64,000 bases of DNA from Candidatus Zixiibacteriota bacterium (GCA_043819555.1 JBDREQ010000020.1:32001-96000); one strand, 5' to 3'. Positions 1 to 64,000 are shown, numbered from the stretch's first letter. The notes: generated by a model from the sequence alone, not told the origin. Program-made: numbers and translations.

Positions 1-10
1 AGGTGTAATT

Positions 11-1063
11 ATGACAGATGCAGTATATGAAAAATTGGCCGAAGCGTTGGACCGTCTTCCCAACGGTTTTCCGCGAACGCCTTCAAACGTTGAGATACCG
101 CTTCTTAAAAGGATGTTTACGTCCGATGAAGCAATCCTGGCTTCTCATCTTACGATTGAAATGGAACCCGCCCCGGATATTGCAGAGCGGGTATCTTTAC
201 CCTCGGAAGCAGCATCTGAAAAGCTAATTGATATGGCCAAGCGTGGACTAATCTGGTTTGAAAAAACACAGGATGAGCTAAAATTCAGACTGGCTCCTTT
301 CATTGTCGGTGTGTACGAATCACAAATTGGCAACATGGATGAAGAATTGGCCGGACTGATCGATGAATATCTTGCTGATGGCGGAGCGGCGGGAATTATG
401 AAATACGACCCGGCCCTTCATCGAGTAGTTCCGGTTCGGGGAGCCATTCATGGCGAATGGGTTTTACCTTACGAAGACGTGAAGAAAATTCTTCAGGAAG
501 CGAAATCATACGCTACCCACGATTGCATTTGCCGTGTACAGCGTGCTCAGCTTGGCCATGCCTGCGATCGTCCTGTTCATAATTGCCTGGCATTCAATAT
601 ATCCAAATTGCCGCCCGGATTTGACTCCATTACTCAAGATGAAGCTCTCAGGATTCTGGATGAGGCAGAAGAGGAAGGATTGGTCCATACTGTTAGTAAT
701 GTCGCTACGGGAATTGGATATATCTGTAATTGCTGCGGTTGCTGCTGCGCCATCCTGCGAGGGATCACAGAATGGGGAATGGAAAAATCGGTGGCCTATG
801 CCAATTATTATGCGGAGATCGATGCTGATTTATGTTCTGACTGCAAAACGTGCCAGGAACGGTGTCAGGTTGATGCGATTGAAACCCGGGACGATGTTTC
901 ATTTGTCATCCGCGAAAAGTGTATTGGATGTGGTTTATGCGCGACCGGCTGTCCTGAAGAAGCGGCTCAATTGAAACCGAAACCGGAAGAAGAGATTGTT
1001 CATCCTCCCGAGAATTTCCCTGCCTGGGAACGGCTGCGATTGCAATCAAGGGGAATGGCGTAA
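11..1063 (+). CDS. 4Fe-4S dicluster ferredoxin-domain protein with N-terminal winged-helix-like region and Cys-rich middle (uncharacterised anaerobe family)
   Basis: Two CxxCxxCxxxC motifs (CSDCKTCQERC, CIGCGLCATGCP), plus CICR and CNCCGCCC; SD-like AGGTG upstream. Confidence 0.8.
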   Translation: MTDAVYEKLAEALDRLPNGFPRTPSNVEIPLLKRMFTSDEAILASHLTIEMEPAPDIAERVSLPSEAASEKLIDMAKRGLIWFEKTQDELKFRLAPFIVGVYESQIGNMDEELAGLIDEYLADGGAAGIMKYDPALHRVVPVRGAIHGEWVLPYEDVKKILQEAKSYATHDCICRVQRAQLGHACDRPVHNCLAFNISKLPPGFDSITQDEALRILDEAEEEGLVHTVSNVATGIGYICNCCGCCCAILRGITEWGMEKSVAYANYYAEIDADLCSDCKTCQERCQVDAIETRDDVSFVIREKCIGCGLCATGCPEEAAQLKPKPEEEIVHPPENFPAWERLRLQSRGMA

Positions 1064-1095
1064 TGTTGACGGGATTCGCATATATATTCTAATTG

Positions 1096-1131
1096 AAAAA
1101 ATACCGCCGGTTTTGTAAATGCCGGCGGCTT
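1096..1131. terminator. Probable intrinsic terminator between convergent genes
   Basis: CCGCCGG (1104-1110) / CCGGCGG (1122-1128) stem; the A-tract on the left gives a U-tract on the minus strand. Confidence 0.6.
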
Positions 1132-1153
1132 AAATTAAAAGGACTTCGGATCC

Positions 1154-2515
1154 CTACTCTTTATTGACGATTAAATCCTTTCGTGACAGATTTAATTTGT
1201 CGAAACTCTCCGATGATATGACATAATACCAATCTGAAAAGCGGGCATTCAACGTTTCACTGAGAATTCGGCCATCAGTAACATTCTTGTGCCATTTTTC
1301 GTGAGCGTCATACCCGGTTTTATTATCACGATCGGCGTCTGTCCATAGGCTGTCATCAGTCGTTAAAAAGTCAGTATTGGCAGGTTTGGACGGTTCGGTA
1401 AACACAGATTGGTCAAACTCGGTTGATATAAAAAGATATCTGTTTTCAGCGCTTTCTCCACTACCGTCGCCGTCCTCGGTACCGGCGGTCACCGATAGTC
1501 CTGTTCCATAGAGAACTTCACCGAATCGCAGGGTGTAAATGACGCCGTCATCAGTCCTGACTATTAATTCACCTTCGTTTGATTTGAGTTCGCCGTCCCG
1601 GGTAAAATAAAATCCCTTACTCTGGAGGTTCATAACATCAGCACGATTGATTTCCTGTCCATTTTGGTTTTGCTTTTGCAGGTTTTGAGACAGGCCGGCC
1701 GGCTTGGGACGAACGCCGACAATTTTCAAACCATCAATCGCGGTTTTTAATTCGGATAATATGGTCGAATCGACTTTTTTCCCGTATCCCATATCCTGAG
1801 CTGTCCAGTCGCTGCCGTTTTTATATAAAATTAGTTCATCGTGTTCGTTCAGGCGCCCCGATCTTTCATCAATGGAATAATCAAGAAGGGACAGGCGATT
1901 GATTTTGTTTTTATCGACTTTCAGCAGGTCCGTATCAATCCAATCCTCAAATTTGGTGGAGATGTCTATGGATGTTTTGACCGCATAGACTCGTTTCTCA
2001 TCAGGCAACCTCACAAATCTGAATCCTTGACCCTCTTCAACCGGATTGCCGATTATCAAATCAGCAAGGATATTCTCTTGAATATCCTTAATAGTAACCC
2101 GCGTGCCGTATCCTGATGACGCCAAATTGGATTCATCCAACGGATCGATGACACCGCAGGATTCATGATCGGCAATTTTATCCGAACGAAAATCATCTTT
2201 GACGATGCCAATAATTCCCGAAGCTATGCGAGCCAAACGATCCTTATTATCGGCAGGGTAATCATGATGGGAGGGGATGCTCCACCGATTTTTCGTAAAC
2301 GTTACCTTAAAAGGCAATGCCGTTCCTGTATTATTATCGTATTCTACAATTTCAAGGGTGGCTGCCGCGTTGGGATCGTTAAAATTCGGGAAAAATGATT
2401 CTCCCTGATCCTGAAAAGCCGAAGGGATTATTCGATCAGGAGACGCGATCAGAGCTATTATAAGAAGGGCCGCAGCGGCACCCGCGAACCATAAAGTTGT
2501 TTTATTATCTTTCAT
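1154..2515 (-). CDS. DUF4340 domain-containing protein (periplasmic partner of GldG-type ABC system)
   Basis: N-terminal anchor; W-x-I-PSHHDYPAD, L-I-I-G...FVR...VY motifs; last gene after ABC ATPase and GldG-type permease, the usual DUF4340 context. Confidence 0.75.
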   Translation of the reverse strand: MKDNKTTLWFAGAAAALLIIALIASPDRIIPSAFQDQGESFFPNFNDPNAAATLEIVEYDNNTGTALPFKVTFTKNRWSIPSHHDYPADNKDRLARIASGIIGIVKDDFRSDKIADHESCGVIDPLDESNLASSGYGTRVTIKDIQENILADLIIGNPVEEGQGFRFVRLPDEKRVYAVKTSIDISTKFEDWIDTDLLKVDKNKINRLSLLDYSIDERSGRLNEHDELILYKNGSDWTAQDMGYGKKVDSTILSELKTAIDGLKIVGVRPKPAGLSQNLQKQNQNGQEINRADVMNLQSKGFYFTRDGELKSNEGELIVRTDDGVIYTLRFGEVLYGTGLSVTAGTEDGDGSGESAENRYLFISTEFDQSVFTEPSKPANTDFLTTDDSLWTDADRDNKTGYDAHEKWHKNVTDGRILSETLNARFSDWYYVISSESFDKLNLSRKDLIVNKE

Positions 2516-2519
2516 TGCG

Positions 2520-5204
2520 CTAACTCCTCAATCTTCTCGCGGCAATTGTTCCTTCATGCTCCCGGCGTCGGCGCCGGATAAATTTCATTACTCCCAGGAC
2601 AAAAACAGGGACGGGTGGGAGTAACACGGCCAAAGTTTTTATATTGGCCTGGATAGCCCGGATCGCGATTTCGGTGTTTTCCTGGCTGCGGGCTATAGTT
2701 GCGTCACGATTGGCCTCGATATTCGCCTGCATAGCTTCAAATCTCTTATTTTCCACTTCCTGCATATTCTGAGCCATGATTTGTTTGGTTTGTTCATCGA
2801 CATCGGTTCGATTGCGCACTCCAGCGACTTTTTCATTGAGCCGCTGCTGAGCTTCCGATAACGCTTTTCGCGCCTCTTCCTCAGCTTGGCGTTCTTCCTC
2901 AAGACGTTGTGTAATAAATTCCTGGGTTTTGGCTTCAACGGCAGTTAAAGTGCGGTGTTTCACGCGCCGATTGCGCAATTCGACGAAAGATTTGTCATCA
3001 GCCAGGTAATCGATACTATTTAAGAAAAAACCGATATTATCGAAATTGAGGTTGGCAATGCCTCGGTTGCGGATTTCAAAAAACTGCTGCGAGATAAAAT
3101 CGACATCAGCGATAATCAATAGATTTATCATATTACCGGACTTGTTTTCCGGATCGTTTTCAATTTGATTGCCGGAGGTTGTCCCCGAAATTCGGGCGGC
3201 CACTGTATATATATCAGGGGTCGCCATCCGTCTGGGCCGGGGGTTAAGGTTCAATCCGAAAAAGCCGCGCTGCACAAGATTGTACCAGTGATGTACGCCC
3301 GAAACCAGTCCTGTTTGCAGAAGCGGTTCAAATACCAGATTAGGTTCGGGAGGATATTCGAGATATCCAGGGAACATAAAGACAACTTCCTGCAAGTCGG
3401 CGCTGACCGGATTATCCCGATTGAAAGCATTTTTGTTTTTATTCCCTTCGCCGATGAAAATAATTTCCTGCTGGAGAACTGAAAGATCGGGGTGGGGATT
3501 ATACACATCCCAGATTACTTCGGACATTTTCCAGGGAACGCCGATCTCCTTCATGAACTGTTCCATATCTCCCTTGGGTGGTTTCTGCTGCTGATTCTGC
3601 TGAAACATGCTGACCTGGGCGTCGCTGGGCAGGATGGGGGAGAGGGATATATCAATAAGAGGCATGGGGTCAATCAATAAAACGGTGGGATTTCCAGCTT
3701 TTATATAATTTTTCAAATTATCCAATTCTTCCTGACCCATTGTTGAAGGCATAACAGCCAGTAAGACATCCATTTTCTGCGCAATCGGTTCTGTCGGGTT
3801 GACCATGAGGACTTCGTATTGCTTGTGCAGTTCACCAACTACCGGCCAGGGAGGGACTTGTTGTCCGGTCTGGTAATTAAAGTCTCCAAATAATTTTACA
3901 CCGGTGCTCAGTATCCCGATTTTCTTGCGATCGCTTTGTGCGACTGAACGGATGCTTCGTATGAGTTCATATTCAACGGGGAGCCCAATGTCAAAAAATG
4001 GAATAACCTCTTCTCGTGCGCCGCAGGTCAACGCAACACCGAGAAAAACTTTAGCCTGACCGGAGCGGCCGCCCTCATTCACAAATGTTTCCTGAGGCAT
4101 TATGTTGAATTTTTCGCGGGCTTCACGGGCTTCTTCAGAAAACGGCTCAGTATCCTTTATGAGAATTTGTACCTGGTCGCCGCTGACTGCCGCAATTTCT
4201 TCCAGCTTTCCGATGATGTTAGCTCGCGATTCGACAAAATTGCGCGGTACTTCGGGGCTTATATATGCCTGAATGAGTACCTGTTTATCTTCAGGCAAAT
4301 CGTTTAAAAGTTGTCTGGAAGTATCTGACAATGAGTGCAACCCTTCGGCGGTAACATCAATCCGCAAAGCCATTGTAGCAACAATCGCTACAAACGAAAA
4401 GACGGCGATAATCAAAGCCACAGTTCGAATAAAATAATGAATCCACATTTTATATCCGCCTGCGGTAGCCGGCCAATGCCGCTTCCCAAGAATAATAACA
4501 TTCAAATACACCATTATTGAGGAGACGCCAATAAAATAAAATAAACCCGAGAAACTGATAACACCCCTCGCAAAATCCTTCAGATATTTTTCAACCGCTA
4601 TGCGCCCAATGATGCTTTGCAGCCATTCACCGGTAAGCCATTCAAGGCTACCGATAAATATAAATATTGAACAAAACACCATACCCAAAATAAACCCGAT
4701 AGTCGCGTTGGAGGTAAGAAGCGAAGCCAGCATCCCAATTCCCAAAAACGCGGCTCCGATTAGCCAATAGCCAAAATAATTGGAGATCATTAATCCCAGA
4801 TCAGGACTGCCCAGCCAAAATAAAACAATAATATGGCTAAATGATAAAACAAGGGAGGCTGAGTAGATTCCCAGAACCGAAAGATATTTGCCCAGGACAA
4901 TTTCAATATCTGTGGCCGGAATGGTCAAAAGAAGTTCGTCAGTACCCTGCCTGCGCTCCTCGGCCCAAACGTTCATCGTTACGGCCGGAATGAATATGAG
5001 AAGCAAGTAGGGGAACATGGAATTCAATTGATCAAGATTGGCCAGGTTATTGGCAAAAAATCGATCTTGCCAGAAAGCCGCGGCGGCGCTCAGAAAAATA
5101 AAAACAGTTATAAACAAATATCCGGTTGGGCTGCTGAAGTACAATTTGAGGTCTCGCTTACTGATAACGGATATTACTCGCCAGTTTAGATTCAGTTTCC
5201 TCAT
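2520..5204 (-). CDS. ABC-2 permease fused to GldG/ABC_transp_aux domain (GldF-GldG-like fusion)
   Basis: N-terminal YFSSPTGY...PAVTMNVWAEERRQGTDELLLT...GKYL permease motifs; RIDVT...HSLS and EYELIRSI GldG-like motifs; N...FLNSIDYL; C-terminal coiled coil and TM helix. Confidence 0.85.
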   Translation of the reverse strand: MRKLNLNWRVISVISKRDLKLYFSSPTGYLFITVFIFLSAAAAFWQDRFFANNLANLDQLNSMFPYLLLIFIPAVTMNVWAEERRQGTDELLLTIPATDIEIVLGKYLSVLGIYSASLVLSFSHIIVLFWLGSPDLGLMISNYFGYWLIGAAFLGIGMLASLLTSNATIGFILGMVFCSIFIFIGSLEWLTGEWLQSIIGRIAVEKYLKDFARGVISFSGLFYFIGVSSIMVYLNVIILGKRHWPATAGGYKMWIHYFIRTVALIIAVFSFVAIVATMALRIDVTAEGLHSLSDTSRQLLNDLPEDKQVLIQAYISPEVPRNFVESRANIIGKLEEIAAVSGDQVQILIKDTEPFSEEAREAREKFNIMPQETFVNEGGRSGQAKVFLGVALTCGAREEVIPFFDIGLPVEYELIRSIRSVAQSDRKKIGILSTGVKLFGDFNYQTGQQVPPWPVVGELHKQYEVLMVNPTEPIAQKMDVLLAVMPSTMGQEELDNLKNYIKAGNPTVLLIDPMPLIDISLSPILPSDAQVSMFQQNQQQKPPKGDMEQFMKEIGVPWKMSEVIWDVYNPHPDLSVLQQEIIFIGEGNKNKNAFNRDNPVSADLQEVVFMFPGYLEYPPEPNLVFEPLLQTGLVSGVHHWYNLVQRGFFGLNLNPRPRRMATPDIYTVAARISGTTSGNQIENDPENKSGNMINLLIIADVDFISQQFFEIRNRGIANLNFDNIGFFLNSIDYLADDKSFVELRNRRVKHRTLTAVEAKTQEFITQRLEEERQAEEEARKALSEAQQRLNEKVAGVRNRTDVDEQTKQIMAQNMQEVENKRFEAMQANIEANRDATIARSQENTEIAIRAIQANIKTLAVLLPPVPVFVLGVMKFIRRRRREHEGTIAARRLRS

Positions 5205-5968
5205 AATGAACCTCCCCCGCCGTTTAATTCTGAGGGGCGGCCATAGTTTGTCATTTTATAAAACGATTCTTCTATGGAGTTTTGTTTTCTTAAATCTTCC
5301 GGAGAACCGTCGAAGACGAGCCTGCCATTATGGATTAATAGTACGCGGGCGGCAACCGCTTCAACTTCCTGAAGAATGTGGGTCGAAAGTAAGATAGTTT
5401 TAGTGTTGGCCAGTTCAGAAATATTATCTCTGAAATCTCGGATTTGATTTGGGTCCAATCCCGCCGTGGGTTCATCCATAATAAGGACGTCAGGATCGTG
5501 CAAAAGAGCCTGAGCCAGGCCGACCCGCTGCCGATATCCTCGCGATAATTTACCAATCGGTTTTTCGAGTACTGTTTGCAGCGCACATCGGTTTACTACA
5601 ATATCAATTCTTTGACTCAGAAATTTTTCTTCAATCTCTCGTGCCTCTCCAAAAAACCGTAATAGCTCCAGGGGTGTCATGTTTTCATAAAGAGGGCCGT
5701 TTTCCGGTAGGTACCCTAAAAAGCGAGATGCTTCCAGCCTCTTTCCTGACACATCATGTCCGCAGATGAAAGCGGAACCTTCACTGGGCCGCATAAATCC
5801 GGTCAAAAGCCTCATCGTAGTGGTTTTTCCCGCACCATTAGGCCCCAAAAAAGCGACAATTTGGCCTTTTGGGATCGAAAAGGAAATTTCCTTGATGGCC
5901 ACGAATTCTCCAAAATATTTTGAAAGATTTCGCGCCTCAATCATTGGTTTAGCGTTGCCGTCTGTCAT
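5201..5968 (-). CDS. ABC transporter ATP-binding protein (GldA-like)
   Basis: Walker A GPNGAGKT, signature LSRGYRQR, Walker B IMDEPT, H-loop STH; start moved to ATG 5968 (GAGGT SD upstream); 4-bp overlap with permease. Confidence 0.9.
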   Translation of the reverse strand: MTDGNAKPMIEARNLSKYFGEFVAIKEISFSIPKGQIVAFLGPNGAGKTTTMRLLTGFMRPSEGSAFICGHDVSGKRLEASRFLGYLPENGPLYENMTPLELLRFFGEAREIEEKFLSQRIDIVVNRCALQTVLEKPIGKLSRGYRQRVGLAQALLHDPDVLIMDEPTAGLDPNQIRDFRDNISELANTKTILLSTHILQEVEAVAARVLLIHNGRLVFDGSPEDLRKQNSIEESFYKMTNYGRPSELNGGGGSL

Positions 5969-6036
5969 CAATATTACCTCGCATAAGAATCCCAACACAT
6001 AACACGTTAATTATATTTGTACCGGTCAGAGTTTGG

Positions 6037-6065
6037 ATTATAAATAACCAAAGCCAATCTGTCAA
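6037..6065 (-). promoter_or_regulatory. Consensus sigma70 promoter for the ABC/GldG/DUF4340 operon
   Basis: Minus strand TTGACA (6065-6060), 17 bp, TATAAT (6042-6037): perfect match. Confidence 0.75.
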
Positions 6066-6314
6066 GCGCGACAGATAAAGCCATTCTCTCCTCTTTTAAT
6101 AAGCCATTATGGCAAATATGAATTATATTTCAGTATATTTCATGGGTTCCAGAATATTTTTGCAAATTTCTCAAACATAAAGCCATGAATAGGTGTTTCA
6201 TAAATCCCGGAATTTGTTATATTTAGACGGAAATTACTTAAAGGCGCTCAATGATTATAAGCTGATTGCGTACTAATGTTAACGCACAACATTTTCAAAC
6301 AGCAGAAGGTCACT

Positions 6315-8645
6315 ATGAAAAATTCTTGCTTCATTGTATTGCTTTTTATAATGGTTGCCTCCATTAATATTCAGGCTCAGGACAGCGATTGCGGGACAGT
6401 TGTCAATCCCGATCAGGTTGAGCAGGCTTTGAGAATAGAGCGCGAGATGCAATTGGCATCCAAAGTTCTAGGCGCCACAGCTCATATTGAAATCCCGATT
6501 GCTTATCATATTATCCGTCGTACCGATGGAACCGGAGGCTTTTCTTTGACTGATTTGACAGCCTCGACCGATAGCGCCAATATTTTATTTTCTCCGTTAA
6601 ATGTCAGTATTTATCAATATTCATTGGATTATATAGATGATGACGGTTTCTTCTTTGATACCGAAACAAATTCGCGTTTCGATGAACTCCGAAGTATTAA
6701 TGTCGTTCATGAAGCAATAAATATTTATTTCCTGCCTACTGAATCCGGATTCCCGTATTGCGGATTGTCATCGTTTACGTTTTCCGGAACACAGGGGATA
6801 TTAATGAGCAATAATTGCGCTGGAGAAGCTATTATCAATTCCACATTGGTCCATGAAATTGGCCATTATTTTAATTTATATCATACTCATGAAACCGCCT
6901 TTGGTGATGAATGCCCCGATGCGAGTAATTGTTCTGCAGCTGGCGATTTGATTTGTGATACGCCCGCCGATCCAAATCTTTCTGGTCTCGTTGATGCTTC
7001 TTGTGTTTATACCGGGACCGGCACTTCTCCCGCATCATGCGGCTCAGAAACATATAATCCGCAAATCGAAAATATCATGTCTTATTCCCGAAAGTCCTGC
7101 CGTGATTTTCACAGCGATATGCAAATTGATAAATTCAGAACGACTCTTTTGACTCTCCGACCCGAATTAGTCTTTGGCATTGACGGATTTCTTGTGTTAC
7201 CGGGCGCGATTGAAGCGCTCCCGACCGTTGCCGGCCAAACTTCAGATAGCGTTATAAGGATTATTAACACCGCAGCGACTCCATTTGATATTACATCCGT
7301 TTCCACTTCAATCGGAATTATTAGTGTATCCGGTCCTTCGCCAATAACCCTGAATGAAGATGATACCGTTTCTTACCTTGTCAGTTTTGACGCAACTGCC
7401 TTGACCGGTGAATGCGATCTTGGCCCGAGAGAAGATACTGTTATCTTCAATACAACTCATCCGGAAGTGGCAATCGCTTCAATTCCGGTATCACCCACGG
7501 TTGTTTATGCCATCCCGAACGACGAACATCTCACGACCGGTTCCACATGCCTGATTTTTACGGTACCCAACACGCCCGGAATATCTGACCGGACCAGCGC
7601 CGGATTTGTACCGTCCGGGTTTGGCAATATTCTCTTTGATGGCTCTCTATTGATTGGCATTATTGACGGAACCGATACTACAACCTATATGGATTTGTAT
7701 GGGACGGAAGATTTTTCGATTATTGATACTTATGCAGGCGATATTGATGCGGCTGGCCGCAATAGCCAGACAATCAGATATGTAACCAATGATAATCGAA
7801 TTCATGGTTCGGTGAGCTATCATTATGGCTATAATAGCCTTGGGATCGATAGCTGTTCCGCGCTGGAAATAGAATACACTATTTCCAATCCATGCGATAC
7901 AGCCCTTAATATTGTCGCCGGTATTTTCTGTGATTTTGATATTGATAATTCAGGAGATAATGACGCCTTTATAAATGGAGAGATGGTCATAGCCACAGAC
8001 GGGACTGGCGGCGCGGCACAATCAGTGGCCTTAGCGGTCCTTCAAAGTTGTGGCGCCGGGCCAATCCTGAGAATAATCTCAAATCCGAACTTGATATACC
8101 CCACTAATGGGCTGACTGATTCCGATGCCTATCGTGAATTGACCTCGCCCAGCAGTACCGGCTCGTTGAATTCGACTGACGTTTCGTCGTTAATATCTTT
8201 TGGCGCGGTAACGCTTGACCCGGGCGAAACTCAGTTTTTCCAGGCGGCGATAATATTTTCGGGTACCGGTTCTGACGACCTCAATGCCCCTCTCCTTAAC
8301 GCAAGCTCGCTGGCGAAGGTGGTTTTCCCCGATACCGATGGCGACTGCATAACCGATGCTCTGGATAACTGTCCGGGAACTTATAATCCGGATCAGGCCG
8401 ATCAAAACGGGAACAGTATTGGAGATGTATGCGAGTATAAATGCGGTGATGCCAACAGCGACGACCAAACCAATGTCGGTGATGCCGTTTTTATAATTAA
8501 TCATGCTTTTAAAGGCGGCCCGGCGCCCGATCCTTATGAGGCCTGCGATAGCAACTGCGATGAAGCGTGCAATGTCGGTGATGCTGTTTATCTAATCAAT
8601 CATATCTTCAAAAGCGGGCCGGTTCCGTGTGCGGAGTGTGAGTAG
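6315..8645 (+). CDS. Secreted M43 (pappalysin/ulilysin-like) zinc metalloprotease with Ig-like region, thrombospondin type-3 repeat and C-terminal dockerin
   Basis: Signal peptide MKNSCFIVLL...AQ; prodomain Cys-switch-like CGT; HEIGHYFNLYH zinc motif; DTPAD; Met-turn NIMSY; DTDGD...DNCP..YNPDQAD...GDVC; duplicated GDAN.D...NVGDAV.IN..FK.GP dockerin at 8442-8642. Confidence 0.85.
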   Translation: MKNSCFIVLLFIMVASINIQAQDSDCGTVVNPDQVEQALRIEREMQLASKVLGATAHIEIPIAYHIIRRTDGTGGFSLTDLTASTDSANILFSPLNVSIYQYSLDYIDDDGFFFDTETNSRFDELRSINVVHEAINIYFLPTESGFPYCGLSSFTFSGTQGILMSNNCAGEAIINSTLVHEIGHYFNLYHTHETAFGDECPDASNCSAAGDLICDTPADPNLSGLVDASCVYTGTGTSPASCGSETYNPQIENIMSYSRKSCRDFHSDMQIDKFRTTLLTLRPELVFGIDGFLVLPGAIEALPTVAGQTSDSVIRIINTAATPFDITSVSTSIGIISVSGPSPITLNEDDTVSYLVSFDATALTGECDLGPREDTVIFNTTHPEVAIASIPVSPTVVYAIPNDEHLTTGSTCLIFTVPNTPGISDRTSAGFVPSGFGNILFDGSLLIGIIDGTDTTTYMDLYGTEDFSIIDTYAGDIDAAGRNSQTIRYVTNDNRIHGSVSYHYGYNSLGIDSCSALEIEYTISNPCDTALNIVAGIFCDFDIDNSGDNDAFINGEMVIATDGTGGAAQSVALAVLQSCGAGPILRIISNPNLIYPTNGLTDSDAYRELTSPSSTGSLNSTDVSSLISFGAVTLDPGETQFFQAAIIFSGTGSDDLNAPLLNASSLAKVVFPDTDGDCITDALDNCPGTYNPDQADQNGNSIGDVCEYKCGDANSDDQTNVGDAVFIINHAFKGGPAPDPYEACDSNCDEACNVGDAVYLINHIFKSGPVPCAECE

Positions 8646-8648
8646 ACT

Positions 8649-9788
8649 TTACTTATATTCACGCCACCAGGTTTCAACCACAGGAATAGATGATTCTGTG
8701 ATCGTCTGACCCGGTTTGGGAATAACAATATCGATTTGGGCCGCTTCGGCGGCCTTTTTTAATCTATCCGGCGGATCGAACCATTCATGAAAGGCGAGAT
8801 TGAATGTTCCCCAATGGATGGGGATCATTATTTTTCCCTTTAAGGCCAGATGAGTCGCAACCGCTTGCTCTGGAGTACGATGAATAGCGGGCCATTTTTT
8901 TCCGTAGGCTCCGATTGAGATTAAAGTTATATCGAAGGGCCCATATTTTTGACCAATATCTGATATACCGGTAAATTCACCGGTATCGCCGCTAAAGAAA
9001 ACTCGCTGTTCCTTTCCCATAATAATCCACGAAGCCCATAGGGTGGGGTTTTTATTGGGAATTCGCCGTCCGGAAAAATGCATTCCCGGTACGGCCAGAA
9101 ATCTTACGGAACTTTCGGGTAAATCAAACTCATCCCACCAATCCAATTCATGAATTTGAAATAGGGCAACGCCCCATTTTTCCAGATGAGCCCCCACTCC
9201 CAGCGGAACATAAAAATGAACTCCGGTTTTAGACAGGGATTCTATTGTAGGTTTATCGAGATGATCGTAATGGTCATGTGATATAATCACCGCATCGAGG
9301 GGCGGTAATTTCTCAAGCGGTAACGGCACCGGGTGGAATCGTTTGGGCCCCCATAGAGACGATGGTGAATTTCTTTCACTCCAGATTGGATCAGTAAGAA
9401 TTCGTTTACCATCAATTTCAATAAAGGCCGTGGAATGTCCCATCCAGGTAACCCGTAATTCATTTTCAGGATTATCAGCTAATGCCGCTGAATCGATCGG
9501 AATGACAGGAAGCTTGAAGGAAGGTTCTCTTGCTTCACTATAGAATAAAAATTGATATCCCATTTTAATCGATTCCATAAAAGTAAAATCTTCAACATAT
9601 TTATTGGGATTGACAAACTTTTCGCCATCGTAATTAGGAGAATTATTGATTCGTTCTAATCGGTCACCGGATGGATTGGCGCCGAATTGTGACAGATTAT
9701 CGGTTGAAATGATAAATACAATCAAGCCAATAACAAGCAGACCGCCGAAAACCAGGAGAATCATCTTTGTAAACTTCCACCATTGCAT
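8649..9788 (-). CDS. MBL-fold metallo-hydrolase (NAPE-PLD/RomA-like), membrane-anchored
   Basis: WMGHST, TDP, SHDHYDH, HFSGR, FSGDT, PIHWGTF; true start ATG 9788, the longer 600-aa ORF being antisense run-through. Confidence 0.85.
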   Translation of the reverse strand: MQWWKFTKMILLVFGGLLVIGLIVFIISTDNLSQFGANPSGDRLERINNSPNYDGEKFVNPNKYVEDFTFMESIKMGYQFLFYSEAREPSFKLPVIPIDSAALADNPENELRVTWMGHSTAFIEIDGKRILTDPIWSERNSPSSLWGPKRFHPVPLPLEKLPPLDAVIISHDHYDHLDKPTIESLSKTGVHFYVPLGVGAHLEKWGVALFQIHELDWWDEFDLPESSVRFLAVPGMHFSGRRIPNKNPTLWASWIIMGKEQRVFFSGDTGEFTGISDIGQKYGPFDITLISIGAYGKKWPAIHRTPEQAVATHLALKGKIMIPIHWGTFNLAFHEWFDPPDRLKKAAEAAQIDIVIPKPGQTITESSIPVVETWWREYK

Positions 9789-9800
9789 AATATCATTATT

Positions 9801-9829
9801 ATAATAGATGGTTATTCCATATAGGTCAA
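9801..9829 (-). promoter_or_regulatory. sigma70-like promoter for MBL hydrolase (very short leader)
   Basis: TTGACC (9829-9824), 17 bp, TATTAT (9806-9801); ATG at 9788; no SD. Confidence 0.45.
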
Positions 9830-9981
9830 CTTTTAAAGTGGAATATCGATAATCTGCAAAAATCTTCCTGCCCTCTTGATTTTTATGGCAGATTGGGCTT
9901 ATATTGGAATTTCCAAATTCTAATGGGTTAGGAGTGACAAAAATTGATCCCAAAATATAAATATCCAGGAAGGAGTGGCTC

Positions 9982-11763
9982 ATGAACAGACGCCATCTTG
10001 AGATTATTCTTTTTAGCGTATTAATCGTTTTTGCCACCGCTGTGCCAACGGCCGCACAAAACATCGACGCCAAAGAGTATCGACTCGATAATGGAATGCA
10101 GGTATTAATGGTCGAAAGACACGAGGCTCCGACTATTATGGCTTCGATCTTTGCACGCGTCGGATCGGCCAATGAGGTTTCAGGTATAACAGGAATTTCG
10201 CACCTCTTTGAACATATGATGTTTAAAGGTACGGAAATCATCGGAACCAAAGACATCAAGCGCGATCGGGAGATTATGGCACAGCTCGATTCCTTGCGAG
10301 AATTACTGCAGGTTGAAGAATCAATTATGAGAGAGGATTTGCGTCGGGGAAGAATTACCGATATGCTGGACCCTGACGCTAAAACACCCAGATACCGCGA
10401 GATAGAAAAAGTATTTGACAGCCTGATTGTTGAACAGCGAGAATTAATCATAAAAGATCAACTTAATGAACAATATTCAAAACATGGGGGGTTTTTTCTG
10501 AATGCCTTTACAAATTATGATGCCACCGGTTATTTTGTACGCCTTCCCAAAAACAAAATCGAACTCTATATGTGGATGGAATCAGATCGTTTCAAAAATC
10601 CGGTTTTTCGTGAATTTTATTCAGAGCGGGATGTCGTTCGCGAGGAACGGCGATTGGGAGTGGAATCGACGCCGACCGGACTTATTGAAGAAGACTTTAG
10701 CGCTATGTTCTGGAAATCTTCTTCATACAATTGGGATGTTATAGGCTGGTCGTCAGATTTGGGAAGCATTACTCGGGCACAGGCCATGGACTATTATGAC
10801 ACATATTATGCGCCAAATAACTTGACAATGATTCTGGTGGGGGATCTGAATCCGGATGAAATGATTAAAATGGTTAAGAAGTATTTTGAACGAATTCCCC
10901 GCGGGACAATCGAACCTCCCGATGTCGTAACTCTTGAAGAAAAACAATATGGGGAAAAACGATTAAGCGCCGAAGCCGAAACCAGCCCCCTGGCTGAAAT
11001 CTGGTATCACACCGTTGCCTGGAAAAATCCGGATAGCTACGCCTTTGAGGTTCTGGCCGGGATTCTAAATGGAAAAACCGGACGATTATACAATAAGTTA
11101 GTCGAAGAAAAAGGTATTGCAAAAAGTTCCGGAAGCGGTGGCGGCATGTTTGGCGGAAGTAATTTGGCCGTCAGCGGTCAGCAGGATTCCCGGAAGTATG
11201 CCGGGGCTTTTGCGTTTTCCGCGGAAGGATTATCCGGTGTTAAAGCCAAACAGCTTGAACAGGCAATGTATGAAGTCATTGAAGATCTCAGGAATAATCC
11301 CGTATCTGAACAGGAATTGCAAAAGGTCAAGAACCAGTTGCGGGTGGATAAGATCAAATTCATGGATATCATGTCGGGAATAGGCGTTTTATTTAACTTG
11401 GGTATGAATGCGGCAATGGGTGACTGGACGGAAGTCAATAATAATCCCGAAATGTGCGATTTGGTATCTGCCGAAGATATCCAGAGGGTAGCCAATAAGT
11501 ATTTCACCGATGATCAGAAAAACGTTTTGATTATCAATGCCAAGGCTGCCGAAGGTTCCGAAGGTGCACCTGACCCTCAATTTGTTCAAATGGTTCAGAG
11601 AATAAAATCAATGACCGATGCTGACCGACTCGAACAAATGATTGGGATGTTCTCCATGGGGATTGATCAGGCAGAAAACCCCGAAGAGAAGGCTCAAATG
11701 GAAGAAATATTGAAAATCGCCAATGATCATTTAAAAGAATTAAGGGCGGCCGAGAAGGAATAA
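9982..11763 (+). CDS. M16 (pitrilysin family) zinc peptidase, catalytic subunit, secreted
   Basis: Signal peptide; L-D-N-G-M, VGS, inverted zincin HLFEHMMFKGT, NAFT, distal EERR, YYAPNN; SD GGAG. Confidence 0.9.
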   Translation: MNRRHLEIILFSVLIVFATAVPTAAQNIDAKEYRLDNGMQVLMVERHEAPTIMASIFARVGSANEVSGITGISHLFEHMMFKGTEIIGTKDIKRDREIMAQLDSLRELLQVEESIMREDLRRGRITDMLDPDAKTPRYREIEKVFDSLIVEQRELIIKDQLNEQYSKHGGFFLNAFTNYDATGYFVRLPKNKIELYMWMESDRFKNPVFREFYSERDVVREERRLGVESTPTGLIEEDFSAMFWKSSSYNWDVIGWSSDLGSITRAQAMDYYDTYYAPNNLTMILVGDLNPDEMIKMVKKYFERIPRGTIEPPDVVTLEEKQYGEKRLSAEAETSPLAEIWYHTVAWKNPDSYAFEVLAGILNGKTGRLYNKLVEEKGIAKSSGSGGGMFGGSNLAVSGQQDSRKYAGAFAFSAEGLSGVKAKQLEQAMYEVIEDLRNNPVSEQELQKVKNQLRVDKIKFMDIMSGIGVLFNLGMNAAMGDWTEVNNNPEMCDLVSAEDIQRVANKYFTDDQKNVLIINAKAAEGSEGAPDPQFVQMVQRIKSMTDADRLEQMIGMFSMGIDQAENPEEKAQMEEILKIANDHLKELRAAEKE

Positions 11764-11788
11764 GGCACACGCCATAGGAGATACGAAC

Positions 11789-13297
11789 ATGAGAAGATTA
11801 TCAAACTTGTTTTTATATCGGCCGGTCGCGCCGGCAATAGTTTTGGCGTTAATGGCCGTCATGATCTTCGGTTCAATCGCATGGGCCGAGGAAATCGTCA
11901 ATCATCCCGACAAACTTACTTACGACGATCTAAACTATCAGCCACCTGGACCGGAGAAATATTATCATAAATTGGATTGCGGCGTGTCCGCGTACGTTGC
12001 CGAACATCACGAAGTTCCGACCTTTGATTTAACGATTTTGGTTCGCACAGGCTCGATTTATGACCCAGTAGAAAAAGCTGGTCTGGCTGATATGGCAGGA
12101 TACTTAATGCGCAATGGCGGAGTGGAAGGAATGACAGCCAGGGAAATCGATGAACACCTCGCTTTTTTGGCCGGTGAGGTATCGGTTGATATCGGCGACA
12201 CGCGCGGGTCAGCCAGTCTCTTTTGCCTGTCCAAAGATATCGATGAAGGACTGGAATTACTTAAGAAAATTCTCCGCAACCCTGTTTTTGGACAGGAAGC
12301 GCTGGATCTATATCGCACTGACATTCTCTCTGATTTAGAACAGCGAAATACATCTACTTCCGAGATTGAAACGCGGGAATGGCAATTTTTACTTTATGGC
12401 GACCATCCGCACACCATACCCTATCGCCGTACCGAGCAATCGGTAAATTCTATCACCCGCGAGGATTTAGTCGCCTTTCATCAAAAGTACTTTTTCCCTG
12501 GTAATTTTATAATCGCCGTGTCCGGAGATTTTAACACCGATGAAATTCTCGCAAAACTGAATAATCTATTTGCGGATTGGTCAGATAAGGAATTGAATCT
12601 TCCGGAAATAAGCGATCAAATCCCCAATGCCAAACCGGGCGTATATTTAATTAAGAAAGATGACGTAAATCAATCTCGAATAAGGATCGGGCATTTCGGG
12701 GTAAAACGAGATATATCGGATCAATATGCGCTGGAGGTAATGAATAATATTCTTGGCGGCGGAGGGTTTACTTCACGTATTGTCAGACGGGTTCGGTCCG
12801 ATGAGGGCCTGGCTTATAATGCCGGAAGCGCCTTTGACAAACTGGTTTTGTATCCGGGCACTTTCAGGGCATGGTTCCAGACCAAACATTCCACTGCCGC
12901 ATTTGGGACTGGTCTAATAGTTAAAGAGATAAATCGTATTCGCACGGAAAAATGCGAGGCGGAGATTGTTGATAATGCCAAAGCTAGTTTTGTTGGTAAA
13001 CTGGTCAATCCCTTCAGCAGTAAGAATGCAATTGTTAACACTTTTGCCGATGATGAATATACCAGCCGACCAAAGGATTACTGGAAGAACTACAAGAAAA
13101 ATATGGAGGCGGTTACGCCGGATGATGTTTTGGCCGCCGCCCAGAAATATCTGCACCCTGATAAATTAGTATTTCTGGTAGTCGGCGATCCCGACGCGGT
13201 TCAAAAGGGCTCAGATAAGCATGATGATAGTTTTGCAAATTTTGGCGAAATTACCATAATGCCTCTCCGAAATCCGATGACTTTGGAATTTGAGTAG
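11789..13297 (+). CDS. M16 peptidase non-catalytic partner subunit, secreted
   Basis: M16 fold motifs without HxxEH (ADMAGY at that site); GGGGFTSR and R-SDEGLAY substrate-binding R/Y pair; directly follows the catalytic subunit. Confidence 0.85.
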   Translation: MRRLSNLFLYRPVAPAIVLALMAVMIFGSIAWAEEIVNHPDKLTYDDLNYQPPGPEKYYHKLDCGVSAYVAEHHEVPTFDLTILVRTGSIYDPVEKAGLADMAGYLMRNGGVEGMTAREIDEHLAFLAGEVSVDIGDTRGSASLFCLSKDIDEGLELLKKILRNPVFGQEALDLYRTDILSDLEQRNTSTSEIETREWQFLLYGDHPHTIPYRRTEQSVNSITREDLVAFHQKYFFPGNFIIAVSGDFNTDEILAKLNNLFADWSDKELNLPEISDQIPNAKPGVYLIKKDDVNQSRIRIGHFGVKRDISDQYALEVMNNILGGGGFTSRIVRRVRSDEGLAYNAGSAFDKLVLYPGTFRAWFQTKHSTAAFGTGLIVKEINRIRTEKCEAEIVDNAKASFVGKLVNPFSSKNAIVNTFADDEYTSRPKDYWKNYKKNMEAVTPDDVLAAAQKYLHPDKLVFLVVGDPDAVQKGSDKHDDSFANFGEITIMPLRNPMTLEFE

Positions 13298-13315
13298 TAA
13301 ATTATTCTATACAAT

Positions 13316-13345
13316 GAAAGTAGTCCCTGACAGGGGGCTACTTTC
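13316..13345. terminator. Hairpin terminator between convergent M16 and MacB-like genes
   Basis: GAAAGTAGTCCCT-gac-AGGGGGCTACTTTC inverted repeat. Confidence 0.65.
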
Positions 13346-13365
13346 TGAAATTCCAATAATATTAT

Positions 13366-14565
13366 TTATTCGTGATAAAGAGCCCCAATTACTTCAACCT
13401 GGGCCGCCCTTATGGCCGGATAAAGTCCGGAGACAACGCCTATGCCAATACAAATCAAGACCGAATAGAGAATCCAGTACCAGGGTAAAATTAATTCGGC
13501 TCCGATAATAAATTTATTTATTGCCATTCCGGCAACGATTCCAATAATGCCGCCAACTACTCCGAGGGCTATTGACTCGGTAACAAACTGGATCAAAATC
13601 ATTCGCCGATTAGCTCCCACAGCCCGGCGTATCCCGATTTCGCGAGTTCTCTCCGTCACAGAAACCAGCATGACATTGGCGATTCCTATTCCCCCGACGC
13701 CAAGAGAAATGAGGGCAATTAGAATAATAAATCGTGCCAATTCTTCATTGGTGTCCTGGATCGTAGATAAAAAGAAATCCTGCCGGCGCACTCGAAAATC
13801 ATTATCCTGATCGGGGCGTAAACGGTGGTTGCGCCTTAAGATATGCTCAATATCAAAAAGAGCCTCATCATTATCATCAGCAGATGTTATCTGGGCCAGT
13901 ATATTGCTAAGATGATCGACTCCGTAGAGCCGCTCCTGAGCGGTGGTCAATGGTATAAATACCTGATCGTCAGGATTTGACCAGCCTTCGCCCTTAGCCT
14001 CAAGTAGTCCGATAACTTCAAATCGTTTCGATTTTATTAATATTGTTTTGCCAAGCGCGGCGTCTTCTCCGAATAATTCGGTTTGTACCGTGGCGCCCAG
14101 AATACAAACCTGAGATCGCTCGCGCATTTCAATTTCGGAAAAAAATCTTCCTTCAATCGGGGAGCTGTTGTTGACTGCCGCGTATTCGGGTGTAGTTCCG
14201 GTTACGCGCGTGTTGTAATTTTTATCCCGGTACTCAGCCATCGCAGAGGCCGAATAGGTCGGAACCGCGGTTGTAATTATTTTTGAGGAATTTTGTATTT
14301 CCCGGGCATCATTCCAGGTAAGATTAACGACGCTGGCCGAAGTCCTGACTCCGTGCATATGGGAAAATCCAGGCCGAATCATGAGGACATTAGAGCCAAG
14401 CGATTCTAACCTCTCGTTAATTCTCTTTTTGGTTATTTCTCCTAAAACAACAACATAAAGTACGGCGGCAATTCCAACGGCGATTCCAATTAGGGTCAAA
14501 ATCGAACGCAGAGGATTTGCGCGGAGGCTCTGGAAAGCGACTTTCATATTTTCCAATAATATCAT
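13366..14565 (-). CDS. MacB/FtsX-family ABC permease (no fused ATPase)
   Basis: RSILTLIGIAVGIAAV, LGSN, periplasmic MacB core, VGGIGIANVMLVSVTERTREIGIRRAVGA, GLYPA; start set at ATG 14565. Confidence 0.9.
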   Translation of the reverse strand: MILLENMKVAFQSLRANPLRSILTLIGIAVGIAAVLYVVVLGEITKKRINERLESLGSNVLMIRPGFSHMHGVRTSASVVNLTWNDAREIQNSSKIITTAVPTYSASAMAEYRDKNYNTRVTGTTPEYAAVNNSSPIEGRFFSEIEMRERSQVCILGATVQTELFGEDAALGKTILIKSKRFEVIGLLEAKGEGWSNPDDQVFIPLTTAQERLYGVDHLSNILAQITSADDNDEALFDIEHILRRNHRLRPDQDNDFRVRRQDFFLSTIQDTNEELARFIILIALISLGVGGIGIANVMLVSVTERTREIGIRRAVGANRRMILIQFVTESIALGVVGGIIGIVAGMAINKFIIGAELILPWYWILYSVLICIGIGVVSGLYPAIRAAQVEVIGALYHE

Positions 14566-14593
14566 ATCATTTTTCCGACATATATAAATTTGA

Positions 14594-15781
14594 TTATCGC
14601 CGCCCCGAGGTAGAATTTGAATCAGACGTCCCAAAACCTCGCGTGCTTCTAATTCTCTGTTCCATCCGATCATTTTCGGCCTTAAGCCGCGAGTCCATCG
14701 GTACACCCAATATATCTCCTTGCTTTAGCCCGGAAATGACAATGGCCTGCTTGAAATCATAAAGTCCAATTTCAATTTCACGCGACACGAATTCCCCATT
14801 CTCTTTGACGAGCGCATTGCGCAAAGAGCGGTTTATGCCCGCGGGATCCGAAATCATTAATGCCATCATCGGCGCAATCAATACATCATCTTGTTCGACA
14901 ATCGTGATTTCTACCGAAGCGTTCATTCCTGACTTAAGCATGCCATCAGTGTTCTCCACTTCAATTATAACATCAAAAAGTGTTACATTCTGCTCGATCC
15001 GGGCTTCGGGCGACATTCGAATTATGCTGCCGCGGAATTTTTTAAATGGATAGGCTTCCGCCGTGACATTTGCCTCTTGGTTAATTTGAATTTTTCCGAC
15101 ATCGATTTCGTCTATTCCGGCTGTTATGTAAACGTGATTCATATCCGCTACTGCCACGATTGGAGTCCCACCGCTGACGTTATTAATGCCTGAAGAGATA
15201 ATTTGCCCCGCTTCAACGAATTTTTTGAGAATAACGCCGTCAATCGGGGCGCGCACGATGGTTTCGCTCAATCGCACTTCGGCTTGATTACGCGCGATTC
15301 GGGTTCTGACAAGTTTGCCTTTTGCCTGAGCCAGCGACAGTTCGACTCGGTCGAGCTCCTGCCGGGATATGAGATGCTTATCAAATAGTTCTTTCTGGCG
15401 GCTGAAATCATTTTCAGTCTGAGTCAATTCCGCCTCCGCAATATCCAAATCCGCCTGGGTTTGATCGACTTCAGCCTGTACATCGGTTTTATCGAGGCGG
15501 CAGATTAACTCATCTTTTTTGATAAAATCACCTTCCTCAACGGGCAAATATTCTATTCTCCCGCTAGCCTTAGATTTTATTTCAATTCTATCAATCGGGT
15601 TGACTACACCCGAAGCCGTAACCGAAATCCTGAAATCACTGCGCATAATTTCATATTCCTTATACTTAGTCACTCCGCCATCGGGGTTGTTTTGTCGATT
15701 ACTGCCATATTGAGCAATTGCGAAAACAATAATGAGGATAACAGCCAGCCCAGTGGTAAATTTCCATCCCGAAATTTTCAT
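14594..15781 (-). CDS. Efflux RND/ABC periplasmic adaptor subunit (MacA-like)
   Basis: N-terminal TM; lipoyl-like halves ASGRI..L.VEEGD and IVRAPIDG; DEIDVGKI; LKSGM; SD AGGAG upstream of ATG 15781. Confidence 0.88.
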   Translation of the reverse strand: MKISGWKFTTGLAVILIIVFAIAQYGSNRQNNPDGGVTKYKEYEIMRSDFRISVTASGVVNPIDRIEIKSKASGRIEYLPVEEGDFIKKDELICRLDKTDVQAEVDQTQADLDIAEAELTQTENDFSRQKELFDKHLISRQELDRVELSLAQAKGKLVRTRIARNQAEVRLSETIVRAPIDGVILKKFVEAGQIISSGINNVSGGTPIVAVADMNHVYITAGIDEIDVGKIQINQEANVTAEAYPFKKFRGSIIRMSPEARIEQNVTLFDVIIEVENTDGMLKSGMNASVEITIVEQDDVLIAPMMALMISDPAGINRSLRNALVKENGEFVSREIEIGLYDFKQAIVISGLKQGDILGVPMDSRLKAENDRMEQRIRSTRGFGTSDSNSTSGRR

Positions 15782-15973
15782 AAAACTCCTTATCAATTCA
15801 ATGCAAAATACATATACGCAAAATATAGATGGCCTTTTGATGAAAATCAATCCCGTTTGATTGATTTATACAGGAATCAATTATTTTTGGTCGCACATTA
15901 AATAGATCAAACGGTCTTATAGGCCATTTTCGTATTTTGGCATATGGGCTCAAATAAAGTTGAGGAGAAATCA

Positions 15974-16558
15974 ATGAGCAATAATGTAAATGCTGCTGCT
16001 CAAATTGAAATGGAAAAAGCAATCGAGGAAATATCAAAGTACCGGGCAAAGATACGCGAATTGAGAAAAAGTCTGCCGCCGGAAGAAATCGGACAATACC
16101 AGTTTACTGACGGTAACGGGAATAAAGTATCTTTATCGAGCCTTTTCGGGAATAAAAAAGACCTCATAATCGTTCATAATATGGGAAAGGGTTGTCCCTA
16201 TTGCACTCTTTGGGCTGATGGATTCAACGGCGTATATCAACATTTGGAAAACCGGGCTGGATTCGCGGTTGTTTCTCCCGATAAGCCGGAAACTATGAAG
16301 GAATTTTCTCGGGGCCGAAATTGGAAATTCAGGATATTATCCAACGCCAAAGGGAACTTCACCAAAGATATGGGATATGAGGACGAAAAAGGCAACCCGC
16401 ATCCCGGTATTTCGACGTTTCATCGCGATTCCGATGGCAAAATCTATCGCATTTCACACGCTCCTTTTGGGCCGGGTGATGATTTCTGCGCTGTATGGTA
16501 TATGTTTGATATGCTTCAAGGCGGAGCAAATGGCTGGCAACCTAAGTACATGTATTAA
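15974..16558 (+). CDS. DUF899 family thioredoxin-like protein
   Basis: R..LP, Y.F....G.VSL..LF, CPYC redox motif, GISTF; SD GAGGAG before ATG 15974. Confidence 0.75.
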   Translation: MSNNVNAAAQIEMEKAIEEISKYRAKIRELRKSLPPEEIGQYQFTDGNGNKVSLSSLFGNKKDLIIVHNMGKGCPYCTLWADGFNGVYQHLENRAGFAVVSPDKPETMKEFSRGRNWKFRILSNAKGNFTKDMGYEDEKGNPHPGISTFHRDSDGKIYRISHAPFGPGDDFCAVWYMFDMLQGGANGWQPKYMY

Positions 16559-16874
16559 AAGTGGTTCAAACGTTCCTTGTTTTTGAAACAGGAAAGGAGA
16601 ACCGTTATCTTACAACGCAGACAAAATACTCTAAAAAACTCATTGCATAAATTCCGAAAATATCTATTTTAAAATAGATAACCACCTCGTATCCTTCACC
16701 TACTGAAATTCTATTGCCATAGTTCGATAGAATTGGGTATGTCATGGCTAAATCAGTATTTACATTATGAAATTAATTATGTGACAAAGTCGGATTCCGA
16801 AATACTAAATGCGAGCTGTTATAAATACAGAGTATTGATCATTCGGCCATAATAAATTTACCTGGGAGGGCATT

Positions 16875-19634
16875 ATGAAATCATGGAGACATTTTATTGG
16901 TGGCGCCGTTTGTATTCTGACGATCATTGCGGGGATTGACTGCATGGCTCAGGACCCGGGGCTTCCTGATACCGTTAAAATCGAGGGGGGACCGCTGATT
17001 GTCGGAAGATCAATCCCTCTCGCATTTACTGTTGTAAATGATGAATTCGTCCGGGGGAATACATCCGGCCTATTAATTTTCTCAAATGATGGCGGTTGCG
17101 CCAGCTATGATTCGGTCGTTTATATTAATCGCCAAAATGACCCATCTGTTATGGATTTTAGGTTGGTCAGATCGCGAAAGGAAACCTGTATTGGAAATGA
17201 TAGCCTTCATGTCGTCAATGGCACCTGGTTCGGAAATCCCCTGCCTCCCGGAAGTGATCCAATTCTCCTTCTTTATTTCACGGGTATCAACACCGGTCAT
17301 ATAACCATTGATTCTTCCTATTTTCCGCCCGGGGCTCCGTTTGCGTTGCAACGGTGGGATTACATCAATGGCTATACGCCGCAATTTACATCAACCACTA
17401 TTGAGATTATCGAAGGAACATTGCCTCCGGAAATTGCAGTTCCCGATGGTTATCTCTCTACAACCGCCGGAGAAAGCATTAGTTTTGAAATTGGAGGATA
17501 TTCACCTGAAGATTTCCCAATCACTCTTGAACTGATTGGCATGAAAGGTTTCGACGATGACGCAAGGTTACCGGAAAATTTACCAACTTTGAGCGAAGAG
17601 AATCCGGCGCTCTTCGAATGGTATGTTACTTCCAATGACATTGGCATCTGGACCGCCTTATTTAGAGTCTGTGATACCGAGGGATTATGCGTTGTCGACA
17701 GCGTCGTTATTCAGGTTGTGGGAAGCGCACCCTATTTAATTACCATGAACATACAAGAAATAATGGGTGTTTGTAATGCCAACAGTTTAGCCCACGGTAA
17801 TTTCGATGAAGACGACAATCCAGAATTATTTATCAGCGGAACCGGGAGTAATTTAACTCCTACCATGGAGCTGTACGATTTTAATTCTTCGGAAGGTTGG
17901 CAACGAGTATTTGCACATAAAGACCTGGAACCGAAATTTGGCTCACAAGCGGGTTATTTTAATGGCGACAGTAATTTGGATGTTTTCTTAATGGGATTTG
18001 AAAACGGGCCATACCGAGTTCTTACCGCTGAAGGAGATGGCGCTAATTCTTTTGCGCTTTCAGGATTTGAAAATGATGGCCATGTAACGCGCAATATTAT
18101 CAGTGGAGAATTTACGGGTGATAATTATATCGATGTCGCCTCAACATGGCACGACGGTGTTCGGATTTATGCCGGCAATAATCAGGGTGATTTTTCATAT
18201 ATCTCCATAATTCCCACTTCCGACTCTGCGGTTACTGTAAACTCCGCCGATTTTAATGGTGATGGAATCGATGATTTGGCTATTGGTACTAAAAGCGGTA
18301 TAAAAATATATCTTGGCGACGGGACTGCTGGATTTAATGAAGTGGAATTTCATCCACAAGTGTATGCCACTCTGGATGTCGAGATTACCAACAACGGCAG
18401 TGATTTCAATAACGATAATATTTACGATCTGTGTATCTCCACGCCATCTGTTGGAGGCGAAAGAAGTGAAATTGTTATTTATCTTGGCAATGGGGATGGT
18501 ACGTTCAGCCAGCATGTGATTCGCGATATCACGGGACAAGTTTTTGGCAATTGCGTTGGCGATTTTAATAACGATAGTCGACTCGATATTGCGTTCGTCA
18601 ATGGCTCCCAAAAATATGTCGGTATTTTATTTGGCGAAGGGGATGCCACATTTTCAAATGAGATGAGATATGAAGTTAAAAATCATATCCCCAGATATAT
18701 TGATTGTTTTGATGCTGATCTGGATGGCGATCTCGATATAATAGTCGCATCTATTACCGTGGACCAGGGAAATTCGCTTTATTATCTGGAAAATCAGACA
18801 AATCCAGATGGTTACTTGCCCCAGTCACTAACATTGACCGCATTTGATAACGCCACCATTGAACTCAATTCTGCGGACGGGAAAGTATTCAATCGGATAA
18901 AAAACGTGATGCCTTCGGGAGATTATTATCGCCGCAATGTCGATCTTGATGATGATATGGATGATTTTATCTCCATGGGCGTCGTCGAAAATGAGGCTTA
19001 TTCGCTCAAAGCGTTCCCTAAATCAGATAAATCAATAGGAGAGACATTCTCACTGGAATTTACTATTAATGGGCGGCTCTACCGCCTGGCCAAAGATATG
19101 CCAATGCGGTCCGAAGGTTATCAGTTTACGTTTTACGCAGGCGATGATTTTCCCGCTATGCCTCGGCCGGGGAAAATTACGCATATAAATCCGCCAACCT
19201 TTATGTGGCAGGGGGAAGGACCGTTTCATTTTCAATTAGCCCGCGACTATGATTTCAATAACGTACTTTATGATTTGACAATTTACGGAAACGAATATAC
19301 GACCGACGGCCTGTTGGACGTGATTGACACAACTACATATTATTGGCGGATTAAACCGGTGGGCGAGCCCGAATACGATTGCCTGTATGTTATCAGTTTA
19401 TACCTCAATCCGGGCAATCATTGCGGCGACGCCAATGATGATGGAATTGTAAACATCGGCGATGCGGTATTTCTCATCAACCATATATTCAAAGGCGGAC
19501 AGGCGCCATATCCTTTAGAAATAGGCGATGCCAATTGCGATGGTAACACAAATGTAGGAGACGCTGTTTATATCATTAATGTTGTATTCAAGGGCGGACC
19601 GGGTATATGTGACAATTGTGATATAGCATGGTAG
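16875..19634 (+). CDS. Secreted multidomain protein: cohesin-like N-domain, Ig-like domain, FG-GAP/VCBS beta-propeller, FN3-like domain, C-terminal dockerin
   Basis: Signal peptide; multiple (A/G)DFNxDGxxD and GNGDG repeats; YYWRIKP; duplicated GDAN.DG..N(I/V)GDAV dockerin from 19422; SD GGAGG. Confidence 0.8.
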   Translation: MKSWRHFIGGAVCILTIIAGIDCMAQDPGLPDTVKIEGGPLIVGRSIPLAFTVVNDEFVRGNTSGLLIFSNDGGCASYDSVVYINRQNDPSVMDFRLVRSRKETCIGNDSLHVVNGTWFGNPLPPGSDPILLLYFTGINTGHITIDSSYFPPGAPFALQRWDYINGYTPQFTSTTIEIIEGTLPPEIAVPDGYLSTTAGESISFEIGGYSPEDFPITLELIGMKGFDDDARLPENLPTLSEENPALFEWYVTSNDIGIWTALFRVCDTEGLCVVDSVVIQVVGSAPYLITMNIQEIMGVCNANSLAHGNFDEDDNPELFISGTGSNLTPTMELYDFNSSEGWQRVFAHKDLEPKFGSQAGYFNGDSNLDVFLMGFENGPYRVLTAEGDGANSFALSGFENDGHVTRNIISGEFTGDNYIDVASTWHDGVRIYAGNNQGDFSYISIIPTSDSAVTVNSADFNGDGIDDLAIGTKSGIKIYLGDGTAGFNEVEFHPQVYATLDVEITNNGSDFNNDNIYDLCISTPSVGGERSEIVIYLGNGDGTFSQHVIRDITGQVFGNCVGDFNNDSRLDIAFVNGSQKYVGILFGEGDATFSNEMRYEVKNHIPRYIDCFDADLDGDLDIIVASITVDQGNSLYYLENQTNPDGYLPQSLTLTAFDNATIELNSADGKVFNRIKNVMPSGDYYRRNVDLDDDMDDFISMGVVENEAYSLKAFPKSDKSIGETFSLEFTINGRLYRLAKDMPMRSEGYQFTFYAGDDFPAMPRPGKITHINPPTFMWQGEGPFHFQLARDYDFNNVLYDLTIYGNEYTTDGLLDVIDTTTYYWRIKPVGEPEYDCLYVISLYLNPGNHCGDANDDGIVNIGDAVFLINHIFKGGQAPYPLEIGDANCDGNTNVGDAVYIINVVFKGGPGICDNCDIAW

Positions 19635-19684
19635 ATGGTCGCAATACGAGAATTTTTGGCATTAAGATTATATATAGAGATATT

Positions 19685-19719
19685 AGCTCCACAATTATGG
19701 TGAAATTGTGGAGCTTTTT
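19685..19719 (+). terminator. Intrinsic terminator
   Basis: AGCTCCACAATT / AATTGTGGAGCT 12-bp stem followed by TTTT. Confidence 0.8.
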
Positions 19720-19854
19720 GTGAAGTATATTTCATTGAAGTAAATTCGAAAAAATGGGTAATAATACCGCTCTGTGGAAAACACATTTAATTAAAATGGG
19801 TTGTAATACTTAAAAATATGATTTTCATAATGCAATCAAGTGTGGAGACATGAA

Positions 19855-20271
19855 ATGGCAGAAAACAAAACTCAACCAACCAAGCGAAGCGTAGAAAAGT
19901 TCTTATCCGGAATAACCCCCGATAAAAAGCGAGAGGATTCTTTGGTTCTATTGGAATTGATGAAAAAGGCTACCGGGGAAAAACCGCAAATGTGGGGCGA
20001 TAGTATTATTGGTTTTGGGACTTATCATTACAAATATGCGAGCGGACGCGAGGGTGATTTTTTAATGACCGGGTTTTCACCTCGAAAGCAAAATCTGACG
20101 GTCTATATTATGCCGGGATTCGATCGGTTTGCGGATTTAATGGGAAAATTGGGTAAATTTAAAATTTCAAAATCATGCCTGTATATTAAAAACCTTGAGG
20201 ATGTCGACATCTCAGTTTTAAAGAAATTGATAAAACAATCAATGGATTACATGATCAAGATTTATAAGTAA
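19855..20271 (+). CDS. DUF1801 (YdhG-like) domain protein
   Basis: MAENKTQPT..SV, MWGDSIIGFGTYHYKYASGREGD, GFSPRK, KSCLYIK; SD GGAG. Confidence 0.85.
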   Translation: MAENKTQPTKRSVEKFLSGITPDKKREDSLVLLELMKKATGEKPQMWGDSIIGFGTYHYKYASGREGDFLMTGFSPRKQNLTVYIMPGFDRFADLMGKLGKFKISKSCLYIKNLEDVDISVLKKLIKQSMDYMIKIYK

Positions 20272-20398
20272 TCACTAATTAACGCCAATATATTCATCAA
20301 CAACGGCTTCGGGGCAGAACTGCAGTATCAATTTTTCAATTAATTTTCCGATAAATGTATAATAGGAATTGAATTAAAGGCAAGACAGGAATACTTTA

Positions 20399-21487
20399 AT
20401 GCCCAAAATTGATCAGTTACTAAAAATTGTAAAACAGGCAAACGCATCGGATCTTCATTTGAATGTTGGTACCGTACCTATAGTTAGAGTAAATGGCCAG
20501 CTTGAGAAAACTCGAACAAACAAATTAACAGAAGAGAGCATTCGTCAACTAATTTATGAAATCCTCACTGACAGCCAGATTAAACAATTCCAAAAAACAG
20601 GCGATCTTGATTTTTCTTATGGGTTGACGGATCTGGCAAGGTTCCGTTTAAATATCTATAGAACTTTTCATGGTATTGGAGCGGCAATTCGATTAATAAA
20701 TGAAGATATTACAGATCTGCGCACTTTGGGATTCAGTGATTCATTAGCCAGATTGACTGAAAATAAATCCGGAATTGTTCTGGTCACTGGCCCAACCAAC
20801 AGCGGTAAGACGACGACTCTTGCAGCGATGGTTGATAATATTAATACCCATTTTTCCAGGCATATTATAACGCTGGAAGATCCTATCGAAATAGTCCACG
20901 AAAATAAGAATTCCTTGATATCACAACGCCAGATCGGCCTACATTCCGATTCATTTCCCAAAGCATTACGGGCGGCATTGCGGGAAGATCCTGATGTCAT
21001 TTTGGTTGGTGAGATGCGTGATACCGAAACAATCTCGCTGGCTATTACAGCCGCCGAAGTAGGGCTTCTTGTGCTGGGAACGCTTCACACGCGGACTGCC
21101 GCCACAACGATAAATCGCATCATTGATGTATTTCCGCCGGAGCAACAGCAGCAAACACGTATTATGCTGGCCGATACGCTGATGGGCGTGGTATCCCAGC
21201 AATTGGTCAGGAAAGCCGATGGATCTGGCAGGACGGTTGCTTTCGAACTCTTAATAAGAACAACTTCACTCGTAAGCCAGATTCGAGATGCCAAAACTCA
21301 TCAGATACCGACCACAATCCAGACCGGACGCAAGCAGGGAATGCAACTTCTTGATAATCATTTGAGAGAACTAACCGAGACTGGAATTATAACGACCGAG
21401 GAGGCCATGCGAATTGCCACTGAACCATCACAATTTATGGCGTCATCGAACACCGGGAAATTAGTTCAGGAGCTGACACAGGTTTGA
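20399..21487 (+). CDS. pilT: PilT/PilU-family type IV pilus ATPase
   Basis: ASDLHL, GPTNSGKTTTLAAM, TLEDPIE, ALREDPDVILVGEMRD, GTLHT, RIIDVFP, GMQ. Confidence 0.85.
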   Translation: MPKIDQLLKIVKQANASDLHLNVGTVPIVRVNGQLEKTRTNKLTEESIRQLIYEILTDSQIKQFQKTGDLDFSYGLTDLARFRLNIYRTFHGIGAAIRLINEDITDLRTLGFSDSLARLTENKSGIVLVTGPTNSGKTTTLAAMVDNINTHFSRHIITLEDPIEIVHENKNSLISQRQIGLHSDSFPKALRAALREDPDVILVGEMRDTETISLAITAAEVGLLVLGTLHTRTAATTINRIIDVFPPEQQQQTRIMLADTLMGVVSQQLVRKADGSGRTVAFELLIRTTSLVSQIRDAKTHQIPTTIQTGRKQGMQLLDNHLRELTETGIITTEEAMRIATEPSQFMASSNTGKLVQELTQV

Positions 21488-23625
21488 AGACAGTCCAGAC
21501 AAAAAGAAAGAGATTGGATGAAATCCTCCTGGCGGAGGGAAACATCGATCAGGAACAGATTCTTGAAGCGCTTATGCGCCAGAAAGCTCATGGCGGCAGA
21601 TTTGGTACTCAGCTACTTTATTATCGTTATGTTGATGAACGCAACCTGGTAAGAGCTTTAACCATCCAGCTAAACTGTGCCGGTATAGTTCTGTCGGATA
21701 CCAAAATCGATGAAAATGTCATAAAAATGCTGCCGGTCAAACACGCAGTTGCAAGAAAGATTATACCATTTAAGTATGATGAAAAATCAAACACTCTAAG
21801 TATCGCATGTGAAGATCCGACTGATCTAACCCTCATCAACGATACAAATTACCTGGTACAAGGTAAAAATATAAAGCTCTACGTTGCTACCGAATTGGCG
21901 ATTGATGCGGCGATCAACAAATACTATCTTGGCCGTGATATCAATCTTGAGGATAGTCTGTCGCTGGAATTGCCAGACCTGACTCTTATAAATGATTTGC
22001 CAGATGAATCGGACGATGAAAGAATCCGCAGGGATAAACAAGCCCCAGGCAAGTCAGTATTGATAATTACTGATGAGGAATACTCCGGATCGCTCTTTCA
22101 GAGTGTTCTTGAACGGGATAAATTCGAAGTTGCGATCTATGATACTTGTGATAAGGCCTTGACTTTAATTGAAGAACGAAACTTTCACGCAATCCTGATA
22201 AAAAAATCAGTTCCCGATGATCATAAAAAACTTACTGATCGGTTGAGGAAAATATCTCCTCGGACAAAGATTAGATTATTCGATACTTCGTCGTCGCTTT
22301 TATGGGATGATCAGCCGGATAACCTGACAGATTCCATCCTGAGGCAAAATCTCGATTTATTTTTATCAATGATGGCTTCTCGCGAGAACATTAACGAAAA
22401 CCACAGCGGTACGGTTGGCCGATATGTATATAAACTCTGTTGTAAGCTTGGATTATGCGGTCAGGATCGAGCTGTAATTACAAATGCGGCATACATTCAC
22501 GATCTAACCAGATATTATTATCGCGCCAATGACACTTCCGATTATGCGTCACTGATAAAGAAGACTATTAAATTGTCAGAGTCGGTCAATTTTCCTCTGG
22601 TAATGACTGATATGCTTAAGGCTATGTATCAAGACCTGCGGCCCGAGTATAAGAAAACTCTTCCCCTGGAAATATTGGGAGGAAACATACTGACAATTGT
22701 TGACCTATTTTGTGAAAATGTTCAGCTTAATCAAAAGCTAACCCTGGAGAAATTTGAGGCTGTAAAAAAACGGCTGCGAGATTATTCAAATAAGCTTTTC
22801 CTCCCCGATGTGGTAGAAGCGTTTATCGGTATGGTACAGGAGGAAGTCCTGTTTTTCCAAACCTCCGGAATATCCACGCAAATAATGCTCTACTCGAACG
22901 ATCAGGAAGCTTCCCATCCCCTTGAACTCAGATTAAAAAACGAAAACTTCATAGTTATTTCAGAATCTTCTTCCGATTCATTCTTAAACCTCTATCATCG
23001 AAGCCGGCCTGATATCCTGGCATTGGTCATTAAGGGAAACCCCGCTCAAGTATCAAAGAAGATAAACGAATTTAGTCAAAAAGGTGTGAACTATAAGCAA
23101 ACGCCTACAATTCTGCTGGCCGAAACCAGAGTATTATCAGAGGCTGCAACCTTTTTCGATCAGGGGATTAAGGATGTCATTGCACTTGATGGCAACCATG
23201 ATTTACTTGTAGTTCAACTTAAGAAAATACATACAAGACTTATTGAACAAGCTAAGCAGAAAAATGACCCGGATGGGAAATTTGCTGGTGCCAGCGGACG
23301 ATTATCAGATATTAATCTTATCGACCTTATACAGGCATTGGGTCCCGGGCGGAAAACCGTCAAGATAACTATTACCGGGGAAACTCTATCACAAGATAAA
23401 GTGATTATATACCTGAAAAGGGGCAGTATAATCTTCGCCAAAACTAACAGCCTTAGCGGCGCTGATGCAGTTTATGAAGGAATGGCTTGGACGGATGGTC
23501 GGTGGCAGGTTGAACCGGTTGAGGAAACCGATCTTCCTGAACCCAACATTACGCTTTCTAATGACTCCATCCTAATGCAAGGCGCTTATCAACTTGATGA
23601 AAAGATGAAAGCCGGTAAGCTCTAA
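21484..23625 (+). CDS. MshEN/GspE-N-terminal domain + REC-like + degenerate HD + REC-like + DUF4388 signalling protein
   Basis: RLDEILLAEG...ALMRQ...RFGTQL and IACEDP (GspE N-domain); AAYIHDL and ILTIVDLF..PDVVEAF (HD-GYP-like helices); SGRLSDINLIDLIQ..G.IIFA...G.DAVY...W..G.W (DUF4388); TTG start overlapping pilT stop. Confidence 0.7.
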   Translation: MKTVQTKRKRLDEILLAEGNIDQEQILEALMRQKAHGGRFGTQLLYYRYVDERNLVRALTIQLNCAGIVLSDTKIDENVIKMLPVKHAVARKIIPFKYDEKSNTLSIACEDPTDLTLINDTNYLVQGKNIKLYVATELAIDAAINKYYLGRDINLEDSLSLELPDLTLINDLPDESDDERIRRDKQAPGKSVLIITDEEYSGSLFQSVLERDKFEVAIYDTCDKALTLIEERNFHAILIKKSVPDDHKKLTDRLRKISPRTKIRLFDTSSSLLWDDQPDNLTDSILRQNLDLFLSMMASRENINENHSGTVGRYVYKLCCKLGLCGQDRAVITNAAYIHDLTRYYYRANDTSDYASLIKKTIKLSESVNFPLVMTDMLKAMYQDLRPEYKKTLPLEILGGNILTIVDLFCENVQLNQKLTLEKFEAVKKRLRDYSNKLFLPDVVEAFIGMVQEEVLFFQTSGISTQIMLYSNDQEASHPLELRLKNENFIVISESSSDSFLNLYHRSRPDILALVIKGNPAQVSKKINEFSQKGVNYKQTPTILLAETRVLSEAATFFDQGIKDVIALDGNHDLLVVQLKKIHTRLIEQAKQKNDPDGKFAGASGRLSDINLIDLIQALGPGRKTVKITITGETLSQDKVIIYLKRGSIIFAKTNSLSGADAVYEGMAWTDGRWQVEPVEETDLPEPNITLSNDSILMQGAYQLDEKMKAGKL

Positions 23626-23706
23626 GTCCTTCAATAATCCGCAAATTTACAATCTCGGACCATTATCTTCTCATACTTTTGGAATTTAAAGGAACTGAAT
23701 GATTTT

Positions 23707-23780
23707 TGGCTGGGGGATAGGGATTCGAACCCCAATACTACGGTCCAGAGCCGCATGTCCTGCCGTTGGACGATCCCCCA
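23707..23780 (-). tRNA. tRNA-Gln (anticodon CTG)
   Basis: Minus strand TGGGGGA acceptor pairing TCCCCCA-G-CCA, anticodon arm TGCGG-CT-CTG-GA-CCGTA, T-loop GGTTCGAATCC; CCA encoded. Confidence 0.95.
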
Positions 23781-23844
23781 GTAGGATATTATTTTTTATC
23801 GGTCATTAAAAAAAACTATTTAAGTTTGTACTCAACCGAAGCAT

Positions 23845-23874
23845 AGAATATATTGATAATTTCACGACTGTCAA
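23845..23874 (-). promoter_or_regulatory. sigma70 promoter for tRNA-Gln
   Basis: TTGACA (23874-23869) with TATATT at 16 bp or TATTCT at 18 bp spacing. Confidence 0.55.
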
Positions 23875-23908
23875 GATTGATTTCTCAATATAATATGATA
23901 ATCCGCGC

Positions 23909-23939
23909 AAAAAAACCCGGCCATTTCAACCGGGCTTTT
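23909..23939 (-). terminator. Intrinsic terminator of the cohesin operon
   Basis: CCCGG / CCGGG stem followed on the minus strand by T7. Confidence 0.7.
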
Positions 23940-23964
23940 CAAGTTTTTTCTGGCGTATTAATCG

Positions 23965-24723
23965 CTATTTAAGCAATATCATCTGACGGGATGCGCTTTG
24001 ATTGTTTCCCGTTAAGCGATAGGTGTAAACGCCGCTGGGGAGATTATCTCCTGAGAATATATACTCATAATTTCCCGCTGGTTTGTGGCCCAAATCAATT
24101 TTCTCAATTACTTGTCCGGAAAGATTAAAAACCTCGAAACTATATTGCCCCGCCTTTTTAACAGTATATAAAAACGTCGTCGATGGATTAAAGGGATTGG
24201 GGTAATTCTGTTCCAGAATAAAATGAGTTGGCAGCACGCCAAATGGATCGTCCACCGATAGGGGGATAAAATCAATATATCCATCCTTAAGAGTCACGCT
24301 TAAAGGAACGCCGATGGAATCAACTAATTCAATAATTCCGGAGAATTTGACATAAGCCGAATCAAGGGCATCCGAAGCTGCTTGAAGATTAAACTGAAAA
24401 AGCGGTTCCCCGGCCGGAAGAGTCAGAGGTGATGAAAAATCCTCCCAGATGACAAATATTTTTCCGTCGACCACGTTTGTGGTCCACGACTGAATATATG
24501 ATGTTGCCATAGTATGAAACTCAACTTTGGATGCGTCGAATTCAATAAAGATTTGAACTCCAGCCACATCAGTAAAATCTTCTGTCAATAGTTTCATCTG
24601 GACGATATCCGAAGGCGCCGCCGTCGCACTGGTGATTTCAAGCGTCACCGCAAACGCCGATGATGGGACTACAAGCAGGAGCGCGAAGAGCAATCCCCAA
24701 TATTTACGACCCATCTTATTCAT
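23965..24723 (-). CDS. Secreted single-cohesin protein with T9SS type A/FlgD-like C-terminal sorting domain
   Basis: Signal peptide; cohesin pattern DVAGVQIFIEFDASKVEF...IWEDF...LFQFNL...ELVD..G...L.DG; CTD LEQNYPNPFNPST...VFNLSGQ...SGVYTYRL...MILLK; SD GGAGG. Confidence 0.75.
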   Translation of the reverse strand: MNKMGRKYWGLLFALLLVVPSSAFAVTLEITSATAAPSDIVQMKLLTEDFTDVAGVQIFIEFDASKVEFHTMATSYIQSWTTNVVDGKIFVIWEDFSSPLTLPAGEPLFQFNLQAASDALDSAYVKFSGIIELVDSIGVPLSVTLKDGYIDFIPLSVDDPFGVLPTHFILEQNYPNPFNPSTTFLYTVKKAGQYSFEVFNLSGQVIEKIDLGHKPAGNYEYIFSGDNLPSGVYTYRLTGNNQSASRQMILLK

Positions 24724-24755
24724 AAAACCTCCACAGGACAGAGAAATTTATTTTC

Positions 24756-24784
24756 AAGAGGACCGGTCCCATACCGGCCCTCTT
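24756..24784 (-). other. Intergenic GC-rich stem-loop between scaffoldin-like gene and single-cohesin gene
   Basis: AAGAGGACCGGT / ACCGGCCCTCTT inverted repeat; no U-tract in the sense (minus) direction. Confidence 0.55.
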
Positions 24785-24799
24785 TACTTTACAAAAGTT

Positions 24800-27700
24800 T
24801 TATTTCAAAAGCATCATCTTTTTTGTCTGTTTGAATGTTCCCGACGAGAATTTATATAGATAAATTCCCGAAGTAACGCTCATACCATTATCGTCCGTAC
24901 CATTCCAGACAAATTCAATAATGCCGGCTTCATGATAACCATGAAAAGTTCTAATCTTCTGTCCCATAATATTATAGATATCAAGCGAATATTCCCCGGA
25001 CTCTCTCATGGAAGCCATTATCTTCGTTTCCGGGTTAAACGGATTAGGAATATTCTGTTCGAGACTATACTGGGCCGGGAGCGTGGTTCCGCTCTTTGTT
25101 AATCGGCCATTAATGATATTTAATCGATAGTTGAATCCTGCCTCATCAGCCAATTCGGCACCCGAAATAGTTATTTCACTGGATCCGCCAAACTCTCCGG
25201 TAGTCCTGAACGAGAGTTCCGCAATAGCCTGCGAACCGATAAGATTTAAGGGCGCTTCGAAATCTTCCCATATGAGATGGAAAGCGTTATCGGTTCCGTT
25301 GAGAGTTGTACCGGACAAGATATCGGAATTGACTCCGGTAAATTGGACTTCATTGCCGTCAAATGAAATGTGAAGTTCAATGCCTGCCAGGTTTTCGACA
25401 TCAGAAATATAAATCGGTACTGTGACAATATCATTGGGATGAATAAAAGCCTCTCCAATTTCGATTGTAACCGGTTCCACTGTGGAAAATAGTGGCTTGG
25501 CCGTCAGCGGAGACCAGGTTGCGTTCACATCACCCAATCTAATTCCATAAAAATGCGGCACAACTATATCTTCGTTAACGATCGAAATATTTTTCGATCG
25601 CGGCGCCAGCTGCCAGTTAGTCAATGTTATAGCATATGCGCCGTCGATAAAAGTCCAATTTCCGCCGGGAAGAGCTCCCAATTGTGCCAGATAACGACGG
25701 ATCGAAATAACATCCGAGACGCTGACCGTATTGGTGAGGTTTACGTCGGCGGCGATTAATTGGTAACCAAGGTTAAATCGCTCAACGTAGGCTATATGTC
25801 GGCGAATTTTAATTACGTCGGCAACTGAAACACCGGGGGCATCCTCATCCAACCATGGTGTTATTGAATATCCGCCGATTTCCAAGTCAACAAAGCTATA
25901 TTCACCGGCTCCATCGGTTATATCCGAGCCGCTCGCTTGTCCGCTTAAATCGACATTAACGCCTTCAATGGGAATGTCATTTCCATAATATACAACCGTT
26001 CCCGAAATATCGAACAAGGGATCAATGATTGTAACTTCACCGTTACAGAAACCGAGTGATAAATTCGGGTTGCCAAATTCATCAACAATTTCGTTCCCAT
26101 CAAGCCAGACAATCGGAGATATTTCTCCAACATTGCCAACCGAGGTAAACCAGAGCGTCATCAAAACACCGCCGTCAGGAACGGTAATAGGATTGCCAAT
26201 ATTATCCCAAATGAAGTGAATATAGCCATTCCCATTGATATCGGACAAGTAACCAATAGTGGCTCCGACCATATAGTTTGAAGTCACCGAATCAGCCGCC
26301 AGAACAGCATTTAAATACGTTAAATGCAATTCCACTCCGGCCACTCCGGCGATTTGATAAGCATACACCGGAACGCCTATTGCCAAACCTTGAGGCCCGT
26401 TAACCTCTGCGATATCAATAGCGCATTCATCACAATTGGCAATATTGAAAGAAAGAGTCAAAACCTGGGGAGAATGAGAAGCGTCAGCATTAACGGTTAT
26501 AGTCGTTTGCTGTGGTCCAAAACTGAGTTCCGCGGTATTAACTTCAAAAGATACAGTCGCGGGGGCGGAACCTGAAGTAGCCGAGAGAGTAACTCCGGTA
26601 CCCTCTATCGCGGTCCAATCCATCGCGCCTGTACCGATATTAGAAATATCAAAATCACCGGTCACGATCGTACCCATACATGTATTTCCGAAATTAATTG
26701 AATTTGTCGATAGTGCCAAATCAGGCATTCCATAGACATCAAACAGCACCGGGATTTCAGTCGGGCTGACTAATGAATTGGATGCGAAAGTAGCCGTTGC
26801 AATATGAACCCCTTCAGGTAAACCCGCCGGATTGACACTGAATTCAATGAAATCACCGGACATTCCTGAGGTTGGCGCCAGGGCTACCCAAAGCGCATCA
26901 TCGGTTACCGACCAGGCAAGATTGCCATAACATGAATTTGTGATTTCAAAATTCTGAGGCGGGGGAGTCGTTCCAAGTTCGGCGCTGAAATAAACTGTAT
27001 CAACAGGGAAAGTGAAACATGGCAATCCCGTTATATCGATACTACCGGAAAAAAATTCAGTCGCGCGGGAAGATGCATCCGACTGGATAAATAAAAACTC
27101 AAACGCCGGTGGAATAAAAGCGGAATCTATCGGAACCATTTGAGTTGCCGCGGATGGATCAATTGAAAAATACATTTTCGCAAGTAATCCATTTCCGGTT
27201 GCCAAATATGGTTGAGTGATTCGTAATCCCTCAATATTGACAGTGTTGGCATCATTATCTATCGTTGCCAGGTGCTCTTCCCATGATTCTATGCGGCTTC
27301 CTGAAAATGATACCGAATCACAACTGAGGCCGGTTCCATTATACCAAAGTGGAATATTGAAATTACCGATTTCGACAAAATTCTGATAATTTAACTCAAC
27401 CACAACCTGCCCGCCTGCGGTGGCCATGACATTGGATACCCACAGAGTATCAGCGGCCGGTGTGTCATCAATAACTGTCAAATTAATCGTGACATCCTGG
27501 GGAGCATTATCAGTACCGAAATCGGCATTAAATGTTACAACATCGCTGTAATTTCCCGGTGTCAATCCGGTTAAATTGGCAAAAAATGTAATAGTTCGAT
27601 TTCCAGTGCCGCTGGTCGGATTGATCGTTAACCAGGCCTCATCCTTGCCGGTGATTGTGAAATTTAAAGTTGGGCCACCGCAATTACTGACATTTATTGC

Positions 27701-28600
27701 GCTATTTAAAATGTCTCCGTCGAATCCGCTGAAATTAATCTCGTTTGCAGAAAGTGCCAAACAAGGCGGGGGTGGGTCTAAAACCAAAGTTACAGCTATT
27801 TCCTGTGGCGAATTAGTTGCAGCCGGGTCGCTAACAGTAATAGTACCATTGTGAGTGCCTGCCAGTAAGCCAGTCTGATCAATATCGACCGTTACCGTGG
27901 CCGGACCAGTCCCTGAAGCAGAACTTAGAGTAATCCAGCTGTCAGCTGTGGCGGTCCAGTTTAGCGTAGGGGCGCCGGTATTGGAAATATCAAATGTTTG
28001 CGATGGGGGCGGAGTTCCATCCTGCACGGCGTTAAAATCAAGCGTGACCGGATCCAGAGCTATCGTTGGGCCAGATACCGGTTCTCCAATTGTAATCGTC
28101 CCTGTTTTGAACTGTGGTACAAAAGTAGATCCGCCGGTTAAAGCTAATATAAATGGCGAAGATTCATTGTATGAAGTGGAATCCAGAGTGATTACTTGAT
28201 CTGCTGCCCCGGGTGCTGGGGTAAACCAAACAGTAAAAATATTTCCCGTTCCAGGCTGCAAATACGCTTCGAATATGATAATTGCCCCGACCTGGAATTT
28301 TTGGTTAACATTGTCGATTTCTGAAGGCTTATTGCCAACATAATCGATTCGTGAACCGCCAAAAGTAACCGAGTCGCATGTAATGTCGGGAGAATCCCAT
28401 ATGAATGGCATACCGAAACCGCCCAGTTCTTCATCATTATAAAGTTCGATTGGAACGGAAAAAGGATCGGTGCTTCCGGATGGAATACTTACCGATTCGA
28501 CCCAAGCCGTATCGGCGATACCAGGATCTGGAACCGCATATACGGACGCGCCGAGGATAAAAACAGCAACTATGACGAATAAAACAATTTTATTCCCCAT
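24800..28600 (-). CDS. Scaffoldin-like secreted protein: 4 cohesin-like + 4 BACON/Ig-like + carboxypeptidase-regulatory-like + split dockerin + T9SS/FlgD-type CTD
   Basis: Signal peptide; two DT.WV...CDSV.F.GSRI domains; two VP.Y....AG.ELH...IW domains; four ISN.G...L.W/F......W....SG repeats; GVSVADV..IRR...AADVN....VSVSDV..IRR...GIRLGDVN; LEQNIPNPFNP...YNIMGQ...WNGTD...SGIYLY...KKMMLLK; SD GGAGGT. Confidence 0.8.
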   Translation of the reverse strand: MGNKIVLFVIVAVFILGASVYAVPDPGIADTAWVESVSIPSGSTDPFSVPIELYNDEELGGFGMPFIWDSPDITCDSVTFGGSRIDYVGNKPSEIDNVNQKFQVGAIIIFEAYLQPGTGNIFTVWFTPAPGAADQVITLDSTSYNESSPFILALTGGSTFVPQFKTGTITIGEPVSGPTIALDPVTLDFNAVQDGTPPPSQTFDISNTGAPTLNWTATADSWITLSSASGTGPATVTVDIDQTGLLAGTHNGTITVSDPAATNSPQEIAVTLVLDPPPPCLALSANEINFSGFDGDILNSAINVSNCGGPTLNFTITGKDEAWLTINPTSGTGNRTITFFANLTGLTPGNYSDVVTFNADFGTDNAPQDVTINLTVIDDTPAADTLWVSNVMATAGGQVVVELNYQNFVEIGNFNIPLWYNGTGLSCDSVSFSGSRIESWEEHLATIDNDANTVNIEGLRITQPYLATGNGLLAKMYFSIDPSAATQMVPIDSAFIPPAFEFLFIQSDASSRATEFFSGSIDITGLPCFTFPVDTVYFSAELGTTPPPQNFEITNSCYGNLAWSVTDDALWVALAPTSGMSGDFIEFSVNPAGLPEGVHIATATFASNSLVSPTEIPVLFDVYGMPDLALSTNSINFGNTCMGTIVTGDFDISNIGTGAMDWTAIEGTGVTLSATSGSAPATVSFEVNTAELSFGPQQTTITVNADASHSPQVLTLSFNIANCDECAIDIAEVNGPQGLAIGVPVYAYQIAGVAGVELHLTYLNAVLAADSVTSNYMVGATIGYLSDINGNGYIHFIWDNIGNPITVPDGGVLMTLWFTSVGNVGEISPIVWLDGNEIVDEFGNPNLSLGFCNGEVTIIDPLFDISGTVVYYGNDIPIEGVNVDLSGQASGSDITDGAGEYSFVDLEIGGYSITPWLDEDAPGVSVADVIKIRRHIAYVERFNLGYQLIAADVNLTNTVSVSDVISIRRYLAQLGALPGGNWTFIDGAYAITLTNWQLAPRSKNISIVNEDIVVPHFYGIRLGDVNATWSPLTAKPLFSTVEPVTIEIGEAFIHPNDIVTVPIYISDVENLAGIELHISFDGNEVQFTGVNSDILSGTTLNGTDNAFHLIWEDFEAPLNLIGSQAIAELSFRTTGEFGGSSEITISGAELADEAGFNYRLNIINGRLTKSGTTLPAQYSLEQNIPNPFNPETKIMASMRESGEYSLDIYNIMGQKIRTFHGYHEAGIIEFVWNGTDDNGMSVTSGIYLYKFSSGTFKQTKKMMLLK

Positions 28601-28698
28601 CGCCCACCTCCGGTGAAAGATTAACGGTTTTGTCCCCTAAAAAAGGAAGGGGGATTGGCATCCCTGCATGTATTTTTTCTTAAGACATGTCTGCCAAT

Positions 28699-28726
28699 AA
28701 TATAAGGAGGTTTTTTTAAATGTCAA
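28699..28726 (-). promoter_or_regulatory. sigma70 promoter for the scaffoldin-like operon
   Basis: TTGACA (28726-28721), 16 bp, TATATT (28704-28699). Confidence 0.5.
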
Positions 28727-28775
28727 CATGCAAAAGTTTGCGGATGTTGTTAAATAAGATAGGCTTTGGGGAAAA

Positions 28776-29168
28776 TCAATAACTCGATTTCGTTGCGGCC
28801 TTTCGCTTTGACAGGATATGGACCGAAAGTAGAACTACTAATATTCCCAAAGCGTCGGCAAAAAAGTCAAAAATATCTGAAAATCTTCCCGGAATATATG
28901 CCTGATGCAGCTCATCCAGACCCGCGAATAGCAAAGAAATTAAAAATGCACTGCGATATAATTTTTTGGGATTCCGGAATACGGATAGTTTTCCAAGCGA
29001 CCTCAACGCCAGAAATGCAAAAATAGCATATTCAATAAAATGAGCTATTTTATCTATGAATGTAATTTCAAAATTAGGTGGATTAAAATGGGGCACAGAA
29101 GAAATGGTGAGAATAAGCAGTGCAAATAAATAAAAAGGAAAATGATACCGCATAAAATCACTAGACAT
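28776..29168 (-). CDS. VanZ family membrane protein
   Basis: DKIAHFIEY, DELHQAYIPGR...D..AD.LG motifs. Confidence 0.85.
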   Translation of the reverse strand: MSSDFMRYHFPFYLFALLILTISSVPHFNPPNFEITFIDKIAHFIEYAIFAFLALRSLGKLSVFRNPKKLYRSAFLISLLFAGLDELHQAYIPGRFSDIFDFFADALGILVVLLSVHILSKRKAATKSSY

Positions 29169-29311
29169 AGTCAGACCCTTATAAATAAAAACGCGGCAAT
29201 TTAATTCAACTTGATCTAAACTACAATACTTTTCGAAGGATATGGACTTGCCAAATAGCCGCGAAATTTGTAACCTGAGGACTAATTATTCCAAATTAAG
29301 GATTGAAGCCG

Positions 29312-30502
29312 ATGGACTCAACAATATTAAGCAGCCCGATTGCGATAATCGTCGTTCTGGCCGGTATCCCTTCATTTTTTTTCTGGTTGGAGAAAAAAAC
29401 CGGTTGGTCGATTTTCAATTATTTTCCCCCGCTGATCTTCATTTATTTGCTTCCGGTTTTACTTTCCAATACCGGAGTAATTCCCAATAAATCGCCGGTT
29501 TATGATTTTATGGGAGCCAATATCCTGCCAATGTTTCTGACAATTATGCTTCTTGATGTGGATATAATGGCTACTATTCGCGTTATGGGTCGCGGTGTCT
29601 TTGTAATGTTGATTGGTACCCTGGGGGTTGTAATTGGAGCTCCCATTGCTTTTTTCATTGTCAAATCAGGCTTGGGAGCCGAGGCCTGGAAAGGATTCGG
29701 AGCCCTGGCTGGAAGCTGGATTGGGGGAACGGGCAATATGCTGGCAGTAGCCCAGATGATTGATCTTGACGATACATCACTTTACTATGGTTATGCCGTC
29801 ATCGCCGATAATGGCGTTTATCTCGTCTGGCTGCCGATAATGCTGGCCTCAAAGAATCTGGCGGGATGGTTCGGCCGATTCACAAAAGTATCCAAAGACC
29901 GTTTGGAACGCATGGAGCGAATGGCCAAAGAAATTTCAAAAGATAAGGGCAAAATGCAAATGCGGCATTTCTTATATCTTATCTTTATCGGATGCGCCGT
30001 GACCGCCCTATCGGCCTGGGTATCTCAAATGATTCCCGAGCTGAAGACTTCGGAAGGCACTACGATTTTCTCCGCTAGTACTTACAAGATTTTGATAGTG
30101 ACAATATTAGGGATCAGTCTTTCATTTACCCGAGCCAGCGGAATTCCGGGCTCGCACGCCTTTTCGATGGCGCTCATATATATGTTCGTCGCCCGCATGG
30201 GCGCTCGCGCCGATTTATCAGGTCTCGATATGTCAGTCCTATGGTTTTTACTGGGAGCTTTTATCTGGATATTCATTCATGGCGGTCTTTTGGTTACGGC
30301 CGCGAGGATTTTTAAAGTCGATGTTCATACCGCCGCAATTGCTTCCGCGGCAAATATCGGTGGAGCCGCATCCGCTCCGATCGTGGCCGCCTATCATAAT
30401 AAGACCCTGGTACCGGTTTCAATCCTAATGGCGATGCTGGGATATGCCGTCGGCAATCCAGCCGCCTTTTTGGCTGCTATGCTTTGTCGGTTGGTTGCCT
30501 GA
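29312..30502 (+). CDS. DUF819 family integral membrane protein
   Basis: LAGSWIGGTGN, ASAANIGGAASAPIVA, LGYAVGN; about 10-12 TM segments; TTGCCA-N17-TAACCT promoter-like element upstream. Confidence 0.8.
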   Translation: MDSTILSSPIAIIVVLAGIPSFFFWLEKKTGWSIFNYFPPLIFIYLLPVLLSNTGVIPNKSPVYDFMGANILPMFLTIMLLDVDIMATIRVMGRGVFVMLIGTLGVVIGAPIAFFIVKSGLGAEAWKGFGALAGSWIGGTGNMLAVAQMIDLDDTSLYYGYAVIADNGVYLVWLPIMLASKNLAGWFGRFTKVSKDRLERMERMAKEISKDKGKMQMRHFLYLIFIGCAVTALSAWVSQMIPELKTSEGTTIFSASTYKILIVTILGISLSFTRASGIPGSHAFSMALIYMFVARMGARADLSGLDMSVLWFLLGAFIWIFIHGGLLVTAARIFKVDVHTAAIASAANIGGAASAPIVAAYHNKTLVPVSILMAMLGYAVGNPAAFLAAMLCRLVA

Positions 30503-30503
30503 T

Positions 30504-31187
30504 TTAATTTAGTGAGGGGCTAATCGGGCCGGTAATGCACAAACTATCATAGGCCGGAGTCTTGCCAAGAGTAAGATATTGATTAAACAATAGCTGATGT
30601 TTTTCGTTAAATATCGAATTGCCATAATTTAATGGACAATACCACCGCAAATTGGCTCCCTCTCCGACGAAAATTCCGAGACTAGTTCGCCGCACAGTAT
30701 CACTCCATGTTCCTGCTACGCCAAGAGTATCTCCCGGTTCAACCTGTGATGCTTCCAGAACCGCGACATCCTGGACATGATCATAAACAATTGTATATTT
30801 CGCTCCCGGAAGGGCTGTCACACGGATTTCAAAATCGCCTTCTTCAACCGGATTGGCAATAATTTCCGAAATAATTCCCGGCGTTACCGCCTTTACCGCC
30901 GAACCGGGAACAGTAAAATAATCGATATACTGCAATAGTTTATTATCATCAACATATGAACCAAAAGGTCGGAATACAGGCGAGAGGTCAGAAAACGAAA
31001 TATCTCCCATCGTTTTTGTTATGCCATTATATTGGCCGGCAATAATAACCGGAGTTTCTTCAAAAACCGGAGGCGTTGATATAATGGGGTCTTCTTCGTC
31101 GGAACAAGTATTGAGCACCAATCCCGCGGCAAATAAAAAAACAACCAATAGACTTATTTTATTGATTTTTATTCGCATCATTATCAT
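30504..31187 (-). CDS. Probable lipoprotein with degenerate M23/LytM-like domain
   Basis: Lipobox-like LNTC; ID...PGSAVKAVTPG.I, Y.HV, V..GDTLG..G pattern but no HxxxD or HxH; start uncertain (31187/31181/31178). Confidence 0.55.
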   Translation of the reverse strand: MIMMRIKINKISLLVVFLFAAGLVLNTCSDEEDPIISTPPVFEETPVIIAGQYNGITKTMGDISFSDLSPVFRPFGSYVDDNKLLQYIDYFTVPGSAVKAVTPGIISEIIANPVEEGDFEIRVTALPGAKYTIVYDHVQDVAVLEASQVEPGDTLGVAGTWSDTVRRTSLGIFVGEGANLRWYCPLNYGNSIFNEKHQLLFNQYLTLGKTPAYDSLCITGPISPSLN

Positions 31188-31199
31188 TCTTTCGTCTAA

Positions 31200-32705
31200 T
31201 TATTCTTTACCGGATGATTCGTTATTAACTGCATATTTCCTGTATATCTTAAATGTCTGATCTTCATAAACTTTTTCCCAATGCTTCATAATCGTTTTAA
31301 ATCCATTTTGATTTACGTCACGGCCGCCAATTATGGCAATCTTTATATTATACTTGCGGCAAATGAAATCGACTAATTCCGGTTTGTTTGACGCCATAAA
31401 ATCATTATAATCCTTTAGCATTTCACTAGCGAGTTTTGAATTTAATTGAAAGTATTCTCCGGACAGATGGGCTACCAATGTCCTTACTGGAATATAAGGC
31501 ATAATGAAATTACTGTACGTTATTGTGCTCGCCAGAATATAATCATCAGCCATAACAAAACCTGGCAAATTATTTTTCAGGCCGCCGCCTATTTGCCTGT
31601 AATTTAAGTAATTGGACTTCTCGTTTTCCAGATAATCAAAAGAGCGATATAAATGTTCGCCAATGCCATACAGTACAAAGGCAACGATAATGCCCTGGGC
31701 GACCAGCTTCAATTTTATTGATTCGCGCAAATACTTAATCATATAAGCCGTCAATACAAGACCAAAAAGGAAAAATATCCTGGGGCCGTATTGATAGACG
31801 TTGTAATGGTATGATGTAAATAAATAAGCTATCAGGAAAACGAATATAAAGAAATGGATTGAATTCGATTTTCGAATTCCCATGACCCCGGTTATGAATA
31901 TCGCCAGTGTGATGAATACCTGCCAATGAGTTATTTGACCATCAACAGGATACAATAAATATCCAATGAATTGTTTAAGCCAGTCCGGGTCAGGCCAGCC
32001 CCGCCAAAACGAAAAAGCTGTCGTCCCGGCCATCTGATAACTGAAAATGATGTACGCTTGTATTAGAAACGGAATGATTGCAACCAGAAAAGTGGCGATC
32101 AATATCGCAGTTTTAGACCATTGCCGTCTCCAAAAGATTTCATAGAGAAAGATAAATCCAATGACAAATAAATATACTGGAGAGATTATGAAAGCGATTC
32201 CCCATAGAATTCCTGTCAGAATGCGTGTTAAATTTGTTTGTTTTTCTCTAAGATAGATCCATATTCCGGCGATAAAAATAGGCAGTGAAAAATAAAATGC
32301 TGTCGCCAAAAAGAGATATCCCGGACCCATATACTGATTAATGTAAGGAATCATTGCTGACGTCAACAAAGCCGTCGTTTTATCGAATATTCTGCATAGC
32401 ATTAAATAAGAAAAAATTAAAAGCAGCCACACATTGATGATTGCCATAAACAGGGGCATAATCTCAAGCGAAATTCCGATAGATGCCGCGCCGGATAAAA
32501 ATAAATGATAAAAAGGCGGATGAAAGGACGGGAAGCCGGTGACTGGATCGTCATATAAATTACCGCGCATAACCGCCAATGTTTTAGCTTTCATATATTG
32601 AATATCGGGCGTGTGAAAATACGGAGGCGATTGGAAAATAAGAAGAGGGCCGATAATCACAATAATTATCAGCCCCAAAAATATCTCATGAGTATATTTA
32701 TTCAT
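31200..32705 (-). CDS. Polytopic membrane protein, probable GT-C (ArnT/PMT-like) glycosyltransferase
   Basis: More than 10 TM segments; first loop with D and HPPFY; C-terminal soluble tail KYNI...VYED..FKIY typical of GT-C proteins. Confidence 0.55.
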   Translation of the reverse strand: MNKYTHEIFLGLIIIVIIGPLLIFQSPPYFHTPDIQYMKAKTLAVMRGNLYDDPVTGFPSFHPPFYHLFLSGAASIGISLEIMPLFMAIINVWLLLIFSYLMLCRIFDKTTALLTSAMIPYINQYMGPGYLFLATAFYFSLPIFIAGIWIYLREKQTNLTRILTGILWGIAFIISPVYLFVIGFIFLYEIFWRRQWSKTAILIATFLVAIIPFLIQAYIIFSYQMAGTTAFSFWRGWPDPDWLKQFIGYLLYPVDGQITHWQVFITLAIFITGVMGIRKSNSIHFFIFVFLIAYLFTSYHYNVYQYGPRIFFLFGLVLTAYMIKYLRESIKLKLVAQGIIVAFVLYGIGEHLYRSFDYLENEKSNYLNYRQIGGGLKNNLPGFVMADDYILASTITYSNFIMPYIPVRTLVAHLSGEYFQLNSKLASEMLKDYNDFMASNKPELVDFICRKYNIKIAIIGGRDVNQNGFKTIMKHWEKVYEDQTFKIYRKYAVNNESSGKE

Positions 32706-32727
32706 TTGAGCCCGTGTAAAATATTTA

Positions 32728-35691
32728 TCACTGCTTCATTTCGCAGCATTTTTTATATTTCTTGCCCGAACCGCATGGGCAGGGATCATTGCGCCCGACT
32801 TTTGGCTGATCTCTCTTAATCGGTTTTTGTTTGCCTCTCTTGCTCGCTTCCGCCATAGGGCTTTTGCCCAAATTACTTTCAGCATCGCCGGCGCTTTGTT
32901 CTGCGGATGAATATCCCATCCCTGTTGTATCGGCATGGCTGGCGACCAGATGGGGCATGGGCCGGTCGGTCCGTGGTTTTTGCGCCGCCGATTGAACTTG
33001 CATGCGGAAGACTTTTCCCACCGTATCCCGATCAATATTATCGATCAGAGCAGAAAACAAGGTAAAGGCTTCTTTCTTATATTCCATTAGTGGATCGCGC
33101 TGTCCATACGCCCGCAGTCCGATTCCGGTGCGAAGCTCGTCTATTTCATTAAGATGATCGCGCCAGTATTGATCAATGGTTACCAGGGCCGCGTATCTTT
33201 CCAAACGGCGCATCAGTTCCGGCCCATAAGCGTCTTCCTTGTTCTGATAAATTACCAAAGCCGCCTGCTTTATCTGTTCGAATAATTTTTCACGGGTCAA
33301 ATCCTGAATATCATCATCCTTAAATTTCAAATCGAGAAGGAAGGAATGCAAAACCTGTCTGCGTAATTCAAATAGATTCCAATTTTCCGGGTATTCTTTT
33401 TCAGGACAATTAGCCTCAATAATAGCTTCAATATTGATATCGATCATTTCCATAATCGTAGATTTAATATCTTCGTTTTCCAAAACCCGCAGGCGCCGTC
33501 CATAAACCACTTCGCGCTGCTGATTCATAACGTCGTCATACTTCAAAGTATGTTTGCGGATGGAGAAGTTTTGCGCTTCAACTCGTTTCTGGGCCCGTTC
33601 AATTGCCTTTGAAATCATGCTGTGAGTGATAACTTCGCCCTCTTCGACGCCAAGTCTGTCCATTATGCCCGCGATGCGATCCGAACCAAACAGACGCATA
33701 AGATCGTCTTCCAAGGAAAGGAAAAACTGCGATGAACCGGGATCGCCCTGGCGTCCTGAACGTCCTCGCAGCTGCCGATCGATGCGCCGCGATTCATGCC
33801 GTTCAGTTCCGAGGATATGCAGCCCCCCCGCCTCTACGACGGCCTCACTGAGTTTAATATCCGTGCCTCGTCCGGCCATGTTGGTTGCGATTGTTACTGC
33901 TCCGGTTTGTCCCGCTTCGGAGACAATTCCTGCTTCCTGCTGATGACGCTTGGCATTTAACACATTATGCTTGATGCCTGTTTTCTGCAACATCCGCGAC
34001 AGGATTTCACTTACTTCAACAGAAATCGTACCGACCAGGACAGGTCGACCGATTTTATTCATCTCCACAATTTTATTTATAATAGCGGCGTATTTTTCGC
34101 GCCGCGTTCGGAAAATTTCATCCTCCATATCATCACGAATGACTGGGCGATCAGTTGGTATGACAACCACATCTAACTTATAAATATCAAAAAATTCGGA
34201 CGCTTCTGTTTCCGCGGTACCGGTCATACCGGCCAGTTTTTTGTACATCCGGAAATAATTCTGGAGAGTGATTGATGCCAGAGTCTGTGTCTGAGCTTCA
34301 ACTCGAACGCCTTCTTTGGCTTCAATGGCTTCGTGCAGGCCATCACTAAAACGCCTGCCCGGCATGAGCCGTCCGGTGAATTCATCGACTATGAGGACCT
34401 TTCCTTCCTGAAGCACATATTCATTATTCTTTTCATAAAGAGAATAAGCTTTCAGGAGCTGGCTGATATTGTGGACTTTTTCGGATCGCTCCCCATGAAT
34501 TTTATAAATCGCGTCAGTTTTTTGAGTTTTTTCCTCAACCCCCATCGATTCGTCCCCTTCAATCATCGACAGCTCGGTGGAAAGATCGGGGATGACAAAT
34601 AATTCCTGTACATCTGCGGGAAACTGAGAACGGCCATTGTCGGTCAAATCAATTGAATGCTCCCTTTCGTCAATGACATAATAAAGCTCTTCATCGAGTT
34701 CAAACATTTTTTTATCGCGCAACAATGCCCCTTCGGTCTGCTGAATCAGCTTTTTAATGCCTGACTCTTTTTCCATACGCAGGAGCTTTTTGTGCTTGGG
34801 TGCGCCGCGCCGCGCCGACAATAGGCGCAAGCCGGCTTCGTATTCGTTTCCCTCCTTAAGGAATTTTTCCGCTTCGGTGATATACTGGTTTACCAGGTTG
34901 TTTTGTTTTCTGACCAATTGATCCACATACGGCTTCATTTCTTTGTAACGTCCCGTATCGCTCGATTCAACTGTTCCCGATATGATCAGCGGCGTTCGAG
35001 CCTCGTCAATCAGGAGGGAATCGACTTCGTCGACAATGGCGTAATTATACCCGCGATGCACCCGGTCTTCAGCCGTTTGAACCATATTATCGCGGAGGTA
35101 ATCAAAACCGAATTCATTATTTGTGCCATGCGTGATATCACAATTGTATTCAACTTTGCGCTCCGCCGGAGACATGTCGTGCTGAATACATCCCACCGTC
35201 AAACCCAGAAATTCATAGATTTTGCCCATCCATTGTCTGTCGCGCAAAGCGAGGTAATCGTTGACGGTGACGACATGGACCCCAAAGCCGGTCAGCGCAT
35301 TAAGATAAACCGGTAATGTCGCCACCAGCGTTTTACCTTCACCGGTTGCCATTTCGGCTATTTTGCCCTGATGAAGGACGATCCCACCAATTAGCTGAAC
35401 ATTGTAAGGAATCATATTCCATTCGGTCTCTATTCCAGCAACTTCCCAGGATTGACCGTAAAGGCGTTTACAGGCTTGCTTGACCAACGCGAACGCTTCG
35501 GTGAGAATATCTTCGAGTGTCTCGCCGTTGGCCAGTCGTTTTTTGAATTCTCCGGTTTTTGCTTTTAGCTCGTCATCGGTAAGAGAATCAAAAAGGTCGT
35601 AATGGCTGTTTATTTCGTCTACAATTGGTTTAAGTTTTTTTATATCGCGATCGTGCTTGGTGCCGAACATTTTTGTAATCAGACTTTTCAT
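32728..35691 (-). CDS. secA: Preprotein translocase subunit SecA
   Basis: [48 protein letters not shown]-terminal [18 protein letters not shown]. Confidence 0.98.
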
Positions 35692-35957
35692 TCAAATATT
35701 CTCCCCAAATGTAATCTCATATAATAATAACCACCGTTCAGTCAAACAAGTCTTTTCATACGTCATAGATTATACAAATACTAGCGGTTACTATTCACTA
35801 ATTGTGAGAAAAACAGGATTCTTTGTCCAAAGTCTCATTTATGTAATTCTGGCTCATTATGAAAACGGCTAATGCGGTTTATGCCTTGCGTTATAAATAA
35901 ATTATGAATCTTTTTGATTACACCGCTTTCAACAGAATCATCGCATAATCATCAGAC

Positions 35958-36959
35958 ATGCAGTTCAAACGGTTGACCTTGCAAGATAAAAACAATATAT
36001 TTAACTTAATCTCAGGGAGAATAAATACGGACAGGAATACGGAAAAAAAGGAAGGGATTGTTACCCGGGGGCATGGAAACCGTTTCATTGTCTTCTCTGA
36101 CAACGAATATATTCCCTGCCAGCTTAGGGGCATAGTTAAACATAAAACTTCTCATTCCACACCGGTTGCCGTTGGAGATAATGTTTTGATATCACTTATT
36201 GATGACGGCGAAGGAGTAATCGAAGAAATACTTCCAAGAAAATCGGTTCTTTCTCGGCCGGTAACCGGCCGAGAATCGCATGAGCATGTTATAGCCGCCA
36301 ATGTTGATTCGCTTATAATTGTTACTTCAATAAAACAACCGCTTCTCAAATCCGGTTTAATTGACAGATTCCTGATTGCCGCCCAGGTTGGCCAGTTGCA
36401 TCCGGTTATTGTCATTAATAAAATCGATCTTGGACCTGAACCGCATATTAATGAAATTATAGAAACCTATCGTGATTTAGGTTTTGATCTGTTTTTAACA
36501 TCGGCCAATGAAGAAAAGACCAAACCTGAGAATGAACTCAATTTATTCGGCAAGTATTTAAATAATCACAAGTCGATATTGGCGGGCCATTCTGGCGTTG
36601 GAAAATCTTCGCTGTTGAATCTTCTAATACCGGGCTTAAATTTGCCGACATCGAGCATATCGAAATCAACCAATCGCGGCCGCCACGCGACCAGTTGGAT
36701 GGAGTTAATTCAATTACCGGGAGGCGGTTTTGTCATTGACAGCCCCGGCGTAAAAGTACTTGGTTTATGGCAAGTTGAAAAAGAAAATATACTCAAGTAT
36801 TATCCCGAAATGATGGACTTTCAGGGCGAATGCCGTTTTATGCCTTGTACTCATACTCATGAGCCCGATTGCGCCATAAAGAAGGCCGTGGAATCCGGAA
36901 AGATTATGAAATTTCGCTACCGCAATTATCTCCAGATTTATGAATCGCTTGAGAGCTAA
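35958..36959 (+). CDS. rsgA: Ribosome small subunit-dependent GTPase A (start uncertain; see findings)
   Basis: OB domain AVGDNV; circularly permuted GTPase NKID, GHSGVGKSS, RGRHAT, DSPG; Zn finger CRF..CTH..EPDC. Confidence 0.93.
   Translation: MQFKRLTLQDKNNIFNLISGRINTDRNTEKKEGIVTRGHGNRFIVFSDNEYIPCQLRGIVKHKTSHSTPVAVGDNVLISLIDDGEGVIEEILPRKSVLSRPVTGRESHEHVIAANVDSLIIVTSIKQPLLKSGLIDRFLIAAQVGQLHPVIVINKIDLGPEPHINEIIETYRDLGFDLFLTSANEEKTKPENELNLFGKYLNNHKSILAGHSGVGKSSLLNLLIPGLNLPTSSISKSTNRGRHATSWMELIQLPGGGFVIDSPGVKVLGLWQVEKENILKYYPEMMDFQGECRFMPCTHTHEPDCAIKKAVESGKIMKFRYRNYLQIYESLES
35973..36001 (+). promoter_or_regulatory. sigma70-like promoter lying inside the nominal 5' end of the rsgA ORF
   Basis: TTGACC (35973-35978), 17 bp, TATATT (35996-36001), then SD GGGAG at 36015-36019. 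Confidence 0.55.
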
Positions 36960-37017
36960 TTTTATATAAGGGGCAAAGGAATCATATTTTGGGCCGAAAA
37001 TATACATAAGGATATGT

Positions 37018-37920
37018 ATGATCTCGAAAAATGTAGAATTTAAGGTTGGGTTGCTGGTTTTAGTCGGGGCGGCGATTGTGGTTTTCTCCATCTGGCTGGC
37101 CAAAGGTTACCGCTATGGACAGGATTACTATTCCGTATCAGTTGTGTTTCCCGAAGTCGGCGCGCTGGCGACCGGCGATCCGGTTGCGGTATCGGGTGTA
37201 ACTAAAGGAAAAGTTAAAAACATAAGCCTTTATGAAGGCCAAGTCTTAACGGTTTTGGATATGGCTACAGATGTGCAGCTAAAAGAAGACGCGACTTTTA
37301 TTGTAAAAAATATCGGCCTCATGGGCGAGCGATTTATTTCGGCTAAAACCGGCGTATCAGATATTCCTCTGGCTCCAGATCGTCCCGCACTTGGCACTTT
37401 CGACCCTGGAATCCCTGAAGTAATGGGCATGATGGGTATGGTAATATCAAATATGAATCGACTTGTCACTTCGCTTGAACAGACTGTCATATCGCCGCAA
37501 ACGCTGGATAAATTTTCCATGACAATTTCAAACTTACAGGCCTTGACCAACAGATTAGAATCGGCGGCCGAATCGGACCTGCCCAAAATCGATACCGCCC
37601 TGGATAATTTTGTCAGCCTGTCGGAATCATTGAAGGCCGGCGTTGATCGCAATCGACCTCATATCGATTCCGCCGTCCAAAATATGAATGAAGCAGGCAA
37701 GAGGTTTCTAACGCTTCTTGATGATATGGATGAGGCTTCGCAAAAACTTAAATCATTCGCAACCGATTTAGATAATTCCGACGGTACCATGCGGATGCTG
37801 ATGGAAGACCGGCGGCTATATGATGATCTCCGAGCCACGTCAAAAAAACTCGACAGCCTGGTAACAGATATCCGCGCCAACCCCAAAAAATATATCAATT
37901 TTTCGCTGGAGATATTCTAA
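37018..37920 (+). CDS. MlaD/MCE family protein
   Basis: E.KVG, L..GDPV.VSGV..G.V, GLMGERFI, long helical tail ending DIRANPKKY. Confidence 0.88.
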   Translation: MISKNVEFKVGLLVLVGAAIVVFSIWLAKGYRYGQDYYSVSVVFPEVGALATGDPVAVSGVTKGKVKNISLYEGQVLTVLDMATDVQLKEDATFIVKNIGLMGERFISAKTGVSDIPLAPDRPALGTFDPGIPEVMGMMGMVISNMNRLVTSLEQTVISPQTLDKFSMTISNLQALTNRLESAAESDLPKIDTALDNFVSLSESLKAGVDRNRPHIDSAVQNMNEAGKRFLTLLDDMDEASQKLKSFATDLDNSDGTMRMLMEDRRLYDDLRATSKKLDSLVTDIRANPKKYINFSLEIF

Positions 37921-37922
37921 TA

Positions 37923-40112
37923 ATGAAATTCAAGCTGGCTTTCGCTCTGCATAATCATCAGCCGGTCGGTAATTTTTCGGCGGTTTTCGAAGAAGCGCAT
38001 AACAAATGTTATGCGGCCTTCATGGAATTGTTAAAAAAATATCCCGAATTAAAAATTTCCTTGCATCAGTCGGGGATATTATGGGATTGGCAGAAGCAGC
38101 ATCATCCCGAATATTTTTCGGCAATTGGGGAATTAGTTGATCGAGGTCAAATAGAATTAATATCAGGGGCCTTTTATGAACCCATCCTGACGGCCATTCC
38201 GGATAGGGATAAAATCGGCCAGATAAATTCATTAAACTCATTTTTGAAAAATCATTTTGAAGTGCACGCGCGGGGGATGTGGTTAGCCGAACGAGTATGG
38301 GAGCCGCATTTGCCCAAAGTTATCAATCAATGCGGCCTTCGGTTTCTTCCTCTTGATGATACGCATTTTTATTTTGCCGGTTTGCGTGAGGATGAAATGT
38401 ATGGTTCATATATTACCGAGGAAGAAGGACGGAATATCACGCTTTTGCCGATTTTAAAGGACCTGCGCTATTTAATCCCTTTTGGTACTCCCGAAAAAAT
38501 TATTGAGTTTTTGCGCAATGCCGCGGCTCGTCATCCGGGAGGAATGGCGGTTTATGCCGATGACGGTGAAAAATTCGGAGTCTGGCCGGGAACCTTCAAG
38601 CACTGTTACACCGATGGCTGGCTGAAGCGATTTTTAAATATTTTAAATGAAAACTCTGACTGGCTGGAGGTCGTCAGTTTGGGGCAGGCTGTGGAAGAAA
38701 ATCCACCTCTGGGAAGAGTTTACCTGCCATCGGCTTCCTATTCGGAAATGCTGCACTGGGCTTTGCCCGCCGACGGAGTGGCGGCCTTTGAAGAATTTGA
38801 AAATCGGCTGAAAGAGTGCGATTTGTTTTATGAGAACGAGCGATTTGTGAGGGGAGGACATTGGCGCGGATTTTTGACCAAATATCCCGAATCGAATTTG
38901 ATGCATAAAAAGATGCTGGCCGTTTCAAAGATGCTTGAAGAAGTTTCCAAATTAGACAACATAGATTTTGAACGATTGGCCAAAGCCAGAAATTTTCTAT
39001 ACGCCGGACAATGCAACTGCGCTTATTGGCATGGTGTCTTTGGAGGACTCTATCTTCCTCATTTACGGTGGGCTATTTATAATAAGCTGATTCGGGCCGA
39101 AACAATTTTGCGCCAGCTGTGCGGCCGCGAAGTTTTTTATAACTTCGAAGACATTGACCATGACGGCTTTCGAGAAGTAAGATTGGGTAATAAAGAATTG
39201 TCTATAACCATTTCACCGCAAAAAGGCGGACAGATAATTGACTGGTCATGTCACAGTAGCAACATCAATCTCGTTGACTGTCTGGCTCGACGCCGTGAAG
39301 GTTACCATAAAAAGCTGATGGAATTTCGGTCCTCAGATCAAAACACTGTGACAAAATCGATCCATGATTTGGTGGCGGTCAAGGAAAATGGTTTGGAAAG
39401 ATTACTGGCTCAGGATAAGTACCTAAGACGCCCATTAACCGATCATTTTTTCCAGGAAGGAATGGAACTTGATTCATTCTTCAGCGGAAGTTATAAGGAG
39501 CTTGGGGATTTTGTCAATGGCGCATTTGACCCGAGTTTTGTCGAGTCAGATGACAGTTACCAGTTAATTTTATCCAGGCGGGGCAATGTTTGGTACGGAG
39601 ATTATCATTGCCCTTTAAAATTAGACAAAGAAATCATCTTTCCCAGACATGGCAATTCGATTCAAGTAAAATATCGTTTACTGCAAAATAGTCTGGAAAT
39701 CATGCCCGTTAATTTTGCTGTTGAATTTGATTTTAACCTGTTGGCTCCCGAGGCCGAAAATCGTTATGTCTTAATAGATGGCATACGGCCCCACGAAAGA
39801 TCCAATCTGGGCGCCATTGACGCAACCGGTCCCGCCTCGAGTATTTCTCTTAATGACGAAAACCAGCAAGTGGGCATTCAAATCATTTCCGACAAATTGG
39901 GCAAAATTTGGCGTGTTCCCATATTTTCCGTTTCTATTTCTGAAGAAGGATTCGAAAAAATTTATCAGGGAACGTCAGTGTTATTCCTGTTTGATAATTC
40001 CCTTGTCTCGGGCCGGGAACAAATTATTAAGTTTGATATTTATACAGGCCCCCTGGATTTAATGCCTGCCCTAAATTCTCCCGAATGCAAGGCTATTCCA
40101 GAGACAAAATAG
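37923..40112 (+). CDS. GH57 4-alpha-glucanotransferase/alpha-amylase
   Basis: HNHQP, YEPIL, GMWLAERVWEP (nucleophile E), DDGEKFG (acid/base D), QCNCAYWHGVFGGLYLPHLR, SEEGFE..YQG. Confidence 0.92.
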   Translation: MKFKLAFALHNHQPVGNFSAVFEEAHNKCYAAFMELLKKYPELKISLHQSGILWDWQKQHHPEYFSAIGELVDRGQIELISGAFYEPILTAIPDRDKIGQINSLNSFLKNHFEVHARGMWLAERVWEPHLPKVINQCGLRFLPLDDTHFYFAGLREDEMYGSYITEEEGRNITLLPILKDLRYLIPFGTPEKIIEFLRNAAARHPGGMAVYADDGEKFGVWPGTFKHCYTDGWLKRFLNILNENSDWLEVVSLGQAVEENPPLGRVYLPSASYSEMLHWALPADGVAAFEEFENRLKECDLFYENERFVRGGHWRGFLTKYPESNLMHKKMLAVSKMLEEVSKLDNIDFERLAKARNFLYAGQCNCAYWHGVFGGLYLPHLRWAIYNKLIRAETILRQLCGREVFYNFEDIDHDGFREVRLGNKELSITISPQKGGQIIDWSCHSSNINLVDCLARRREGYHKKLMEFRSSDQNTVTKSIHDLVAVKENGLERLLAQDKYLRRPLTDHFFQEGMELDSFFSGSYKELGDFVNGAFDPSFVESDDSYQLILSRRGNVWYGDYHCPLKLDKEIIFPRHGNSIQVKYRLLQNSLEIMPVNFAVEFDFNLLAPEAENRYVLIDGIRPHERSNLGAIDATGPASSISLNDENQQVGIQIISDKLGKIWRVPIFSVSISEEGFEKIYQGTSVLFLFDNSLVSGREQIIKFDIYTGPLDLMPALNSPECKAIPETK

Positions 40113-40281
40113 TCGATTAGATATATTTTTTTTGTAAGTTCAGGCGGCGCCTTTTCTCTTTTCCCCCCCAATGCTGCATATTAATTGCGTATATCTATAT
40201 TAAATCGGGTTGCGGTTTCAATCAGAAATAGCAATATTTAATGAATTCATCAGTTTGTGTAAATATAAAAGGAGATGATGG

Positions 40282-41490
40282 ATGCAGAATTTTACATTTT
40301 ATCTTCCAACGAAAATTACTTTCGGCGCCGGGACAATAGATCAGGTCGGAATCGAATCAGTCGCGTTGGGAAAAAGGGCCTTGATTGTCACCGGCAAACG
40401 ATCGGCTTCGGCTTTCGGGATAATTAAACGAGTTACCGATTATCTGGAAAGGGAGGGAATTGAAGCAGTCGTTTTTGATAAGATTGAACCGAATCCACGG
40501 ACGACGACGATTGATGAAGCCGGAGAGCTTGCCCGAACAAATAATTGCGATTTCGTAATCGGTTTGGGCGGTGGTTCGCCGATGGATGCCGCCAAAGCTA
40601 TTGCCGTGGCCGCGGTGGAAGCAAAACCTATATGGGAATTCATTCCGCATGGCGCCGGACCAGCCCGACCCATAAAAAGAGCCCTGCCGATTCTGGAAAT
40701 ACCCACTTTGGCCGCAACCGGCTCGGAAGCCGATGCCGGCGGCGTTTTTACAAATTGGGAAACTCATGAAAAGGCCGTATTATTCAGTCCCTTACTATAC
40801 CCAAAGGTATCAATCATAGACCCGGAACTTACGGTCACGGTACCCAAAGATTATACAGTCGATGGCGGGATAGATATTATTTGTCATGTCATCGAAGGAT
40901 TCTTTACTGGAGCCGATAATACTCCGATTCAGGATCGTTTCGCTTTGTCGGTAATCAAAACCGTAATGGAAAACCTGCCTAAAGTAGTCGAAAACCCGAA
41001 AGATATAGAAGCCCGCGCCAATCTATCCTGGGCATCGGCTGTTGCTTTATCCGGCATGGTTAATTCCGGCCGCGGGGGTTCGTTTCCCATCCATGCCCTG
41101 GAACACTCATTATCGGGACATTATGATATATCTCATGGCCTTGGTTTGGCATTGCTCCTGCCGGCCATAATGGAATATGGTTACAAATCTAGGCCATCCA
41201 AATACGCCATGCTGGCCGAAGAGCTATTTGATATTCATCGTGACGGGCAGACCGATGAACAATTGGCGGAAAAGGCCATCGAGCAAATGAAGAGATTCTT
41301 GAAATCAGTAGGCCGGCTGCTTTCTCTCAAAGACGTTGGTATTAAAAACGACGCAAAATTAGTAAAAATGGCCGACGACGCTCTCAATATCTATGGAGTT
41401 GATGGTCAATACCTCGACAATCCAAAAAAGCTCTATAAAAATGACATCCTGGCGATTTTTGCCAAGCTGGCAAGCCAGGGTAATAGTTAA
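40282..41490 (+). CDS. Iron-containing alcohol dehydrogenase (butanol dehydrogenase-like)
   Basis: EPNP, GGGSPMDAAK, PTLAATGSE, D...H, H.LEH, HG.GLA; SD AGGAG. Confidence 0.92.
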   Translation: MQNFTFYLPTKITFGAGTIDQVGIESVALGKRALIVTGKRSASAFGIIKRVTDYLEREGIEAVVFDKIEPNPRTTTIDEAGELARTNNCDFVIGLGGGSPMDAAKAIAVAAVEAKPIWEFIPHGAGPARPIKRALPILEIPTLAATGSEADAGGVFTNWETHEKAVLFSPLLYPKVSIIDPELTVTVPKDYTVDGGIDIICHVIEGFFTGADNTPIQDRFALSVIKTVMENLPKVVENPKDIEARANLSWASAVALSGMVNSGRGGSFPIHALEHSLSGHYDISHGLGLALLLPAIMEYGYKSRPSKYAMLAEELFDIHRDGQTDEQLAEKAIEQMKRFLKSVGRLLSLKDVGIKNDAKLVKMADDALNIYGVDGQYLDNPKKLYKNDILAIFAKLASQGNS

Positions 41491-41653
41491 TCGGTAATGC
41501 AACAGCCTAATATGTATGAGTATAGAAAGCGGGATTGCCGCTCAGAAAGTTCAGGAAAACGGTTGCTATCTCAAACAATTTAGCATATTTTTTGTTTAAT
41601 GATATTTGGAATGTGATGCGAAGGTCGCATATGCCGATAAAAAGGAGTAGGAA

Positions 41654-41971
41654 TTGAATATACCGATATTATTGTCCAATCCGCCCGCAGGAAGCGAGGG
41701 CGGGGCGGGATCAATGCTGGTGTCGCTTGGTCCGATTGTATTGATTTTTGTGATTTTTTATTTGCTTCTTATAAGACCCCAGCAAAAAAGACAGAAAGAA
41801 CATCAAAAACTTGTTGCGGCTCTTAAAAAGGGTGACAAAGTCGTTACTAACAGCGGGTTATACGGAGTAATATCATCCATTAACGATGAGAAAAATATTG
41901 TTGTCCTAAAAATAGCTGAGGACGTAAAAGTTGAGTTTACAAGATCTTCCGTTGCCGGTAAGATCGAATAA
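41654..41971 (+). CDS. yajC: Preprotein translocase subunit YajC
   Basis: FYLLLIRPQQKRQKEH...LKKGDKVVT.SG.YG; TTG start with AGGAG. Confidence 0.93.
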   Translation: MNIPILLSNPPAGSEGGAGSMLVSLGPIVLIFVIFYLLLIRPQQKRQKEHQKLVAALKKGDKVVTNSGLYGVISSINDEKNIVVLKIAEDVKVEFTRSSVAGKIE

Positions 41972-41990
41972 TTGAATTTATGGAGCAGTA

Positions 41991-42497
41991 ATGGCGATAA
42001 GACCGATTTTGAAATATGGTGAGCAGGTCTTACGAGAAGTCGCAAAACCGGTGGAACAAATTACCGCCGATATTAAAGAAATTGTGGCTAGATTAAAGGC
42101 CACTTTAAAAGATGCCAAAGGGCTGGGATTGGCGGCGCCTCAAATAGGCGAATCGCTGCGAATATTTGTAGTTGATTTATCGGTGGTGGATTTAACTGCC
42201 GAAACAACCGTATTTATTAACCCGGAAATATTGGAAACATCCGGCTCGATTGAGTTTGAAGAAGGATGCCTGTCTTTCCCGGGAATTTATCAGCGATTGA
42301 CCCGTCCGGAACGGGTAAAAGTCAAAGCTCTTGACGAAAATGGCAAAGAATTTTTTCTGGAAGCCGACGGATTAGCCGCTCGAGCCATCCAGCATGAATA
42401 TGATCACCTGGATGGGGTTTTATTCATAGACCATTTTTCCGCCATAAGCCGGGCATTAATTGACCGCAGACTCAAAAGATTGGCAAAATCCGCATAG
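41991..42497 (+). CDS. def: Peptide deformylase
   Basis: GLGLAAPQIG, EGCLS, QHEYDHL. Confidence 0.97.
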   Translation: MAIRPILKYGEQVLREVAKPVEQITADIKEIVARLKATLKDAKGLGLAAPQIGESLRIFVVDLSVVDLTAETTVFINPEILETSGSIEFEEGCLSFPGIYQRLTRPERVKVKALDENGKEFFLEADGLAARAIQHEYDHLDGVLFIDHFSAISRALIDRRLKRLAKSA

Positions 42498-42528
42498 ATT
42501 CCAGTCTTATCGCTTTGCTGACAATTGA

Positions 42529-43482
42529 ATGAAAATTGTGTTCATGGGAACACCGGAGTTCGCCTGTGAAGGACTCGTGACTCTGGCTAATTCCTCTCAT
42601 GAGGTGGCGGCAATTGTCACCGTGCCGGATAAAAAATCCGGTCGCGGGCAAAAACTATCGCCTTGCGAAGTAAAAATCAAGGCTCTCGATATGGGCTTTA
42701 AGGTTTTCCAGCCGGAAAACCTTAAAGAGGATTCTTTCATTGATGAAATGAAAACGATCGGGGCTGATTTATTTGTCGTCATTGCTTTTCGAATTCTTCC
42801 CAAAAAGCTCTATTCCCTTCCGTCGTTGGGAGCAATAAACATCCACGCCTCAATTTTGCCCAAATATAGGGGCGCGGCGCCGATAAATCACGCCATTCTT
42901 AATGGCGAAACAGAAACAGGACTGACTTCATTTTTCCTGGCGGGAAAAATCGACGCCGGCAAGATTATTGATCAGGAAAAAGTGAAAATTGGACCTGATG
43001 AAAACTTCACATCTGTCTATAATCGCCTGTCGCAATTGTCAGGTCCCTTTCTTCTGCGGACTCTGGATAAGATAGAGAATCAGGAATTTTCACCAATCGA
43101 ACAGGACAATTCGAAAGTTTCTCCGGCGCCGAAAATTTCACCCGAAGATTGCTTGATTGATTGGAATAAAAAGGCGACAGAAATTCATAATCAAATTCGG
43201 GCGTTTTCGGAAAAACCTGGAGCATACTCATATTTTGATAACAAAAAACTCAAAGTATTGGCATCCCGTATTGAAATCGAAGAGGAGGTCAAAAAATTAT
43301 CGTCAGGTCAAATTTGTGCGCATGAAAAGAATTTATACGCGGGTACCGGAGATGGTCTCCTGCGCATTTTAAGACTTCAACCGGAGGGGAAAAAGATTGT
43401 CGATGCGCCGGCATTCATTAACGGTTATATGACAGCAGAACCAAAACAAATGACAAACGAGTGGAAGGAGGTGATTAAATGA
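42529..43482 (+). CDS. fmt: Methionyl-tRNA formyltransferase
   Basis: MGTPEFA, INIHASILPKYRGAAPI, DAG; follows def. Confidence 0.96.
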   Translation: MKIVFMGTPEFACEGLVTLANSSHEVAAIVTVPDKKSGRGQKLSPCEVKIKALDMGFKVFQPENLKEDSFIDEMKTIGADLFVVIAFRILPKKLYSLPSLGAINIHASILPKYRGAAPINHAILNGETETGLTSFFLAGKIDAGKIIDQEKVKIGPDENFTSVYNRLSQLSGPFLLRTLDKIENQEFSPIEQDNSKVSPAPKISPEDCLIDWNKKATEIHNQIRAFSEKPGAYSYFDNKKLKVLASRIEIEEEVKKLSSGQICAHEKNLYAGTGDGLLRILRLQPEGKKIVDAPAFINGYMTAEPKQMTNEWKEVIK

Positions 43483-45011
43483 AAAAAGAAATTATTGTCA
43501 ATTCCACCCAGTATGAAACCCGGGTCGCGCTTCTCGAAGATGATAAGTTAGTTGAGCTCCTTGTGAAAGGAGCCGACGAACATCGCTATGTCGGGAATAT
43601 TTTCAAGGGCCGGATCAAAACCGTCCTGCCGGGTATGCAGGCGGCCTTTGTTGATATCGGTATGGATAAGGCGGCTTTTTTGCATGCTTCGGATATCGGT
43701 AAAATTGGCGGAGGCTACTATGAATACGACGAAGACGAAGAAGCGCCCGCGGATATTGTCCGCAAAACAAGATTCGCCGGCATCGAGACGGTTGTCAAAG
43801 AAGATCAGGAAATACTTGTCCAGGTCATAAAAGAGCCGATTTCAACTAAGGGACCGCGCGTCTCATCCGAGATTTCCATTGCCGGGCGATACGTTGTTCT
43901 CGTCCCCGATGATCAAGGTGTCCGAGTTTCAAAGAAAATTTCCGATTGGGGAGAAAAGAAAAGGCTCCGTTCTATCGTCAGAGAATTGAGGCCGGAAGGA
44001 TTCGGATTTATTATCCGTACCGAAGCTGAAGGACGAACCGAATCGGATTTTAAATCCGATATCAAGCGGCTTTTGAAGTACTGGCAGCAGCTCAAAAAAC
44101 GGGCCGACCGGCTCGAACCTCCGGCGCTATTGCACCAGGAAATGAGCATGATAACCGGAATCATTCGTGATTTATACTCCGATGACGTTGAAGCGCTGGT
44201 GGTCGATAATCGCACCGTTTACCGTGAAGTTCTGTCTTTTGTCCGGGAAATAGCACCGGCCCTTAAAGGACGGGTAAAATTATATCGTGATAAAACTCCG
44301 GTTTTTGACCATTATAATATCGAGCCGGAAATCGAAAAAATGATTGACCGTAAGGTCTGGATTAAGAAAGGCGCGTATCTGATAATTGACCAGACCGAGG
44401 CAATGGTCACAATTGATGTAAATACCGGACGCTTTGTCGGCCGTAAAGATCAGGAATCAACGATACTGAGAACCAATCTCGACGCCGCCCGCGAAGTCGC
44501 GCGCCAAATCAGGCTGCGTGATATCGGCGGTTTGATTGTTATCGACTTTATCGATATGTATAGCCGTGAAAATCGGCGCAAACTTTATGATCATTATTGT
44601 CATCACCTAAGAAATGATCGGGCCAAACGAGCGGTTACTCCCGTTTCGGATTTTGGTTTGATTGAGATGACGCGCGAAAGAATAAGGCCGTCTTTGATGA
44701 CGGCTCTGTCTGACCCATGTCCGCACTGCAACGGATTGGGCCGCGTCTTATCAAGACAGACAATGTCGACCAAAATAGAAAGATGGTTCCTGAGAGCCAA
44801 GGTCGATAATACGCAGAAACGATTCAACCTGATCGTAAATCCCGAACTGGCCGATTTTATAACTGATGGCGAGACCAATCGCGTCGCCAAAATGGCCAAT
44901 CGCCATCGTTTCCATATCAATCTTGTCCGCGATACCACTATTTCGCTGCAGACTTTTATGGTTACTGATGCTACAACCGGTGAAGATTTGACCGCATCCA
45001 ACGCGGCTTAG
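43479..45011 (+). CDS. rng: Ribonuclease G/E family (Rne/Rng)
   Basis: S1 domain GNIFKG...LPGMQAAFVDIG, KGPR, IDVNTG, LRDIGG.IVIDFIDM, CPHC.G. Confidence 0.92.
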   Translation: MKKEIIVNSTQYETRVALLEDDKLVELLVKGADEHRYVGNIFKGRIKTVLPGMQAAFVDIGMDKAAFLHASDIGKIGGGYYEYDEDEEAPADIVRKTRFAGIETVVKEDQEILVQVIKEPISTKGPRVSSEISIAGRYVVLVPDDQGVRVSKKISDWGEKKRLRSIVRELRPEGFGFIIRTEAEGRTESDFKSDIKRLLKYWQQLKKRADRLEPPALLHQEMSMITGIIRDLYSDDVEALVVDNRTVYREVLSFVREIAPALKGRVKLYRDKTPVFDHYNIEPEIEKMIDRKVWIKKGAYLIIDQTEAMVTIDVNTGRFVGRKDQESTILRTNLDAAREVARQIRLRDIGGLIVIDFIDMYSRENRRKLYDHYCHHLRNDRAKRAVTPVSDFGLIEMTRERIRPSLMTALSDPCPHCNGLGRVLSRQTMSTKIERWFLRAKVDNTQKRFNLIVNPELADFITDGETNRVAKMANRHRFHINLVRDTTISLQTFMVTDATTGEDLTASNAA

Positions 45012-45032
45012 ATTTAGTCATCATATAAACAT

Positions 45033-45063
45033 AAGGGAAGCCTTTTTCAGGCTTCCCTTTTTT
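45033..45063 (+). terminator. Intrinsic terminator of yajC-def-fmt-rng
   Basis: AAGGGAAGCCT / AGGCTTCCCTT stem followed by T-tract. Confidence 0.85.
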
Positions 45064-45154
45064 AACTAAATATTTCATTTCACACGTATAAAGTACAAAT
45101 CTGCGCATTTCCAAAACTTCTTGACTATAAATCACTTTCGATTAAATTCCCGTA

Positions 45155-46024
45155 ATGAGTACGCTGATTTATATCTTCCTCTGTATTGTCTGGGGCACTA
45201 CATGGCTGGCAATCAAGTTGGGGCTTCAGGAAATGCCACCTTTTTTCGGCGCATTTATTCGGATGTTATTGGCCGCCCTATTGCTCCTCGTTTACAATCA
45301 AATCACACATCAGGCGATTTCTGGCAATTGGCGTGAAAAATTAAAAATCGCCTGGCCCGGTTTGTTTATTGTTGGCATATCCTATGCCCTGGCCTATTTT
45401 GGAATGCAGTATGTTAATTCCGGTATGGCGGCGGTTTTGTTTGCCACGATTCCGCTCTTTGTTGTTATCATTTCACCGTTAATGAATAAATCCGACAGGA
45501 TAACTACCCAATCGATAATTGGCGTTTTTATTGGCTTCGGCGGCATTATAGTAATATTCAATGGCTCAATAGCGTTAAATGAACATTCAATCCTGGGGTC
45601 AATGTTATTTTTATCATCTTCCGCGATCGCCGGATTCTTCACTGTCTATCAAAAAGTTTATCTGACAAAGATTCCCATTGCGCCTATGCTTGCCTGGCAA
45701 TTTTCTTTTGGAGGATTGATTCTTTTGATTCTGTCAATGCTGACCGAACCGTGGTCCGGAATTAATATCGGTATGACCGGCGCGGGAAGTATATTATATT
45801 TAACTCTCTTTGGTTCAATCTTATGTTTCGCCGGTTATTACTGGCTTTTAAGGCGCTTCAGCGCATTGTCAATGTCAATGATCGCCTTTATTACGCCAAT
45901 TACGGCGCTGATTGCCGGATATTTAGTTTTGGATGAAAAGCTTGATTTGAATGATGGCCTGGGATCAATACTGGTGCTGGCCAGTATATTAATTGTCAAT
46001 CTCAAAAAGAAACTAAGGTTTTAA
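45155..46024 (+). CDS. EamA/DMT family transporter
   Basis: WGTTWLAIK...PPF....R; 10 TM segments in two EamA repeats; P..A...G..VLDE. Confidence 0.9.
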   Translation: MSTLIYIFLCIVWGTTWLAIKLGLQEMPPFFGAFIRMLLAALLLLVYNQITHQAISGNWREKLKIAWPGLFIVGISYALAYFGMQYVNSGMAAVLFATIPLFVVIISPLMNKSDRITTQSIIGVFIGFGGIIVIFNGSIALNEHSILGSMLFLSSSAIAGFFTVYQKVYLTKIPIAPMLAWQFSFGGLILLILSMLTEPWSGINIGMTGAGSILYLTLFGSILCFAGYYWLLRRFSALSMSMIAFITPITALIAGYLVLDEKLDLNDGLGSILVLASILIVNLKKKLRF

Positions 46025-46957
46025 ACGGGGGAATCGTTCCTTTGACATTATTAACCCATCATTTCCGCCAATAAAAATTTTGTTTTCCGTGATGCAAACC
46101 GTTTTCAAATCCGTATCGATTCCGCAATGACTTATCGTAAAACGGTCACCGCTGTCATTAAAAAATAGTACCAGTCCGTCTTCACCAACGCCGACTCCGG
46201 AAAATTTATCAAATATCTCAACGGCGAAAAGACTCTTGGTTATTCCCAAATCGATCTCTTCCCAATTGCGTCCATGATCGAAAGTTCGGGCAAAAAATCC
46301 CTTGCTCCCGACTATAAATCCCCAGTCATCGATAAAATCAAAACCCCAGGCTAAACGACTGCCGCTATATTTTCCGGGAAAAAAATGAATTCCCTTACTT
46401 ATTGAGTGAAAAGCCGTTTTGGACGCCAGAAGATAGATTTTTTGGGGCGGCTGAACAACGAGATCAGTATAGCCGTTGCCAAGATGTTTCTTCTTTAGCC
46501 AGGTTTTTCCCGAGTCATAAGTCTGATAGGCAACCCCCACGGTTTTAGACATACTGTTTTGGTCAGTGCCACAGACAATTGTGCTGGTATCGTTGACCAT
46601 CCCTATCGCAACGAAATTAAATTTAATGTTTTGTGACATATCGACCCAGGTTGCGCCCCGATTGCCGGTCTTCATTATAAGTCCGCGGTCGCCGGTTAAG
46701 TACCCGACCTGCCCTCTCATATCAATATCGTTTATTGTGCGTTTGGAAATTTCCTTTACCTGCCAACTGTTTCCACCGTCCCAGGTGGATAGCAATTCAC
46801 CTGCGGAAGTCACCGCCCAGCCGTAATGGGGGCCATCAAAATATATTTTATTTATAGTCGCGGTTGTGGGGATATCAACTTTTTCAAAGTCGGCTCCGCC
46901 GGATATCCCATAAGCTAAGATTAAAAACAGCATTATCGGAAGTCGAATGATATTCAT
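46013..46957 (-). CDS. YCF48/BNR-repeat beta-propeller protein, secreted
   Basis: Signal peptide; repeated T.D.G.(S/T/N)W Asp-boxes and G..G motifs; SD GGAG. Confidence 0.8.
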   Translation of the reverse strand: MNIIRLPIMLFLILAYGISGGADFEKVDIPTTATINKIYFDGPHYGWAVTSAGELLSTWDGGNSWQVKEISKRTINDIDMRGQVGYLTGDRGLIMKTGNRGATWVDMSQNIKFNFVAIGMVNDTSTIVCGTDQNSMSKTVGVAYQTYDSGKTWLKKKHLGNGYTDLVVQPPQKIYLLASKTAFHSISKGIHFFPGKYSGSRLAWGFDFIDDWGFIVGSKGFFARTFDHGRNWEEIDLGITKSLFAVEIFDKFSGVGVGEDGLVLFFNDSGDRFTISHCGIDTDLKTVCITENKIFIGGNDGLIMSKERFPRLKP

Positions 46958-47010
46958 ACTTTCTCCATTTTAATCTTGTAAACATTTCGCCGGCTTATTA
47001 ACATTTCCTT

Positions 47011-47039
47011 AATGTAGTACATGTAAACGACTCTGTCAA
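47011..47039 (-). promoter_or_regulatory. sigma70 promoter for YCF48-like gene
   Basis: TTGACA (47039-47034), 17 bp, TACATT (47016-47011). Confidence 0.55.
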
Positions 47040-47202
47040 ATTATCCGACAGTTGCGGCGCCTTTTTATGGGCACATGTACTGGTTATACAAAAATTATCG
47101 GCCGTAAATCCCGTTTTTTTCGGCTCTCCTGTAATATCTTTGTAGAAATATCGGATATTGAACAGGGGATAGGCCGGGAATACAGAAATAAGGAATATCT
47201 AT

Positions 47203-47856
47203 TTGCTAAGCATAAAGGATGTATGCTTTTCATTTGGTCACCAGGAAATTTTTAATGGATTGACCTTTGAATTAAAGCGAGGGAATTATCTTGTAATTTC
47301 CGGTTCCGACCGGGCCGGAAAAACGACTTTGGTAAAGATGCTTACGGCCATGATTTTACCGGATTCAGGGGAGATTTTAATTGATGGCGAGTTTCTCGAT
47401 GAAATAGCCCGTTCCAAAACCAGGATCCGCAAACTGCGCCAGAAGATTGGAGGCGTTGGGGGAGTTTTTTCACTTCTCAATGATCGCACCATTCTTGAAA
47501 ATGTCTCGTTATCGGCTGAGATTTGCGGCATTCCTGCCCGTAAAGCCCGCAAATACGCCGTCGAAGCATGTTGCAAATTTCGCCTCAGCCATGTCATGTC
47601 CTATTATCCCGATGCTGTCTCAAAAGTGGAACAAAGGATGGCGCTTTTGGCCCGCGCTGCCGCCGCCCGAAAGGAATTGATAATTGCCGATGCCCCCACC
47701 GACGGTCTGGACGAAAGTGCGGCTGGTTTTATCAACGAACGATTGCAGGCGCTTAGACTTTCCGGGATATCGATTTTATATTTAACAACCGGCCCCGGCC
47801 CCCAAAGCGGCCCTGATGAATACTTGCATCTCAAGGCGGGGAGGGTCGATAAATGA
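47203..47856 (+). CDS. ftsE: FtsE-like ABC ATP-binding protein with degenerate catalytic motifs
   Basis: Walker A GSDRAGKT, LRQKIG, LL.DRT..ENV; position directly upstream of ftsX/envC; Q-loop, signature, Walker B Glu and H-loop altered. Confidence 0.65.
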   Translation: MLSIKDVCFSFGHQEIFNGLTFELKRGNYLVISGSDRAGKTTLVKMLTAMILPDSGEILIDGEFLDEIARSKTRIRKLRQKIGGVGGVFSLLNDRTILENVSLSAEICGIPARKARKYAVEACCKFRLSHVMSYYPDAVSKVEQRMALLARAAAARKELIIADAPTDGLDESAAGFINERLQALRLSGISILYLTTGPGPQSGPDEYLHLKAGRVDK

Positions 47857-48707
47857 ATGCCGCAAAGCAACTCGTATGGCAGATTTATAAACACGCTGGA
47901 CGAGAAAAAAGACTGTCACTGGGTTCATTTTTGGTCATCCTGATAGTCTTAATGATGGTCGATTTTTTTTGGATCGCTACGATCAATATAAACAGCCATT
48001 ATGATTCCCTGATAAGAACAGTTAAAATGGAAGTTTTTGTCGCCGATGACTATCCCGACAGTCTGCTTTCGATGCTTGAGATTACATTTTATGAATTGGC
48101 AGATATTGCCGCCACAGAATATATTTCCAGGGAAGATGCCGCCCGCATCCTTGAAACCGATTTGGGACCGGAATTTATGGGGGGACTAGACGAAAATCCT
48201 CTTCCGCGATCAATAATCATTAATTTTAAGGAAGGAAAAACGCTAAATGAGTTGGATGAAATAGCGGCCGCAATAAATCGTTTGGAAAGCGTGCAGGCGG
48301 TCGATTTTGGGCGCACCTGGATTGAGAAGGTCGAAAACTTTGGACGCAATCTCAGTCGAATCGGTTATTTCATCGGAGGACTAATCTTAATCGTAGTATT
48401 GCTGACGATGGCAAACACAAACCGTCTGACTGCCCGAACCAAATCGAGTGAGTTTTTACAACTAAGGTTATTGGGGGCCGGACCATCATATCTCCTGTAT
48501 CCATTTTTAGCCGAGGGATTCTTTTCGGCCTTAATCGCCGCGATAATGGGATGGTTGGTTATAATCTACTTATCACAGCAGATTACTTTTGAGGAATTTG
48601 ATTTAATCTTTCCTAATTTTGAACAACTCGCGATCTATTGTCTTGCGGCTGCAGTGACCGGGATGATAGGAGCTTATCTGGGTATTCGCAGGTTTTTACT
48701 GTTATGA
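47853..48707 (+). CDS. ftsX: Cell division permease FtsX
   Basis: YISREDAA, ENPLP, NTNRL...LRLLGA....L.PF..EG; 4 TM segments; overlaps ftsE-like stop. Confidence 0.85.
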   Translation: MNAAKQLVWQIYKHAGREKRLSLGSFLVILIVLMMVDFFWIATININSHYDSLIRTVKMEVFVADDYPDSLLSMLEITFYELADIAATEYISREDAARILETDLGPEFMGGLDENPLPRSIIINFKEGKTLNELDEIAAAINRLESVQAVDFGRTWIEKVENFGRNLSRIGYFIGGLILIVVLLTMANTNRLTARTKSSEFLQLRLLGAGPSYLLYPFLAEGFFSALIAAIMGWLVIIYLSQQITFEEFDLIFPNFEQLAIYCLAAAVTGMIGAYLGIRRFLLL

Positions 48708-49879
48708 TGAAAACTGCTCTTTATAAGGTAGTTATCTTTACTCTCTTGGGCATCACCTCAGCATTCGCCGATGATGATAATTCTAAAATTCATGATAACA
48801 GAAAGGAACTCGACGAATTAAAACAGCAAATATCCAGAACCAGGAACAAAATTGACAGCCTGCAAAATATTGAATCGAGCATTTCCAAATCCATCTCATC
48901 CTATGGAGATAATGTCAGCCGCAACAAAACTCTGGTTGATAAATTGGGTCAGAATCTTAGAAAAGTACGCGGAGAATTATCAAAAAACAAGCAGGACATG
49001 ATCTTAACCGAGGATCGATTAAATCGCATTAAAGAGGGATATATTGAACTCCTGAAAGACTATTATATCCATCGACGAAGCGGGACCGAAGATGTCGGTT
49101 GGGATTTTGATATCCTACTGTCAAAAAACCGCCTTTCGAAGTATCTGGCCTCAATTTCAAACGCATCGACTTATAAAATCACAATGGCCGATGATTCCGT
49201 TAGGCGCCTGACCACTCAGGTCGATAGTTTATCCCGCCAAGATTCACAAATAAATCGAATGCGGGAAGAAAAAAAATCAAAGATAAATTTGGATCTGGCC
49301 CTGAAGGAAAAGGAAGAAAAAAGCCTCAATATTGTACGCCGACAAACCAATATGATGCGCGACCGTTTCGAGTCCCTCTCCGAGATGGCTCAACAAATGG
49401 AGGAGATTATCGCTCAGCTCGAAAGGGAACATGAGAGAAAACGGCAGGAGGGCAAAACGATTCCCAGATTTGCATCCGGTTCATTTGCGACCTTGAAAGG
49501 ACTTATCAGCCCGCCCGTTAAGGGCCGTATTGTCTCAACCTTTGGATGGAAAGTCAACAAGACTACTAATCTGAAATCATTTTCGCCCGGAATTGACATC
49601 GCTCCCAAGCAGGGGCATAAAGAAATTCATGTTGGGGCGCCGGGGCGAGTCGCCTATGTTGGAAACCTCCGAGGCTATAGCAATTTTGTGATTGTTGAGC
49701 ATGACGACGGCTATTATACTACTTATGCCGGCATGGTTTCAGTCAATGTCGAAACCGATGATATTATTTTGAACGGCGATAAGCTGGGCGTATGCGGAAG
49801 TAATAACATTCATTTTGAACTACGTCGGGAACGAGAACATCTCGACCCCGTAATCTGGTTGAATCTCGATGAATTTTAG
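48704..49879 (+). CDS. envC: Murein hydrolase activator EnvC-like (coiled coil + degenerate M23)
   Basis: Signal peptide, long coiled coil, KG....PVKG....FG, GIDI, HDDGYYTTYAG, HFELR; ATGA overlap with ftsX stop. Confidence 0.8.
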   Translation: MMKTALYKVVIFTLLGITSAFADDDNSKIHDNRKELDELKQQISRTRNKIDSLQNIESSISKSISSYGDNVSRNKTLVDKLGQNLRKVRGELSKNKQDMILTEDRLNRIKEGYIELLKDYYIHRRSGTEDVGWDFDILLSKNRLSKYLASISNASTYKITMADDSVRRLTTQVDSLSRQDSQINRMREEKKSKINLDLALKEKEEKSLNIVRRQTNMMRDRFESLSEMAQQMEEIIAQLEREHERKRQEGKTIPRFASGSFATLKGLISPPVKGRIVSTFGWKVNKTTNLKSFSPGIDIAPKQGHKEIHVGAPGRVAYVGNLRGYSNFVIVEHDDGYYTTYAGMVSVNVETDDIILNGDKLGVCGSNNIHFELRREREHLDPVIWLNLDEF

Positions 49880-50969
49880 CATGTTACAGGGACAGGAAAA
49901 AGTCCGCGACATACTTATAAAAACCGCCAACAACGGTCAATTGCCCAATAGTTATCTATTCTCGGGTCCCGAAGGAGTTGGCAAATGGGCTGCCGCACTG
50001 AGCCTGACAGCTTACCTCAATTGCAATAATCCAGCCTCGGATGATAGCTGCGGTACGTGCCCCTCCTGCAAACAAATTTCAAAATTACAACATCCCAATT
50101 TATTTATTGCTATTCCGACACCGCCCTCAAAAACAGAAAAAGAAGAACTGGACAATTACTGGGAAATCCTGGGGAATAAAATCGCGGAACCATATTCATT
50201 AATCACGGGCCAGAGGCAGATGTCAATCCCAGTGACAACGGTTCGCCAAATTAAAAAGAAACTGAATCAAAAAGCCGATTTGAGCGGCAAACGGGTGATT
50301 ATAATTGATCAAATGGATCGTATGCTAACCTCTTCCGCCGATGCTCTCTTAAAACTTGTGGAAGAACCTCCGCGCGATACCTTGATTATTATTACCAGTT
50401 CAAATCCTGAGAAACTCCTCGATACTATTGTATCGCGATGCAGAGTGATTTCGTTTCCCCGATTATCTGAAGATGTTATTTCCTCTTATCTTATTGAAAA
50501 GGAAATTGCCGTCGATAAAAAGGCATATCTTCTCGCAAGGTTATCGCAGGGTTCTATCGGTCGCGCCCTGTATCTTTCAGAAGACGATATTACTCAGGAC
50601 AGGGAAATCGCCAAGCTAATTTTCAAAGGGATATTTCTTGGCCCGGCGATTAACGTGATCACCGAAGCGGGAGATTTACTCCCGTACCGGGATCGATTTC
50701 GCATTACACGAATTCTCGGTTTTTGGCAATCGTTATACAGGGATTTAATCCTGATTAAAAACGGATATGATAAAGAAAAACTAATCAATATCGATTATGC
50801 CGCCGAACTCGAACGCCTCGCGGCCAGGAATATAGCCGGTGAACCTTTACTAAAAATCCCATCTTATCTGGGCGAAGTTATACATGATATCGAACTCAAT
50901 GTTGATACCCAAACCGCGATCGCGGCTCTATTGATTGAAATTCAAAACCGATTGAATTTGCAGATTTAA
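49869..50969 (+). CDS. holB: DNA polymerase III delta-prime subunit
   Basis: GQ, YLFSGPEGVGK, C...CG.CPSC....HP, ADALLK..EEPP, TIVSRC. Confidence 0.9.
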   Translation: MNFSMLQGQEKVRDILIKTANNGQLPNSYLFSGPEGVGKWAAALSLTAYLNCNNPASDDSCGTCPSCKQISKLQHPNLFIAIPTPPSKTEKEELDNYWEILGNKIAEPYSLITGQRQMSIPVTTVRQIKKKLNQKADLSGKRVIIIDQMDRMLTSSADALLKLVEEPPRDTLIIITSSNPEKLLDTIVSRCRVISFPRLSEDVISSYLIEKEIAVDKKAYLLARLSQGSIGRALYLSEDDITQDREIAKLIFKGIFLGPAINVITEAGDLLPYRDRFRITRILGFWQSLYRDLILIKNGYDKEKLINIDYAAELERLAARNIAGEPLLKIPSYLGEVIHDIELNVDTQTAIAALLIEIQNRLNLQI

Positions 50970-50979
50970 TAAAATCATC

Positions 50980-51009
50980 AAAAAAACCCGCCGCTGAGAG
51001 CGGGTCTTT
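50980..51009. terminator. Bidirectional terminator between holB and DUF2723 gene
   Basis: A7-CCCGC / GCGGGT-CTTT. Confidence 0.65.
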
Positions 51010-51015
51010 CGAAGA

Positions 51016-53949
51016 TTATTCACTACCAGTGTCAGGAGGTACGATTTGAACCGGAGGCGCAGTTGGAGTGGTCTGAGGCGGAGGGGCAAGTCGCTGCTGC
51101 TGCATCATGGACTGAACTCTTCGTAAGATATCATTTGCGACGGCATCATCATCATGATATTGTTTGTATTCCCTGGCTAATCTGACTAAATCACCGGTAC
51201 GCTCTTGTTCGAAATAAAGAGTAAGTAAAGCGCGGAAAGTCTGTTCTTTGTCACGGTTCATTTCCCAGGCGGTATTCAGATATTCCTCTGGTTTATCATT
51301 CTCTCCTAAAGTTAGATACATCATCCCCAAGTATTGATAGAAGAAAACATTGTCCGGATTCATATTAAGAAATCCATGCAAATACTGTTTCATTTCTATT
51401 TCAATTTCCATAGCCCGTAGAGTATCGCCTTTTTCTCGAGCACGTTGAGCTTGAGTCATGCGCGAACGCCAATAAGAAGGAATCGCTTCACATATTTTTT
51501 CCAGTACTGAGTCGGCTTTTTCAATCTTGCCTTTTTCCATAAGATATGAATGATAATCGAGCATTTTTTCCGGGAAAGCCAATGAAATACCGGATGTGTT
51601 TTCGCTCTGAGCAATTAATGTATCGCTGAGATTGTCATACTTATAGACTTCAAAAAACAGGCTGTCGGTAATATCTTCCCGATAAGCCAGATTGGTTTCA
51701 TCGGCTGATAATGTCAAAATGATGCCGTCGCGGTATAATCTATCCATCAACTTCAGCGGTGTATTTCTGACTTCACCCGCCGCGGAAGTAAAGTGAATCG
51801 GATATTTCCAGCGATTAGTCAGAATAATATCTTCAAGCATTATTTGCGCGACCTTAAGAGTACTTTCTTCATAATATGTCGGCACTAATAGCGCGCTCCG
51901 TTTCCGCACCCGGTCATAAAACGGCTTTTTAGGCCGTGTTATTTCCTGGCCATTGGGAGCGATATCTACTTCCCAAAGAATCTGGTCGTCTTTTAATGAA
52001 ATCGGAACATCGGGAAGGATTCCGATATCAACCGGTTCAACTTCCTGGCCTTCAAGCATAATCTTTCCGTCTTTCCAGGGGATGGCGGCCGGGTCATAGC
52101 CGGCATTTATGGCCGAATGAGTATCAAGATGTTTCATCTGCCAGATATACCAGTCAGTATTAAGAAGCGAGAAATTTATAACCCTGACGTCTTTGCGAAT
52201 ACCGTAAATTTCCTGAATGCACCAGACAGGAAAAGTATCATTATCGCCGGAAGTAAACAAAATGGCGTTTTTCTCACATGAGTTCAAAATATTCCAGGCA
52301 TAATTATAAGCCATCCGATTTTTGGATCTGTCATTGTAAAAAAAGCTCGCCTGGGCCGGTATAATTGGCGTTAAAACCAAAACTAATGAGGCATAAACAG
52401 CCATCTTGCTCGTTCTCTCGCTCATTTCGGCAGTTGCTTTTCTAATCAACTCCATAATTCCGGCCATACCCAGCCCAATCGCAATGCCAAACAGAACAAA
52501 CGCCGGAGTAAAGAAATAATATCTGTCGCGAACCTCCTGATATGCGTCACCGGTGTATTTATTATAATGCGTCCCGTCGGCAAAATTCATGTACAAGACT
52601 AACCCCACCGAACCAACCAGTATAAGGGTGATAAAAATATACCCCCACTTAGGATATTTATAGGCCATCATTCCCAGGCCAAATATCCCAATCGCGAGAA
52701 ACACCGGAAATAATTTTTCATTGGAATATTGCTCTTTGAAAAAACGCAGAAAACCCATCCGGGCGTGATCCCCAAACTGATTAGCCATTTCTCCCCGACG
52801 TACAAACATTCTTTCAGTCATAGAAGTGGAGCCGTACTGCTTGCGGTCGAGGAAATTAACGAACGTCCGAAAATCTCGGGAAGGGGTGTTTTCATCAATA
52901 ATCGGGTGCGTATTCGAACGGATTGGTATATAAACATGAACCGAATAACCGATAATCGCGCATAATATTATTAAGAACGACAAACGCCACAATTTGTCTC
53001 TTTTAACGAACCAGATGACAAAACTGATAATGAACCAGCCCAGAACCGAGAACATAAACGGATAAAAACCCATCATAATTGGCGAAATAGCCCCAAAAGC
53101 CAGGAAAATCGGCCAATTAACTTTATGCCTCATATATATCGCCAAACCGACAAATTGAAGCCCCGCTAAAACCAAAAATATTTTATATCTTGATGCCCCA
53201 ATGCTTTCATTGAGAGTAGGGATTGATTTGTCGGCCAATAAAATAATCAGAATCAACTGAATGATAAAAAATCCGGAAATTAGAGCCCAGTCGATTTTTG
53301 TCGCCGTTCTTTTGAGGCCAAACATAATCGTCACAATCGGAACAATCAAAAATACCGTCAGGTGAATCCCCAAAGAAATGGTCGCCAGAAAAGCTGTCAA
53401 AAGAATAATCCTCTGCCCGGTATTATTAAAACGATGGTTATACCATTTAAGACTCAGCCATAACATAGCCAGCATTATAAGTATTGCCATGCTGCGCGGT
53501 TCGGTTTCCACCGAATTGGTCCAGTTTGCTCGGCTAAACGCTACAAACAGTGAACCGATAAAACCCGAAGCATATGCAATAATTCGCCCGATTTTATAAT
53601 TGTCGGAATTGATATACCAGCTCGAAACCAGGCGAACTATAATCAGGTAAGCGAATAGAGCCGAAAAAGTCGAGGACATGACCGACATCATATTAATTCG
53701 GAAGGCTACGTCCGAAGCAATGGGCAACAGGTCAAAAAATCGCCCCACCAGCATAAACAGGGGCGTGCCCGGCGGATGCGGATTGCCCATAATATGCGAA
53801 CTGGCGATAAATTCACCGCAATCCCAATAACTCAAAGTTTGTGCCACTGTCAAACGATAGATTATAAATGCAATGATTGTGGCAATCACCCCAATTACGG
53901 CGTTGATTTTATCGAATTTTTTCTCCTGACCAAACAACGATGGCTCCAC
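51016..53949 (-). CDS. DUF2723 (TMEM260-like GT-C) membrane protein with C-terminal TPR-like region
   Basis: WDCGEF.......HPPG.P.F, E.E, YIPIRS, L.RKQYG, R.R.YFF, LFT.GDNDTFP.W..QE...IR.DVRV.N.SLLNTDWY; GTG start with AGGAGG. Confidence 0.85.
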   Translation of the reverse strand: MEPSLFGQEKKFDKINAVIGVIATIIAFIIYRLTVAQTLSYWDCGEFIASSHIMGNPHPPGTPLFMLVGRFFDLLPIASDVAFRINMMSVMSSTFSALFAYLIIVRLVSSWYINSDNYKIGRIIAYASGFIGSLFVAFSRANWTNSVETEPRSMAILIMLAMLWLSLKWYNHRFNNTGQRIILLTAFLATISLGIHLTVFLIVPIVTIMFGLKRTATKIDWALISGFFIIQLILIILLADKSIPTLNESIGASRYKIFLVLAGLQFVGLAIYMRHKVNWPIFLAFGAISPIMMGFYPFMFSVLGWFIISFVIWFVKRDKLWRLSFLIILCAIIGYSVHVYIPIRSNTHPIIDENTPSRDFRTFVNFLDRKQYGSTSMTERMFVRRGEMANQFGDHARMGFLRFFKEQYSNEKLFPVFLAIGIFGLGMMAYKYPKWGYIFITLILVGSVGLVLYMNFADGTHYNKYTGDAYQEVRDRYYFFTPAFVLFGIAIGLGMAGIMELIRKATAEMSERTSKMAVYASLVLVLTPIIPAQASFFYNDRSKNRMAYNYAWNILNSCEKNAILFTSGDNDTFPVWCIQEIYGIRKDVRVINFSLLNTDWYIWQMKHLDTHSAINAGYDPAAIPWKDGKIMLEGQEVEPVDIGILPDVPISLKDDQILWEVDIAPNGQEITRPKKPFYDRVRKRSALLVPTYYEESTLKVAQIMLEDIILTNRWKYPIHFTSAAGEVRNTPLKLMDRLYRDGIILTLSADETNLAYREDITDSLFFEVYKYDNLSDTLIAQSENTSGISLAFPEKMLDYHSYLMEKGKIEKADSVLEKICEAIPSYWRSRMTQAQRAREKGDTLRAMEIEIEMKQYLHGFLNMNPDNVFFYQYLGMMYLTLGENDKPEEYLNTAWEMNRDKEQTFRALLTLYFEQERTGDLVRLAREYKQYHDDDAVANDILRRVQSMMQQQRLAPPPQTTPTAPPVQIVPPDTGSE

Positions 53950-54112
53950 TCTGGCCTCCTAAAGATAATTTTCAAACCCGTCGATAATAATTATACAGAT
54001 AAAGCCGGCGATTTCTTCACCAGCAAGACCACAATATACGATTTCGCCGGTTAGACACAAGGAAATTTAGGTTAGATGTAATTTAAATAATTTTGCGATT
54101 TGGAGGATGCTC

Positions 54113-54361
54113 ATGCTATTATGGAGCGCAATATTGTTTCTTCTGGGAGTCACCGCCTTTTTGGATGCCCTTTTTAATTATGGCGAAATATTCCGTCAAA
54201 TAAATTCGGTGTTGTTTCTCCTGGTTTCTTTGGCAATTTTGATCCGGACCACGACTAAAAAGAAACTGGCCAAAATGGAACATTATGCCCAAAAAGTGGA
54301 AGATCTTGAACAAAGAATCACAAATTTGACCCGCCCTAAAGATACTTCTGTCTTCAAATAA
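54113..54361 (+). CDS. Small hypothetical membrane protein (2 TM + coiled-coil tail)
   Basis: SD GGAGG 6 nt before ATG 54113; two hydrophobic segments; fills gap between opposite-strand genes; followed by hairpin. Confidence 0.6.
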   Translation: MLLWSAILFLLGVTAFLDALFNYGEIFRQINSVLFLLVSLAILIRTTTKKKLAKMEHYAQKVEDLEQRITNLTRPKDTSVFK

Positions 54362-54374
54362 GAATTTTATGACA

Positions 54375-54399
54375 GCAACTTTTTTCAATAAAAAGTTGC
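54375..54399. terminator. Hairpin between convergent genes
   Basis: GCAACTTTTT / AAAAAGTTGC inverted repeat. Confidence 0.5.
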
Positions 54400-56256
54400 C
54401 TAAATTTCGTTGTCTCCTTCGGATTCACTCCGGAGGAGATCTCTGATTGGGGCGCTAAAAGGATAATTTGAATGATCCCGCAATAAGCCTCTATAAATCT
54501 CCAGAGCTTTATCTCGGCGCTCCGGATTTTCAAAATATATATCTGCCTTAAGTTTTAAACCATAAGGCAGGAAATACGATTCCGGGTACTGGATCTGCAG
54601 ACTATCAATGGTATTAATCGCGGCTTCTGCTTGATTTTGCCCAAAATATAAATTTGCAAGATTTAGGTACGATACCGGCGAAAGAGCGGGAATCTTGATT
54701 TGACATATCTTTTTTAAATAAAATTCCAGGGAATCTCTTTGATTGTTATAATCAAAATACTCGGAGGCGCAATAAAGATCAATCTGTCCCGAAGCAGAAC
54801 CAATTGCCTCACTCAAAATAAGAGAATATTCAATCGCGTTATTGACATAAAATCCCCTGGGATAGCGGCTGATAATCTGTTTGAATGAATCCCGGGCCGA
54901 CATATATTCATAGGAAAAGAGTTTAATTAGACCAATCATATAATCGGCCTTTTCCTTAAAACTGTCATTTAGCTCAAGATTCTTCAGCAAGGTACAGCAA
55001 GCCAGAGCGGAATCGAGTTGGTTTTCTCTTATCAAGAGATCTGCAAGTTCGAAGCGGGCCTGAATATCATAACGTGACCTTGGGGCTGTCGCAATCACCT
55101 CATCAAGAAAATCCCTGGCCCGATCCAAATCGTGCAGATAATTTTTATAAAGAACACCGATTCGTATTCTTGCTTCTGCTTTATGAGGCGCCGATACGAA
55201 TTTATCCTCAATCGAATGATATATTGCAAGAGCCTTTTCATATTCTCCCGTCGCCGTATAAGCTTCGGCCATCAAAAATTGCGCATTGCCGATAATTGGC
55301 GAAATTTCATGCGAAGCTGCTAATGCTTCACCGGCTAAAATAGTCTGCATGTATTCACCGCTCTTATTGCACCATTTCATGAAATATAAAATATCATTGC
55401 CGCCCTTATTGCGCAAACTGTCTAATTCGACGTAAAACTCGCGGGCCTTATCGAATTGGCCCCGATCCATAAGAAGTTGTCCGTAGGCATTGATAAGTCT
55501 GAAATTGTCATAGTGATTTCTAATCTGTTGGGACAAAATTGCCAAGACGGTATCAGCCGATTCCGGGTACCGGATCATTGAAATCAATTTGGCCTCTGCC
55601 TCGGCTGCAGCCACCGAATCTTTTTCCATGTGCGTCAAATACTCGCGCGTGGCCTGCGCATAATTACCGTTGGCGGTCAAAACATCACCCATAATGCTGG
55701 CCAATAGATTAGGATTATTCGTCAGTATTCTTACTGAATCGATGAATACTACAGCATAATCATAATAGCCCAGACGCTGATAATTCTGTGCAATCGATAC
55801 GAGAATCGGTTGGCGATCCAATGACATTGAAGCGCTTTCAAAGAAATAATATTGTGCCGAATCAACATCTCCGATTAGCAAATGCGCTTCACCGGCATTG
55901 TGCAGCAGCATAAAATTAACAGGTTCGGATAAAATCCTCAATCTCATCAATGCCAGTAACTTCCCATAATTTTTGCTATTTTTATAACATTGGGCCAACA
56001 GTGATTTTAATGTGAGATCATCAGGACTTCTACTTAATTCATCTTCAGCCAAAGCGCCTGCCATTTCATATTGTCCCATCGTCATCAAACGCCTGACGCG
56101 GTCAAACGCGGCGCTGCCCGAATTATCCTTTTTTATGGGAGAGTTGCCAATTTCTTCCCGCTGAGGTTTAGCATCATCGCTTTGAGCCATTACCGGTACA
56201 ATAATGACCGATAGCCAAACGAATAGGAATATACCTGATATCTTACTTATGTTCAT
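54400..56256 (-). CDS. Secreted tetratricopeptide repeat protein
   Basis: Signal peptide after ATG 56256; many A/G...Y..A...Y TPR helices; YP.S/YPRG turns; overlaps upstream gene end. Confidence 0.8.
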   Translation of the reverse strand: MNISKISGIFLFVWLSVIIVPVMAQSDDAKPQREEIGNSPIKKDNSGSAAFDRVRRLMTMGQYEMAGALAEDELSRSPDDLTLKSLLAQCYKNSKNYGKLLALMRLRILSEPVNFMLLHNAGEAHLLIGDVDSAQYYFFESASMSLDRQPILVSIAQNYQRLGYYDYAVVFIDSVRILTNNPNLLASIMGDVLTANGNYAQATREYLTHMEKDSVAAAEAEAKLISMIRYPESADTVLAILSQQIRNHYDNFRLINAYGQLLMDRGQFDKAREFYVELDSLRNKGGNDILYFMKWCNKSGEYMQTILAGEALAASHEISPIIGNAQFLMAEAYTATGEYEKALAIYHSIEDKFVSAPHKAEARIRIGVLYKNYLHDLDRARDFLDEVIATAPRSRYDIQARFELADLLIRENQLDSALACCTLLKNLELNDSFKEKADYMIGLIKLFSYEYMSARDSFKQIISRYPRGFYVNNAIEYSLILSEAIGSASGQIDLYCASEYFDYNNQRDSLEFYLKKICQIKIPALSPVSYLNLANLYFGQNQAEAAINTIDSLQIQYPESYFLPYGLKLKADIYFENPERRDKALEIYRGLLRDHSNYPFSAPIRDLLRSESEGDNEI

Positions 56257-59200
56257 CCGCCTGACGTCCCATTCCGGAGATAGCCTTGAAATAAGCCTTG
56301 ATTTGCTGCTCATATTGGCGGGGAAACCCCTCTTTTAAGTATTGATTTAGTCTATCCTGGAGGCTTTCCGATCCGGTCATATTACCTTCATCAAGCGCCC
56401 CTGGAGAGTTTCTTAGTACATCTTTTCCAATTACGGATTGCCTTTCTTTTGTAAAATCACGGCGGTTTAATGATTTTTGTACATCGAGCATTCTCGAATA
56501 TACACGTAATTGCATATCAATCAATTCCTGCCCGGCTTGTCCCTCATCAAGTAATTCCTCGACTTCTTTTATATCATTGGAAAGCGCGTCAAGGCGGCCC
56601 AGTATATCCCGGCGATTGCCAAATTCCTTCTGGAGTTCCTCCATAGATTTTCGGACCGTGCCTTGTTCTCCGGCCAGTCGTTTTAAAGCCTGTTGCGAAT
56701 CATTTGGATTTTTCCCGGGATTATTGCATTCCTGCTGTGTTTGTTTATTGATCTCGCTTTGTTTCTGACACATGGATTGCATTTTCTGATTCTTCTTATT
56801 GCATGAACTGCTGCTATTGCAATCATTCTGCTCCTCAAGCCCGTCAAGCAACTTGACCGACGCGCGATTGAGATTATACATCGCCTCCTGTTGGTTTTCG
56901 TATGCGTCGGAAGTTCGCCGTTCGCCAAGATTATCACATGAAGATTGCATATTCTGGCGACTTTGCTCTATGAATGACTGTGTTTCGGCCGCCAAAAACG
57001 GTGATTTCTTGCTTAATTCATTGACTCTTTGTGCAAGAGAATTCAACGATTCTCGAAGCGTCATCTGTTCAGCGGCCATGTTTCGCAGATAATCGGTTTG
57101 GGTTGAGCCATTTTTTAGCGATTCATAAATATCTTCCTGCTTCTGTGATAGGTAATTCGCATCATTGATTGCGTTGAGCATTTCCTGAGCCATTTTGCGG
57201 CCCTCTTCATCGGAAAAAGCGGCCATGATATCCTGCATTTTTTTCACCAAACCGCTCAACTTTAAAGAAGATTCTTCACCGTGAGGCGTCGCTTTATTTG
57301 CGTTTTTATAATTAAGTTCCTGCTCCATCCGGTTCATATCCAAATCAGCCTGGTTATTCATAACCGCATCAGCAAAATCATTTTGCAAATCCGTGTTCTG
57401 CAATTCCGATTTCTCAATAAGATCCTTTAATTTATCAGCCTCATTTTTGAGAGCATCCATTTGGTCCTGAAGCTTATTTTCTCTGCGAGATAATCGAGGA
57501 TATTCATCGTCCGATTTTAATTGCTGTGTTTCGATATTGATGCGATTCTGCTCCAATAGCATCTCTTCGGCCATTTTCAGCATTGCAGCCATTTTCTGTT
57601 CAGCCTGCATTTTCTTCAGAAGTTCAACTGAGCGTTCCAGCCTCTTGAGCATTTCTTCCTGAGAAACCTGAAAATCTTTCATCGCCTTTTCTATTTCTTC
57701 CGGATTCATATTCTTCAAGGCTTCGGCGAGTTTGCGCATCGCTTCTTTCATTTCGGGCGTGGCGATTTCATTAAACAGCTTCTGCAGTTCCATCATTTTT
57801 TGCATTATCTGTTCTGACAGAAGATTGTTTTGCTCCATCTGTTTTATCGATTCTTCCATCTGCTCGGCCATTTTTTCGATATTCTCCGCGGTCAGATTCT
57901 GCTGCTTGACCATATTTTCCAGTTCTTTTGATTTTTGCCAGTCGATTTTCTTCGCAGATTTCATCTCACGAGCCAGCTCTTTTAACTGGTCAGCCATTTC
58001 CCTCTGTTCCCGCAAAATCTTTTCCGCCTCAAAAATGCGGCTTTCCTGCTGGGCGCCGGTCTCAGCGATTATCTCATCAATAGAGGGCAATCGGGCCGCA
58101 AATACTCGAGTACTGCTTGTTTTTGGACCCGAAACGACATCATTATCTGATATTTCAAAATGATATAAAATTAAATCTGAAGGCAATAAGTTAAAGCGGT
58201 CAACATCCCAGTTAAAAGCCACTTCGCCTTCGGTTGAAATATCATCCGAAAAATTGATCACCGCCACATTTTCTTCTCCTTGCTGGCCACTTGATATTAT
58301 TCGATATTTCATGACCAACGAGCCAAGGCCGAAATCATCGGAAATGGAAAGATTAAATGGAATTATCATCCGATCATCGAGGTTTATATCGTATCCGGGA
58401 GAATTGACATTTATATACGGATACTCATCGGGAATAGCCGTTACCATGTACTCAATCGGATCCGGGTTAGTCTCACCATTCTTATCATACAGTCTGACGT
58501 GATAAGAAAAATCATTTTGTACGGCGAGGTTGATTTTGCCCAGAGATTTTTCAAAATCTATTGGCAAATTGATCGAATCATCCCTTATTAAATATCCGGA
58601 TTCAATATTGCGATTGGCTTCAATTTCAAGAAATACGCGGCTGCCAACCAGCGCCGCGAACGATCCGTTATTTTCATCGGTAGTCAAGTCGGCCAGCGCA
58701 GTATATTCAGGTGGTTGAATAATAAGCTTCAGGCTGGTTACGCGAGGTTTCTCCACAATGTTTATGGCGTATTTATCCGATGTGATGTCACCGGCAACAA
58801 TATAATAATCAAACGATCTTCTGACCTGCTTCAACGAAATGCCAAAGGGGAGGGTATCAACATGAAGATTACCGTTACCGTTAACTGAAAAATTATAAGA
58901 GTCTTCTACCGGGATTTTCTCGGATTGCCAGCGGCCGTCAGTGAATTTATAAAATATTTCAATCCTGTTCGGAAATCCGTCGCCGACTAACCGGCCCCCA
59001 ATTTCAATATCCGAATATTTGACTTTTTCGGCATTACCAGGTTGAATGAAAATCGCAAAACCGGGAGGAGGCGCGATTCGGGTCGTCGGGTGCGAATAAA
59101 CTTCCAGTGCATTGGAAAATATTCCCGGAGCCAAAACAGCAGTCAGTACCGCCAGGATAACCACAACTGCTCCTGAACGGATTTTTCTATATAATGGATA

Positions 59201-59635
59201 GCCTGAGATTATCTCGTTGAAATTAATATCCCGAGTCAGCTCAAGAGCCTGTTTGCCAGTCATATCAACAAGAGCCGGGGAGAAGTTGGTTTTTTCGAAA
59301 TTAAAGTCGCGGAACTGCAAAGCGGCAACTAGCCGATTCTTCAAATTCGGGTGCTTCTGCTCAATCATCAAAGCCGCCGAAATCAAATCGCCGCCTTTTT
59401 TGACCGGTTTATACACATATCGAATAATCGCAAAAATCAAAAACCCGCATGTAATTGCCATCAAGGATAATTTCAGGAAAACCGGCAGAATGATAACCGC
59501 CGCTATCGCCGATAAGAACAACCCCAAACCAATAATTGTTGAAATTGTAGCAACGATTCCCGCCCCGAATAGAATTACCCTGTTTTTCCGTATTGCCCCC
59601 TTCAATCGCTTTTCTAATTGAATTAGTTTCTCCAT
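56243..59635 (-). CDS. DUF4175-family membrane protein with Ig-like domains and very long Q/E/M-rich coiled coil
   Basis: IEQKHP.L.NRL..ALQ, PPEYT, IPDEYP, SDDFGL..L, DND.VSGPK, terminal P..YE..IK.YF. Confidence 0.75.
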   Translation of the reverse strand: MEKLIQLEKRLKGAIRKNRVILFGAGIVATISTIIGLGLFLSAIAAVIILPVFLKLSLMAITCGFLIFAIIRYVYKPVKKGGDLISAALMIEQKHPNLKNRLVAALQFRDFNFEKTNFSPALVDMTGKQALELTRDINFNEIISGYPLYRKIRSGAVVVILAVLTAVLAPGIFSNALEVYSHPTTRIAPPPGFAIFIQPGNAEKVKYSDIEIGGRLVGDGFPNRIEIFYKFTDGRWQSEKIPVEDSYNFSVNGNGNLHVDTLPFGISLKQVRRSFDYYIVAGDITSDKYAINIVEKPRVTSLKLIIQPPEYTALADLTTDENNGSFAALVGSRVFLEIEANRNIESGYLIRDDSINLPIDFEKSLGKINLAVQNDFSYHVRLYDKNGETNPDPIEYMVTAIPDEYPYINVNSPGYDINLDDRMIIPFNLSISDDFGLGSLVMKYRIISSGQQGEENVAVINFSDDISTEGEVAFNWDVDRFNLLPSDLILYHFEISDNDVVSGPKTSSTRVFAARLPSIDEIIAETGAQQESRIFEAEKILREQREMADQLKELAREMKSAKKIDWQKSKELENMVKQQNLTAENIEKMAEQMEESIKQMEQNNLLSEQIMQKMMELQKLFNEIATPEMKEAMRKLAEALKNMNPEEIEKAMKDFQVSQEEMLKRLERSVELLKKMQAEQKMAAMLKMAEEMLLEQNRINIETQQLKSDDEYPRLSRRENKLQDQMDALKNEADKLKDLIEKSELQNTDLQNDFADAVMNNQADLDMNRMEQELNYKNANKATPHGEESSLKLSGLVKKMQDIMAAFSDEEGRKMAQEMLNAINDANYLSQKQEDIYESLKNGSTQTDYLRNMAAEQMTLRESLNSLAQRVNELSKKSPFLAAETQSFIEQSRQNMQSSCDNLGERRTSDAYENQQEAMYNLNRASVKLLDGLEEQNDCNSSSSCNKKNQKMQSMCQKQSEINKQTQQECNNPGKNPNDSQQALKRLAGEQGTVRKSMEELQKEFGNRRDILGRLDALSNDIKEVEELLDEGQAGQELIDMQLRVYSRMLDVQKSLNRRDFTKERQSVIGKDVLRNSPGALDEGNMTGSESLQDRLNQYLKEGFPRQYEQQIKAYFKAISGMGRQADEHK

Positions 59636-59690
59636 GTCATCATCCCGATAAAGGCTCTTATTTTATTGACGGCAATCGGCAGGTATAAGT

Positions 59691-60416
59691 TTAGTATGCC
59701 ATCGCGTAAGCCACTATATTTAATCCCATTTTCAGGGCTTTAAGTCTTTTTTCCGGCGGATCATTATGGACATGCTCGTCTTCCCAGCCATCAATAATAT
59801 CAGATTCAAACAAGTAGAATAATACTATCCGCCCGTCGATTACGACACCAAGGCCGGAGGCCGGTTTGTTGTCGTGTTCGTGAATCTTGGGGGGACCGTT
59901 GGGAAAATCAAAAAACGAATGATAGATAGGGTGCTCAAAAGGGATTTCCTGCAGAGGATTGCCTGGAAATAAGTCGGCCACCGCTGTCCTGACCGATTTA
60001 TCCATTCCGTAAGAATCGTTGATTAATAGAAATCCGCCGGTTATTAAATATTGGCGCAACCGTGCCATTTCATTTTCAGTAAATTTTATCACGCCGTGTC
60101 CGGTCGCGAATAAAAAAGACGATGAAAACAAATCATCATCCTCAATCCTGACCTGTTTTTCCTCCAGATCAACCGGCCACCCGGTTTGTTCGGATATAAA
60201 ATTCAATATGTTAGTTCCCGCGGAATTCCCTAAGTACCAGTCACCTCCGCCGCCGTAATGAAGTCTCGTCAAAGTTATTGAAGAAGGATTTTGTGCTTGA
60301 ACAGTCTCTGCCCGCACAAACGGATTGGTCCCCGGAATCTGCCTTAATTGATCCTGCGCCGGAATTTGCGAAACGGTCAATGCGCAGATTAACGCTGTCA
60401 CTATTTGATGCTTCAT
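59691..60416 (-). CDS. DUF4159 domain-containing protein, secreted
   Basis: RL.YGGGGDWY, TGHG, LRQYL..GGFL, HPIY, GPPKIHEHD, D..DGWED..VHND, MG.NI..YA. Confidence 0.88.
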   Translation of the reverse strand: MKHQIVTALICALTVSQIPAQDQLRQIPGTNPFVRAETVQAQNPSSITLTRLHYGGGGDWYLGNSAGTNILNFISEQTGWPVDLEEKQVRIEDDDLFSSSFLFATGHGVIKFTENEMARLRQYLITGGFLLINDSYGMDKSVRTAVADLFPGNPLQEIPFEHPIYHSFFDFPNGPPKIHEHDNKPASGLGVVIDGRIVLFYLFESDIIDGWEDEHVHNDPPEKRLKALKMGLNIVAYAMAY

Positions 60417-60647
60417 ACCATTAACATTATACTGCCAAAACCAGGAATTGATAGAAAAAAATGAGACGATTAAGGTTTTTAATTGATTTTTCCATGTATC
60501 AGAGGCATAGTTTTTCTTGCGTTCGGGTTTATCAAATTACTAATTTAGACAATTGCCCGGGGGCATTGATTATTGATTCTGACAAGAATTCTTACCCCGG
60601 GCTTGGGTTATTACGTAATTTAAACATAAAATACAGGGAGAGCAATT

Positions 60648-61571
60648 ATGCCATTAGCGTCATTGATTGATATGTATGCGAAGGCGAATAAGGGATATTA
60701 CGCTATACCGCAATTCAATGTAAATAACCTGGAATTTATCCAGGCCGCTCTGGAAGTTTCCGAAGAAATGAAGGCTCCGGTTATTCTGGCCGCCTCAACT
60801 TCAGCCATCAAATATGCCGGTATTGACTATCTGATGGGTATGGTCAAAGCCGGCGCCGCCAATGTCTCCGTCCCGGTCGCCATGCATCTTGATCATGGCG
60901 CCACGACAGCCGACGCCAAAATGTGCATCGACGCCGGATTCACTTCAGTTATGATTGATGCCTCCAAAGAATCACTGGACAAAAATATCTCAATCACTCA
61001 GGAAGTAATGGCTATGTCTAAGGCCAAAGGAATTTGCGTTGAAGCCGAACTGGGCTTGTTGGGCGGCATAGAAGATGATGTCGTTGTGGATGAAAAGGAT
61101 GCTTTCCTGACTAATCCTAAGGAGGCCGAAAGATTTATCAAAGAAACCGGTTGCCATGCATTGGCCATAGCAGTTGGAACCAGTCACGGGGCATATAAAT
61201 TCAAACATACGCCTGAACTGGCGATGGAGCGCATAACTCAGATTAAAGAAATAACAGGAGCAGCACTCGTGCTTCACGGCGCCAGCGGTGTGCCCAAAGA
61301 TTTGCTCGAACTGGCCGCCAAATACGGCGCCGAACTCCCTGGAGCGATGGGCGTCCCCGATGAAGCATATACCGAGGCTGTTAAACGGGGCATCAACAAA
61401 ATTAATATTGATACCGATTTGCGCCTTGCCTTTATGAGTCACATTCGTGAATTCCTTACCAATAATCCCAGCCAGTTTGATCCGCGCAAAATATTGAAAC
61501 CTGCCAAAGAAGCAATCAAAGTCCAAATGCGCAACAAAATCAAATTATTCGGCTGCGAAGGTAAAGGATAA
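60648..61571 (+). CDS. fba: Class II fructose-1,6-bisphosphate aldolase
   Basis: FNVNNLE, HLDHG, SVMIDAS, VEAELG, GTSHGAYK, VLHGASG, KINIDTD; SD GGGAG. Confidence 0.95.
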   Translation: MPLASLIDMYAKANKGYYAIPQFNVNNLEFIQAALEVSEEMKAPVILAASTSAIKYAGIDYLMGMVKAGAANVSVPVAMHLDHGATTADAKMCIDAGFTSVMIDASKESLDKNISITQEVMAMSKAKGICVEAELGLLGGIEDDVVVDEKDAFLTNPKEAERFIKETGCHALAIAVGTSHGAYKFKHTPELAMERITQIKEITGAALVLHGASGVPKDLLELAAKYGAELPGAMGVPDEAYTEAVKRGINKINIDTDLRLAFMSHIREFLTNNPSQFDPRKILKPAKEAIKVQMRNKIKLFGCEGKG

Positions 61572-61601
61572 GAATAGATTTTAATTTGAAGTATTGATGA
61601 A

Positions 61602-61630
61602 AAAATGGCGGATTCATTATCCGCCATTTT
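61602..61630. terminator. Bidirectional intrinsic terminator
   Basis: AAAATGGCGGAT / ATCCGCCATTTT perfect inverted repeat between convergent fba and omptin genes. Confidence 0.85.
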
Positions 61631-61641
61631 AACATTTGCGT

Positions 61642-62655
61642 TTAAAATGTTCCGGTAATTGAAAACGTTAACGACTTCTGACTACTTTTCAAATCATAGT
61701 CTATTCCGCGTAAGAATAATCCCGTCTCATCATCAGACGTACCCGGATCGTCTCCATAGAATTCCTGTCTTTGCTCACCCGAAGTACTTATACTCAAATA
61801 TCGATAACCGAGATTAATTGAAAAATCCGATCCATTTTGCCTTTTCCAAAATGGCCATTCGATATCTCCCGATAGAATCAAAGTCGCCCCACTACAGGTT
61901 CCTTCGCCCGTTTTCTTTCGCAGTACATGATCATCAAAATCCCTGCCGAATGTTAGCGGAGAAAATCCTAAATTGAGATTGAGGTTTATCGGGTTAATCG
62001 CACGAATTTGGCTTTGCAGGGCCAAATAGGGAATGTGGTATGTGTATTTATTGATGAGAACAAGCGTGTCATTATATTCTTGATAGTAAACACTATCATA
62101 CTGGTCATTCTCATATGTCAGATACCATCCATCGATTCCAAACGCCTTGAAACTAAATTTCTGATACATATAACCAGCGGCAGCACTAATCGTAAATTTC
62201 GGCTTATTAGCAAGGTTAAAGGCAACATTTATATCAATGTCCGTTGCCTTTAGAGTATTATCCGATTCAGTATAACTAAATTTTTCATCAAAATCATAAG
62301 TTAAAGATTTTAACCAATCAGAATCTAAGGCTGGTTTAGTCGGATCCTTCAAATTCGTGAAGTAGCTTAAGTTCAGTAACCACTTCAAATCCCCTTTAAG
62401 TTTTCCAATAAATGAAAGATGTCCTCCTCCCATATATGTATCAAGTGGATATTCAATCTCACTATCAATTTGGGTTAAATCGTCAATATAAAAATATGAA
62501 AATCTCTCAGTGAATGAAAGATGCAATAACGTCGATCCCGAAGTCTTCCGACTTTCTAGTGACGCTTTAACCTTCAGGTAATCCCCAAGTATCCCCGAAG
62601 TTGCTGTTGATGAAAGAAAAAGCCCCAAAATCGTAAGAATGATTAATCGTTTCAA
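61642..62655 (-). CDS. Omptin-family outer membrane beta-barrel protease
   Basis: Signal peptide from TTG 62655 (SD GGAGGT); S.IEYPLD, DSDW and DDHVLR matching the omptin D-x-D and D-x-H pairs; alternating beta-strands; C-terminal Phe. Confidence 0.7.
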   Translation of the reverse strand: MKRLIILTILGLFLSSTATSGILGDYLKVKASLESRKTSGSTLLHLSFTERFSYFYIDDLTQIDSEIEYPLDTYMGGGHLSFIGKLKGDLKWLLNLSYFTNLKDPTKPALDSDWLKSLTYDFDEKFSYTESDNTLKATDIDINVAFNLANKPKFTISAAAGYMYQKFSFKAFGIDGWYLTYENDQYDSVYYQEYNDTLVLINKYTYHIPYLALQSQIRAINPINLNLNLGFSPLTFGRDFDDHVLRKKTGEGTCSGATLILSGDIEWPFWKRQNGSDFSINLGYRYLSISTSGEQRQEFYGDDPGTSDDETGLFLRGIDYDLKSSQKSLTFSITGTF

Positions 62656-62787
62656 TTGTACCTCCCGCCTGACCTCAATCGAGATCTCAACGCCCCGATA
62701 ACAGCCCCTTTCTGTTTTCATAAGAATAAAAATAATATATAACAGATTGTCAAGTGAAGAATAGAGAATTCCCATACGTATTATGAT

Positions 62788-64000
62788 TTAATTCTTAAAT
62801 GGCTCTAAATGAAGAGTTATTGATTTCAGCTCGGGTATTTCATCATGTAGTTTTTCCTGGACCCGAATAGAGACAGAGTCGGTTTTGGCCAGAGTCATTT
62901 TGCCATCAAGGCGCATATCGGCCGAAAGCGCCAGTCCGTTTTTGTGAGGCGTCAAGACAATATTATGGCAGTCTTCAACATCCTGAAACGACTCCACTAT
63001 AGATTTAACTCGTCCCGCAACCCAGTCAATGTCGGGAAGCGCCCCTCCGGCCAGAGATGTATCCGATTTATAAGGCTGAGTATAGATTACGACCTTTTTC
63101 AAACCTGTAACGGTTTTATGAAGTTTTTTGGTTATTTCACCGGTCAAATTGTGAGCGTCATTAAGCGTCGTGTCGCCCGGCATTTCAATATGCATAGACA
63201 CAAAATGTCCGCCTTCTTCCTCGCTGATAATGACATGATGATTTGAGAGGCCGAATGATGAGACAATATATTGAATGGCCGATGTGATTTTTTCCGATTC
63301 AGGGGAGATCGGACGGAATGAACAGGTAACATCTACATCTTTCATGGCCAGTCGCACATTTTCATGCAACCTGTCTTTCAATTCGCTTGTACGCGCAAAG
63401 CTTAGGGAACGGTCGACATCCAGAATTAACTCGGCAAATGTCGTCCGGCCATCGCTTCTTAATCGAATAGAATCGACTCCAATAACTTCAGGTTCAGAGG
63501 TCACTATCTTAAAAATTTTCCCTTCCGTATTCACCGGAGCCCGATCCAAAAGGACATCAATTGATTGTTTCCCCAAACGATATATGGCGGTAATAATAAA
63601 CAGGGCCACACCGATAGCGGCGATGGCATCAGCCATGGGCCATCCCAAAGATACAGCCGCCAGACCAAACAAAACTACCATCGAAGAATAAATATCGGTC
63701 GAAAAATTCAGGGCGTCGGCTTCCAGCGCCTGACTTTTGTATTTTTTCGCGACTCGTCTCAAAGCTCTAACCCTGGTTATATCGATTATCATCGCCGCCA
63801 CGATCACAATAAATGCCCATGGTGTCATCTTGATAATTGATTCACCCACAGCCAGTCGCCCGACCGCTTCATGAATTATCCAGATGCAGGTCACAAATAA
63901 TATAATAACCTGGGCCAGCGCGGCCAGCGATTCCACCTTAGTGTGCCCAAAATGATGATGTTGATCAGCCGGCCGATCGGATATCCGCACCGCAAAATAC
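62788..64000 (-). CDS. Cation diffusion facilitator transporter with three C-terminal dimerisation-type domains (5' end outside window)
   Basis: PAD..H.FGH.K.E, SQALEADA.NF.TD, D..AA..VA, LLD.AP; three repeats ending in V..H/Y.(E/Q)P-like strands. Confidence 0.85.
   Translation of the reverse strand, partial: YFAVRISDRPADQHHHFGHTKVESLAALAQVIILFVTCIWIIHEAVGRLAVGESIIKMTPWAFIVIVAAMIIDITRVRALRRVAKKYKSQALEADALNFSTDIYSSMVVLFGLAAVSLGWPMADAIAAIGVALFIITAIYRLGKQSIDVLLDRAPVNTEGKIFKIVTSEPEVIGVDSIRLRSDGRTTFAELILDVDRSLSFARTSELKDRLHENVRLAMKDVDVTCSFRPISPESEKITSAIQYIVSSFGLSNHHVIISEEEGGHFVSMHIEMPGDTTLNDAHNLTGEITKKLHKTVTGLKKVVIYTQPYKSDTSLAGGALPDIDWVAGRVKSIVESFQDVEDCHNIVLTPHKNGLALSADMRLDGKMTLAKTDSVSIRVQEKLHDEIPELKSITLHLEPFKN

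Follow-up and report, generated by a model that had tools for sequence, protein, structure and literature searches.

A putative T9SS-anchored scaffoldin-like protein of Zixibacteria with two predicted cohesin-dockerin specificities

The Zixibacterium gene P0001 encodes what is probably a T9SS-anchored, non-catalytic scaffoldin-like protein with two orthogonal cohesin-dockerin pairs, the binding of which is predicted. Four cohesin modules in two classes (A and B) are confirmed for this protein, and it most likely combines two sockets for client proteins with a self-linking or anchoring module. Four equivalent cohesins, as implied by the initial annotation, do not fit our observation that only A1 and A2 track the client dockerin. 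The window analyzed here is a DNA stretch of 64,000 nucleotides from a zixibacterial host, in line with an 86% identical protein that carries the Zixibacteria name.

The P0001 open reading frame of 1,266 aa is preceded by a GGAGG-type ribosome-binding site and encodes, in this order, SP-CohA1-(BACON)2-CohA2-(BACON/Ig)2-CohB1-X/dockerinB-CohB2-CTD, with a very acidic overall composition (D+E 11%, K+R 2.7%). Its place and module boundaries agree with those first annotated to within a few codons:

24800..28600, minus strand: scaffold gene P0001 (ORF, module map)
28535..28600, minus strand: Sec signal peptide, about aa 1-22 (read from the sequence by eye)
28085..28519, minus strand: cohesin A1, aa 28-172, class A, type I-like fold (AF2, VIA, Foldseek)
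27470..28069, minus strand: two BACON/Ig spacer repeats, about aa 178-377 (Pfam BACON_2 and BACON; limits by eye)
27029..27457, minus strand: cohesin A2, aa 382-524, class A (homology to A1 only)
26441..27025, minus strand: second pair of BACON/Ig spacer repeats, about aa 526-720 (weak Pfam/NCBIfam; limits by eye)
26021..26428, minus strand: cohesin B1, aa 725-860, class B (four-domain model, profile)
25505..26017, minus strand: X-module with inserted split dockerin, class B (Pfam, model, profile, CipA alignment)
25091..25480, minus strand: cohesin B2, aa 1041-1170, class B (best stretch of Pfam Cohesin, VIA)
24803..25075, minus strand: T9SS type A C-terminal sorting domain (CTD), aa 1176-1266 (TIGR04183)

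Pfam detects Cohesin PF00963 in two stretches of P0001 (E 1.4e-15, 58 bits against a cut-off of 24.1) together with BACON_2 (5.5e-18) and FlgD_ig (5e-7), and Por_Secre_tail and CarboxypepD_reg score below their cut-offs. The first spacer pair contains the best BACON_2 stretch (288-369) and a weak BACON match (217-271), and the second a weak Pfam HYDIN/VesB Ig match (626-716) and an NCBIfam choice_anch_D match below cut-off; only some of the four BACON/Ig copies are thus backed by these databases, with spacer limits drawn by eye. The mapped modules cover the chain, and no catalytic family, no CBM family (CBM3 included), and no Dockerin_1 (PF00404) match was found on it by Pfam at E<=0.01. P0001 therefore combines several cohesins with the lack of a catalytic domain, like CipA-type scaffoldins, and carries both hallmarks of T9SS type A cargo, a signal peptide (by eye) and a CTD above cut-off (TIGR04183 of NCBIfam, 34.1 bits against 23). 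Both the sorting domain and the absence of a catalytic domain or CBM had been proposed initially and hold up. An 11/12 sigma-70-like site at 28726-28699 was set aside as a promoter because 15 such sites were found where 14.8 are expected. A metatranscriptome with 9% of the words yielded only short low-depth contigs over the region and no evidence of transcription.

The four cohesin folds first read from the sequence are borne out by structural modeling and homology. Modeled alone by AF2 (pLDDT 96) and compared to 48,161 PDB representatives, A1 retrieved nothing but cohesins among its top 20 matches, with the OlpA cohesin 3ul4 as the best VIA match (Z 18.2, rmsd 1.9 A, 136 aligned) and a Foldseek E-value of 3e-9. 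Within a model of the B1-X-Doc-B2 cassette (pLDDT 90.8), B2 matches 6kgf (C. acetobutylicum CohA2) with Z 18.9 and rmsd 1.4 A, and B1 matches a ScaG cohesin with Z 13.9. The nine-stranded jelly-roll of solved cohesins is therefore seen in the models of A1, B1, and B2 and extends to A2 solely through its homology to A1 (30% identity, phmmer E 8e-15); as modeled, A1 and B2 have a type I-like cohesin fold with Z of about 18-19. Profile A6 of class B matches PDB cohesins down to E 1e-9, and the B cohesins are nearer to type I cohesins in sequence than the A cohesins (E 1e-9 versus 5e-3). A predicted complex of A1 with a class-A dockerin and 2 Ca, run without controls, reached a best score of 0.16 relative to a mark of 0.32 and speaks neither for nor against binding.

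The X-module is a CarboxypepD_reg-like sandwich into which a split class-B dockerin is inserted. This dockerin has two helices with R-R at positions 17/18, but its first Ca loop is incomplete without the N-terminal half, so that the two complete contiguous Ca loops of type I dockerins are not found; a conserved G-D-V motif is placed after the last X strand. Its profile matches PDB dockerins at E 2e-6 and the helices are present in the cassette model, and we predict that it works like a dockerin despite the incomplete loop. B1, X, and helices together superpose on 4fl4, a CipA chain of 309 residues, with 228 residues aligned, Z 16.5, and rmsd 9.0, and the CipA chain 3kcp also aligned with the X-dockerin region. 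A search with the X-dockerin alignment profile gave 40,531 matches at E<=0.001 and 1,056 at 1e-30 that are dominated by many-repeat CarboxypepD-like proteins and therefore give no family size; relatives were instead characterized from hand-picked proteins (28 through Pfam, 37 for architecture). A search for related loci over genome contigs returned mostly CTD-only matches.

The census of other dockerin proteins in the genome gave 61 PF00404 matches and 73 dockerin proteins, 59 of which carry the module at their C-terminus. Pfam peptidases make up 16 of these 59 candidate clients (S8 x4, M28 x5, C10 x2, M1, M6, M14, M43, and trypsin-like), 6 further ones have an HExxH motif, and 14 are propeller proteins. 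GH or CBM families were found by Pfam in none of the 73, and the genome (97% complete) yielded neither GH5 nor GH9 in searches where positive controls scored, nor GH48 in a search without positive control, so that the dockerin-bearing cellulases typical of CipA-type systems (GH48, GH9, GH5) were not found. The original suggestion that the complex may be proteolytic or adhesive rather than cellulolytic is supported by these candidate clients. A crude signal-peptide test was passed by 47/59 clients compared to a background of 46%. Among 57 aligned terminal dockerins, D/N at Ca-loop positions 1/3/5/12 is kept in 53-57 per position, and both repeats share V/I-G at 10/11, I-N at 17/18, and K/R at 22, giving a two-fold symmetric recognition surface. 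Class-A dockerins match PDB dockerins to E 4e-10 and resemble type I dockerins in having F-hand Ca loops in duplicate and a symmetric pair of helices.

Across 151 genomes, class-A cohesin and class-A dockerin both occur in 148 and are both absent from the same 3, as judged by profiles that were all built from the source genome and its family and bias counts in distant genomes low; per-genome dockerin numbers, taken from the best 39 scored, are to be read as "at least". The 3 genomes without class-A modules still have SprA and come from 2 families, so they may reflect one event, with kin not being independent. B-cohesins occur in 19/151 genomes, a set identical to the genomes in which X-dockerin B matches strongly; another 5 X-dockerin matches, which are weaker, come without a B-cohesin at E<=1e-15. 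This co-occurrence is partly trivial because both modules sit in one polypeptide. With client dockerins in 148/151 genomes, class B is therefore not a general client socket. The candidate interface residues differ accordingly between the classes: dockerin B carries R-R at 17/18 of its helices in 12/16 and 14/16 sequences and acidic residues are conserved in cohesin B (E 23/30, E 27/30, and W-D/E-D), whereas dockerin A is without the basic pair and cohesin A is small/apolar at the matching strand-3 positions. We place these residues on the putative binding face by analogy with type I structures. Judged from these residues, the basic pair of dockerin B fits the acidic residues of cohesin B, and dockerin A does not.

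Full-length orthologues of P0001 (P0003-P0015) have exactly 2 A and 2 B cohesins with an A1-A2 spacer of varying length, and this full A-A-B-B form was found only in family f1 of our samples, whereas the class-A client system is phylum-wide. P0001 is moreover one of 8 T9SS-tagged A-cohesin proteins in its genome, so the initial description as the "core" of a complex is too strong. Class-A cohesin folds also occur as stand-alone proteins without an anchor, and the fold therefore need not mean a surface socket.

Three further genes of the window are of interest:

23965..24723, minus strand: P0002, 252 aa, signal peptide, single class-B cohesin (24268-24654), and T9SS CTD (Pfam, NCBIfam)
6276..8645, plus strand: M43 metallopeptidase with C-terminal class-A dockerin (8430-8642) and without CTD, candidate client (Pfam, terminal-dockerin census)
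16875..19634, plus strand: FG-GAP propeller with N-terminal class-A cohesin (16962-17411) and C-terminal class-A dockerin (19410-19631), without CTD, candidate client/adaptor (Pfam, cohesin profile)

P0002 starts 76 bp downstream of P0001, and its orthologue lies directly downstream of the scaffold in 8/11 informative relative loci; it is a candidate anchor for the X-dockerin of P0001. The FG-GAP protein had been listed as a dockerin client; its dockerin is real, but the annotation needs correction for the protein's own A-type cohesin.

We propose that P0001 would be exported by Sec, directed by its CTD through SprA, and attached to the surface after CTD removal by the PorU sortase; components of this step are present in the genome, and the process is modeled on Bacteroidota. 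A1 and A2, spaced by the BACON/Ig stalks, would then capture Ca2+-loaded class-A dockerins of about 59 secreted proteins. Both partners in this step are present and their binding is what we infer, with mainly peptidases and beta-propellers as clients. X-dockerin B may bind a class-B cohesin of another molecule, either B1/B2 of a second scaffold or P0002, and such links could chain or tether scaffolds like the CipA X-dockerin II does with anchoring scaffoldins. Clients with both A cohesin and A dockerin, an architecture that we observe, might extend or branch the assembly. The outcome would be a proteolytic/adhesive coat of the cell surface in which P0001 is a family-specific add-on to the phylum-wide class-A system.

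The T9SS machinery anticipated by the initial annotation is there in part. SprA (602 bits, cut-off 200) and PorU (623 bits, cut-off 420, with a GHG...SC dyad-like motif pair) are clearly encoded, and the PorV/PorQ family has 10/18 matches over cut-off in 8 frames. The PorV beside PorU reaches 171 of the 250 bits of a strict model and the best PorW 88 of 250, and GldM (0/11 and 0/10) and GldN (0/11), both among the core genes named initially, were not found in searches where no positive control passed the cut-off, including GldM in 8 other genomes. Judging by these genes, the T9SS of this Zixibacterium appears to be non-canonical. The scaffold model offers no route over the outer membrane for its CTD-less clients, a point against it in a genome with SprA and PorU present and GldM/N undetected. 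In a rival reading, which we consider unlikely, the class-A dockerin would (also) serve as a tag for export: cohesin-CTD proteins would pick up the clients in the periplasm and pass SprA together with them, or a stand-alone cohesin of the periplasm would deliver them. This idea draws on the CTD being found in 0/59 terminal-dockerin proteins, though two C-terminal tags exclude each other in any model, and on minimal SP-CohA-CTD proteins (two of 273 and 277 aa, plus one with two cohesins). It also draws on a stand-alone SP-CohA gene that comes immediately after a TPR lipoprotein gene in 30/30 loci examined across the phylum. However, we rejected this TPR protein, which a weak match (E 2.8e-7) had suggested as PorW/SprE, since it ranks 16th of 21 in the genome and the Atlas gives only generic TPR clusters, and in 12/30 loci it follows what is presumably a PEP-CTERM-like gene (motif read by eye). 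The genome also has two secretin clusters. One of them includes a GspE/PilB ATPase, GspF/PilC, and a pair of pilin-like genes; it could work as an exporter of type II-like design and export the clients instead.

A bolder version that we place on the unlikely side holds that, throughout the phylum, the class-A dockerin is a C-terminal tag in addition to the CTD: carriers would catch dozens of CTD-less proteases and propellers, possibly in the periplasm, and export or display them via a T9SS without detectable Gld motor, and the class-B pair would link a self-extending mesh. If true, the dockerin would be a secretion signal of the clip-on kind, and diderms would have, at the scale of a phylum, an analogue of the cellulosome that displays proteases.

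It seems improbable that the cohesin folds are Ig-like spacers or S-layer-like blocks of a stalk or adhesin that binds no enzymes, with the B cassette locked intramolecularly under the CTD. In favor of such a structure, the pTM of 0.73 for the cassette suggests fixed packing, the four cohesins share only 15-30% pairwise identity, and the (CohB)-X-dockerinB-CohB-CTD tail is portable, being found on S8 and C11 peptidases and beta-helix, LVIVD, and FG-GAP proteins. A CohB-X-dockerinB-CTD tail also occurs outside the phylum sample, where 7/8 genomes are without a class-A dockerin match. A mere stalk would, however, leave the 59 intact symmetric terminal dockerins and the exact presence match of A cohesin and dockerin unexplained, and A1 is far closer to cohesins (Z up to 18) than to pilin/adhesin Ig folds (Z ~10). 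Finally, a single-specificity scaffoldin with four sockets for the same client dockerins and P0001 as central organizer is very improbable—all four modules are cohesin-like and B is even nearer type I than A, but the rarity of B cohesins relative to client dockerins, the match of their acidic residues to R-R of dockerin B and not to dockerin A, and the restriction of the full architecture to one sampled family all speak against it.

Among the closest known counterparts of the favored scaffold with two specificities is Clostridium thermocellum CipA with the anchoring scaffoldins SdbA, OlpB, and OlpA. Shared traits are the type I-like fold, client cohesins upstream of a cohesin-X-dockerin unit of other specificity, and a neighboring single-cohesin protein with a surface anchor. 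Compared to CipA, P0001 has only two client cohesins (30% identical), neither CBM3 nor cellulases, spacers made of folded BACON/Ig repeats rather than Pro/Thr linkers, a dockerin inside the X-module with a split first loop, and a T9SS CTD instead of SLH in a diderm host. Amylosome and mucinolysome reportedly pair scaffoldins of low valency with numerous dockerin proteins and act on targets other than cellulose, mostly in Bacillota.

The general idea of a CTD-anchored cohesin scaffold with dockerin peptidases is already in print for Cloacimonadota: a cellulosome-like complex was predicted in silico for Ca. Stygibacter (Williams et al. 2021, PMC8542988), with a non-catalytic multi-cohesin protein with C-terminal CTD for surface attachment and signal-peptide enzymes with C-terminal dockerins, including an S8 peptidase. 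The scaffold described there, a chain of 3,755 aa, combines tandem cohesins with CBM2/CBM3, and GH18 and GH57 are among the clients named (PMC8542988), whereas P0001 has no CBM and the Zixibacterium no GH client among 73. Further differences of the zixibacterial system are its ~59 clients, the two classes of cohesin, the X-dockerin within the chain, the BACON spacers, and the occurrence throughout the phylum. For the planctosome of Nemodlikiaceae, a cohesin-dockerin assembly of peptidases at a diderm outer membrane was hypothesized with a single-cohesin anchor and adaptor tethered by a lamin-tail domain, unlike the T9SS CTD of P0001 (Andrei et al. 2019, PMC6461901). Low-valency scaffoldins, many dockerin proteins, and non-cellulose targets are similarly found in microbes termed "scaffoldin-containing", among them Paenibacillus guangzhouensis and Limihaloglobus sulfuriphilus, but these are mostly Bacillota with no T9SS anchor described in the section consulted (PMC11557425), and the word Zixibacteria is absent from that paper. 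No report of a Zixibacteria cohesin, dockerin, or T9SS was found in the literature covered, largely the main text of open-access papers.

If the predicted binding holds, an uncultured widespread phylum would use connectors of the cellulosome type to arrange secreted proteases by the dozen on its outer membrane, extending the cellulosome principle from Gram-positive degradation of plant polysaccharides to protein degradation by diderms, on a scale like that of large cellulosomes. The two candidate orthogonal cohesin-dockerin pairs, small modules that are easy to express, might also serve designer scaffolds. Such a system would bear on the capture of detrital protein in anoxic sediments; exported peptidase genes of Zixibacteria have been reported in Baltic sediments (PMC6365825).

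The open reading frame P0001 lies where the initial annotation had placed a multi-cohesin scaffold (24800-28600, minus strand) and encodes 1,266 aa. Its Pfam matches comprise Cohesin (two stretches, E 1.4e-15), BACON_2 and FlgD_ig, besides weak ones to CarboxypepD_reg and Por_Secre_tail, and the same search returned no catalytic domain, CBM or Dockerin_1. The proposed T9SS type A C-terminal sorting domain (CTD) passed the TIGR04183 cut-off, and the guess of a Zixibacterial origin holds because proteins of 86% and 51% identity both bear the name candidate division Zixibacteria. Identity among the four cohesins is 15-30%, and two profiles separate them into class A (A1 and A2) and class B (B1 and B2).

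The model of A1, built from a 38-row alignment, reached pLDDT 96, and all 20 top matches among 48,161 PDB representatives were cohesins, led by C. thermocellum OlpA (Z 18.2, rmsd 1.9 Å, 13% identity); Foldseek was concordant. Pilin and adhesin Ig folds came next at Z of about 10-11; that P0001 is a purely structural stalk or adhesin is a reading that we consider unlikely. A second model, covering aa 722-1172 from 16 rows (pTM 0.73, pLDDT 90.8), places B2 close to C. acetobutylicum CohA2 (rmsd 1.4 Å, Z 18.9) and B1 at Z 12.6-13.9 to cohesins. The suspected cohesin fold was thereby recovered for A1, B1 and B2, and A2 is assigned by homology to A1 (sequence comparison, 30% identity, E 8e-15). The internal dockerin, split and inserted in an X module (X-dockerin B), is a variant dockerin: position 12 of its two helices is D in all 16 rows, and its second Ca loop is complete, but the first loop is without its start, which an invariant G-D-V that follows the last X strand would complete in space. 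Its profile matched solved dockerins at E 2e-6, and model residues 2-253 (B1, X module and helices) aligned over 228 residues (Z 16.5, rmsd 9) with the CipA chain of 4fl4/3kcp, which we take to be the cohesin-X-dockerin II end of CipA.

P0001 works like a scaffoldin but is not a cellulosomal primary scaffoldin, because its system has neither CBM3 nor cellulase clients. The closest printed case is an in-silico complex of Ca. Stygibacter, whose scaffold combines cohesins, CBM and CTD and whose dockerin proteins include peptidases and GHs (PMC8542988), followed by the planctosome (PMC6461901). Zixibacteria go unmentioned in a genome survey of cellulosome producers (PMC11557425), and we found no literature on Zixibacteria with dockerin or cohesin in open-access main texts. 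P0001 is a real feature and a variant of an already known scaffold type; added here are the split into two classes, the size of the set of clients, and the question of how clients without a CTD are exported.

We consider it fairly probable that P0001 is a surface-anchored scaffold whose A1 and A2 would capture peptidases and propellers with class-A dockerins, and whose X-dockerin B would join a B cohesin, either on another scaffold or on P0002, the 252-aa product of the next gene downstream. Among 151 genomes of the phylum, own genome included, the class-A dockerin and class-A cohesin profiles each matched 148, and the same three genomes lacked both (G088, G105 and G123; 94-96% complete, two families); these three carry SprA, and their marginal PF00404 matches number 0, 0 and 2, respectively. 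The X-dockerin-B profile matched 24 genomes, 19 strongly (E<=1e-55) and 5 weakly, and the 19 are exactly the genomes in which the class-B cohesin profile found a match. Such co-distribution is support rather than proof, because related genomes are not independent samples, the profiles favor their own family and B modules frequently occur as fusions. What it does rule out is B cohesins as the general client socket of the phylum, since they occur in 19 genomes compared to 148 with class-A dockerins. Dockerin B has R-R at positions 17/18 where dockerin A is without a basic pair; in B cohesins, acidic residues are conserved in strands 3, 6 and 8, and A cohesins have G/A, T/G and P/G at matching strand-3 positions, which presumably lie on the binding face as in type I complexes. 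This chemistry agrees with two separate pairs, A-A and B-B; that the four domains, all of them cohesins but of two profiles, are equivalent sockets is very improbable.

The genome-wide dockerin census suggested by the initial annotation yielded a large set of potential clients. The genome (3.35 Mb, 97% complete) has 61 PF00404 matches, and a profile built from them found 73 proteins, of which 59 end in the dockerin. Two half-dockerins were left out of the alignment; the remaining 57 fall into a single main class in which the two repeats resemble each other (V/I-G at 10/11, I-N at 17/18 and F-K at 21/22). Such repeat symmetry underlies dual binding in type I dockerins (PMC12484212). By Pfam (71 proteins at E<=1e-5, two window proteins at E<=0.01), 16 of the 59 clients are peptidases (S8 x4, M28 x5, C10 x2, M1, M6, M14, M43 and trypsin-like) and 14 are propeller proteins (FG-GAP x4, LVIVD x4, PQQ x3, WD40, SBBP and Rax2), while six more have HExxH without a Pfam peptidase match. 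None of the 73 matched a GH or CBM family, and GH5, GH9 and GH48 (the last without positive control) were not found in the genome. A crude hydrophobicity test detected signal-like stretches in 47/59 clients compared to 650/1,415 background ORFs.

None of the 59 clients carries a CTD, in a genome with 55 CTD-bearing proteins by our own profile and 45 TIGR04183 matches. Client capture in the periplasm followed by piggy-back export would accommodate this, yet we rate it as rather improbable. The expected T9SS core genes were found in part: SprA (602 bits, cut-off 200), PorU (623 bits, cut-off 420) and the PorV family are present (10 of 18 matches over cut-off; eight frames in the genome), and the PorU gene adjoins a PorV-family gene. 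PorU keeps a GHG...SC motif pair, which resembles the C25 dyad. In Bacteroidota, PorU cleaves the CTD and cargo is attached to A-LPS (PMC8545088, PMC4804311). Searches without positive control gave no match to GldM or GldN in 11 genomes, nor to GldM in 8 other records including Ignavibacteria, Calditrichia and KSB1, and the best PorW match reached 88 of 250 bits, which argues for a partial or divergent T9SS. One T9SS locus (C25:3854-19986) encodes PorU together with a PorV-family fusion protein of 896 aa, an M6-like protein bearing a CTD, and a protein of 1,108 aa in which one stretch weakly resembles SprA. Of two secretin clusters, one is PilQ-type; the other (C73:158753-166599), a second type IV filament cluster with GspE/PilB ATPase, GspF/PilC, two pilin-like genes, a PilM-like gene and the secretin, has no tested gene over the strict cut-off and is a candidate exporter of CTD-less proteins.

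A stand-alone class-A cohesin with signal peptide directly follows a TPR lipoprotein gene at all 30 loci considered across the phylum (the best 30 of 47 matches in 61 genomes), 12 of which have a PEP-CTERM-like gene upstream. In the own genome the pair is:

C3:172353-174428 (16357-18429 of locus L012), TPR lipoprotein gene (512 aa), then class-A cohesin (174 aa, no CTD, no dockerin)

It might serve as a dockerin receptor in the periplasm or belong to a PEP-CTERM/exopolysaccharide system. The TPR lipoprotein is not the PorW candidate of the genome, where it ranks 16th of 21 matches.

P0001 had been called the core of the complex, but full class-A cohesins number 16 in this genome, spread over 14 proteins, eight with CTD (10 domains), four with a terminal class-A dockerin and two stand-alone, and P0001 is therefore one of several anchors. 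Among 40 relatives, near-full-length matches are confined to its own family; the orthologues P0003-P0015 (1,267-1,793 aa) all have two A and two B cohesins, X-dockerin and CTD and differ in the A1-A2 spacer, and P0016 is without A2. The (B1)-X-dockerin-B2-CTD tail is portable: peptidases of the S8 and C11 families and beta-helix, LVIVD and FG-GAP proteins also terminate in it. P0002 consists of signal peptide, one B cohesin and CTD, and its orthologue comes next after the scaffold in 8 of the 11 relative loci that were informative; the other three are long forms, with the scaffold's own B2-CTD 41-43% identical to P0002.

The gap between the two genes (24724-24799; folding energy -25.3 kcal/mol, no shuffle control) holds a 12-bp stem-loop without U tract. 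Intergenic stem-loops set protein ratios in clostridial cellulosome operons, and by analogy this one could set the scaffold:P0002 ratio. Upstream (28601-28730), a sigma-70-like site (11 of 12; site count at chance level) lies about 100 nt before the P0001 start, followed by two small leader hairpins.

The FG-GAP protein in the window (16875-19634, plus strand) has the dockerin ascribed to it, at its C-terminus, and also an N-terminal class-A cohesin of its own, with which it could chain or branch. Three more proteins combine cohesin and dockerin (contigs C48, C53 and C76). On C48 (L005:7875-12907), a 1,260-aa ORF stops inside an A-cohesin start and the following frame carries on with cohesin-dockerin-CTD; a frameshift or assembly error has likely divided a single gene here. 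Two terminal dockerins (C68 and C76) are halves as well. Elsewhere (C29:101-8981), a protein of 2,537 aa carries a single A cohesin and another copy of the B1-X-dockerin-B2-CTD tail, and the gene after it is lipoprotein-like with a B cohesin at its end; a co-directional cluster of cohesin, dockerin and CTD genes (C72:5947-29266) includes a 2,966-aa Big_9/cadherin-repeat protein with terminal dockerin. Other neighbors of P0001 in the window are ordinary:

20399-23625, PilT ATPase and MshEN/DUF4388 protein
32728-35691, SecA
37923-40112, GH57 4-alpha-glucanotransferase
51016-53949, TMEM260-like O-mannosyltransferase homologue

The last of these might glycosylate surface proteins.
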